Shown one piece after another: positions 1-64,000 of a stretch of DNA of 64,000 bases; position 1 is the stretch's first letter, and every line of letters starts with the position of its first letter. This stretch comes from Macrostomum lignano (Eukaryota): positions 1 through 64,000 of the forward strand of contig NIVC01003133.1 of the NCBI GenBank assembly GCA_002269645.1, given 5' to 3'. Under the pieces are notes generated by a model. The model saw nothing but the letters and a program-made list of their open reading frames with translations, searched no databases and was not told where the DNA came from. A program made the translations under genes and the position numbers.

Positions 1-29
1 GCCTCATTTTCTTTGCAAGATTAGCACTC

Positions 30-400
30 ACTACGTGGCTTTGTTCCACAGCTTCAACAGAACGTTCAGGCTCTGCTTCAATAGACGGATTTAATGACTG
101 AACCACCAGAAGAGCATGCGATAATTTAACATGATCTTGTACCGTCAAACTGACTATAGCGCTCAATAGCTGTCGAAGAGTGTCCTGTAACACGAGCGAT
201 GTCCTCTCTAGCGAAGCCAGCACGTGTAGAGTACTTGCGCAAGTCTTGCATAGAGACTGATTAGTGTACCTTTTAGTCACTCCAGTTAGGGGAGCAGTTA
301 AGTCACGAACAATACCGTCCCAGCCGTACCGGCCGACGGGTGACTACCAGCAGCAGGATTGGTTGCAGCGGATTCTTTACTTTCAAAATATCTCAACACT
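30..400 (-). pseudogene. Decayed tyrosine recombinase C-terminus (Crypton-like DNA transposon relic)
   Basis: Manual minus-strand translation across two frameshifts and a stop gives W*SPVGRYGWDGIVRDLTAPLTGVTKRYTNQSLCKTCASTLH/AGFAREDIARVTGHSSTAIERYSQ/TVQDHVKLSHAL. This matches the Crypton YR pattern WY..PVG...G....YTNHSLR.T....L..AG.....I...TGH.S......Y, with HSLR decayed to QSLC. Confidence 0.6.
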
Positions 401-408
401 AGATCCAA

Positions 409-1499
409 GGTTTACCCCCGATTCGCCGAATTCCCGATTCGCCGAATTCCTGACTCGCGGAATTCCTGACTCGCGGAATTCCTGATTCGCCGAATTCCTG
501 ACTCGCCGAATTCCTGACTCGCGGAATTCCTGATTTGCCGAATTCCTGACTCGCCGATTCCTGCTTCGCCGAAATTCCTGATTTGCCGAATTCCTGATTC
601 GCCGATTACCCCATTGACCGTCCACTCACACACGCACACACACAGGCGAGTCCAAAACGGTGGCAGTGTTGAACACCTCCGCCTCGACCTCGTAGTGCTG
701 AGCTGTCGGAGGCAACGGTGGAACGACCGCGAGTCGAGCGTGGTATGCGGCCGTCTTGACGCTGGAGAACGTGGGCACCGTGGCGAGATCTGCACCCTCG
801 GCAGCATTTGTCGCCACCTGGTCTCGGTAGATCCGTGCAATTGGAAGGGCAGATTCTTGTGCCTGCGCCTTCATTGTCTCGGCAAAAGCTTTGCGCTTGA
901 GAGCGGCGGCCGATGGCGGCGGGTGTTCGTGACTTCCAGACGTCGACGTCACAAACCCGTCTTGAACTTTGACCCGAGAATTGCAGCGTTCCTCTCGGCA
1001 CTTGTAGTAGGAAGCCACCAGACTCTTTTTGTCCACGCGATACAGGTAGCCATCGCGGAGCAGAAGCTGGCCTCCTCGTTCGCTCACTACGAATTCGGCC
1101 CTTTCGGGTGCGGGTCCGGCCTGAGCCATAACTTATGTTGTCTTGAGGTCACTGGCTCACGTGTTGAGTTGTATTTATAAAAGTGTGACTGCCTCAACTG
1201 GAAATCTGGCCCTTATATACGAGCGTGCGGACAGGGCTAGGCAGGAGAGCCTCCAGAGCTGGCCAATCACAACCCGGCCCACCTGGCATGCATCCACTTC
1301 CACCTGTGGCGTCGTACAGTTAGAAACTGGAAGGTTCGGCGAGTCAGGAATTCGGCAAATCAGGAATTTCGGCGAAGCAGGAATCGGCGAGTCAGGAATT
1401 CGGCAAATCAGGAATTTCGGCGAAGCAAGAATCGGCGAGTCAAGAATTCGGCGAATCGGGAATTCGGCGAATCGGGAATCGGCGAATCGGGGGTAAACC
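409..1499 (-). mobile_element. Non-autonomous MULE/Foldback-type DNA transposon with modular TIRs
   Basis: Ends are GGTTTACCCCCGATTCGCCG and its reverse complement. TIRs (~409-611, ~1336-1499) are built of GAATTCCTGA/CGCCGA modules. 9-bp TSD tagatccaa (400-408) / tagatctaa (1500-1508), 1 mismatch. Contains a FLYWCH ORF. Confidence 0.88.
626..1129 (-). CDS. Truncated MULE transposase N-terminus with FLYWCH zinc finger (no DDE domain)
   Basis: GGQLLLRDGYLYRVDK...YYKCREERCNSRV...SHEH fits FLYWCH. It is followed by the MULE-type PTFSSVKTAAYHARLAVVPPLP segment, then ends abruptly at a (CA)-rich junction next to the left TIR. Confidence 0.75.
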   Translation of the reverse strand: MAQAGPAPERAEFVVSERGGQLLLRDGYLYRVDKKSLVASYYKCREERCNSRVKVQDGFVTSTSGSHEHPPPSAAALKRKAFAETMKAQAQESALPIARIYRDQVATNAAEGADLATVPTFSSVKTAAYHARLAVVPPLPPTAQHYEVEAEVFNTATVLDSPVCVRV

Positions 1500-2621
1500 T
1501 AGATCTAAGAGTCGTTTGTCTTGCATAGTAAAATGTTACTATTATGTATGTAGGAGACGAAAAATATTGGATAGAATGCTGCTAGATTCACAACACTATC
1601 CACTCAGTCAAATAGCTTGTGCCATAGACTAACTGTACTGGATGTTGATGCGTCTTTCGGCTTGGCCGAGACGAAGCCGAGGCCTGGATGCGACCATAGA
1701 CTATTAGTGCTTCAGACCATAGACAAAAATAAACGGAAATAATATATTTATACCCCGTTTGGCCATATTTACATAGTAAATTTTAACCATAGAGAAATGT
1801 TGATTTGATAGCGTCAGCTTTGAATCACTTAGTCTTGCTGAAGTCGAAGCTGTCTTAAGAGTGACTTGCCATTGGCAAGTGCAACCGATTATCCGAGTTT
1901 GAGCAAGCTCGATCTCAACTACAAGCTACGTTCTTAAGTGTTTTATCTTAGAGATTCGAAATTAACTATTGTTATCGCTATGGCGCTTCTACGTTGAAGG
2001 ATTTTTTCAGAATGCTGCAATACTACATGTACTTGTTCAACCAATGGTCAATGTGGAGTTGTGCGGGCTGATTGTCTACTTTGATTGAGTTGATCTGTTA
2101 CGACCCGTTGATTCAATTTTAACTGTCAAGCCAAAAAACGGGTTAACAACTGCTGGCTTTTCTAAAACATTATAATCTGTTGCTTGTACATGTATTTGTT
2201 TGAGTACTTTCGTGTGGCTCATTAGTTTGTCTTATTTATTTGGAACGTTTATTTGGCCGGGACAAATAAACGTCTTTTGAATTGGACAATAGATTTATTC
2301 GGCTTCGCCTAGGCCAGAAAAATGCATCCTCGGACTTTCTTTATATGGCATAAATTAACAACATACAGCAAATACCTTTATTTGTTTGACAACTAACTCC
2401 AAAGTTCATTTAAGGTTATTTTTTGTTTTGTTAACGACACAGTTCGCGGTATTCGTGCCTGGTTATTAAAATTACAAACAAATTTGGTAATAAAAAGTCG
2501 TCAACTTTTGCACGTCTTTCAAAACTTTTAAATAGTTTTTTTGCAGGATGCTTCATATTTGCAGGACTGCATCTATATCAGCTCAGTGGACACGAATGTC
2601 ACGAGTAGATTCAATCCGGAG

Positions 2622-2983
2622 ATATGAGTAGAGTCGATTTATGAGACATGAGTAGCGTCGATCCAGAGACATGAGTAGAGTCGATCCAGAGACATGAGTA
2701 GAGTCGATTTATGAGACATGAGTAGAGTCGATCCAGGGACATGAGTAGAGTCGATCCAGGGACATGAGTAGAGTCGATCCAGGGACATGAGTAGAGCCAA
2801 TTTTTATTAGACATGAGTAGAGTCGATTTATGGGACATGAGTAGAGTCGATTTATGAGACATGAGTAGAGTCGAGTAAAGTAAAGAGATATGAGTAAAGT
2901 CGACCCAGAGACATGAGTAGAGTTGATCCAGGGACATGAGTAGAGTCGATCCAGAGACACGTAGAGTCGATCCCGAGAGATGC
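2622..2983. repeat. Minisatellite, 23-bp unit GACATGAGTAGAGTCGATCCAGG
   Basis: About 15 degenerate copies seen directly; the array abuts the GPCR stop codon. Confidence 0.95.
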
Positions 2984-5487
2984 TCACGCGTAGGTTGAGT
3001 GACTCGACTTGTAGACCAGTACCTTAGGCCAGCAACAGCAGGCCTGTCGCCAGACTCGCACCAGTTCCTTCTTACCCAGAAAGAAGAACAGAAAGATGCA
3101 GAATCCTTGGCTGCCATTTCCAATGACGAATATGTACTCCATGACTAGGCGCAAGCTGATGTTAGTCTCTGCGTTGACTAGAAAGACAAAAATACCAACG
3201 ATCCAGGTCAGGCCAAGTAGAAACGTCAGTCCAAGTACCTGGTGCAGCCTTCTAGCCAGGGTACTCTTGGCTTTGGCATTGCTGACGCTGCGTCTGAAGA
3301 ACACCGATGTCAAGCTGACTACTGTTAGTAGAAAGTTATAGGCTAAAGAAGCGCCAAATGGCAATAGAAAAGCCGGTATGAGAAGGTCCTTGACCAACCA
3401 GCAGAGTGAGTAGCGTTGAGCTGTACCAGTGTGAGCCTCAGTATAGTTTTGATAGGGCCAGTAGCCCTGAGAGACCACTGTCCCGAAGGTAAGACCCACT
3501 GCCATTCCGGCCAAGGTTATAGTTACCAATAACGTAGCCTTGAAATAGTGCCGCTGAACCCGGCACTGGAACACATTGGGCCACAAGATTGGCACGGCGA
3601 CGGTCAGGAAGATGTGCGTGCTGAGCGCGTTGCTGCACAAACTAATTGCTAGCAGAGTAAAGTGCAGCGCTGAGGCAACCGTCTGGCAGAGCCAGTGAGG
3701 CTTATCAACAGCTAGACTATTTGTGTAGAACAATAGGAACTGACAGGTGATCAGCACAATTAGCAGGAGGGTAACGCGACTGCTGGTGAGGTCGCGAGAC
3801 TGCTGACAATGCGGAGTGCGCCGCTGAGCAGTCAGAAAGAGAATATAGGAGGCGATCATGAAGATCAAGCAGCCAATTGACAAGCTGGAAGTCACATAGG
3901 TGAGAATTGACATGATGCGTCGGTGCAGGTTTACCTGAGGATCGGCTGCCTGTTCCATCGGTACGAACAAGACGGAGAACGCGGTCAGGTGGTTGCAGGA
4001 GCAAGTGACACTAGCAGCTGTCTCATTGTTCTTCCAGCAACCATCAGAAGACCAATGCTCAGTGCTGACGTTCCAGTAGACGCAAACTGGACGAGAGTTT
4101 TCATGTAGGCCTTTGCACTCTGGCTTCTTTCGAAAAGTGATGTGGACGGGATCTCTCAGTATCGGGGACACAAGTTCTGTCTTAAGATCGACTGTGAATG
4201 AGCCGATGTGAGCCTTTGGAGTGCCGTAGCTACTGTAATAGCGGGTTCGGATGCTTCCATCTTTGGGATTAGCTTCGTTATCGTCATAAAATTCCCTGGC
4301 GTATAGCTGATCGTCAAACAGAGCCACCATCGACCATCTCCCCGAGCTTGTCATACGAACGGGCAGCTGCAGTACAATGTAGTCCTGTGGCAGAGATTGA
4401 ACCGGTCTCTCGTCTACTGGAAAAGTACTCGGAATAACTTCGTGAATGGTGCCATCCTGGCTAGCCCGGACTCGAATCTCCTGATAGACAGGAGACAGTG
4501 TCGAAGCCCCATCGGAGAGTTCAGCATTCTCACCTGCAGTCAGGTTGGTCGTGTCGAAAACCGAAAATGACACGCTGGCGTTGGCGAACGAAATCTGGGC
4601 GTCGGACTGTTCAATTATTGCCACGAATTCTTCCGCTGCCTCGCGGTACAGCGTAGCCCAGGTGGGACTCCGGGGATCGTGCAGTTGAACAATAGCGCCA
4701 AGCATCTTGCTAAAGATGTCCCACGAACAATCCAACAGTTGCATCTGCTTTTTGTTGCAACCGGAAGGATTCTTCTTTGCCAATGGTAGCATGTAGTTGA
4801 GGTTCAGCAACAGAAGAGTAAGGCAGCCTGACACGCTGGAGTTATCGTTGCCGTTTTTCAGCGGATTCTGAAAAAGTCTAATCTGGTCGCAGATTGTGCC
4901 AATGCTTATGTTTGCCGGATGCCCCAGGGCCTTCTCATTTCTAGCAGATTCATGCTAAGCGCCATGCGACACATCACTAAATTTTTCACTAAGTGTTCTT
5001 TAGCTCGTGCCATAACTGTGTATTCTGAATACAGAGTACTTTCATCGCCATAATTCGAGCATTTAACGCCGATACTTTCGTCAAATGGCTCCGCTTGTAA
5101 CTTTACGCCTGGCCGTGGCCTAAAAGCCAGCTGGAAGATGCTAGTCTTAGTCAATGTTAGGTTCCGCCGAACCAAACTGTATTCGAATGCTGACGACGCG
5201 TTCGGCTGCAGTGAAGCCACTTTGCAAACTATGTAGGGGCACGAGCGACTGCGAACGACAAACATCGCAGCTGGAAGCCACCCCGCCGTGGAAGAACTCC
5301 GGCCAGACGTTGCGTTAGTCTCGTTGAAATCGCCAGAATCGACGTCTTGAATAATCGGAACCAGCAGCTCATTGTTGCGATAGTCGGAGATCATTTGAAA
5401 GCCAAGTAATTTGTTTCGTCCAGCCTCGATTTCGCTGTGCAGCGAAGCGTGAACAAGCAGCAGACAGAGTAGCAGTGCTGGCGACAT
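2984..5487 (-). CDS. Adhesion GPCR (signal peptide, GAIN/GPS, 7TM), split into two frames near 4906-4954
   Basis: ATG at 5487 with signal peptide MSPALLLCLLLVHASLHS. GPS motif CVYWNVSTEHWSSDGC...TCSCNHL|TAFSVL, then seven hydrophobic helices ending LGLTWIVG...NGSQGFCIFLFF. The second frame is open from 4954 to 2984. Confidence 0.92.
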
Positions 5488-5673
5488 TGCCACGATTTTC
5501 CTGGGTTGTGTAATTGCAGTGATTTTTTTCAGTGAAATTGTTTTAAGTTTTATTAAAATCGAGAAGTATGGGAGGATAAAATTAAAAATTAGAATATCGT
5601 TGCAGCCAGCTTCCAGCAGAAGTCAAAGGAACCTTGCTGTAGCCTACGACTCTATCGATGGCACCCCTCTATT

Positions 5674-5824
5674 TAGCTGGCGCCCTCTGTAGCTGGCGCC
5701 CTCTGTAGCTGGCGTCCCCTTGTAGCTGGCGCCCCCTCTGTAGCTGGCGCCCCTCTTTTACTGGCGCCCCCTTCTGTAGCTGGCGTCCCATCGTAGCTGG
5801 CGCCCCTGTGTAGCTGGCGCCACC
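5674..5824. repeat. Minisatellite, 16-18-bp unit TAGCTGGCGCCC(C)TCTG
   Basis: About 9 copies, ~190 bp upstream of the GPCR ATG. Confidence 0.9.
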
Positions 5825-7393
5825 TCGCAAGCTTCTTTACTAAATCTGACAGTTTGGAGCAACGAGGGGGTAGTTATCGAAACTAAAACCTACCTTACAG
5901 CCAAGCAAAGAAGTTTTGAATGTATAATTAAAGAGCGCGGGGAACTTACTCAAAAATGTTCTGTCGGAAGAAGGGCCCAGATTTGCCTGTTTGAATTGGC
6001 TTCTCAAAAAGTTGCATTGATGAAAATCATGCTCAGCTATTTATACAATTTCTTTTCGCAAAGACAGCATTTTCGAAGAGAGACCACTACTACAGCTCAA
6101 TCTTTTTCGTCTGGTAAACTAGATTCTCGTAGATAGCTCGTAGTGTTGTAGGGTCAAGTGCTTTGTCAACTGAGGCGGATTTTTAATTTACTCCCCGAGA
6201 AAAACTTCTGATTGTCACGACTGTTTTTTTTACACGTTCAGGATAAACTCTAAAAATGATTTATGAAGTAGCTACCTGATAGGAATTTGTCCATATCAGT
6301 AGGTTCCCATGGTTCCCATTTCATTGTGACGTTGACGTTTCATCTGAATTCTCCAATTGTTCTTTCATTGTTCACTAAAATATTGAGTGTGCATCTTAAT
6401 TATATTTGTTATTTGTATTTATAACAAAATTATAATTATAATTAACTAAGGCATTTATAACATTTATAAATATAAATGATGTATCTATTTGTTATAATTT
6501 TAATTATAATTTCATCCCTAAATAAATTAATAATTAATAATTATTTAATGAATTAATTAAAATTATAACAAATATATATTTATACCGTATCATTTATATT
6601 TATAAATGTCAAATTTATTGGCGGTGACTAACAATACTTTGTTTCAGTGTATTAATGTCGCCGAAAGTCGGTATATTTAAACGGTTGAATTGTGTGGCTT
6701 CGTAGTCTTTGGAGGTCGTATGCTACAGCCATATACATGTAGCTAACAAGTTGATAACTATATAACATCGATCGACCGAAAACCAAAGTCGCATCGCATC
6801 CAATCAAGTACATTGTATTCTCACTAAAGGTCATCACCTCCGAAGCCGTGCCATTAAAAAATTTGTGATTCGTTACCTTGTCTGCTTAGCATCAGTACGT
6901 TAATTACTACCACAATCAGTGTCTGTGGAAAATACAAATTTACAAATTGCTTGCGCGCACTAGTTGACCTAGCAGCCCGTCAGCACACGAACTCTCACGT
7001 CAGATATTAGTCAAATCATAAACCACTTGTCGGACAAATTACAAGTGACAAATCGGCAAAACGTGACCACATATGCTCGAGTAAACCCCAACCTGACAAA
7101 TATAATGATTTTACTTCAAATGAAATTGCTTTGAAAACTTTAAAGACGAACGAGGCAATTAATATTTAATATAAATTTAACTCAGAAATTTAGCTCATCT
7201 TTGTATTATAATCAAACGTACAGTATTCAATAACAAACTAAACCGATTCAGTAAAAAACAGCCATTATTGAAACAAGTTGGACACCTACATTCATCACAG
7301 TCTCGTGTAGTCACAATACAATACATTAGTTTACATTACAAAAACGGTCAATTTCTCACATCTGAGAGCCGGTCCTCTACGACAGAATTTCCT

Positions 7394-10300
7394 GGGTCGT
7401 TCTCAAAGCTAGGTCACAACTTTTTGTTATTGCAAAAAAAGTTTATACATCGACCAATAATCGTACAAAAAAAATTCTTTCGACAATTTCTGTAAGAAGC
7501 TGCTACTAAAACCACAAGAAAACTTGAAATTGACAAGAAATCAAGGCTATTTGTTATTCTTTGTTGCGGAAAATAAACGACAAAAATATTAAAGAGAAAA
7601 TAAAATTTTCTTCTATTTTTATTTTAAATATGCAGTTAAATTTCTTTTGCAAAAATAAAAGAACAAGAAATTGACAAAGGAAATGTTTTTGAGCACAGCA
7701 TTTTGTTACTCTGCTCTAAATCCCAGACATTTAAAATTATCGTGTGCGAAAAAGTGCGAAATTATTATAGCATGCACTCGAAAGGACTTCGATCAGTTTA
7801 ACTAATCACTGAATTAAGAAGTCTAAATAAGTCTTGAAAGGTTGAATTAAAAATCAAGTTTTCACTATGTATCTTTTCAAAGTTAAGATGATTCGACAAA
7901 TAAAGAATGTTCATTTTTATGGTTAATAGAATTGTTTTCATTTTTACATTAAATATAATAAAATCTAACTAATAATAGAAAAAGTCAGGGAACTATCCTT
8001 GAACACCAAAAAGCACATTGTGAATTTAATATCGACTGCATGTTCCTTAATAAAGGAATTCGGATACTAGTATATATTTGATTATTTGTAGCATAATTTC
8101 TGAAAACTATAACTTGCTTGATTTTACTTTAAGTACTTATTACATTAATACTTATACCAAAGCTACATGTACTTAAAATAAAAAATTATAGTTACTTATT
8201 AGACATTTTACTCCAATTAACTTAAAATAATTCAAATTTATTTTAATTAATTCATTTTTTGAAACTTTTTGGAAAATAGACAAAATTGAATTATTTAATT
8301 ACCAAAAACCTACTAGCTTAACTAAAATAGCAATTAGTCTTTAAGAAAAGATTTCACTTGTTAATTGAGAAAAATGAGGATGTGCGAGGTGTAAAAATGC
8401 GAAAGAGCATGCAGGAAACAGAGACAAACAAAAATGTAGGTAAAAGACACTGCACATGCACATAATATGATAACCAGACATAATGCGCACACTGAAACAC
8501 CAGTAGCAATGACGCCCAAGCTTTTGATGATCACAAGTGAAAAGGCAAAACCCAGCCATCTAATCAAAGAAGTAGACTATAGCACGCATATTGAGTGCAT
8601 CACGCATTTTTTGCAGAGAAGCTCGAAAATTAACATTGTATTCTGTGCACAACCACCAACTGCGACAGGGTCTGCCGGGGGATTTGTGGGCACGCGGTCG
8701 CGGATACAAATCGGAGGAGTCGCTGACCATTCTGAAATTACTAGCTAGCACATGTAATTTTGTGTATTAATATATTTAGCCCGCTTTATTTCTATGCTCT
8801 CGTCCGCCTCTCGTTAATGCATCCCCAGACTCATGCAAAAATTAAACTTATGATCGAACTATGCATGGCTTCCGTCCCTCGCTTTGAATCTCTCACCTCC
8901 CCATAGTTCCATCAACCTTACCGTAGTGGCTTCCTATGCAAAAATCATCCCTCCGCATCTTACACAGGCTACTTCAGGCTGTAGACTGTACTACACTATT
9001 AATTAGTTGCGCTAAGGAATCTACATGTATTTTGATCGCAGCGCAGCGCGCTGCTCAAAGAAGTTTAGATCTATCTAGATATTCTAGTAATTTCAGGTTT
9101 GTCCATAGACTAGAGCTCATGAGATGAGAATTCCATTAACTAGTACATTTAATATGAATGAACAGCGTGTGTGTGTGCTGTGCATACATATGTATAATAT
9201 ACGAGTAGTTTATGGGCCAAATTATTGTGTGGCACAATTCTTGGCATCACTCAGCAGGCACAAGATGCAGTTAAGCAGCGCACGAAAATTCTACAAAAGA
9301 AATTGAGCCTGGTTGAGGTGATGCGAGGAGGCAGATCCACACAATCTCAGTGAATACACCAGACTGCACCAGATACGAGTCCAGTCGAATGTGCGCACTG
9401 GTCTAAGCAGCACACGCATGTCCTTCTGACAATGACGGCACCTAGCTTCGTCCAAGCCTTTGCCAGCGTCACTGACAGCGTCAATACTACCATGCAGTGC
9501 CACCTGCAGCACCGACAACGGCAATTCCTCCAGTTAGCCCACAACAGTGGCTAAACTGAGGGACAGGGAACCTACCCACAGAAGACACACACATACACAC
9601 ACAGCACCGGCAGCAGCATTCTGACAGCATAACCTAAAGCTCCATGAGCTCAGTTTTCAAGCATTGAAGAAGCAGAAGCAGTCATCTTGGATCCAGGGAT
9701 CAGGAAGAGTGTTGCATGTCCGACATGTGCTGTTTCCGTGGCAAAAGGTGATGGAGCAAATTAATCAACACTTACTATCTAGCTCGTATTAAGACTAAAA
9801 AACTGAGGCAAGCTGGGATTAAACCAAAGAAAATTTTTTACTATACTTTTTTACCATATACTTTTACTATACTTCTATAGTATAGTAGAGAGGTACTCTA
9901 TTTAAATGCAGTAAGAAGTGAAACAAATTTATATATTTAATTATTAAATTAAATTAATTCAAGGTAAATAACTAATTTAACCAATTTATTAGGAGTATTT
10001 ATTATTATAATAAATTGATTTTTATACCTTACACGAAATAAGCTCTACATTCATTTCTTAGCTTGGGGCCCATCTGTATAAGGTCAGTTTCTTCAAAATG
10101 CTGATTAATTAATTAAGGCCTGTTGTCTTTACTTAAATTTATAAGGGCATCTTAGAAGTTAATATTACTATATAATACAGGTATAATAGTATTACTATAT
10201 TATAATAATATAGTTGCAATTTTAATGACTATTGAATAAGTTTAAATGCTTCCCCTATTGACTCTAAATATATGGTATCTTTCCCTTCAGAAAAAATTAG

Positions 10301-11193
10301 CATAGAATGACTTGATGAAAACAAAAAAAATCATTTCGAGATACACATTTGCTGATCATTCAGGTCAAATTTCAAGGTCCAGTTTTGCACATGTTTCTCT
10401 GTAGCTTGGTTACAAGGATTTTAATAAAAATATAATAAATATGTCCAATGAACTAACTGATACATAGCCAAATTGAAGTATTTTCAAAAACAAAAAAAAT
10501 CATTTGCTCAGTTTACTTTACTGGATATCTGTGTAAAATTTCAGCTCAAAAGGTGCTCCATGGAGAATGCTAGTGTGGTTACAGGATATTTATTTTGTGC
10601 TTCAAAGTAGGAGTTAATTGCGATGCATGGTTGCTTTTAATTATTTTTATCAATAATAGTGCTCTATTTCATAACAATTTTTTACAAAAAGATAATAAGA
10701 CATGTTTTTCTAATTATCTGCATCAAAATGTATCATTTTAAGCGCACATTCTAGACGTCAGCTGAAAAATACATTTTGTGAGACGCAAAGAGGCTATCCC
10801 ACCGGAAATGCTAGGCGTCCAGTTAGCGTCTATAAAATCATTTATAGTGCAGTTTATTGAGCTTTAAAAAATTCTTAAATTAAATTTATATAAGCTTTCA
10901 TTTTAAATGTAATATAGCAAGGTTTCAACACAACAACAACTTTTTTAGCTACAGACATCTTGTAGTATCAAAAATTAACATCGGTGAAATGATTGAATTT
11001 GAATTTTTTCATCGCTAATTATCGCTTAATACCGCCAGATGATTAAAAACACTTTTGCATGATAAAGTTCAACCCAAAAATTATCTTTATTCACAGATAA
11101 AAGTGTCCTATTATTTTGAATATGGCAGTAACAATAGTAAATGTTCGGAAAATTGTTAAAATTTTTGCTCCTTCTAGAATTTGCGAACGACCC
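7394..11193 (+). mobile_element. 3.8-kb non-autonomous DNA transposon, copy 1 (short TIRs, 4-bp TSD; Sola2-like termini)
   Basis: Ends GGGTCGTTCTCAAA ... TTTGCGAACGACCC. Flanked by tcct/tcct. Near-identical reverse-complement copy at 27183-30989. No transposase ORF. Confidence 0.85.
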
Positions 11194-11331
11194 TCCTCTA
11201 CGCAAGACAGTACGATTCAAAATAATTAAAAAAAAGTTACAAATACACCAGCAAATAAAACAAAATTTAAAAGAACGACCAAGTCAAAATAGTAAAAAAA
11301 AATAATAACAGCCGGAGACCACCAGTCGAGA

Positions 11332-14300
11332 TCAAGCAACCGATGTGGCATTATCGGCTCGCTTGAGAAACTCTTTGAGTCGGGCATCCTTGGAATCGTC
11401 CGACATGCTTGAGAAGCTGGTGCGCAATGTCTGCAGAATTGATCAGTAGTGATGCGATCAGTTGGAGATACAGGTTTGATTTGCATTCAGCTAAATCCCA
11501 ATCCCATGCCTACTTATATAATAAGCTCACAATGTCACGCGGCACATAAGCAGCGCGCCCTAGCAACACCCTTTTGTTGCGTAACATTCTGATCACCCAA
11601 CAGTTTGATGAACTCAACTGAAGCAGCTGAATTACCAATGGCATTGGATAACTTTTGTTCCGTGTGACATCGTTTGTTAAGAGGGGTGAAGCTGGCGCTG
11701 GATACTATTACCTACGTACGATCATGAAAGCAAAATCTATGGATTGCATCAACAAAGGATGAAATTTAAAACAAATTTAAAAAATCAATAAACTCCTATC
11801 GATATAATGCAACGAACCAATGAGGGAATAACGAATTATAAATTAATTTTAACTCCTGCATCTACTGCTGCAAAAACACATAAGATATAACAGCATAAGA
11901 TTTCGAAGTATTTTAAATATACTTCCTTGTACTACCAAGCGCTAAAGGTTAGAGATATGTCAGTTTTCAATTTGCGTGATGGTGATAGTAAGTGTACTTG
12001 CTAATTTTAATAAATAAATAATTTTTGGTGTTTCAATCAATATGAAAACAGTACGAATACTTCCTGACTAACGTTGAGATATCATGGGATTACTAAAGGC
12101 ATGCATTTCAACAAAATAACTAAAAATTCGATGAAGGTAAAATTGACGCAAAATCTGGTGCGCAACGGCAGTGCAGGTATATATAAACTGTTGTAAGCGT
12201 TGCTTTTGTACACGGAAATAGCAAAATTTGCTAAAAAGCTCAGGTTTCACTGGGGATCAAGAAGCAGCAAATCAGCAAGCAAAGGAGTACACTTCCTACA
12301 GGTAGACTGTAGATTCCGTTTTCCAATATAATGAAGCTCACCATCTTTTTACATCGTAGGTTATTAGTTAATCTAATATTATCACCTTTATCTCAGTATG
12401 AAAGCTATTTCACTGGAAAATAGCGATGCTGAAGATGTAGGAAAATTATAGTTAAATATTTAGCGTTGCTGTTCAATATAATAAATCAATTATAGGTTGT
12501 AATGTAAGTGCCACAGAAAATTGAAAGCCTATGATAGTAATTTAAAGCCGAAAGCAGTGTAATAAAGATTCGTTCCAGAAGAAAGAAAAAATACGTAATT
12601 TGATATGTATACTCTTGAAAGAGCTTAGATGTTCAGTATACAGAAACTAGTATACAATCAAATTTATTGAAGTTAAGTAAGCATTAGAGTATCTGTCGAT
12701 TTCATCATAAACTTTGTTTTATGGAACTGATGCCTGCCTGCTTTCTCCCCTCTTCTAAAGGTAAGGGTGTTTGTGCTTTTTATCGATTGCTTTGTCTAGG
12801 TGTTTTTTATAGATTTTTGTCGGCCCTGAATCTTCACACTTACCCCGGTAGCACACCCCCTCTTCTTCTCGATCGCCTGTCTGGGGTGGATGGACGGTTA
12901 TCGATTTTCTAGTTGGCCACTCTAGCCCCACCGACCCCTCATTTTCTACCGCCCGCCACTTCTGATCGATCGATAACCCCTTATGGGGCCGAAGTCTTGT
13001 TTTGACTTCTTTAAGAAACCACATATACGCTAGTATTATATAGTGAATCACTTTACTCTGGACTCAGCAGTTTAAACAGCTTCTTTTCCCTATATGTCTC
13101 GTACTTTGCACAATAATTTTGTGCGAATCCTAGGAAAGCCAGTAAGATCCATATGGTTTAGAAAAATTTAAAGAATGAAAAACGAAAAATAGAGAGCTTA
13201 AAGTAATAGAACATTTTGAGATAAAATACCTTACGAGCGAATAACGAGCAGTAAACATATTTAAAGAGATGCTTGAATGCATACGCTCGTACAAGCGAAT
13301 CAATTTTCTACAGAAATTGCTATGCTTATACTAACCTTGACACTTCTAGGTGTCTCAGCAGCAGCGGCAGCGGCTGCAGCAGCCTCTACTTCTTTCAACG
13401 TGTTGAACAAGTTGGACCACATGTCCACCAGCGTTTTCTGACGCTCCGTGTGGGTTGCGTTCCTGTGAAAATATTTGTAAATGAAATATCATGAGAACGA
13501 TGTAGGAAAGCTGGAAATTTCCACTATTGTACGTAGCACGTAGCTCGTAGATCAAAATTCGAAATACCAATCTTAGAAAGTCACCATCAAGTGGTAACGT
13601 GCTTAGGGCTTTTCGTGCAATTTACGCCCAAGTCGTGCAAGAGCCAGCCTACCTGGGCACAGAGCGTGACTGTGTGTGCGTGCGTGTGCTTAAGGTTCAA
13701 GTTCAGTGTGTGTCGCCTTGATTTACGGCACGCCTTGATTGTTGCCCCATGATCCGGCAATATCTCTCTCACCTGTGCTGCAGGTAAGCGTCGGCCCTCT
13801 GTTCCACTTTGCAGTGGACAAAGCAGGGCACCTGCTGTACTCGCCGCTGCTTCCAGTAGGGCCGCATTGGCACCAAAATCTTCAGACTGTAGCAGAAAAG
13901 TCGCTCTTCATCGTTGCGAGCACTGACAGCGGCTTCGTCAGCGGCGGCAGTGACGTCTCCGTCGATGGCAGCTCCTGTCGCGTCAACGTCGCCTTCTCCG
14001 CTGGTCAACTCGCGTCGACCTCGAATGAAGAGGCTGCGACCGCCGGCTGCAAGGGCCCAGCCGCCCTGCTGCCACGGTTCGGGCAGCTGGTAGGGCGGTG
14101 GCAGGTTAAAGTGCAGCACCTCCCTGCGAAAGGCATCAGTCAATACAAGTTATGGATTATTAGATGGAGGAACTAAGGTATGAATAAAGATAGATTACGC
14201 AAGATTTGTTGAGTTAAACATAAGAAACATAAAAACACATTACGCGTAGATTAAAAGCATTACTGTTGTTTTTGACGTTTCAATATCAATGATACCATTT

Positions 14301-17300
14301 GAGGATACATAGGCTTCGATACGGTTACAATGCCTTCAAAGCCTGCCATCTGAGTTACTAATAATAATACCTAATTAAACCTTCACTATGCATCTTTTAC
14401 GAGGTAAGTCCCTACATGTATAATGCATCTTAGAGGAGATCGAGATAGAAGGAGGCTTAGTCGCGTCAGGCATCGGTGAACACAATAATAGTAAACATAA
14501 TTAAACTGCACAGTTGACAAAAGTAGCCACTATTGAAAAAACTCGTAATTTGACTATGAGGTTTTCAAGAAATTTAAACAAATCGATATATTACCTACAA
14601 AACAAAAGTAACAGTGTGGTAGCAGTTACCTTCCAAGACGAACGTCGTGCAACACAATGGCTCCACTACGGGTGGCCCTCAGCAGGAGGGTCGGATGACC
14701 CAGTGGATAGTAGTCCACCAGTTGCGGAGCCTCGTAAGCGTGCCTGGCGCTGTGCGGCAGCGGACTCGCTGTCGGAGGAGCGGCTTCGGGACCAATGTCG
14801 GCTAGGTACGGCTTAAGGTCGCTGTTGTAGATAGCGGCTCTAACAGGTTGAGTGGACCTGCGTTGGCAAGGATAGCTCAGGTAGTTTAATGAACAAGACT
14901 GGTTTGATTGGTTTCACCTTCGGATCTTGAGACCAGGGATGAGTTGCACTGGTCTATGAGGAATCAGACATGAGTTGCACTGGGCTATGAGGAATCAGAC
15001 ATGAGTTGCACTGGTCTATGAGGAATCAGACATGAGTTGCACTGGTCTTTGAGGAATCAGACATGAGTTGCACTGGTCTATGAGGAATCAGACATGAGTT
15101 GCACTGGGCTATGAGGAATCAGACATGAGTTGCACTGGGCTATGAGGAATCAGACATGAGTTGCACTGGTCTATGAGGAATCAGATATGAGTTGCACTGG
15201 TCTATGAGGAATCAGACATGAGTTGCACTGGTCTATGAGTAATCAGACATGAGTTGCACTGGTCTATGAGGAATCAGACATGAGTTGCACTGGTCTAGTG
15301 TGGGATCAATCAAGGATCGCGGGAAAATGGATGCACTTTAGTCTCTATAGTGATCAGTAAGCGGTGCTGTGATATCCGGCACATTTACTTGTAAATTGCC
15401 TGGCCTAGATTGTCGCTCTGCTCCTCGTCGGCCGGTGGATTAAGGAAGAAGACTCGAACGATTGGACGCGGATTTTCCGGATCCACGCTAATCACGTGAC
15501 GCACTAGGCCGAGTCGAAGGTCGTGTAAGATGAGGTTGCCGGACTCCAGGCCGACGGCAATCAAGGAGGCGCAGTGTGATACCGTGAGACAGGTAACTGG
15601 CGAACCGAAAGTCCAAACCGTCTCGGGGCGGAATTCCAGATCTGAGATGGATAGAGAAAGAAAGCAAGAAAAGTACTTTTTCATTATGGAATTAGTTTAG
15701 AGGAATTTTCTTTTTTAATTTTAGTTCCAGTGCTTCGCAAATATTTTCGTGTAGTCTAAAAACAGTGCATTTTACCCCGAAAGAGTGACAAAAAGTTAGT
15801 ACCTTGTAAAAAATTGGAATGTGCATCACTTGATTTAATTGCAATGGAAAAAACATTTAGAAAGCACTTGTATATGAGATGAAATTATCCTAATTAATTA
15901 TAGTTTCTTAATTTAAAAAAATTATATTGACGATTAATTGACTAAAATAAAATCGCGTCAAACAGAAAGAGTGATTGACAGTTAAGTTAGACTGGAGTGC
16001 AGAGAGGCCCGGTGAGATAAGGTCGTCCCGGGGAGTGGGGTGGCTGCAGCAGATTGGGGTGCAGAGAAGCGGGGTGAGAGATAGGTTGTCCCGGGGAGTG
16101 GGGTGGCTGCAGCAGATTGGGGTGCAGAGAAGCGGGGTGAGAGATAGGTTGTCCCGGGGAGTGGGGTGGCTGCAGCAGATTGGGGTGCAGAGAAGCGGGG
16201 TGAAAGATAGATCGTCCCGGGGAGTGGGGTGGCTGCAGCAGATTGGGGTGCAGAGAAGCGGGGTGAAAGATAGATCGTCCCGGGGAGTGGGGTGGCTGCA
16301 GCAGATTGGGGTGCAGAGAAGCGGGGTGAAAGATAGATCGTCCCGGGGAGTGGGGTGGCTGCAGCAGATTGGGGTGCAGAGAAGCGGGGTGAGAGATAGG
16401 TTTTCCCGGGGAGTGGGGTGGCTGCAGCAGATTGGGGTGCAGAGAAGCGGGGTGAAAGATAGATCGTCCCGGGGAGTGGGGTGGCTGCAGTGGATTGTGG
16501 ATCTTGGGTGCAGAGAGGCTGCGGCTGATAGATTTGATTGACACTGGTGACAATGTCATCAAGTCTGGTTTTATGAGAAATGAATTTGATACGGAAGTTC
16601 GTAATTTTTATCATTTGTCTTGAAACGATGGAAAATTTACAAGCTCGTGAAAATTACAGATAACTGATCTTTTACTATGGTGATAGATGTCTAATGGCAC
16701 TAATTTTGAATACTAATTTTTTGCTATATAGAACCAACCAGCCAGTTGAATTTGCCCTAATCGGCTGGACTTTAATTGTCTAGTTGGCGCAGTCATCTGC
16801 ATCACTGACGACCGACTCGACGCGCGTCCCAGCTGTTGAACATGACGACCTTCATCGCTGGTGGCAGAATCATCTGGATGATCGCCAAGTTTGGTGTCGA
16901 AGAGGAATAATTCGAAACCGGCATTTTACACGGTGCACTACTTGGTTAGTTAGTAGTAAAAGTGTGATACGAAATTTCGCGTCAGTGAGAAAATGTCTTC
17001 TTTTTTGGAACCTGTTGTGAATTAGCACCCTACCTGTTGTGAATTAGCACCCTACCTGTTGTGAATTAGCACCCTACCTGTTGTGAATTAGCCACCCTAC
17101 CTGTTGTGAATTAGCCACCCTACCTGTTGTGAATTAGCACCTATCTGCTGTGAATAAGCACCCTACCTGTTGTGAATTAGCCACCCTACCTGTTGTGAAT
17201 TAGCACCCTACCTGTTGTGAATTAGCACCTATCTGCTGTGTATAAGCAACCTACCTGTTGTGAATTAGCACCCTACCTGTTGTGAATTAGCACCCTAACT

Positions 17301-20300
17301 GTTGTGAATTAGCACCATAACTGTTGTGAATTAGCAACCTACCTGTTGTGAATTAGCACCCTACCTGTTGTGAATTAGCACCCTAACTGTTGTGAATTAG
17401 CACCCTATCTGTTGTGAATTAGCACCCTATCTGTTGTGAATTAGCACCCTATCTGTTGTGAATAAGCAGCCTACCTGCTGTGAATTAGCACCTACCTGCT
17501 GTGAATAAGCATCCTACATGTGGTGAATTAGCACCCTGCCTGTTGTGAATTGCGCCTCCATTACTTACTGCAGCAGAACTACAGTGTACCAACTACTTTA
17601 ACCATTCAAGTACATTGATATATTAGGCCAATATGCAATATATTAGGCCAATAGTACAGCCAGTCAAACGATAATTAACGTTGCACGTTCGATGTAATAT
17701 TGGCATCTTGGGTGTTGACTTTGACTTTGGAGTCCTCTGCTCAAGCAAGTATACCTCTCTCTTTCTGTCTGTCATACTTGACTTTGTTTGCTCTGTTCAA
17801 ATATTTGCTTAGTCAACAGGTTCTACGAGGCAATTGTATTCGCCGCTATGAAATGCCACTCTATGCTCTATATTAAGATATGTTTGCGTTTAATTCACTC
17901 TGCAGATGAACAATCTATAAAAAGGCTGCAACAAGTCAATATAGGTTGGAAAGTTTTTGTCGGCGCGTATTGTGGTAGGTTGGTGCACTTCGAATAAATT
18001 TCTGACTTGGGTAGCTGTAATAAGAAATACCAGCAAATGTTGGCTTTGCGCTCGTTATGCCGGTCCTTCCAACCGTTTTTTTGTTTGACTTGGACTTTGT
18101 CTTAATTGCTGGTTCTACGGAGCTGCCGGAATCCATCAACAAATCATGAACTAGTGCTGCATTTAGATAATGTTAGGAATGCTTTGTTTGAGGAGATTAT
18201 TGCACTTTTGATCAGCTAATTATATAAAGTTTGGTCTATTCAATTTTTTTAAAGAAAAAAGTTCCTAGAAATGAAATTTAGGAAGCCAGGAGGCAGAGAG
18301 TCGAGGCATGAGGTAGATGTTGTGGAATGTACGCGTACATCTAGGGGTAGGGGAGCTGAGAGGCCAGACGTGGGTGTTGTGAAATGTGCATCTAGGGGCA
18401 GGGGAGCGGAGAGGCCAGTCGTGAGGTGGGTGTTGTGGAATGTGCATCTAGGGGTAAGGGGAGCGGAGAGGCCAGTCGTGAGGTGGGTGTTGTAGAATGT
18501 GCATCAAGGGGCAGGGGAGCGGAGAGGCTAGTTGTGAGGTGGGTGTTGTAGAATGTGCATCAAGGGGCAGGGGAGCGGAGGGGCCAGTCGTGAGGTGGGT
18601 GTTGTGGAATGTACCTGCAATGTTAGGGGTACTAAGAGGCTTTTTGTAAAGTTGGTTCTCGGGTAATAAAGGTTAGAGGTGTTGAGAGACGAGTCGCGAG
18701 ATGGGCTATCATGGAATTTATGTAAGTACATCCCGATCTTCGAGCCAGAGCGCACCAATAAGTTGTACACTCACCTTTGCCCACCTTGAGCAGAGGGTAG
18801 ATAAACACTTTGTAGTCGCCTGACCAGGCCACAGCAGCGCTGACGCAAACATTCTTGTCCATTGTTTGCTCTGTGCCCTGAGTGCGGCCGGGCTTCAGGA
18901 ACTGGACAGTAGGCAAGCTGTGAATTTTACGGGTAAATTAACGGGACTTAAAATCATGCACTAATCGATAGATACTCGTATTTAGCAATACTTACGCCAT
19001 GCTAGCTGCCTCATTATTGTCGCTGTCCAACAGGTATTTCAACTCTTCCGGTCTTTCCCGTCTAAAATTTGCTTCGCGCAATTGCAGATGCGGCTGAGTT
19101 AGCAAGTGGGCGGCGCCACTGCCGACCACCTCGCCGCTGGAGTCGATGAGTTTAAGGTTTGGCGTGGTGGCGCCGGCTGTGGACGCCACCGGCTGGGGCT
19201 GGCGGACGCGGAGTACCGGTGCCAGCGGGCTGAGCTTGAGAACGGGCACGCGGCCGGCTTCCTCTGAGGCGGTGGGCTGTTGAAAAGAGGGTGTTTTAAA
19301 GAGCAGTAGCGCTTGGGAAGAATCTGAAGGTCCTTAATATTGCTTAAAGGTAGTCGCCGTCGTCAAATTTATTTAAAAATCACATCAAGAAATAATCATG
19401 CTGCCTTTTGGTCAATGAATAAAACGCATATAGTACAGGTTCGGGGATACAGGTGTCAAACGTCAAAACAAATTAATGTTTTCTAAAGGTATATATACAT
19501 ATCAAGAAAAATTCATAATTACTTTTATATCTAGTACGCAAGTTTGCGTCCACATTAGTACCTATGGGTTAACCTTGATGCTAAAAATGTAACAAGTCAT
19601 TGTATTTATTTGGATAATTTCATTGACCTTGAGGAACGCTAGGGCCTTTGCTTTACATAAAGTTGACTTTGTCTGCCGTCTATATCAAGGTCTTTTGGTT
19701 TTTCTCCCATGCCAAGGTCATTGGGGCCTGTACTTAACCCAAGGTCACTGTCATTCGAGCCTTCTCTCGACTCAAGGTTATTTGGGTCTTTGCCTACCCT
19801 AAGAAAGTTCTGGTCTACGTTAACTTTTAATGTCGTTTGATTTTCGAAAGGTCATTGGCGTGGTTCAGTTTTGTTCTATATGTACAATGTATCATGACAT
19901 TCGGTAGAAAAACTTATTCATTAGCCAAAGAGCGTTGTCTTTGCTTTGAGACTAAAAGGTTTCTAATACGCTTTGGATATTCTTTTAGTGGTAAATTTTG
20001 ACACAGAATAACCAAGTCAAACGAATCTACGTTTTCTACTGGTCTGGGTCTCTACTACGAGCTGTGTTACCCGTCGTCTGCTACCGCGCCTCCTTCTACT
20101 AGAGCCTCTGATCTCCGCGGCATTGGCCGCCGAAGATGAACGGCGACTGCCAGCAAAATTTTTGCTGCCGCCGCCGCCGCCGCCACCGCTGACTGATCTC
20201 GCTGAACGGCGGCTGCTGGCGCGAACTGAAGCAGAAGATTTTCTCGAGGCGGAGCCTCGACTGCTGCTGCTGCCACCAGCGCTGGACAGAATCGACTGTT

Positions 20301-23300
20301 TGCGGCCTGAAGGACGTCTCGCTTGACGCTTGAGTTGGCGTATTGTTGGTTTGTGGTTGTTGTTTAACGGGGTGCCGTAAGGCGTGGCTCTACCGCTGAC
20401 TAGATAGAATGGGTCTTCCAGGAGCGTATGCTCGGGCCACCTCAAGATTGGGTCCCTATGGAGCTGCCTTAAAAAGATGGCATACCTACGGAGGGGTTGG
20501 ATGCCAACAAAGGCTAAATAGTTAGGTGGTCCTAACTGCATGCGAAGCTGTTGTTTATTTGCAAGGCATGGCACCGCCAACCCGCTGAGTAGACCAGGTC
20601 TGGTCTCCTCAGAGACCATCATGAGCCGGCGTAAACTACTCATCAGGTCGACCATTTTTGGGCATGCCTAGGAAATGAATTCCCACACCGAAGAACTGAC
20701 TATCACCACAATACACGTGAGAGCCTGTCACTAAGGCACTGAACACATCTCCAATGCCTAGGATCCCTGATTCCGAGTGGGTCACGCTAACAGGGTACCA
20801 ACTTCTGGGGCTCATGCAGTCCTTTGATCAATTCCCGTGCCTTTCCTTGCCTAAGGTGTTCGATTGCTGGTACCAGCTTCTGGGGCACGAGGCCTGACCA
20901 GGTGGTCATGAATGTCAAAGTGAAGAAATTCAATTAAGCGCGGGTAAACGGTGAGAGTAACTATAAATCTCTTATTGGCCTTCGCATTGGCCTTGTTGGC
21001 CTTGTATGGAGCTGGAGAGGGGGTTGTGAAAAGAAGACGGACGAGTGGCTTCAGACGAAGATGGGTGTGTCAGCCGAGTCTTGGAAGTTGGTGTCGGTTA
21101 GAGTGCTGGAAGGCTCGGTTTGGTGCGCAGAGGTTTGTCATCGTAGGACAGGGGTTAGGTTTGCACGTACTGGTGTGCACAGTCGTGGGTGAGGTGAGGT
21201 GAGGCGAGGTGACATGAAAGCTCAAGGCATCCGCCCGTCAGTTCCATGAATGACGCTGCCTTCTTTAAAAGTTGGCTGATTTGACCACCTGGACGAGGGG
21301 GGGGGGGGTGATGCTACCCGGATGGTGGGCCAGCATAGGCTTGAGCATTATCTTCGGGAAGAATTTCCGGGACAGCTATATTCGGGTAAGAGCAATTGTG
21401 ACTCGTACTCTGACATGCGTAAAGTTGTAGTGCTCAAAAGTCAATGAAATGGGCCTAAAGTATCATGAAGAGCTGTCAGCCACCCCGCCCCTCCGAGTGA
21501 ATTCCCATAATAATTAATTTAATTACAAATGGTACCAACTATAGCAATATTGACCACTAAACCGGTCTTAAGCCAAAATTATTAAACATAAAGCGAATAA
21601 ATCTAACTATTGTTAATGCCTATAGCGTTGCTTATGCCAGCTTTCACGGCAAAGCACTACGTATTACCCTGCAAACCCTTGAACAATAGAAGCGTGAGTT
21701 TTTCGAGCCATATAGTTCTCATAACTTATTAATAAACAATCTCTCTAAATTAATGGCATCCAGAATTGTGGAACTTTTAAAGAAAAATAACACGGTTAAG
21801 AAAGTGAAATAAAGCTTAGCTTGTGTTTTACTAGATGAGGCAGATTGGAAAAACGGTATGTACGTGTAATTTCTGTTATATTGCATGCATAATGCTGCTT
21901 TAGACTGTCTGCATCAGATGCTTGTACGGTTTAATTTCTGGAATGAATAAGCTTGGCGTGCGTGCTTTCTTCGTTTCATTGACGCGCGCTTGAACAATAG
22001 GACTGTAAAACTCTTTTGGGCAAACACGCAGAGCTGATTAAACCGCAGTTGCCGCCCTCTCTCTCTTGTCGTCCCACAGGGCCCTGCTCTGCCCCCCCCC
22101 CTATAGGCTTAAGGCACAGTTCAATGAGAGAAGAGCCCGAGGCCTTTCAAGCAAGATATGCCAAGTTATAACTAGCTAATGCTAATATATATAGTTGAGA
22201 GCAAAGTTGCAAGAGCAGGCCCAACTCAGACTCTGGTTGGAGAGATTCGAACTAGACGAATCATGCCTATTATTGCGTACTGCTATCGCCTCATCACAGG
22301 CAGGTATCCGCGCTACGTTGAGTACTCGTTAAGGATGCTGGCTCTACTGGCAGGCGTCTGTCTCATATTCCTTCTATCCCGGATGCTGCTGCTCAGAGTT
22401 GACGAGTCCAACTCCGCCACGCTGAACGCAGAGAAACTCGCTCTGAAAGAAGCTAGTCTAGCACGCGGCACCGTCCAGCACGCCTGGAGGCAGTACCGGC
22501 GCCATAGTTGGGGCGCCAACGAACTGGCGCCGGGTGCTGTGGCGCCAAGTAAAGAGGCCGATCGATTGGTTGGGAGAAAATCCGGTTTAACTATTGTTGA
22601 AAGCTTGGCTACACTGCATCTGATGGGACTGGACGAGGAGCTGCTGCAGGTGCGTCATCAATATGGTTCACAGGTCGAAATATTTGGAGGTTTAACTAGC
22701 AACCTTAACCCTTGCAATCTCCCCCAAGTGGGTCATGCAGGCATCTCAGCGACTCCCCAATGAGCTTTGGCATTTCAGCAACTTTCAGCAACAGTAGATG
22801 TATAAAAAATGAAGCTGCATATAAACAAATATGAAAATGGAGTTAAAAATGATAATTTCTGTCATTAAAAAAACTCAAATCTCTGAACTGAAAAGTAAAT
22901 AATTAACTTGGCAACCCGCTTTCTCAATCGCAGGCACAAGAATGGATTGACAACCGTTTCGACTTTACTAACACAACTGAGCCCGTGAGCACAGCGGCGA
23001 CCAGCTCTCGCTTGCTCGGTGGCCTGCTATCGGCGTTCAGCCTCACCGAACACCTGCCGTTTCTCTACAAAGCCCTCCAGGTAGCCGAGGGCCTACTAGT
23101 GGCGTTCGACACTCCGTCCGGTTTGCCAGCATCAGCTGCTGTCCCCTTCCAGGGTCCCGTGGCCGCTGGCCGATTCATCAGTCTAGACGAGATGTCGCAG
23201 TTGTACCTGGAGTTTGCCTACTTGCACCGGCTGACCGGCTTGCAGAAGTATGGCAACGCTGCCGACGCTATTCTGGCGCCGTTGCGACGACATATGGACG

Positions 23301-26300
23301 CTCGAATTGCTTCACGCGGTGAGGCGATATTGGCGAATGACTCAGCAAGCATCGGTTTCAGCTGGTCACCGCCCGGCGTTTGGGATGTTCGAACTGGCGC
23401 TCCAACGATCGGCGCCGCATCGAACCTGTCGGGCGTACTAACCCTGGCCGAGGTGACAATCAAGGCGCACCTGTTGCTAGACGGGGATCGCAACGCTTTG
23501 AGTTTGTTTCAGGAGCTTCTGTCGGGTCGCTTACGCCTCGATGCTTGGCTGAACTGCCAGTCCGGGGTTGAAGAAGATGAGTGCGGCTTCAACCTTACCG
23601 TCTGTCGACTGGTAGAGACTCTCCTACTCAGCATGGGCCAGTCCCGGGATCCCTTTGTGCAGCGGGATCTGGCCTACCAGTTGGGGGATCTCTGCCTGTC
23701 AGCCGTGCAGCTCGGCAAGTTCAACTTGTGGCCAGATCAGCTGGTGCTCCGACGATCCGCTGCTCGGCACAGCTTTCAGCTGATGGAAGCGGCTGCGAAC
23801 GTGCGCTACTCCGCTCGGCCGGAACCGGTTTTGGCCGGCCTGCTGCTCTGGAGTCGACGGCGTCGGATGCGCCACCTGCGGCTGCTCAGCCTGACTCTCC
23901 GCTCCATCGCTCGACTGATGCGAGGATCGAACGGCTACGAGGGACTCCGTCGGGTGGCGGCTGCTGGCAGCCCAAAATCCAGTCTGCTTCACTCGGACAA
24001 CCGTCAGCCAAGCTACCTGCTCGGCCAGACACTAAAGTACATCTACATGGCGTTCAAGCCCAATCGGTTGAACTTAGTCAGCGGCGAGTGGGTGTTCAAC
24101 ACGGCGGGTCAGCTGCTGCCGGTGTGCAGCGGGCGACAGTTTGGTGAGCTCAGGCAGCTGGTGCTGAACAACTGGATCGAGGTGCGTCGCCAGCTGGAAG
24201 TTCTGGCGCTGGTGCGGCTGAATCGGCGCCGCAAAGGGTTCGGCATCGACTTGGACGAGTTGAGGGGCGCTGGTAGCGTTAGGTCACGTGATCTGCCAGG
24301 CACTCTGCTGATTGCTGTGGCTCCTGCATTGCTGACACTTTTCGCTCGACAATTCTCGATGTAATTTAGTTGAAGCAAGACAAAATTCTTTGTATATTCA
24401 TGTTTTCTATAAACAAATTTTAAGAATCTTCGCCAATGCAAGCGCTGGCAGAAGAACTACATATCAGTTAAAACACAAAAAATGCTTCACTACTTGAAGT
24501 GGCTCTTATAATTTATTTCAGTAAGTAAACAGCTCCTTTGCAAGGTGAAAATCTCTGTTTACGAGAGAGTCTTGATGAGTAGCAAAACGTTAAATTTAAA
24601 TTTAATAAAAAACTTTGGAATATAATATCTGACTGGCCTACTTATAGTAGCGCTGATAGAATACGATGAGGGGAAATCGTGTTGCACAAAAACTGTTGCA
24701 TAGAGATCAAAGGGCATAGAGATCAGGCTGTAGCACTGCTTACCCCAGAAGCGTCGCCTTCAGCTCCATTCGTAGCAGCGTCTCCAGTCCCGTCTTCTTT
24801 AATGGCGCCCGCTGCTCCAACGCCACCGCCAGCCTGAGGATTCGGCTTGCCAGCCTGCTGCTCCACTTCCTTAGCCCAGGCGTCGCGTGGGACCCGATGA
24901 AATTCCAACGTCACGGCTTTGGTTGACGCGTCTAATTTTGGCAAGACAAGCGTTGAGCATTGGATTTGTAGTTTGGCTTTAAATCAGGGGGGTCGGCAAA
25001 CTCCGGCCCGCGAAGAAGCCTCTCTATCCGGTATTTTAAAACTTCACAATAGAAATCTGACCTGCTCAACGTTATCCGTCTCACTGACTTACTGCCAATT
25101 ATACTGTCAGTAATTTGGCTCAAAAGGGCTTGATTAGGTCTTTAAATCTGTTTCCATTAACGTACTGTGACGACGTTAATCTAATCTCATTTGTTCTAAT
25201 CCTAATTCTCGACGTCTATTAAACAAGAACAGCACAAAATCGAAATACAAACAAGAAGAGAAAAAATTACTTTGCATAGTCAGAGCCAAATACTCGCCAT
25301 CGACAGACAGGCACGCAGCCAAACAGTTGATCCGTTTGTCGCCTTCGTCTTCGTTCATTAGCCTGGCCAAGTGAAAGGCGCTTCCATCCCATAGAAACAG
25401 CCGTGCCAGGCCCAGCTCGTCTATGGTAGCCAGCAGGTGCAGGCCCGGCTTCAGCTGGGCTGTGGCCATGTAGGCCAGGTCAAGTCCAGCCGCTTCAAAA
25501 GAGCCTACTGTTGCCATGGAAACGCCGTCCAAAGCGAACAGTTGACCGCCTTCGCAAGCGCAGAATACGTACCGGCTGCCGTACTGATCCACCGGCTCCT
25601 GCTGAAGGTCCGGTTCGTCAGCCGATGGGCAGAGAAACTTGATGGCTGATCGAATGTTTGGCACTATGCGGCACAGATCGGTGGGCACCTGGGGCGGCTT
25701 GTGCCTGAAAATTGTTTTTTATTTGAATGCGAAATTACCGTAGTTTAAAATGGATGTTAAAACTCGCTAGGCCAAGACTGCTAGTCATAGCTAGTATTAA
25801 ACCACTGCGCTAATCACTTCAAGGACGACTTAAGTCAAAGAAAACATTTCTTTGCATGTCCTGAGCGAAAAAGTTTCAGCGATAGAATGGCCTTCTATTT
25901 TGGTTCCTAACCAACTATCGAGCAAAGAAGCTAATCTGTTACCAATAAAAATCAATCCAAGTTCTTATCTGTCCGTAGTGCATTTTTTGCGCAAAATCAG
26001 CCCGAATATTTTTTTGTCTTAAGAAACGAAGTTTCCCGTCGTTTTAACTGAAGTCATTCTTGGCTCAACAACACTGTGGTCCGCAATTTTAACAGTCCCT
26101 GGTAGAATCGTATACTCGCTACCTGCAAGCTGCTCCTTACCTGGCCTGCTCGTGTTCTCGTTCTTCTTCGCGAGAGAAAATTTCTTGAAAGGAGCGCTCT
26201 AGCAGAGTCTCGATGAGCTTGTCAATAAGCCGATAGGGCTGCGGCAGCGGGTCCCGGTGCTTATCCGGGTCCAGCACGAAGTCTGCATCGATATCTGGAT

Positions 26301-26361
26301 TGGGCTCGGATAGTTGCGACAGGCTCGGCGAGTCCTGACGCTTGCGCATGTAGACTGGCAT
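11332..26361 (-). CDS. WDR93: WD repeat-containing protein 93, 10 exons, ~774 aa
   Basis: Phase-consistent GT-AG model: 26361-26141, 25704-25271, 24931-24744, 19276-18996, 18917-18775, 15641-15389, 14857-14630, 14123-13773, 13462-13336, 11430-11332. Motifs DPLPQPYRLIDKL, LEFHRVPRDAW, VGSGAAHLL, RPETVWTFGSP and PEPWQ are collinear with vertebrate WDR93. The last exon is the least certain. Confidence 0.88.
14939..15297. repeat. Intronic minisatellite, 31-bp unit ATGAGTTGCACTGGTCTATGAGGAATCAGAC
   Basis: About 11.5 copies in WDR93 intron 6. Confidence 0.97.
16020..16495. repeat. Intronic G-rich minisatellite, 63-bp unit
   Basis: About 7.5 copies in WDR93 intron 5; explains ORFs 15975-16614. Confidence 0.97.
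17011..17552. repeat. Intronic minisatellite, 22-bp unit CCTGTTGTGAATTAGCACCCTA
   Basis: About 24 copies in WDR93 intron 5. Confidence 0.97.
18345..18612. repeat. Intronic minisatellite, 57-bp unit
   Basis: About 4.5 copies in WDR93 intron 5. Confidence 0.93.
20017..20655 (-). CDS. Hypothetical 212-aa protein with Arg/Ser/Gly-rich basic C-terminus, nested in WDR93 intron 3
   Basis: ATG-started single-exon ORF, GC-rich relative to its AT-rich 3' flank, not built from a tandem repeat. No family recognised. Confidence 0.5.
   Translation of the reverse strand: MVDLMSSLRRLMMVSEETRPGLLSGLAVPCLANKQQLRMQLGPPNYLAFVGIQPLRRYAIFLRQLHRDPILRWPEHTLLEDPFYLVSGRATPYGTPLNNNHKPTIRQLKRQARRPSGRKQSILSSAGGSSSSRGSASRKSSASVRASSRRSARSVSGGGGGGGSKNFAGSRRSSSAANAAEIRGSSRRRRGSRRRVTQLVVETQTSRKRRFV
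20894..20974 (+). rRNA. 28S rRNA fragment (non-functional), ending at the R2 insertion site
   Basis: 20909-20974 TGAATGTCAAAGTGAAGAAATTCAATTAAGCGCGGGTAAACGGTGAGAGTAACTATAAATCTCTTA matches the conserved 28S segment ...GGCGGGAGTAACTATGACTCTCTTA(AGG/TAGC) at 61/66 by eye. Weaker similarity extends to ~20894. Confidence 0.88.
20975..21490 (+). mobile_element. 5'-truncated R2-clade non-LTR retrotransposon 3' end
   Basis: Frame 20998-21192 (not in the ORF track) reads GLVWSWRGGCEKKTDEWLQTKMGVSAESWKLVSVRVLEGSVWCAEVCHRRTG. It resembles the SWRG and S.RVL.GS motifs ending R2 restriction-like endonuclease domains and is fused at the 28S R2 site. The 3' boundary is a guess. Confidence 0.7.
22263..24364 (+). 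CDS. GH47 (class I alpha-1,2-mannosidase-like) type II membrane protein with degenerate active site; exons 22263-22649 and 22934-24364, ~605 aa
   Basis: N-terminal TM helix; HAWRQYRRHSWGANEL, GLTIVESLATLHLMGL, RLLGGLLSA, LLVAFDTPSGLP, ARPE, QTLKYIY and VFNT motifs. Phase-0 intron CAG|GTGCGT...CGCAG|GCA. Antisense within WDR93 intron 3. Confidence 0.9.
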
Positions 26362-27182
26362 GGTTGGAGTGTAGATTTGGCTGGCTGAAAATAAAATATT
26401 TCCTCAGTTTTTAGCATAAAATTAAAACAAAAATACCAATATGAAAAATATTTACCGTCTTTTTTACTTTTTACTGCACAAAAGTCAAATCTATGCGTTT
26501 TAAGAATTCTGTTTTCAAACTTTTAAATAACTTAAAAGCCTGCTATTTAAAGATTTTTAGCACGAATTGACAAATCCAAATTTATTTTTAGCTTTAAAAA
26601 GAAATTAAATTGATTTAAATAGAATTAAATTGAAATCTGTCTCAATTAGGATCTAATTCACAATGACAGTTTCTGGTGTGTTAAAATATTAAAGCAGTTA
26701 AATATTTTAGAGAACACACGAGGACACACTATGCCTAACCATATTACAAGAAAAAAATTATTTTAAATGCGTTTAACGACAGATGTGTCCAAAGAAATCA
26801 CATGCTTATTATACATAGCTATAGTGACTTTTAAATGTGGTGGCCAAGTGCAGTGCAATGCAAATATACTGTTTATCTATTGTGGAAGTCGCAATAAAAA
26901 ATAGAACCTGTACAATAGAGTAGATTGTAGATATAAATTATAAATGATATATTTACAAACTATAGTCTATTATACGCCCATTGCGACTGCCAGTTTGCAA
27001 TGACAGTAGCGCCTTTACCAATTGTCATATTTCTGTTTTGTATTTTGTATAGATCAAAAAGTCACATTATAGATCGACATATCAATAGTCTATAAACTAT
27101 AAATAGTATGTATTTGCTATAGACTACCAAAGATACACATGGAATAAGTTGGTTGCTATATTTAGCAGCTTCAAATACTATC

Positions 27183-30100
27183 GGGTCGTTCGCAAATTCT
27201 AGGAGGAGCAAAAATTTTAACAATTTTCCGAACATTTACTATTGTTACTGCGATATTAAAAATAATAGGACACTTTTATCTGTCAATAAAGATAATTTTT
27301 GGGTTGAACTTTATCATACAAAAGTGTTTTTAATCATCTGGCGGTATTAAGCGATAATTAGCGATGAAAAAATTCAAATTCAATCATTTCACCGATGTTA
27401 ATTTTTGATACTACAAGATGTCTGTAGCTAAAAAAAGTTGTTGTTGTGTTGAAACCTTGCTATATTACATTTAAAATGAAAGCTTATATAAATTTAATTT
27501 AAGAATTTTTTAAAGCTCAATAAACTGCACTACAAATGATTTTATAGACGCTTTAACTGTACGCCTAGCATTTCCGGTGGGATAGCCTCTTTGCGTCTCA
27601 CAAAATGTATTTTTCGGCTGACGTCTAGAATGCGTGCTTAAAATGATACATTTTGATGCAGATAATTAGAAAAACATGTCTTATTATCTTTTTGTAAAAA
27701 ATTGTTATGAAATAGAGCACTATTGTTGATAAAAATAATTAAAAGCAACCATGCATCGCAATAAACTCCTACTTTGAAGCACAAAATAAATATCCTGTAA
27801 CCACACTAGCATTCTCCATGGAGCACCTTTTGAGCTGAAATTTTACAAAGATATCCAGTAAAGTAAACTGAGCAAATGATTTTTTTTGTTTTTGAAAATA
27901 CTACAATTTGGCTATGTATCAGTTAGTTCATTGGACATATTTATTATATTTTTATTAAAATCCTTGTAACCAAGCTACAGAGAAACATGTGCAAAACTGG
28001 ACCTTGAAATTTGACCTGAATGATCAGCAAATGTGTATCTCGAAATGATTTTTTTTGTTTTCATCAAGTCATTCTATGCTAATTTTTTCTGAAGGGAAAG
28101 ATACCATATATTTAGAGTCAATAGGGGAAGCATTTAAACTTATTCAATAGTCATTAAAATTGCAACTATATTACTATAATATAGTAATACTATTATACAT
28201 GTATTATATAGTAATATTAACTTCTAAGATGCCCTTATAAATTTAAGTAAAGACAACAGGCCTTAATTAATTAATCAGCATTTTGAAGAAACTGACCTTA
28301 TACAGATGGGCCCCAAGCTAAGAAATGAATGTAGAGCTTATTTCGTGTAAGGTATAAAAATCAATTTATTATAATAATAAATACTCCTAATAAATTGGTT
28401 AAATTAGTTATTTACCTTGAATTAATTTAATTTAATAATTAAATATATAAATTTGTTTCACTTCTTACTGCATTTAAATAGAGTTCCTCTCTACTATACT
28501 ATAGAAGTATAGTAAAAGTATGGTAAAAAAGTATAGTAAAAAATTTTCTTTGGTTTAATCCCAGCTTGCCTCAGTTTTTTAGTCTTAATACGAGCTAGAT
28601 AGTAAGTGTTGATTAATTTGCTCCATCACCTTTTGCCACGGAAACAGCACATGTCGGACATGCAACACTCTTCCTGATCCCTGGATCCAAGATGACTGCT
28701 TCTGCTTCTTCAATGCTTGAAAACTGAGCTCATGGAGCTTTAGGTTATGCTGTCAGAGTGCTGCTGCCGGTGCTGTGTGTGTATGTGTGTGTCTTCTGTG
28801 GGTAGGTTCCCTGTCCCTCAGTTTAGCCACTGTAGTGGGCTAACTGGAGGAATTGCCGTTGTCGGTGCTGCAGGTGGCACTGCATGGTAGTATTGACGCT
28901 GTCAGTGACGCTGGCAAAGGCTTGGACGAAGCTAGGTGCCGTCATTGTCAGAAGGACATGCGTGTGCTGCTTAGACCAGTGCGCACATTCGACTGGACTC
29001 GTATCTGGTGCAGTCTGGTGTATTCACTGAGATTGTGTGGATCTGCCTCCTCGCATCACCTCAACCAGGCTCAATTTCTTTTGTAGAATTTTCGTGCGCT
29101 GCTTAACTGCATCTTGTGCCTGCTGAGTGATACCAAGAATTGTGCCACACAATAATTTGGCCCATAAACTACTCGTATATTATACATATGAATGCACAGC
29201 ACACACACACGCAGTTCATTCATATTAAATGTACTAGTTAATGGAATTCTCATCTCATGAGCTCTAGTCTATGGACAAACCTGAAATTACTAGAATATCT
29301 AGATAGAACTAAACTTCTTTGAGCAGCGCGCTGCGCTGCGAGCAAAATACATGTAGATTCCTTATAGCGCAACTAATTACTGAAGTAAAAGTGTAGTACA
29401 GTCTACAGCCTGAAGTAGCCTGTGTAAGATGCGGAGGGATGATTTTTGCATAGGAAGCCACTAAGGTAAGGTTGATGGAACTATGGGGAGGTGAGAGATT
29501 CAAAGCGAGGGACGGAAGCCATGCATAGGTCGATCATAGGTTTTATTATTGCAAGAGTCTGGGGATGCATTAACGAGAGGCGGACGAGAGCATAGAAATA
29601 AAGCGGACTGAATATATTAATACACAAAATTACATGTACTAGCTAGTCATTTCAGAATGGTCAGCGACTCCTCCGATTTGTATCCGCGACTGCGTGCCCA
29701 CAAATCCCCCGGCAGACCCTGTCGCAGTTGGTGGTTGTGCACAGAATACAATGTTAATTTTCGAGCTTCTCTGCAAAAAATGCGTGATGCACTCAAGATG
29801 CGTGCTAAAGTCTACTTCTTTGATTGATGGCTGGGTTTTGCCTTTTCGCTTGTGATCATCAAAAGCTTGGGCGTCATTGCTACTGGTGTTTCAGTGTGCG
29901 CATTATGTCTGGTTATCATATTATGTGCATGTGCAGTGTCTTTTACCTACATTTTTGTTTGTCTCTGTTTCCTGCATGCTCTTTCGCATTTTTACACCTC
30001 GCACATCCTCATTTTTCTCAATTAACAAGTGAAATCTTTTCTTAAAGACTAATTGCTATTTTAGTTAAGCTAGTAGGTTTTTGGTAATTAAATAATTCAA

Positions 30101-30989
30101 TCTTGTCTATTTTCCAAAAAGTTTCAAAAAATGAATTAATTAAAATAAATTTGAATTATTTTAAGTTAATTGGAGTAAAATGTCTAATAAGTAACTATAA
30201 TTTTTTATTTTAAGTACATGTAGCTTGGTATAAGTATTAATGTAATAAGTACTTAAAGTAAAATCAAGCAAGTTATAGTTTTCAGAAATTATGCTACAAA
30301 AAATAAAATATATACTAGTATCCGAATTCCTTTATTAAGGAACATGCAGTTGATATTAAATCCACAATGTGCTCTTTGGTGTTCAAGGATAGTTCCCTGA
30401 CTTTTTCTATTATTAGTTAGATTTTATTATATTTAATGTAAAAATGAACAATTCTGTTCACCGTAAAAATGAACATTCTTTATTTGTCGAATCATCTTGA
30501 CTTTGAAAAGATACATAGTGAAAACTTGATTTTTAATTCAACCTTTCAAGACTTATTTAGACTTCTTAATTCAGTGATTAGTTAAACTGATCGAAGTCCT
30601 TTCGAGTGCATGCTATAATAATTTCGCACTTTTTCGCACACGATAATTTTAAATGTCTGGGATTTAGAGCAGAGTAACAAAATGCTGTGCTCAAAAACAT
30701 TTCCTTTGTCAATTTCTTGTTCTTTTATTTTTGCAAAATAAATTTAACTGCATATTTAAAATAAAAATAGAAGAAAATTTTATTTTCTCTTTAATATTTT
30801 TGTCGTTTATTTTCCGCAACAAAGAATAACAAATAGCCTTGATTTCTTCTCAATTTCAAGTTTTCTTGTGGTTTTAGTAGCAGCTTCTTACAGAAATTGT
30901 CGAAATAATTTTTTTGGTACGATTATTGGTCGATGTATAAACTTTTTTTGCAATAACAAAAAGTTGTGACCTAGCTTTGAGAACGACCC
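27183..30989 (-). mobile_element. 3.8-kb non-autonomous DNA transposon, copy 2 (inverted relative to 7394-11193)
   Basis: Colinear reverse complement of copy 1 with scattered substitutions; the same small ORFs recur. Flanks are tatc/aatc (3 of 4 match). Confidence 0.85.
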
Positions 30990-31669
30990 AATCGCATCAT
31001 CGCATGTCTTAAAAAATGTCGCGAATTAACTTAGTTGAACTAGTAAAGTGACCAAAGTAAATGTGAATTTTACGCATAGCTTTTTAAAAAAATGTCTGTA
31101 TTCAAATATAAAAACAATTTTACTGCAGAAATACAATTAATAGTACATTTTTTGCAATGTAAACCTCCAAGTTTTTTTTAACATTTTGTTTGACTGCTTT
31201 AAGTTCGCAAAAAATTTAAGCACCTTTTCAAAAGCAGCTAATTATCGTCGTAAAAGTATTTTAAATCAGAAAATGCTGCTTCGCAAGAGACAATTTTTTA
31301 TTTTAGTATAAGACGAATTAAAGAAGACAAACAATGTAAACATATATAAATTTTTGTGCTTACCTCAGCCACTTTCAGTATCCGTGAACAATTTAGGTCT
31401 ACTATGACTCCACGAGTCTGATGACAGTATTTTTTTGCTTTTAATTTTTTTATTATTACTCCTCACACTCACACAGCTACTAACTGTAACCGTCGAGAAC
31501 AGTGTTATTTTAAATTTAGTTTAATCAGGCTATAGTCAAAATTAGCCTTGAGAATGATATAGCGAAACAAACTGGAAGATCGCCTCAAAATCATGCTATG
31601 CCTATAGGTGCGACAGAAGCTATCCCATAATATTTTTTTGAAGTGTGCTCAGTGGCATAATCAGAAATT

Positions 31670-34455
31670 GGCTATCCTATCTATAGATAGAATTGTTCGA
31701 TAAATTATATTTTTCGCTTGAATTCGATTCCTTTCTATTTTTAGAGTCGAAAAATATGAGACAAGTGAATGAATGAATAGTTTAACATGTTCTGGCAGTG
31801 AAATTGTTTGTTTTATTACTTACAGTCAATTGCCACATTGCCATGCTATGCAAGTTGTAGGGCAACCTTCATGTTCATTTTTGTGTTGACTAACTCTATC
31901 TAAACTAAAGCCAGTAAAATGAATTAACCAAAATTTAAGTAAAATGAATAGAATTACTAAATGAGTTAATAGGCCTAGTTTAATATGTTCTTGTAGCAAA
32001 ATTGTTTGTTATAGTCCATCGCCACATTGCCCTGCTATGCAAGTTGTAGGACAACCTTCATATTCATGTTTGTGTTCACTAATTCTATCTAAAGCCAAAA
32101 AATATAATATATGTTGATTTTGTCTGCATGTTTTGTTTGCCACATTTTGTCTATTATGCCTAATAATATTCATAAAGAGTCATTTTGTCTTGACTGCCAT
32201 TAAAATTTTCTAATTTACAATTCAAGCTAATATATACAGTAGTAAGTTCTAGCACTCAAAACTTAAAATATAGAGCAATTTTAATCCAATATTATATTTG
32301 TTATAAATATAATTTACAATAAATTTGAAATTGAATACAAAAAATGTGGCATATGTGCACTTTTTGGCCAAGTCATATAATGCATCTAGATATTGACAAT
32401 TTGTACTGATTAAAAATTGTGGCCTTTCTTTAAGGTTACACTATATATAATTTAACTGGGTAATGTAGTAACAATCTAACTTGAAATTTTAGTCTATGTT
32501 GGCATGTTATACTCATGTGCTAACTTGGTAATATGCAGTTGATGCAGATTTGTAAGTGTTATAATTTTCAATGTTCATTAATGTAGGACTAAAAATAATT
32601 GTATTCAGTATACATATTAAATACAAAAATTGTTTTAAAGACAACTTATAATTTTTATTCAAACAAATGAAATACATATGTTTGTTTTAACTCAAAATTA
32701 AAAGTCCATTTATTGTAGACCGCCATAATTCTAGGACCTACTTCTAATTCATTTGCTAGAAACAATTGTTTTATATGCTATCAGATGAAAGAAGTCAGCA
32801 TAATAAAATCATTGCACATTGTCAGTTATACTTCTGTAGGTGGTATAAGTACAATCAAACTTGAGACCATTAGTCCTCTAGCTATCTAGAGAGTAGTAGT
32901 CCAAAATCAAAAAAACAATAGATTGACTTGAATCTTAATATTGGCAATTTGGCAGCTATTTTTTTTCATTTCAAATCTATTTCCCTTTGAAAGTTACCTT
33001 GAACTGTCTTAACCTTCTGACTATAAACATATTTTTGTGCTTTTTGAATGCCAAACTGATTATTTTAAGAATTTCTAATTGTGGTGATGGGGCTCAAGGG
33101 CTTGGTCTTTTCGTGCCCCTTTCCCAGACCCGGGTTTGCGTACTGACCTTGGCTGCAGTCCTCTACTGACACGTGTACAACGTGGTGTCTGTGAGGACTA
33201 GGCTACTCAAGCGTACAATGCACGGCAGCCTACAGACTCACATACGATGTAGAGCTGCTTAGGGTGGGACTGGCGTACAACGCACTTAATCCCCCTAAGG
33301 TGCTTAGTACAGAGGCAGACCCAAATGACTTGCAGATTGGAAGGCTTACCAGCTGCAATTTTGGTCGTACAACAAGAAACAGTGCCGTCAGAGCAGTGGT
33401 ACTTATAGTATTGATCAATATTTTTTTAATTGTATTTGTATTGCAATTAACGCTGGCACAATCACTGGGGAGCCACGACGATGATGAGAATGGGGTCTCA
33501 AGGGGGTCCGAATAAATAGACAGCAAACTGGGGGTTGAGGGTGCGGGATGAAGGCAGAAAAGGGGACTTAGACACATACATGCGCAACCTCCAAAATTTG
33601 GTCAGCCGTGCAACTTAGTTTTAACAAAAATGTGACAGTTTTTGGCCAAAAATCCAACTTACATGTAAAAAACACTATAAAGCAAAATTAATGCAACTTT
33701 GGGTTAACAGCAAAAGTAACTTTGACTGTCTTATTAAGCCAAAATGCCTCGTCAGTTACTTAGTACTACTACTTGGATGTTTTTTCGGGTGGGCATTTTG
33801 GCGACTTCCTTGGTTGGCCGCCAAATCGGTCAGCCGGATCGGCCGACTCGGCCAACTGTTACGCATGTATGCTTAGACATCAGCATAGGAAAAACATGAG
33901 CCATACTAGCCAATCGTCAGGGCGGAGCATGGCAGACTGGGACTGGCAGCCAATCACAAACAGGGGCGGGGCAGCAAAGCTAACAAAAGAATGGGGTGGG
34001 GTTGCACAGGGTGCACACAGAGCAAGGGAGGGTTTGACTAAACGGAAAAGGCCTAGGCAGGGAGGGGGGTATATACACGCAGAAGTGCAAGTGGGTGAGT
34101 CAGAAAATATCTGAGGAGGGGGGAGAGGACGGCCAACTGGCCCGGCGTAGCAACGTAGCAAAGTATGCACAGTCATAATAACACATTCATGACATAATAT
34201 ATCAGTATAAAAATTCAAATGTTGTAGAGATGTGTCTTAGTTAAAACTACCTAATCACACTAGGGCCTATTACCCAATGTTAAAGTAATACCCTGTTTTT
34301 TGTGATGTAGCAATTTATTATAGCAAACAATTTAGCTGTCAGTATATAATAAACTATTCATTAATTCACTTGTTTCAAATTTTTGCACTCTAAAAATAGA
34401 AAGGAATCAAATTCAAGTAAAAGAATAATTCAATGGATAGGTCTATAGAATAGCC
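31670..34455. mobile_element. Decayed long-TIR DNA transposon (MULE/Merlin-like), 8-bp TSD
   Basis: Diverged ~165-bp inverted repeats (31670-31830 / 34300-34455) starting GGCTAT. Perfect TSD cagaaatt at 31662-31669 and 34456-34463. Confidence 0.7.
33830..34090. promoter_or_regulatory. CCAAT/GC-box cluster inside the decayed transposon (probable transposase promoter)
   Basis: AGCCAATC twice plus GGGCGGAG and GGGGCGGGG in a GC-rich island within AT-rich DNA. Motif-only evidence. Confidence 0.3.
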
Positions 34456-35956
34456 CAGAAATTAGTTGAAGAGTCTGATTTGGGAAAATAAAGACCTAAA
34501 GGAGAGGGCAAAGCGGTTGGCAGTTTTGAGGCAAAAATTTACTTTGTCCCCTTTGGTTTTTTTCAAGTCTCCATTTAAAGGGTGCAACTGCCTTTGCTTT
34601 CCCTCCCAGTTATGCCACCATGTGCAATGCCTAGCATAGACCAGTTACAGACTAATGTTATAAAATTAGTAAGCCTATGCACTATTTTAATAGCAGTTTT
34701 TTTATTCCATTTTTGACTAGAATTTTCTAATAGATATTATATAATCATAAGCATAGTAACTCTAATCAAGTTGTATATGACAAATTCTTATTAAAATTCC
34801 TAAACCAAACAAAAAGATTCATTATTTATATTATTGTCAATAATGCATTGTTTTAAAGTCAATTTTTTTGTTAAAGTCCATTCTGGAGATAATTCTTCTT
34901 TTTCATTTTGTCAATTATCAATGTAGTAGGAACTTAATATTTCTAGAAGTTTTTACTCTAAATTCTTATATTTTATATTAAGATTTATATAAAGAAGATA
35001 ATCTCTTAGCATAGCATAGAAGCTTCAAATTAAATGACTTTTTATAAAAAATACCTAAGTTATTAAATATCTTTTTAAAAAGTTTTTAGTAAAGTATCTA
35101 CTTGCATCTAAGTCTTACAAAGAATAAATTTAGCAAAAGAACAAATGGTAAAATATGTTATTTAAGTCTAGCTATATTCCCTATTGTAGCCTAGGTTTTA
35201 CCTATGCTAGATACTCCCCTTTCCTATGCCAGACTGTGCTAGTATGCTAGATTGCATCTGCCCTGCTAATAAGCAATCTGTGCCAAATGCTAATTGAAAA
35301 AATGGCCATTGGCTATAATAGTTAGCTGTATTTGTTGAAGAATTATTTAAATCTTTTAATTCACATTTATACTAGGGAACTCTGCTTGAAAACAATAAAA
35401 TTTTGGTATTAAATAATCTATCTGCACAATGAAAAACTAGGCAAAAGCTCTGTTAGGTCTAGGCCTCTGCAAAATATTGCTCAAAATTATTAAACCAAAA
35501 ATCAAGTAGTTAATTGCATTTTGAGCAAAAGTATAATATTCTCATAGATCATATAGTATAGTCTATAGATATGCTATAGATTGTTAATTGCCTTTAATAA
35601 GCTAGAGCTTATCTCTAGATCTTCCCCTTTTTGCTTTTGGTATTATATAACACATTTTAGTAAGACCCAATATTCACAGTGTATAGTTTGTGTGATTTTC
35701 TTTTTATAGGAAGTAAATCCTCATATAATAAAAAAGAATTAGATCATACTTTAATAAAAAAGTAGGAAGTTTAATAAGGGACAGCCTATACAATGCAAAG
35801 CAATTATATATGACTAAAAATACAACAAGCACACAACAATGTCATAAGCTTGGTACCTAAGCCTTGTACATTTTCTACTTGCTTGTCTTTTTTCTCTGCT
35901 CTTTCTTCCAGTTCTCCATCCCTATATCCCCTCTTATTATCAATGCCTCCAACTTC

Positions 35957-37610
35957 ATTTACAGATCCATAGCATCCACTCTAGCTACTATTTTTTTCAA
36001 TTGACTATGCCATCTCTAGAAATAGTTAAATAACATAAATAGTTGCCAGTTATATGTGTGCCATCACTTTTTGACAACCTTGTAGGCTGGTCTTTGATGC
36101 CATAAGGATTTAAAATTCTAAAATGCAAAAATAATGGTTGCTGGAATGGTTGCTACAATTGTGTGACATGACAGTGAACAGGTATGTGCCAAACCCAAAT
36201 TCGTAAACTAGGGACCAGAAAAGTACTTAAGGGCAATAAAATTTGGGCAATCAACATATAGTGTTTCTTTCATTCAAAGTAAAAGACACAAAAAGTGAAT
36301 ATTTCGCAAGAAAAGTGGCTGCTGATCCAAAATCTGAGTTGGCACAGTTGTGCCAGCTTGAAATCTATATTCTAGACAAAGGAAACCAAGTGTGCCATAA
36401 ACCACATTGCATTTGTCTGCAATATTTTAGATACTGTCACCTATTTTGTTATGCCACAGGCAATGAAATGTCCCTATCTACAGTGTGAGTTTTACCAAAC
36501 CTAATTCAATAGTTACTGCCAGTGGTACAATTAGGCAAGACTGGTTTGGCCATGTAGCATGCCCATTTTCTAGTTCAGTTGCGCCCTGTTGCTTGGCAAA
36601 GAAGTTGGGAAAGTTTAGGAAGCGAACCAGAATTCAGTATGCTCAAGCCTATTGCAGTGAAATAAACTGCCTAGCCACATTCATTGTGGAAGCTAAAGAC
36701 AAAACCATGATGTCATGGGAGCTGCGGACTACAACTGCACTGCTAGAAAGCCATCCTGCAGTTCAAACTTGACCACTCACTGGCAAATAGCAATATGAGT
36801 TTGTCAGAAAGACATTGTCTTCTAATGCATACAGGGTTGCAAATGCAATTGCTGCCAAGGAAATCTCTCAGCCAGGTGCCTTCTACTGAAGCCTTTGCAT
36901 TGGTGCTTTTCGCTTGTGCAGAGCTGAGTTGGGAATTCCAGATTCCGATGACTTGCTTGAGCTGCAACAACTCAAACAGACACAACAGACAGCATATATT
37001 TGGAGTACTATTGTTAACAAGGGACATTAGTCCTGAGAGTAATGTCTTCTTTCATCGAGCCAAATAAAATCCATACAATGAATTGGTATTAATCTATGTT
37101 ATTTTATTGACTGTGGCATAACAAAATAGGTGACAGCATCTAAAATATTGCAGACAAATGCAATGTGGTTTATGGCACACTTGGTTTCCTTTGTCTAGAA
37201 TATAGATTTCAAGCTGGCACAACTGTGCCACTCTGATTTTGGATCAGCAGCCACTTTTCTTGCGAAATATTCACTTTTTGTGTCTTTTACTTTGAATGAA
37301 AGAAACACTATATGTTGATTGCCCAAATTTTATTGCCCTTAAGTACTTTTCTGGTCCCTAGTTTACGAATTTGGGATTGGCTCATACCTGTTCACTGTCA
37401 TGTCACAATTGTAGCAACCATTCCAGCAACCATTATTTTTGCATTTCAGAATTATAAATCCTTATAGCATCAAAAGCCAGCCTACAAGATTGTCAAAAAG
37501 TGATGGCACACACACAACTGGCAACTATTTATGTTATTTAACTATTTCTAGAGATGGCAGAGTCAATTGAAAAAATCAGTAGCTAGAGTGGATGCTGTGG
37601 ATCTATAAAT
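35957..37610 (+). mobile_element. Non-autonomous MULE/FB-NOF-like element with ~500-bp TIRs and 9-bp TSD
   Basis: 35957-36460 is the reverse complement of ~37110-37610. Perfect TSD tccaacttc at 35948-35956 and 37611-37619. The interior is a stop-riddled Cys-containing transposase-like frame. Confidence 0.88.
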
Positions 37611-38856
37611 TCCAACTTCAACTAAAACACAAGTTTATTTAGCTTAGTTGGCAAAAGTTGCTGCCTTTTTCAATAAAAGAATGTTCTAATATAGTTTCTA
37701 GTCCTTTGGTATTATTTTTAGAAGTTTATACAAATGAGTGACATTATTTATTGTCTTATATTTTTGCAATGCATCATCCTATAGGCTATTTATTTATGCT
37801 TTGTTTCTTTGGTTACCTTTCTATTCTAAGTATCCAGTTTCCAATAAAGAAAAATATGTTATATACTATTTAAAGCAAATATTTATTTTGCTATATTTTA
37901 TGCATTAAAGCAAGTGAGATAAAAAGAAAAAAAAGCAAAAAAAATGTATATGTATATAAATTCCATGCTATATTTGTAATCTACTATGGATAATATATTA
38001 TTGCTTTCCCTAATAAAATCTATATTTTTAATAGATCAATTTAACAATTTATAATAATATGTAAAGCTATTATATATAAGTTAAATAAAAATAAAAAACA
38101 GATTTAATCAAAAATTTTGTGTCTATAATAATCTTTGATATTGCCAATATAAGCAAAATTTCAAGTTGTTTGTCATCTTAAAGATCTTTATTTATAGAAC
38201 AGTTTTCAAAGTTTAATTTTATTTAATATAAACAAGGTTAAATGTAAAAAAAATGAATGCACTATCAAATATTTCAAGACTGTCCAAGCTAGTATAATAT
38301 GGGCTATTGTTATCACTTTTAGTGTATTAAAGTAGACAATATAATCTTTAGTATTTAAGCATCCTAGGGCATAATTGGGCATCCAAGTTGAAACTCTAGA
38401 TGCAAAATTGAAAACTGGGATACCACTTGGCATTAGTTCAACACTTCTGTTAATCAGATAAAATACTAGCATCTCTGCCTTATCCTATCTATACACTGCT
38501 AAGCCTTTTACAAGGATCATGTTAACACATAACAACTTAAAGGTTAGATTAATAAAATGGGGACTAAGGTATAGTTCTAGCCTATATGCTTTTGATGTAT
38601 CTTATTGCAAACTAACAAAGTTAATATAGCTTTTTGCAACCCATTTAGGCTTACACACATTGAATTTAATCCAATATATGTTTGGCAATGCAAAATAGCT
38701 TTTGTCTATGGTAGCAAGGCTGGTACAGCAGCATTTTATTTGGTCCAGCAAGCATCAATTTGGTCCATAGCTTCATTTGCAACTGCAGTAGAGAAGCGAA
38801 ATCAGCCCCAGAATTGTGGACCATATGCTGGACTGTCAAATGAATGCCATTGACTT

Positions 38857-39100
38857 GTGATAGAAGAACTCAACAGAGGTAAACAGCCAAAGTACATTGC
38901 AAGGCTGCTAAATGTAAAAGAAAATATTGTTTACAGCATCCACCAGCGCGTTGAAACCACTGCCGAGTGCCCCTCGAAAATTGTTAGTAGAGACGCTGAC
39001 ACTCTAGCGATAGGCAATAATCTGCAGACAGTTGCGAGAAGGCAAGAGTTTGTCAAATGGCTCACGAGCATTTGGACCAAATTGATGCTTGTTGAACCAA
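38857..39100 (+). pseudogene. Tc1/IS630-like transposase HTH relic
   Basis: IEELNRGKQPKYIARLLNVKENIVYSIHQRVETT fits the N-terminal HTH, then ARRQEFVKW. No DDE domain and no paired TIR. Confidence 0.4.
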
Positions 39101-40756
39101 ATTTAATGCCGCTGTGCCAGCCTTGCTACCATAGACAAAAGCTTCAGTACATTGTTGTATAAGTTCTTTCCGTTAATTACCTTCTTTGGCCCGAGTTCCT
39201 CGGCGCAGAGGGCTCGTTTCTTGGCCAAGGCGAAGCCAGGGACTTTAGGCCATAGACAGAAAGAAACGGAAAGAATACATTTCTTCCAACTTGGACCGGG
39301 TCAAAGAAATGATTGGCCCGGCCAAAGATATGAAATAAGCATTGAACCATAGACAGACACGGTCCAGCCAAGTGCGGAAGAAAAATGTATTTCGGATTAA
39401 TTCAGTGCGCGTAGGCCCAAATGGGCTGCAAAAGGAAAAAGCTATATTGTAGTACGCTCGTACATTAACATTTTTCTAAGAATTTTCTTTTGATATATAT
39501 TTTTTCAACTGTTATACATGTATGCCTTCTATATTACTAAGTAGTATTGCAGCGAATGTTTCCCATGAATTTTAATAAAATTTGCTTCACACTCGATTGT
39601 CATTTATTTCCCAATTCTAAAAGCAAGTTATTTATCTTGCAACAGAAAATTGCATATTTCGTTATCAATAAATTCGTACTGAAAATGCATTATATTAATT
39701 GAAAAAAATTCTGTCTAAGTCTCCTGCATCGTATTTTATTAATCCAACCAGCGAGCTGCGGGAGACTGCAATGCTGCTACACCCAGTTTCTGCCCACTCG
39801 AATTTTCCTGAAATATAATCAAAGTCAAAAGCAGCTCAAGCCGGCAGTCCCTCGGGAGGGCAGACCAGCTCAGCTAAGCCTTGGGGAAGGGGGAATAAAT
39901 AAGGATTTTTTTAAGCCAGGCAGATGCTCTCCGGATCCTATCGTCGTTTGTATTGAATTTAAATTCAAAATAAGTATCTGAGCGACCCAGACTTGAGCCT
40001 TCTCATATATATGTATTATAATAATCCAATGTAAGGGAGCCTCAAGTTCTGATTTTAGACTCTTAAATCATTATTCTTGCTCCCAGTCTGTACAGTCCTT
40101 GATCCGCATTCCTAACCCTTTGGTCTGGGATGGGAATTATGGCGCTAAGCTTGTTCAACTGCTCAAGAAGCCCTGTCTGAATGCTCCTACTTATTTTATT
40201 TCTCATTTCGTCTTTCTCTCTCTCTCTCTGCCAAACACAATCCTGTCCTCCTGTTATCCTCATCAGCATTCAGCCGTGCTCTAATCCGTTATCCTGCTAC
40301 CTTACTTTGGTTGAAGTAGACAGACCAGCTTCTCATCACCCGCCTTGCCTTGCCTTAATCCCCGAATAGGTTTGGTCATGTGTTGCGACTCTGTGATTCT
40401 CTATTGCTGGTAATTGCTTTGTCTGGTATTTCCTTTCTGCTTTGATGAGGAGGTAGCTTTTTAGACCTTCTTAAGCTAGGAACTGGTTAGAGCTTTTTTC
40501 CTCAACAACGAAAAGCAATCTCATTTAGAAAGAAGGGAGATACTGAATTCTAAGCTATTTTTAGGCATGCAGTTTGTGCATTATCCTAATTATGGAGCAG
40601 CAGAATTCATTTTCACCATGGTTTTTCGCTATAATAATTGGTTTACTTCACGAGCATCAGACTCCAAACCTATGCATTCATGATCCTCTCTCTGTCTAGC
40701 AGACTGATTTAAATGTATGGGATGGTCCTTCTCGCAGGGAAGGGCCACTCCAGCCA

Positions 40757-42201
40757 ATGATTGCTTTGAAGAAGGTTGCCTTGAAGACGGTCGCCTTAAA
40801 GATGGTTGCCTTGAGGATTTTTGCCTTGAAGATGGTTGCCTTGATGACGGTTGCTAGCAGGATGGTTGCCTTGATGATGGTTGCTAGGAGAATGGTTGCC
40901 TTAAAGATGGTTGCCTTGATGGTGGTTGCCTTGAGGATTGTTGCCTTGAAGATGGTTGCTAGGAGAATGGTTGCCTTGAAGATAGTTGCTAGGAAGATGG
41001 TTGCTAGGAGGATGGTTACCTTGATGACGGTTGCTAGGATGGTTACCTTGATGATGGTTGCTAGCAGGATGGTTGACTTGAAGACGGTCGCCTTGATGAT
41101 GGTTGCCTTCAAGATGGTTACCTTGATGACGGTTGCTAGCAGGATGGTTGCCTTGAAGATGGTTGCTAGGAGAATAGTTGCCTTGAAGATGGTTGCCTTG
41201 AAGATGGTTACCTTGATGACGGTTGCTAGCAGGATGGTTGTCTTGAAGATGGTTGCTAGGAGAATAGTTGCCTTGAAGATGGTTGCCTTGAAGAAGGTTG
41301 CCTTGAAGATGGTTGCCTTGAAGATGGTTGCCTTGAAGATGGTTGCCTTGAAGATGGTTGCTAGGAGAATGGTTGCCTTGAAGATGGTTGCCTTGAAGAT
41401 GGTTGCTAGGAGAATGGTTGCCTTGAAGATAGTTGTTAGGAAGATGGTTGCTAGGATGGTTACCTTGATGACGGTTGCTAGGAGGATGGTTACCTTGATG
41501 ATGGTTGCCTTGAAGATGGTTGCCTTGAAGATGGTTGCTAGGAGAATGGTTGCCTTGAAGATAGTTGTTAGGAAGATGGTTGCTAGGATGGTTACCTTGA
41601 TGACGGTTGCTAGGAGGATGGTTACCTTGATGATGGTTGCTAGGAGGATGGTTGCCTTGAAGATGGTTGCTAGGAAGATGGTTGCCTTGAAGATGGTTGC
41701 TAGGAAGAAGGTTGCCTTGAAGATGGTTGCCTTGAAGATGGTTGCCTTGAAGATGGTTGCCTTGAAGATGGTTGCTAGGAGAATGGTTGCCTTGAAGATG
41801 GTTGCCTTGAAGATGGTTGCTTGGAGAATGGTTGCCTTGAAGATAGTTGTTAGGAAGATGGTTGCTAGGATGGTTACCTTGATGACGGTTGCTAGGAGGA
41901 TGGTTACCTTGATGATGGTTGCCTTGAAGATGGTTGCCTTGAAGATGGTTGCTAGGAGAATGGTTGCCTTGAAGATAGTTGTTAGGAAGATGGTTGCTAG
42001 GATGGTTACCTTGATGACGGTTGCTAGGAGGATGGTTACCTTGATGATGGTTGCTAGGAGGATGGTTGCCTTGAAGATGGTTGCTAGGAAGATGGTTGCC
42101 TTGAAGATGGTTGCTAGGAAGATGGTTGCCTTGAAGATGGTTGCTAGGAAGATGGTTGCCTTGAAGAAGGCTGCCTTGAAGGTGGTTGCCTTGAAGATGG
42201 A
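40757..42201 (+). repeat. 15-bp satellite array (GATGGTTGCCTTGAA)n, left arm
   Basis: About 1.45 kb with higher-order blocks and occasional 12-bp units. Confidence 0.97.
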
Positions 42202-43021
42202 TGCCTTGAAGTGGCCGTCTCAGAGGCTAGACTGTAGCTTTTGCTGCTCTTAAGAATTGGTAGCAGCAGCCAGTGTTTGTGACCCTAACCTTGGGGGTTT
42301 TCGGGGTCTCTTAGACGGCTACTAAATACATTAGCGAGTGCTGGAGTGCCACATTTAGAATCTGTGGTCCTCTCTGCGCCATTCTTAACTTCCAGCGCCT
42401 TCCTGCTGTAGCCCAAATTGCTGTATCCCACGCCAGGCTGCTGACAGCCACGCACCAATTTGATCGAAGAAAAAACCAAATCAAGCACAGTAAAGTCTGT
42501 TTCTAATCATAGGCTTTAATTTTGCTGTATCCTCGAGGCTTAACGTCCAGCGTAAATAGCAGTTTGTGAGAACAAAATCGATGCCTTTAAATTAAGCGCA
42601 TGAGTTATACGCCTAACAGACTAACCTGTATTGTGATTGTGAATGAATGATGCACTTTAGCTATCTAGTGTGTTGACTAATTGTAGTATTCAACAGTCTG
42701 GATTCTCTTTACCTTGGTTGGGTCTGATTTAGTCTTTTCTATACAATTCCACTTTGTCTAATGAGCATCTTAGGCTTCTTAGCTTGAGGAAGAAAATCCT
42801 AATCTAGGACTACACGCCAAGTGTATCAGTAACCAGATCAATGACGTGCATTTCCTTATTGAATGCGTGCCCAGCTTCTTCTTTGACCCTAATCTGTTCA
42901 ACATTGGAGCTACCAAAGAGGAACATCCGCCTTCGACATATTTCGCTGCAACCCAAAAGAAGAGATGAAAGAGATTTTTCTACTAGAGTTAGAAAATGAC
43001 AAAAGGTTCACCTGTCGTTAA

Positions 43022-43500
<479 letters not shown>

Positions 43501-43657
43501 TAATATTGCATGATTTGAACAATTCTTAGCATTTGATAAGCCTGGGCACTTCAATGTACACATCTCTCTTAACGCCATCCTTATTGAAGGTTGCTTTCCA
43601 AACAGGTAGACAAGAACTCTTGAAGGCACCTTTATTAAAGGCTATCAGCAACACTTT

Positions 43658-45987
43658 TCAAAGCAACCATCTTCAAGGCAACTATCTTCAAAGCAACCAT
43701 CTTCAAGGCAATCTTCTTCAAGGCAACCATCTTCAAACCAACCATCTTCAAGGCAATTTTCTTCAAGGCAATCTTCTTCAAAGCAACCATCTTCAAGGCA
43801 ACTATCTTCAAACCAACCATCTTCAAGGCAACCATCCTCAAGGCAACCATCTTCAAGGCAACCATCTTCAAGGCAACCATCTTCAAGGTAACCATCTTCA
43901 AAGCAACCATCTTCAAAGCAACCATCTTCAAGGCAACCATCTTCAAGGTAACCATCTTCAAAGCAACCATCTTCAAAGCAACCATCTTCAAAGCAACCAT
44001 CTTCAAACCAACCATCTTCAAGGCAATCTTCTTCAAGGCAACCATCTTCAAGGCAACCATCTTCAAGGCAACCATCTTCAAAGCAACCATCTTCAAGGCA
44101 ACCATCTTCAAGGCAACCATCTTCAAAGCAACCATCTTCAAGGCAACCATCTTCAAGGCAATTTTCTTCAAGGCAACCATCTTCAAGGCAATTTTCTTCA
44201 AGGCAACCATCTTCAAACCAACCATCTTCAAACCAACCATCTTCAAGGCAACCATCCTCAAGGCAACCATCTTCAAGGCAACCATCTTCAAGGTAACCAT
44301 CTTCAAAGCAACCATCTTCAAACCAACCATCTTCAAGGCAATCTTCTTCAAGGCAATCTTCTTCAAAGCAACCATCTTCAAGGCAATCTTCTTCAAAGCA
44401 ACCATCTTCAAGGCAACCATTCTCCTAGCAACCATCTTCAAGGCAACAATCCTCAAGGCAACTATCTTCAAAGCAACCATCTTCAAGGCAATCTTCTTCA
44501 AAGCAACCATCTTCAAGGCAACCATTCTCCTAGCAACCATCTTCAAGGCAACCATCTTCAAGGCAACCATCTTCAAGGCAACCATCTTCAAGGCAACCAT
44601 CTTCAAGGCTACCATCTTAAAGGCAACCATCTTCAAGGCAATCTTCTTCAAAGCAACCATCTTCAAGGCAACCATCTTCAAGGCAACCATCTTCAAAGCA
44701 ACCATCTTCAAGGCAATCTTCTTCAAAGCAACCATCTTCAAGGCAATCTTCTTCAAGGCAACCATCTTCAAGGCAACCATCTTCAAGGCAACCATCTTCA
44801 AAGCAACCATCTTCAAGGCAACCATCTTCAAGGCAACCATCTTCAAAGCAACCATCTTCAAAGCAACCATCTTCAAGGCAACCATCTTCAAGGCAACCAT
44901 CTTCAAGGCAACCATCTTCAAGGCAATTTTCTTCAAGGCAACCATCTTCAAGGCAATTTTCTTCAAGGCAACCATCTTCAAACCAACCATCTTCAAACCA
45001 ACCATCTTCAAGGCAACCATCCTCAAGGCAACCATCTTCAAGGCAACCATCTTCAAGGTAACCATCTTTAAAGCAACCATCTTCAAACCAACCATCTTCA
45101 AGGCAATCTTCTTCAAGGCAATCTTCTTCAAAGCAACCATCTTCAAGGCAATCTTCTTCAAAGCAACCATCTTCAAGGCAACCATTCTCCTAGCAACCAT
45201 CTTCAAGGCAACAATCCTCAAGGCAACTATCTTCAAAGCAACCATCTTCAAGGCAATCTTCTTCAAAGCAACCATCTTCAAGGCAACCATTCTCCTAGCA
45301 ACCATCTTCAAGGCAACCATCTTCAAGGCAACCATCTTCAAGGCAACCATCTTCAAGGCAACCATCTTCAAGGCTACCATCTTAAAGGCAACCATCTTCA
45401 AGGCAATCTTCTTCAAAGCAACCATCTTCAAGGCAATTTTCTTCAAGGCAACCATCTTCAAGGCAACCATCTTCAAGGCAACTATCTTCAAAGCAACCAT
45501 CTTCAAGGCAATCTTCTTCAAAGCAACCATCTTCAAGGCAACCATCTTCAAGGCAACCATCTTCAAGGCAACTATCTTCAAAGCAACCATCTTCAAGGCA
45601 ACCATCTTCAAGGTAACCATCTTCAAGGCAACCATCTTCAAGGCAACCATCTTCAAACCAACCATCTTCAAGGCAATCTTTTTCAAGGCAATCTTCTTCA
45701 AGGCAACCATCTTCAAGGCAACCATCTTCAAGGCAACCATCTTTAACGCAACCATCTTCAAGGCAATCTTCTTCAAGGCAACCATTCTCCTAGCAACCAT
45801 CTTCAAGGCAACCATCTTCAAGGCAACTATCTTCAAAGCAACCATCTTCAAGGCTACCATCTTAAAGGCAACCATCTTCAAGGTAATCTTCTTCAAGGCA
45901 ACCATTCTCCTAGCAACCATCTTCAAGGCAACCATCTTCAAGGCAACCATCTTTAAGGTAACCATCTTCAAGGCAACCATCTTCAAG
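43658..45987 (-). repeat. Same 15-bp satellite in inverted orientation (TTCAAGGCAACCATC)n, right arm
   Basis: About 2.3 kb, with a ~765-bp higher-order duplication (variant ATTTTCTTC at 44161/44191 recurs at 44926/44956). Confidence 0.97.
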
Positions 45988-46180
45988 ACAATTGAAGCCA
46001 TTGAAGCCATTGAAGCCATTGATGGTAGCCATTCTAGTTAGTCTTTCACAAGGGGCAATTCCGACCTCTCCTGTACCAAACCACGTGTACTTTTAAAAAA
46101 ATGCTGCTTTTTTATCGTACTCGTAGCCACTCTTTTTAACATTGGTTATCGGGCTTAGTGTTTGAACATGGCATATCTAG

Positions 46181-50498
<4,318 letters not shown>

Positions 50499-50620
50499 GT
50501 TGAATTATACATTTTGTTCGTGCGAGTTAGTGAGTTTTGCAAGTATAGATTTAATGTGGTTTAATGTGGCTGCTTATATTTTGGTAGATTTAGTCATCTT
50601 TTCACTATTGGTAAACTAGC

Positions 50621-51720
50621 TATCTAGTACAGGTAGATTCCAATCTAGTACAGGTAGATTCCAATCTAGTACAGGTAGATTCCAATCTAGTACAGGTAGA
50701 TTCTAATCTAGTACAGGTAGATTCAAATCTAGTACAGGTAGATTCAAATCTAGTACAGGTAGATTCCAATCTAGTACAGGTAGATTCCAATCTAGTACAG
50801 GTAGATTCTAATCTACAATGTAGTACAGGTAGATTCCAATCTAGTACAGGTAGATTCCAATCTAGTACAGGTAGATTCCAATCTAGTACAGGTAGATTCC
50901 AATCTAGTACAGGTAGATTCCAATCTAGTACAGGTAGATTCTAATCTAGTACAGGTAGATTCCAATCTAGTACAGGTAGATTCCAATCTAGTACAGGTAG
51001 ATTCCAATCTAGTACAGGTAGATTCCAATCTAGTACAGGTAGATTCCAATCTAGTACAGGTAGATTCCAATCTAGTACAGGTAGATTCCAATCTCGTACA
51101 GGTAGATTCCAATCTAGTACAGGTAGATTCCAATCTAGTACAGGTAGATTCCAATCTAGTACAGGTAGATTCCAATCTAGTACAGGTAGATTCTAATCTA
51201 GTACAGGTAGATTCTAATCTACAATGTAGTACAGGTAGATTCCAATCTAGTACAGGTAGATTCCAATCTAGTACAGGTAGATTCCAATCTAGTACAGGTA
51301 GATTCCAATCTAGTACAGGTAGATTCTAATCTAGTACAGGTAGATTCCAATCTAGTACAGGTAGATTCCAATCTAGTACAGGTAGATTCCAATCTAGTAC
51401 AGGTAGATTCCAATCTAGTACAGGTAGATTCCAATCTAGTACAGGTAGATTCCAATCTCGTACAGGTAGATTCCAATCTAGTACAGGTAGATTCTAATCT
51501 AGTACAGGTAGATTCCAATCTAGTACAGGTAGATTCCAATCTAGTACAGGTAGATTCCAATCTAGTACAGGTAGATTCTAATCTAGTACAGGTAGATTCC
51601 AATCTAGTACAGGTAGATTCTAATCTAGTACAGGTAGATTCTAATCTAGTACAGGTAGATTCGGATCTCGTACAAGTAGATTATTGTCTAGTACATGTAG
51701 ATTCTAATCTAGTACAGGTT
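50621..51720. repeat. Minisatellite, 21-bp unit CTAGTACAGGTAGATTCCAAT
   Basis: About 50 copies just downstream of CAMTA; explains the (ESTCTRL)n ORFs. Confidence 0.98.
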
Positions 51721-52378
51721 GATTTCAAGTCAGAGCCTTGCAAAGTTCGCATTAATTATTATTCACTTCTTCGCTTATAAACAACCCCATATTATAAACA
51801 CACGAGTCCTGAAAGCTTCAATGGATTATGTGTCTGTGTGTACGCTCGTATTAACCGTATCAAATGCTTATAACAGTCAGCTTAATGTATAAAATATAGC
51901 CACTACGAGTACTATTTTTGTAACAGTGCAATGTCAGCGTGTTCTATGTTTGTCAAATTTCAAATTTGTTTGACTTTGTCTGTCGATCAGTAGGTGTAAG
52001 AATCTCGTTTTTTATAATCTCTATGTGTATGTAATTTAGTGTAGTAATATAAGTGTGCTGCCGGGGATTATTTAAATGCTCTGTTGCTAGTCCGGCTCGC
52101 TTGCTATATGCTTGCTTGGAAGGTGTACACAGACCTATGAGTATGATTACTTGTTAAATAAGTTTTTTCCTTTGTACCTTGTAGCAGCAACTGCGATATT
52201 TTATCCATGGCTGTCAATACTATTAAATTGCGTGTTTTCATAAACAATATTTTCACAAAAATATGCTTATTTTTATTGTCAAAAAAATTTCAATTTATTA
52301 GATTCTTGTTAACGAGCTGAGCTTAGTAATGAAAAGAATTGACTCAGCACACAATCTGACCATGGTAAAGTGACGAAT

Positions 52379-52620
52379 GGGGTTGTAGCCCAGTGGTCAG
52401 AGCGTCGGACTCACGACTTGGAGGTCGGGGGTTCGATTCCCTGTATTTGAGCAAGACACTTAACTCTGCATTGCTTCAGTTCGCCCAGCTGTAAAATGGG
52501 TGCCAGCATTAGCTGGGGTAATTGGTGTGGCGACCCCCCCCCCAGTCCTTGGACTGAACAGCCGTACGCAGCCTTCAGATGTGCCTCGCAATGGCTGCGG
52601 CTGGGCTGTCGGTTGCACAT
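52379..52620 (+). mobile_element. tRNA-derived SINE with CORE-like central domain
   Basis: A box TAGCCCAGTGG and B box GGTTCGATTCC, followed by TTGAGCAAGACACTTAAC...CAGCTGTAAAATGGG, resembling CORE-type SINE domains. No tRNA acceptor 3' stem. Confidence 0.78.
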
Positions 52621-53117
52621 CTGCCTATTAGCCGATATGTTGCGTAAATATTTTTTATAATGTAGGATCGCATGTGGATGCTTTTACTTTGTTCTCCCCT
52701 ACATTTTATAGTTTTTAATCGGATAAAAAGTTTATATTTTCCTCAGCTCTGCTGTGTAGGACAGTGCTTGTAAATGAGTATATAATCTTATGAAAAGGCG
52801 ACAAATGCAGTTGACATGTTTAATTTTTTATTTATATTATAAGCTCCTATATACGAGTAATATATTTATCGTCACAAAATACAATGTGCTTAAAGTCTGT
52901 TATTTCGCAGTTTTGTTATTAGTGTAGCTAATAATAATGGTAATTTACAAGTATTATCAATTATTTTAATTTTATTAAATGTTATACAAATATAGAAATC
53001 AACTCTACACCCTTCCTGTCTTTGTAGCCCACTCACTTCACTAAGATATCCCGAACTCCGCCTCACTAAACTACCCCCTTGACTTAACTGCAGGGCTGTC
53101 CCGGAGGGTAACTTATC

Positions 53118-53582
53118 TCCACCTCACTCCCTTACCCCACACCTCACTGCCTTACCCCCACCTCACTCCCTTACCCCCCACCTCACTCCCTTACCCCCCA
53201 CCTCACTCCCTTACCCCCCACCTCACTCCCTTACCCCCCACCTTACTCCCTTACCCCCCACCTCACTCCCTTACCCCCACCTCACTCCCTTACCCCCCAC
53301 CTCACTCCCTTACCCCCCACCTCATTCCCTTACCCCCACCTCATTCCCTTACCCCCACCTTATTCCCTTACCCCACCTCACTCCCTTACCCCCACACCTC
53401 ACTCCCTTACCCCCACCTCACTCCCTTACCCCCACCTCATTCCCTTACCCCCACCTCACTCCCTTACCCCCACACCTCACTCCCTTACCCCCACCTCACT
53501 CCCTTACCCCCACACCTCACTCCCTTACCCCCCTACCTCACTCCTTACCCCCACCTCACTCCTTTACCCCCACCTCACTCCA
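53118..53582. repeat. C-rich minisatellite, ~20-bp unit CCTCACTCCCTTACCCCCCA
   Basis: About 23 copies with variable C runs; the minus strand is G-quadruplex-prone. Confidence 0.95.
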
Positions 53583-54039
53583 TTAACTCACTAACTGCAC
53601 TTGCCCATCATACCACACTCCCTTTTCCCCATTTCTCATTTCTCTTCATCAGTAATTCTGTGTACTTTAGATTGCAATTTTTCCAACAAATTTAATCTTT
53701 GACTATCCCAGCTGAATTGCGTGGACGGTCTGGGTCGCATTCTAATAAATATTTTAGCCACTCAGTTCAATTTATCTTCTTTTTTGATCTTTTTATCTCT
53801 TTAGAAAAAACATTCTCCCATGAGATCTTGAGTGCTTTGCATAATTCTAGTCTTTAATGTCGATCCATTCTTGAATTTCTGCTTGCGTCCCAGATTCAGG
53901 GCAGACTTCTTTTTGTCCATGATTTCTCTGAATAGGAAGAAGACAGCTTTCTTCATTCAGCTTTTTAAGTGCAGCAAACCAAAGAGTCAGGTTTTCAATA
54001 AGCAAAAGCAGATTAATGAGAACGCGTAGAGTAGGCAAT

Positions 54040-54275
54040 AACAGGTAGGGCAGACAGGAACAGTTAGAGTAGACAGGAACAGTTAGAGTAGACAGGAACA
54101 GATAGAGTACACAGGAACATGTAGAGCAGACAGGAACGGGTATAGTAGACAGGAACAGGTAGAGCAGACAGGAACAGGTAGAGCAGACAGGAACAGGTAG
54201 AGCAGACAGGAACAGGTAGAGCAGACAGGAACAGGTAAAGCAAGACAAGAACAGGTAGAGCAGACAGGAACAGAT
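54040..54275. repeat. Minisatellite, 19-bp unit GTAGAGCAGACAGGAACAG
   Basis: About 12 copies just upstream of ISCA2. Confidence 0.93.
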
Positions 54276-54378
54276 GAAGCAGAGAGACTGGACCAGGTAC
54301 ATTATGAGTAAGCATCGCATATGTAGAAACAAAAAAATCAGTGTCAATCAAACGCAACCCCCCTCACCACTCCGTCTC

Positions 54379-54864
54379 ATGCAGTCCCTAGCTGTCGCAG
54401 CCGCTGCCGCTGGCAGTAAAAAGCTGCTATTTCTGCAGCAGCAGAAACTAACACCTGTGTTTAACAATATTTGTCGGCATTGGCTGTCTGACACGAATGC
54501 TGCTCAGTCATCGCAGCCGCCGATTCGCCTGACAGACGAGTGCTCACGCCGGCTCTCCGAGCTGCACCGGACTCAGGGCAGCCACCTGCGCGTCTTAGTT
54601 GAAGGCGGCGGCTGTTCCGGTTTCCAATACAAATTCTTGCTGGACGACACCAGCTCTGGCGCTGCCGCCGATGATTGCACTATTGAATGTCCCGACGGCG
54701 GCGGGGCGAAGGTCTTCATCGATGTCGACTCGTTGGAGCTGCTTCGCGGCTGCACGTTGGACTATCAGCGCGAACTGATTAGGGAGGGCTTCAAGGTTGT
54801 GTCCAATCCGCAGGCTGAGAAGGGCTGCAGCTGCGGCTCCTCCTTTGCTGCGCGGCTTGACTGA
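54379..54864 (+). CDS. ISCA2: Iron-sulfur cluster assembly 2, mitochondrial (161 aa, intronless)
   Basis: LRVLVEGGGCSGFQYKF, YQRELIREGFKVVSNPQAEKGCSCGSSF; all three Cys present. ATG 54379 precedes a presequence-like N-terminus. Confidence 0.95.
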   Translation: MQSLAVAAAAAGSKKLLFLQQQKLTPVFNNICRHWLSDTNAAQSSQPPIRLTDECSRRLSELHRTQGSHLRVLVEGGGCSGFQYKFLLDDTSSGAAADDCTIECPDGGGAKVFIDVDSLELLRGCTLDYQRELIREGFKVVSNPQAEKGCSCGSSFAARLD

Positions 54865-54899
54865 GCTGGGCTGGTGCGGCCTCCCGAGTCTCCTGTGTC

Positions 54900-55632
54900 T
54901 GCTTTCTCCCTTCTCTTCCTCTCCTCTCCCTATCCCTTCTCTTCCTTCTCTTCCTCTCTCCCTCTCCCTCTCCCTTCTCTTCCTTCTCTTCCTCTCTCCC
55001 TCTCCCTTCTCTTCCTTCTCTTCCTCTCCTCTCCCTCTCCCTCTCCCTTCTCTTCCTTCTCTCCCTCTCCCTTCTCTTCCTTCTCTCCCTCTCCCTTCTC
55101 TTCCTTCTCTCCCTCTCCCTTCTCTTCCTTCTCTCCCTCTCCCTTCTCTTCCTTCTCTCCCTCTCCCTTCTCTCCCTTCTCTCCCTCTCCCTTCTCTTCC
55201 TTCTCTCCCTCTCCCTTCTCTTCCTTCTCTCCCTCTCCTTTCTCTTCCTTCTCTCCCTCTCCTTTCTCTTCCTTCTCTCCCTCTCCCTTCTCTTCCTTCT
55301 CTCCCTCTCCCTTCTCTTCCTTCTCTCCCTCTCCCTTCTCTTCCTTCTCTCCCTCTCCCTTCTCTTCCTTCTCTCCCTCTCCCTCTCCCTTCTCTTCCTT
55401 CTCTTCCTCTCTCCCTCTCCCTTCTCTTCCTTCTCTCCCTCTCCCTCTCCCTTCTCTTCCTTCTCTTCCTCTCTCCCTCTCCCTTCTCTTCCTTCTCTTC
55501 CTCTCTCCTCTCCTTCTCTCCCCCTCTCTTTCCCTCTCTCCCTCTCTCCCTCTCTCCCTCTCCCTCTCCCTTCTCTCCCTTCTGTTCCTTCTCCCCCCTC
55601 TCTCTCCCTCTCTCCCTTCTTTTCTCTCTGCT
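54900..55632. repeat. ~730-bp polypyrimidine/polypurine (CT-rich) tract
   Basis: Almost purely C/T on +, with units such as CTCTCCCTTCTCTTCCTTCTCTCC; explains the RE/GR/PS ORFs. Confidence 0.97.
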
Positions 55633-56214
55633 GTCTTTTCTTTCATCTTTGATCTTCTTCAACGTCTCTCAAGTTCATTTTTTGTCATTTCTTTTTTTTA
55701 TATTCCTTCCCCGTCATTAAAAAAACGTCCTTTGTTTGCTAGTTAGTATGTCAACTCATCTTTCATCTTCGTATTCTATAATAGCAACATACTGGCGTTT
55801 CATTCAGCCATTTGAATTTACCTATTCTCGGAATATTTCATTTTTGTTTTAACCAGTCAAGAACTTGCAGATCACACTTTCAAGATGAGCAACTGCAAAC
55901 AACAAATTTCAAATTTACTTTCATTTACTTTCAAAAACCAGATTGGCTTATTCAGTTTCTTTTAATTATCTGTCATTTGAGCAATGCTTCTTACGTGTTG
56001 CGTACATGTCATTTCTAAAAATTTCCCACTGTGAACTTCTACGAGTAGTAACGTTGACGCTCTGTGAAAAATCTATGAGAGCTTGTAAATACACTTGGTT
56101 GAGAATGTAGACTCTCAAATTTTAACTGAATTCTGCTTCATCCATCTAAACCTTTCTACTTTTTCAATTTAGTTATCTGCATTAGTATCTAATTTATCTT
56201 TTACGATATTAGAT

Positions 56215-56641
56215 CGATATGTATCGAAACTATATTCCACAGCCGATATGTATCGAAAATACGGTATATTCCACAGCCGATATGTATCGAAAATACGGTA
56301 TATTCCACAGCCGATATGTATCGAAACTATATTCCACAGCCGATATGTATTGAAACTACGGTATATTCCACAGCCGATATGTATCGAAACTATATTCCAC
56401 AGCCGATATGTATCGAAAATACGGTATATTCCACAGCCGATATGTATCGAAAATACGGTATATTCCACAGCCGATATGTATCGAAACTATATTCCACAGC
56501 CGATATGTATTGAAACTACGGTATATTCCACAGCCGATATGTATCGAAACTATATTTCACAGCCGATATGTATCGAAACTACGGTATATTCCACAGCCGA
56601 TATGTATCGAAACTATATTCCACAGCCGATATGTATCGAAA
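56215..56641. repeat. Minisatellite with mixed 29/34-bp units TATATTCCACAGCCGATATGTATCGAAA(C/ATACGG)
   Basis: About 13 copies. Confidence 0.95.
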
Positions 56642-56818
56642 ATGCACAAATACAGACAGACTATGCTACTGTGAAATTAATTGATTCCAGACCGAAGTGA
56701 TCCATCTGCGTTAGCGACTGTCTAGCAACCCCGGTTGTACACCCAGCCTTAGGCCCGGCGCTACCGGCATCCTACCAGGAGGAATATAGATTCCTCCCTC
56801 GAATCGCACGGTACGATC

Positions 56819-57331
56819 ATGGCAAACTCGGGCGCCAGCGAGTTCTCCGTTGTTGACATCAACGACGAGCAGCCTAAGAAAGGCGTCTGCACAGTTTTCC
56901 TTAGCGATGCCGGCGTCAAGAAGAAGTCAAAGTCTGAGTTGAAACTAACGGCCGAGTGAGTGCTGACTGACAGGCAGACAGACACTAAGACAGACAGACA
57001 GACACTAAGACACCCCCACTAAGACACACTAAGAGAGACACTAAGACACCCCACTAAGACACACTAAGGCACAATAAATGCAGTAAACTTTCCCAAACTA
57101 CTCTCGCATATCTCAATGCTCCGCTATCGCACTACGCAGCTCTGTTCACGTGACGGTGCAGGCGGACGCGGACAAGAGCCTGGAGTTCCGGGTGAAGAAG
57201 CTGCCGGGCGAGATAGTGGAGGGCAGCACCAAGCTGAAGCTCTCGACGGGAAGGTCACCCTCACCATAAAGAAGAAGGAGGCCAAGAGCTGGGCCGCCTA
57301 CGCCTCAGACAACTTGGAGTGCGGAGACTGA
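56819..57331 (+). CDS. Small CS/p23 (HSP20-like fold) domain protein; exons 56819-56955 and 57140-57331, 1-nt frameshift near 57244
   Basis: MANSGASEFSVVDINDEQPKKGVCTVFLSDAGVKKKSKSELKLTAD|SVHVTVQADADKSLEFRVKKLPGEIVEGSTKLKL/DGKVTLTIKKKEAKSW. Phase-2 GTGAGT...CGCAG intron. The L...I....S..K....V.L...KK....W pattern is CS-domain-like. Confidence 0.65.
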
Positions 57332-57834
57332 CTTGAACGGGGTGGGTAAGCCAAGCCTCGAACAAACATTAATATGTACTGAGCCCCATTTGCTCTAATT
57401 ACAATGATCTCTGCGCTGTTATTCGGTTTGCTAAGCTATATAAGATATTCATATACAGCTGCTGTCGCGTGTTTATTTTATACTACTTATTCACCGTTTA
57501 TATTGAGTAGTATAAATGCCTATTTAGTAGACTTTATAATAAAATTATAATTATAGTCATTTATTTATTGACGTCTAAAATAAAAATGTCACGGTTACCC
57601 TGATGTTAGTAGGTTTAAGTACTATTTTATCTTTTTTTGCACAAAGTTTCGTAGCAAGAATGAAATAAAATAATTGGTTATTACACGAATTTGAATGCGA
57701 AATAAGCTTAGAGATTGTTCGCATGCGATATGACAAAAAGTAGAAAAAATAATTTTCCCACTGGGCTGTGTGACCAAACCATTTTTAAAAGCGTCTTCTG
57801 GTACAGCAGATTTCTGGCTCGTGTTTTTCTTCAA

Positions 57835-59452
57835 ATGTCCCCTCTGACACCCTCTGTCCCCCCTGACGCCCTCTGTCCCCTCCGACACCCTTTGTCCCCC
57901 CTGACGCCCTCTGTCCCCCCTCTGACACCCTCTGTCCCCCCTCTGACGCCCTCTGTCCCCCCTCTGACACCCTCTGTCCCCCCTCTGATGCCCTCCGTCC
58001 CCCCTGACACCCTCTGTCCCCTCCGACGCCCTCTGTCCCCCCTGACACCCTCTGTCCCTTCCGACGCCCTCTGTCCTGACACCCTCTGTCCCCCTGACAC
58101 CCTCTGTCCCCCTGACACCCTCTGTCCCCCCGACACCCTCTGTCCCCCCCTCTGACGCCCTCTGTCCTCCCTCTGACGCCCTCTGTCCCCCCTCTGACGC
58201 CCTCTGTCCTCCCTCTGACGCCCTCTGTCCCCCCTCTGACGCCCTCTGTCCCCCCTCTGACGCCCTCTGTCCCCCTGACACCCTCTGTCCCCTCCGACGC
58301 CCTCTGTCCCCCCTGACACCCTCTGTCCCCTCCGACGCCCTCTGTCCTGACACCCTCTGTCCCCCTGACACCCTCTGTCCCCCCTGACACCCTCTGTCCC
58401 CCCTGACACCCTCTGTCCCCCCTCTGACGCCCTCTGTCCTCCCTCTGACGCCCTCTGTCCCCCCTCTGACGCCCTCTGTCCCCCTGACACCCTCTGTCCC
58501 CTCCGACGCCCTCTGTCCCCCCTGACACCCTCTGTCCCCTCCGACGCCCTCTGTCCTGACACCCTCTGTCCCCCTGACACCCTCTGTCCCCCCTGACACC
58601 CTCTGTCCCCCTGACACCCTCTGTCCCCCTCTGACGCCCTCTGTCCTCCCTCTGACGCCCTCTGTCCCCCTCTGACGCCCTCTGTCCCCCCTGACACCCT
58701 CTGTCCCCTCCGACGCCCTCTGTCCCCCCTGACACCCTCTGTCCCCTCCGACGCCCTCTGTCCTGACACCCTCTGTCCCCTCCGACGCCCTCTGTCCTGA
58801 CACCCTCTGTCCCCCTGACACCCTCTGTCCCCCTGACACCCTCTGTCCCCCTGACACCCTCTGTCCCCCCTCTGACGCCCTCTGTCCTCCCTCTGACGCC
58901 CTCTGTCCCCCCTCTGACGCCCTCTGTCCTCCCTCTGACGCCCTCTGTCCCCCTCTGACGCCCTCTGTCCCCCCTCTGACGCCCTCTGTCCCCCTGACAC
59001 CCTCTGTCCCCTCCGACGCCCTCTGTCCCCCCTGACACCCTCTGTCCCCTCCGACGCCCTCTGTCCTGACACCCTCTGTCCCCCTGACACCCTCTGTCCC
59101 CCCTGACACCCTCTGTCCCCCTGACACCCTCTGTCCCCCCTCTGACGCCCTCTGTCCTCCCTCTGACGCCCTCTGTCCCCCCTCTGACGCCCTCTGTCCC
59201 CCCTGACACCCTCTGTCCCCTCCGACGCCCTCTGTCCCCCCTGACACCCTCTGTCCCCTCCGACGCCCTCTGTCCTGACACCCTCTGTCCCCCTGACACC
59301 CTCTGTCCCCCCTGACACCCTCTGTCCCCCCTGACACCCTCTGTCCCCCCTCTGACGCCCTCTGTCCTCCCTCTGACGCCCTCTGTCCCCCCTCTGACGC
59401 CCTCTGTCCTCCCTCTGACGCCCTCTGTCCCCCCTCTGACGCCCTCTGTCCC
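57835..59452. repeat. Composite minisatellite, 17-21-bp units CTGAC(A/G)CCCTCTGTCCCC
   Basis: About 1.6 kb with higher-order blocks; explains ORFs 57622-59647. Confidence 0.97.
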
Positions 59453-60329
59453 TTTGAGAGAGCGCAGTAAATTCCAGCTCAGTATTGACTTTTGAGTGAC
59501 GCAACTTGCGCCACGCGACGCAGAGTTGGGCTGGGTGAGGAGCGATTGGGAAGGCGGAGGGCGGAGATTGGATGGATTGAAGCTTCCGGTTTTAATATCA
59601 AAATGGTTGGCCAAGGGATAGACGCTGGTCGAAAGACACAAGCTCACTGGGGCAAAGGGTGACGACTTTTCAATGTTTAAATATCGCGAAAATATTTGAA
59701 TCTTGCTAGAAAATCTTAATTTGCCAACTTATTCAACTTAATCAGTCTCACTGATAAGACTTATCTAGACTTTAAGATACCCGCCACGGCGCCACGTCAA
59801 GCACACGATTTTAAAAGGATAGTAAAAAAACTGTAAAAAAATTTAAAAAAGTTTAAAAAATAAAGTTTTATTTTGAGTAAAACGAAACAAAACAGTTCAA
59901 TAAAACTCTGAAAGCGCAGATTATGTACTACAAACTACAGTAAATCTGTAATTGCAGGGTTTTTTACAATAAATACATGCTTAACTTAAATCTCAAAAAG
60001 TTTTGAGCGTCTGGTGAGCTAGACTCTTTATTACATACCGCAAATCGCGATACATGATTACATAATCGCATGTGTATGTACATGTCGCAAAAACAGAGAG
60101 ATCTAACGACTAACTTTCAACCAAGGACAACCAAGGTCCCGAGTTTTTTAGTTGTCCTTTGCTTTCAAATCCTCGGTGGGAAATCAGGGAAATCACAAGC
60201 TTCTGAAAACTTGCTTTTTATTGTCTATGGTCAAAATGCCATTCCCAGTTGTTTTCTTCTGCCAATTGGATTTCACAGACCTTTTGGGCCATAGACAATA
60301 AAAAGGAGGTCTTCGTATGAAATAATCTC

Positions 60330-60752
60330 ACTGATAACCCCGTGATACGAGTGGAAAACCTCACTTATAAGGCCCCGATAAGCTGAGTGGAAAACCTGAC
60401 TGATAAGGCCCCGATAAGCTGAGTGGAAAACCTCACTGATAAGGCCCCGATAAGCTGAGTGGAAAACCTGACTGATAAGGCCCTGATAAGTTGAGTGGAA
60501 AACCTGACTGATAAGGCCCTGATAAGTTGAGTGGAAAACCTCACTGATAAGGCCGTGATAAGAGTAGAAAACCTCACTGATAAGGCCCTGATAAGCTGAG
60601 TGGAAAACCTGACTGATAAGGCCCTGATAAGCTGAGTGGAAAACCTGACTGATAAGGCCCTGATAAGCTGAGTGGAAAACCTCACTGATAAGGCCCTGAT
60701 AAGCTGAGTGGAAAACCTCACTGATAAGGCCCTGATAGGAATGGAAAACCTC
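60330..60752. repeat. Minisatellite, 36-bp unit TGGAAAACCT(C/G)ACTGATAAGGCCCTGATAAGCTGAG
   Basis: About 11 copies just 3' of the lectin-receptor stop codon. Confidence 0.95.
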
Positions 60753-60783
60753 CCTGAACGATCGGCCCAGCTCCAGTCGCAGG

Positions 60784-62380
60784 CTACACGTACATGTAAT
60801 TGCCAGCCATGGCAGCTTCATAGCTGGGCGGCGGACTCGAAGACTCAGAAGCATCTTTGCAATTATTATTAATATAATTGTCCTCATTATTACCTGTGTT
60901 ATACATAAAAACGCTTGCAGCATAGCTAGGCTGCGTGCTTTGAAGTTCAACTGGCAAATATGAAAGGCCCAGCTGAAACTGCCGCTGCCGCTGCTGATGA
61001 TAGCGCAGAATCCTTTGATGGCGCCGCAAAGTCAGAGTCAGCGCTACAACAATAGCAGCTACAGTTATCAACAGAGTAGCTATATGGATGATTAAAATTT
61101 TTGACTATGTTAAATTCAGGTCTTGTGAAAGCTGCTCTGCCTACTTACCTAATTGGAAAATCCTCGCCATTAAGAAATATTGCACGCTCCCGCTGGTCCG
61201 CTGCACTTGCATCGCCACGGGTGAGCAGAGCTCCAACCCAGTAGCCTGCATCAACACTTTTACTTTCCATGGCGTCAGTCTCAATCGTTAGTTTTTTCAA
61301 AGCTTCCAAATCCTGGCCAAAATGCATGGCCAGATTGGATCGCATTATTCGACAACCGGTTTGTGCTTGGGGGAAATCTAGTCCAGTCGGGGTGCCAAAG
61401 CAGCGACTTATTTTGTTGTTTCTAATTGGCAACCAGCCGTGCGGACAATCAGTGACGAACTCCAACTGGTGAGAATGGAAGGCTTGAACACAGTTTTTTA
61501 ATGTTGACCCCATCTGTTGGTGAGTGTTGACCCCATCTGTTGGTCAGTGTTGACCCCATCTGTTGGTGAGTGTTGACCCTATCTGTTGGTGAGTGTTGAC
61601 CCTATCTGTTGGTGAGTGTTGACCCTATCTGTTGGTGAGTGTTGACCCTATCTGTTGGCCAGTGTTGACCCCATCTGTTGGTGAGTGTTGACCCCATCTG
61701 TTGGTGAGTGTTGACCCCATCTGTTGGTCAGTGTTGACCCCATCTGTTGGTCAGTGTTGACCCTATCTGTTGGCCAGTGTTGACCCCATCTGTTGGTCAG
61801 TGTTGACCCTATCTGTTGGTCAGTGTTGACCCTATCTGTTGGTCAGTGTTGACTTTGATTGCTGTCATATTTACCCGCGCGCTTGTTCTAAACATTATAG
61901 CGTTTTGTAGAAAAAACTTACCTGCACACTAATAGAGTCCTCAACACCTGTTGCTCCCCTCATTAACAGATAAGCTGAATCGCCTTTTGTTGCAAAGCTT
62001 CGATAAATAGACTGGTTGAGTTTGAACACCTGAGCAATGGTTGAACTTGCCAGAAATGTATCTTGCAAAATCAGCGCCGAACCATTCGAGTCCTTGTTGT
62101 CAAGCAGTCTAATAACATAGTAACCACGTGAAGAAATTTGATTTGGCTTCATCAACTGAACGTGACAACGAGAACTTGTCGCGGTGATTGAGACGGTTAC
62201 TTTAATTGGTGACTTTCTAGGAATTATGAGCATAGGCGTTGCCGAACTGCTGTACCAGTGATAGCACTGGTAGTTGGTCTTTGTCGCATAGCACTGCTTG
62301 TCAACAGCAATGCTGACGATTGCCACTATTAATAGCTGGAGTGCCCATCCCACGGAACGAATTTGTGAGGCCGCTTTTTG
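60784..62380 (-). CDS. Type I membrane protein: signal, CUB-like domain, C-type lectin domain, TM, PPxY tail (5' exon not found)
   Basis: Exon 62380-61922 has a hydrophobic signal, two Cys and SFATKGDSAYLLM. Exon 61465-61149 has CPHGW...RCF...DFPQAQTGC...LA...YWVG. The last exon has TM IATLLITVAAIVVALTLTL-RR and PPPSYEAAM. Splice phase into the last exon is unresolved. Confidence 0.65.
61502..61853. repeat. Intronic minisatellite, 23-bp unit TGTTGACCC(C/T)ATCTGTTGGT(G/C)AG
   Basis: About 15 copies. Confidence 0.96.
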
Positions 62381-62629
62381 CTGAAAAAGAGAATAAAAAA
62401 TCTGGACTTTCTTTTTAGAAAAAAGCAAAATAGAAACCTTTCACTTCACTTGAAACCCTTCACAGACTCAACCATGTGCAACCTGTACACGACATCGCTA
62501 AACAGCTCAAACTCAAGCGTGATCATCTATTTTATTTTTTTATCTGTACACAAATTGCATCCTTGTTACCTGTATCACACACTAACTATTTATATCACGT
62601 CATTGTTGTGTGTACTTGCATCACAACAT

Positions 62630-64000
62630 CGTTACTCACATCACATCTTTGTTACTCACATCGCATTCTTGTTACTCACATCGCATTCTTGTTACTTACA
62701 TCGCATCCTTGTTACTCACATAACATCTTTGTTACTCACATAACATCCTTGTTACTCACATAACATCCTTGTTACTCACATAACATCCTTGTTACTCACA
62801 TAACATCTTTGTTACTCACATAACATCCTTGTTACTCACATAACATCCTTGTTACTCACATAACATCCTTGTTGGTGGAACAGGTGGATCTTCAGGTCGT
62901 CCCGCGCTCCGGAGGTGAAGATCGGCCTGAGGTGGTGCATGGCGCGCCAGGCCTGGGTCGCCTCTGGGCTCATCACGAGGGTGCCTAGGTACCGGAAGTC
63001 GCTGCACGTTGAGATGGCCTCGCCATTGGGAAGGGTCAGTGGTGGGGCATTGTCAGCACCCACGTGCAGCACCTCCGTCTTGCCTGCGTTAATCTGCAGG
63101 CCGATCCGAGCGCCTTCCTCGGAGAGTCGATTGAGAGCGTGCTGGGCTGCTATAGGGTCTCGGCACAGCAGCGCGATGTCGTCAGCGTAGGCGAGGGCTG
63201 GGAGCGTCACAGCAGTGTGGCGGGAGCTACGCTGAGGCGCGAGGACAAAGCTGTCGTCGTCTCGAAGGCAGCGGCGCAGAATGCAGTCAACAGCCAGAAT
63301 GAAAAGCAGGGGAGATAGCGGGTCCCCTTGCAGGACCCCGGAAGTGGTACCAAACTCGTCCGTAGGGCCATCGCTGGAGTCAACAAACGCCTTGGAGTTG
63401 TGGTACGGGTCCATAACTGCCGTCACCAGGGTGTCGGGACGCCGTACTGAGCCAGGAGCCAGGCTAAAGCCGTCCTGCTGACGGCTCCACCTGTTCCGCG
63501 CCGCCATAGAGCCGATCCTTCTCTACGGCATGGAGGCTGTCCCGATGACAACCACGCGAGAGCGGGCCCTGGACGCGATTCACCGCAACCTGCTGCGCAA
63601 GGCGCTGGGCGTGCGCTACCCGGCCGTCCTCCCGACGGCCCAGCTGATGGCGAGATCGAAATCGCCGTCCCTCAGCGCCACCCTCCGCCGGCGTCGCCAG
63701 GCCCTGCTGGGACACTGCCTGCGGCGGTTCGCCCGCGGCGACGACAACCCGCTCGGACTGGCCGTTCTGCACCCGCCGACCGAACGGTTCCGCCGCGGCC
63801 AAGGGCGGACCCAGACGCTCCGGGAGACACTTGTTGCCGACCTGGAGGCAATTGGACTGACCCCCCCCCAGACTGCTGCGACCCGCCCTCCCCCTCTTTT
63901 CCGCAATCGTGTGCGCGCTAGCGCCCCCCCCCCACCCTAGCGTCGTTGTAATGTAATGTAATGTAACATCCTTGTTACTCACATCACATCCTTGTTACTC
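62630..64000. repeat. Minisatellite, 20-bp unit TAACATCCTTGTTACTCACA, interrupted by a LINE
   Basis: Array at 62630-62873 resumes at 63964. Confidence 0.93.
62874..63966 (+). mobile_element. 5'-truncated, 5'-inverted RTE-like non-LTR retrotransposon
   Basis: RT core (GVLQGDPLSPLLF, YADD, FRYLG) lies on - at 62877-63486. The continuation (FRAAIEPILLYGMEA...RRRQALLGHCLR...RRGQGR) lies on + from 63487, with a (TGTAA)4 tail. 13-bp TSD taacatccttgtt at 62861-62873 and 63964-63976. Confidence 0.92.

Follow-up and report, generated by a model that had tools for sequence, protein, structure and literature searches.

Within an intron of the WDR93 gene of the flatworm Macrostomum lignano lies a short chimera of ~490 bases, in which a fragment of the 28S rRNA gene that stops at the insertion site of the R2 retrotransposon is joined to the 3' end of an R2 element. 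We consider this to be most probably a single retrocopy, ancient and dead, that the R2 retrotransposition machinery produced at a site outside the ribosomal genes, a reading to which we assign a probability of roughly 0.7. The window that we analysed comprises the first 64 kb of contig NIVC01003133.1 (assembly GCA_002269645.1), and the positions of its relevant features are collected in Table 1. The chimera presents an rDNA-specific retrotransposon outside the rDNA of a flatworm, dragging upstream 28S sequence with it, in a form whose age can be set against that of a genome duplication.

As a reference we used a genuine M. lignano rDNA unit, L001, which contains 5.8S and a complete 28S gene split by an insert of 2.78 kb. 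In this unit the 28S sequence reaches ...GTAACTATGACTCTCTTAA (...CTCTTAA) at position 3095 and R2 starts at 3096; the insert ends at 5877 against TAGCCAAATGCCTCGTCATC, and the downstream 28S, TAGCCAAATGCC, runs from 5878. By alignment, the insert occupies the classical R2 site, ...CTCTTAA(GG)/TAGCCAAATGCC, and it is just the 5' half of this target site that the window retains. The R2-bearing 28S of L001 is situated within 2-3 kb of non-rDNA genes.

The sole Rfam match in the 64 kb is to LSU_rRNA_eukarya at 20897-20987 (52.2 bits, E=2e-09), in agreement with the earlier note, made from the sequence alone, that there is no other rDNA in the window. BLASTN aligns 20894-20974 with the 28S of L001 (3016-3094) at 88.9% identity over 81 nt; the clear-cut part comprises 66 nt (20909-20974) and the remainder is a more diverged start. 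The fragment ends CTCTTA at 20974, one base before the genuine R2 5' junction seen in L001, and the claim that it stops at the R2 site was therefore correct. The direct join of 28S to an R2 ORF tail, which had also been described, proves to be real, with 15 junction bases lying between the two. Together with the bases that follow it, this filler forms three copies of TTGGCCTT, and R2 in the rDNA has one similar copy, TTGGCCTG. The filler, which recurs with two substitutions in a paralogous copy described below, would have arisen when a 5'-truncated R2 copy was joined to 28S.

The identity of the R2 portion is established through its encoded peptide. The translation of 20974-21192 matches M. 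lignano PAA70690.1 (E=8e-21, 69% identity) and residues 673-736 of the 738-aa M. lignano protein A0A1I8JJP2 (E=2e-19, 70%; HMMER, 1.8 billion representatives), while tblastn places the ORF tail at 20992-21186 with 69% identity and the nucleotide sequence is 82% identical to L001 5409-5550. A0A1I8JJP2 in turn can be aligned with 8gh6 and 8ibw, structures of Bombyx mori R2, at E~1e-70 (1.5e-70), up to Bombyx residue 1096, and with bird R2 proteins at E~1e-40. The Bombyx alignment falls into three stretches and takes in the C2H2 finger, the post-RT region, the CCHC motif, the RPD...D...K..KY endonuclease and the C-terminus; the RT core is missing from the A0A1I8JJP2 gene model and is found in L001 at 3710-4260. 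The host element thus agrees with the layout of the R2 clade, in which one ORF encodes an N-terminal zinc finger/Myb, a reverse transcriptase and, at the C-terminus, a CCHC motif plus a REL-type endonuclease. Compared directly with all PDB chains by phmmer, the 73-aa tail matched nothing but designed repeat proteins, with no R2 at E<=10; its connection with Bombyx and bird R2 is therefore transitive, by way of the M. lignano ORF. On this homology the tail is bona fide R2, as the earlier note had supposed from the peptide. That note had also taken the ~65 codons for the C-terminus of the R2 endonuclease; they are indeed the C-terminus of the R2 ORF, but their counterpart in Bombyx R2 (1114 residues) is the stretch of about 60 residues from ~1055 to the end. 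This stretch follows the K..KY motif of the REL-endonuclease, and the codons hence lie beyond the catalytic motifs and outside the endonuclease core. A third, more distant R2 tail (47% identity) occurs on a short Logan contig and, like the R2 of L001, ends ...TAGCCAAATGCC, at the resumption of 28S. The 28S-derived N-terminus of A0A1I8JJP2, a candidate for a second 28S-R2 fusion, is best explained as an artefact of a gene model that splices 28S to R2.

Beyond the stop codon, the window remains collinear with the 3'UTR of R2 in L001. Two successive HSPs pair 20990-21300 with L001 5409-5747 and 21311-21376 with L001 5793-5867, the alignment taking in the end of the ORF and almost all of the 3'UTR and stopping 10 nt short of the R2 terminus in L001. 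The R2 3'UTR had been thought to continue to 21490; its presence stands, but it ends at ~21376-21386, and bases 21387-21490 match neither rDNA nor R2. A 43-nt insert specific to L001 sits in a hairpin loop of the shared 3'UTR fold, which is predicted, without covariation support. The Rfam model R2_retro_el gave no match to 19500-22500 (E-value mode); this model was presumably built from Drosophila R2 sequences, which would make the non-match expected.

Table 1. Features of the 28S/R2 chimera and of its genomic setting (window coordinates).
Feature	Position	Strand	Basis and remarks
Decayed 28S fragment	20894-20974	+	Rfam LSU_rRNA_eukarya; BLASTN to M. lignano 28S
Junction filler, 15 nt	20975-20989	+	Read from sequence; aligns poorly to R2
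R2 ORF 3' end remnant	20990-21192	+	~66 codons, in frame from 20992; stop 21190-21192
R2 3'UTR remnant	21193-21381	+	3' end uncertain within 21376-21386
WDR93 exon region	25176-25688 (exon); 25179-25718 (Pfam segment)	-	Pfam WDR93 positions 11-113, E=1.3e-11; precedes the 24726-24983 exon
WDR93 exon region	24726-24983	-	Pfam PF21030 positions 113-143, E=0.005; 5' boundary of the intron
WDR93 exon region	18995-19333	-	Pfam PF21030 positions 148-217, E=0.003; 3' boundary of the intron
WDR93 segment	18635-18937	-	Pfam WDR93 positions 232-281
WDR93 segment	15388-15696	-	Pfam WDR93 positions 285-319
GH47 alpha-mannosidase gene	22179-24364	+	Pfam Glyco_hydro_47; nested in the same WDR93 intron

The location in a WDR93 intron, likewise anticipated, is borne out by five Pfam pieces that are collinear on the minus strand and by an NCBI gene model for WDR93 (minus strand) that covers the locus. 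The chimera is contained within an intron of ~5.4 kb that separates Pfam positions 143 and 148. No match to the WDR93 ORF was found at E<=1e-5 in a set of 5.8 billion proteins. The GH47 gene starts ~0.85 kb downstream of the chimera, and its 459-aa ORF at 22985-24364 is M. lignano BOX15_Mlig007829g1 (GH47) at 100% identity. Besides WDR93 and GH47, the animal genes of the window include a CAMTA-like gene and one for a GPS-motif protein. Minisatellites are abundant across the 64 kb.

A paralogue of the GH47 gene, 91% identical, is present on a 1.72-Mb contig, NIVC01000012.1 (L003), and its surroundings contain the same chimera. Window positions 16239-25073 align with L003 3957-12805 in one HSP of 8.9 kb at 94.3% (about 94.5%) identity, and the junctions of flank with 28S, of 28S with filler and R2, and of R2 with flank are all identical in the two copies. 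An Rfam gathering search on L003 missed the 28S fragment, although BLAST shows that it is present. Since the same junctions recur on an independent contig that is 5.5% diverged, the chimera is not a product of misassembly, a danger that had been raised at the outset. Exact-sequence look-ups of the window ORFs that span the element yielded no record. As the flanks are shared over 8.9 kb, the second copy arose by duplication of the locus and not by transposition; judging from the shared junctions, both copies descend from one insertion event.

The pair of copies, set in a three-way comparison against true 28S and the R2 of the rDNA, also permits a relative dating. In the 28S part, nine differences from the reference are common to both copies (with one 2-nt indel), and one is private to the window and one to L003. 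In the ORF tail 46 are common, against three private to the window and four to L003, and in the 3'UTR 43 are common, against six and one respectively. About 6-11% substitutions had accumulated in the 28S part before the locus was duplicated. On these counts the insertion is older than the duplication, and the interval between the two was roughly two to four times as long as the period that has followed. According to published work, M. lignano is a hidden polyploid of recent origin (PMC5704211, PMC10733133), and the doubling of the locus is part of its genome duplication. Five of the seven differences between window and L003 in the ORF tail change an amino acid, and the chimera diverges between the two contigs at the same rate as its flanks, which indicates neutral evolution free of coding constraint; the chimera has no discernible function.

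In proposing an origin, we need to account for a fixed R2 3' end and an arbitrary 5' end within 28S, the signature of a retroposon, combined with an internal junction at the R2 site. The R2 part ends within ~5 nt of the genuine R2 3' end, by comparison with L001, and the upstream 28S is still 89% identical to its source whereas the downstream 28S, which would be equally old, is absent. Sensitive BLAST and Smith-Waterman comparisons with the whole rDNA, on both strands, detected no downstream 28S, as the earlier note had reported, and there is no further rDNA or R2 sequence in the 64-kb window. Given that the 28S end lies within 1 nt of the R2 site, the junction itself was probably inherited from an insertion in rDNA.

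We propose that the source was one rDNA unit with a heavily 5'-truncated R2, reduced to its last ~390 nt and joined to 28S ...CTCTTA via a few extra bases. Incomplete first-strand synthesis yields 5'-truncated R2 copies (PMC4370867). Having no 5' ribozyme, such an R2 would not be released from the upstream 28S in the Pol I pre-rRNA; as much as 36 nt of upstream 28S can remain on R2 RNAs (PMC3774820). An active element would provide R2 protein in trans, and this protein would then bind the 3'UTR of the co-transcript, the 3'UTR being required by R2 protein for reverse transcription (PMC3414825). Target-primed reverse transcription would begin at a nick in the WDR93 intron rather than in 28S, and because cDNA synthesis would proceed from the R2 3' end, the downstream 28S would remain uncopied; synthesis would cross the short R2 remnant into the upstream 28S, where the copy would be joined 81 nt in. 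It afterwards decayed neutrally, and the whole locus was then duplicated, with both duplicates keeping the junctions. The structure of the chimera, its homology, the positions of its junctions and its history of duplication are shown by the comparisons above; what we infer is the truncated source copy in rDNA, the RNA intermediate, the trans action of R2 protein and how the nick arose. R2 endonuclease has a high site specificity, and since the flanks are unlike the 28S target, the nick may have been made by something other than R2.

The proposal has precedents among rDNA-specific elements. The chimera resembles 5'-truncated R2 copies in rDNA, the usual dead-on-arrival insertions (PMC2718515, PMC4370867), in that upstream 28S ending at the R2 site is followed by a few extra bases and then a 3' portion of R2 extending to the exact 3' end of the element, and the R2 of the host rDNA is homologous to it in both ORF tail and 3'UTR. 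It differs from them in lying outside the rDNA with intron sequence for flanks, and in lacking both the downstream and the remaining 28S. Its ectopic position recalls the non-28S R1 and extra-rDNA R2 copies of Drosophila (Stage & Eickbush 2009, PMC2718515). These have intact 3' junctions; the extra-rDNA R2 copies are incomplete and diverged, as is the chimera, and the non-28S R1 insertions of melanogaster type bring along 7-28 bp of transcript-derived upstream 28S. Unlike the Drosophila cases, the chimera is derived from a flatworm R2, carries a longer 28S tag, of 81 nt, and is severely truncated without its own 5' end; consequently, its tag must go back to a transcript that read through a truncated rDNA copy, rather than to a 5' processing site. 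It is, furthermore, euchromatic, intronic and datable relative to a genome duplication. One review points out that elements, once reactivated, may spread fragments of rDNA through the genome (PMC10946416).

No poly(A) follows the R2 3' end when the sequence is read directly. In the search for a target-site duplication, the best flank-to-flank match was 10 bp with a score of 20, compared with a mean of 18.3 and a maximum of 30 for shuffled sequence, and the exact 10-bp flank matches TGAATTCCCA and GGTACCAACT are at chance level. It is unlikely that an R2-bearing piece of rDNA was relocated as DNA, with no RNA intermediate, whether as an orphon, as filler at a double-strand break or through capture by a mobile element. 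The missing poly(A) and the missing duplication above chance would suit such an event, the dispersal of rDNA fragments is known (PMC10946416), and L001, with its R2-bearing 28S so close to other genes, shows that rDNA and unique DNA can adjoin. Relocation would however require that the right breakpoint fell by chance within ~5 nt of the R2 3' end, precisely where reverse transcription starts, and no other rDNA debris is found nearby. Nor does the want of a poly(A) and a duplication discriminate, since for R2 insertions it is normal to lack both.

The earlier note had left two alternatives, a one-off retroposed rRNA/R2 co-transcript and a dispersed family with a 28S head and an R2 tail; the former is favoured here, the second copy being paralogous with the same flanks. 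A non-autonomous family specific to Macrostomum and moved outside the rDNA by R2 protein appears quite improbable. It would be consistent with the complete-looking 3'UTR, which R2 protein needs at the 3' end, and both R2-dependent SIDEs (PMC3414825) and a 28S-derived SINE (PMC4994717) are known elsewhere. Yet the only second copy that was found reflects duplication of the locus, neither the window nor L001 nor L003 has an extra copy, the R2 tails retrieved from sets of 5.8 and 1.8 billion proteins were all rDNA-resident, and both copies decay at the rate of their flanks. Rfam (19500-22500) disclosed neither an HDV-like ribozyme at the 5' end nor any ribozyme family at E<=10, only chance matches; run in E-value mode on this interval, it did not relist the LSU match of the whole-window search.

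SIDEs are, like the chimera, short elements that keep the 3' recognition end and need protein in trans (Eickbush & Eickbush 2012, PMC3414825), but they have a 5' HDV-like ribozyme, insert at the 28S site and occur in multiple copies. The chimera is different: its 5' part is 28S plus 15 nt, followed immediately by the ORF tail, its flanks are WDR93 intron and not the 28S R2 site, and it is known from just one insertion and the duplicate of this. SINE28 and other rRNA-headed SINEs (Longo et al. 2015, PMC4994717) share with it a 28S-derived 5' part of a short retroposed unit. SINE28, however, is a multi-copy mammalian family moved by L1, whereas the chimera shows no multiplicity and neither of the L1 hallmarks, poly(A) and target-site duplication, and the R2 insertion site accounts for its 28S part. 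Were the family reading true, an element with strict rDNA specificity would have given rise, through read-through co-transcripts, to a SINE-like family dispersed outside the rDNA.

More improbable still is a normal R2 insertion into an ectopic 28S pseudogene that contained the target site, from which the downstream half of 28S was later deleted. This would explain integration here, given that R2 endonuclease needs 28S to cut, and R1 has used an ectopic 22-bp 28S target in D. ananassae (PMC2718515); but the deletion would have to start exactly at the R2 3' end, and the 3' flank contains nothing significantly similar to downstream 28S, in spite of an upstream half that is still 89% preserved. 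The flanks in general bear no significant resemblance to the 28S target. A candidate second, decayed copy of upstream 28S in the 3' flank (21381-21459) scored 34 against 20.3±4.1 (p~0.008) with permissive gap scoring, in one of four tests, and disappeared when both strands of the complete rDNA were compared under stricter scoring (22 against a shuffled mean of 21.9).

Least probable of all is a template-switch chimera, in which reverse transcriptase working on R2 RNA jumped to free 28S rRNA: such jumps to other RNAs occur in vivo (PMC3414825) and might account for the extra repeated bases at the junction, but they would land anywhere in 28S, and the observed end is no more than 1 nt from the R2 site. 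Template-switch retrocopies, such as U6-L1 and the U12 or tRNA-R2 fusions (PMC3414825), do resemble the chimera, with two RNA-derived parts in head-to-tail order of which the LINE 3' end is on the right. In the chimera, though, the junction is the genomic boundary of R2 and 28S, which is more simply inherited from an rDNA template.

Our preferred reading, the single retrocopy made by R2 machinery, adds a flatworm example to what has been reported before from Drosophila for elements specific to rDNA; it introduces no new mechanism and no new class of element. It supports the ideas, derived from Drosophila, that R2 templates are co-transcripts with 28S and that dead, truncated copies can be used in trans. 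R2 proteins are now being engineered for transgene insertion, and as a natural case of off-target R2 integration the chimera is of some interest in that context. For M. lignano itself, the chimera is a shared derived character that marks the WDR93/GH47 locus in both subgenomes.

The 28S gene interrupted by R2 in L001, the M. lignano contig that carries a real rDNA unit, is adjoined by a U1 snRNA gene and a 2OG-Fe(II) oxygenase gene, and this unit therefore lies at the edge of an rDNA array or is itself an orphon. The same contig bears on how the M. lignano R2 protein on record in databases (A0A1I8JJP2) should be read. The first 39 residues of this protein are translated 28S rRNA, matching L001 1134-1250, and it skips the reverse transcriptase (RT) core found at L001 3710-4260; the protein is probably an artefact of gene modelling rather than the product of a genuine element with an internal deletion. 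The more distant R2 tail of L002, a short Logan contig, encodes a peptide that has the motif LEGSV.CAE in common with Macrostomum R2 tails.

Positions of features in the window, the rDNA contig (L001) and the Logan contig (L002)
Feature	Location	Orientation	Remarks
28S gene interrupted by R2	L001 499-7038		contig NIVC01001213.1, M. lignano
U1 snRNA gene	L001 8842-9003		at most 1.8 kb past the R2-interrupted 28S gene
2OG-Fe(II) oxygenase-domain gene	L001 10049-12829		927 aa; next after the U1 snRNA gene
Degenerate R2 3' end	L002		Logan ERR13905422 contig, 1029 nt; adjoins TAGCCAAATGCC
GH47 alpha-1,2-mannosidase gene	window 22179-24364	+	inside WDR93 intron, about 19333-24726
Low-complexity ORF	window 20017-20655	-	212 aa, Ser/Arg/Gly-rich; GC-rich block, immediately upstream of the chimera
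3.8-kb segment, two copies	window 27184-30997 and 7393-11193	mutually inverted	98% identity
15-nt minisatellite, two long arrays	window 40757-42211 and 43657-45991	opposite	unit ATGGTTGCCTTGAAG and its complement

Around the 28S-R2 chimera, WDR93 lies on the strand opposite to the GH47 gene nested within it, an arrangement that is also kept at the paralogous locus on contig NIVC01000012.1 (L003). The low-complexity ORF returned no Pfam match and no called-gene record was found for it; it is a candidate exon, promoter CpG-like block or repeat. Neighbouring host genes are represented by CAMTA-like ORFs, in which a CG-1 domain is followed by IQ motifs, and by an ORF carrying the GPS (GPCR proteolysis site) motif (window 46331-50498, plus strand, and 2984-4834, minus strand, respectively).

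The two opposed minisatellite arrays give rise to hundreds of inverted-repeat pairs and to spurious ORFs of 500-800 aa, and there are more than 20 further minisatellite arrays in the window. The right-hand copy of the 3.8-kb segment is cleanly inserted when compared with the paralogous contig, where the site is empty between L003 positions 15150 and 15151. It is bounded by imperfect terminal inverted repeats of about 20 nt (GGGTCGTTC[G/T]CAAA..CTAGG) and contains no ORF of at least 130 aa. It appears to be a DNA transposon of the non-autonomous type whose move postdates the genome duplication.
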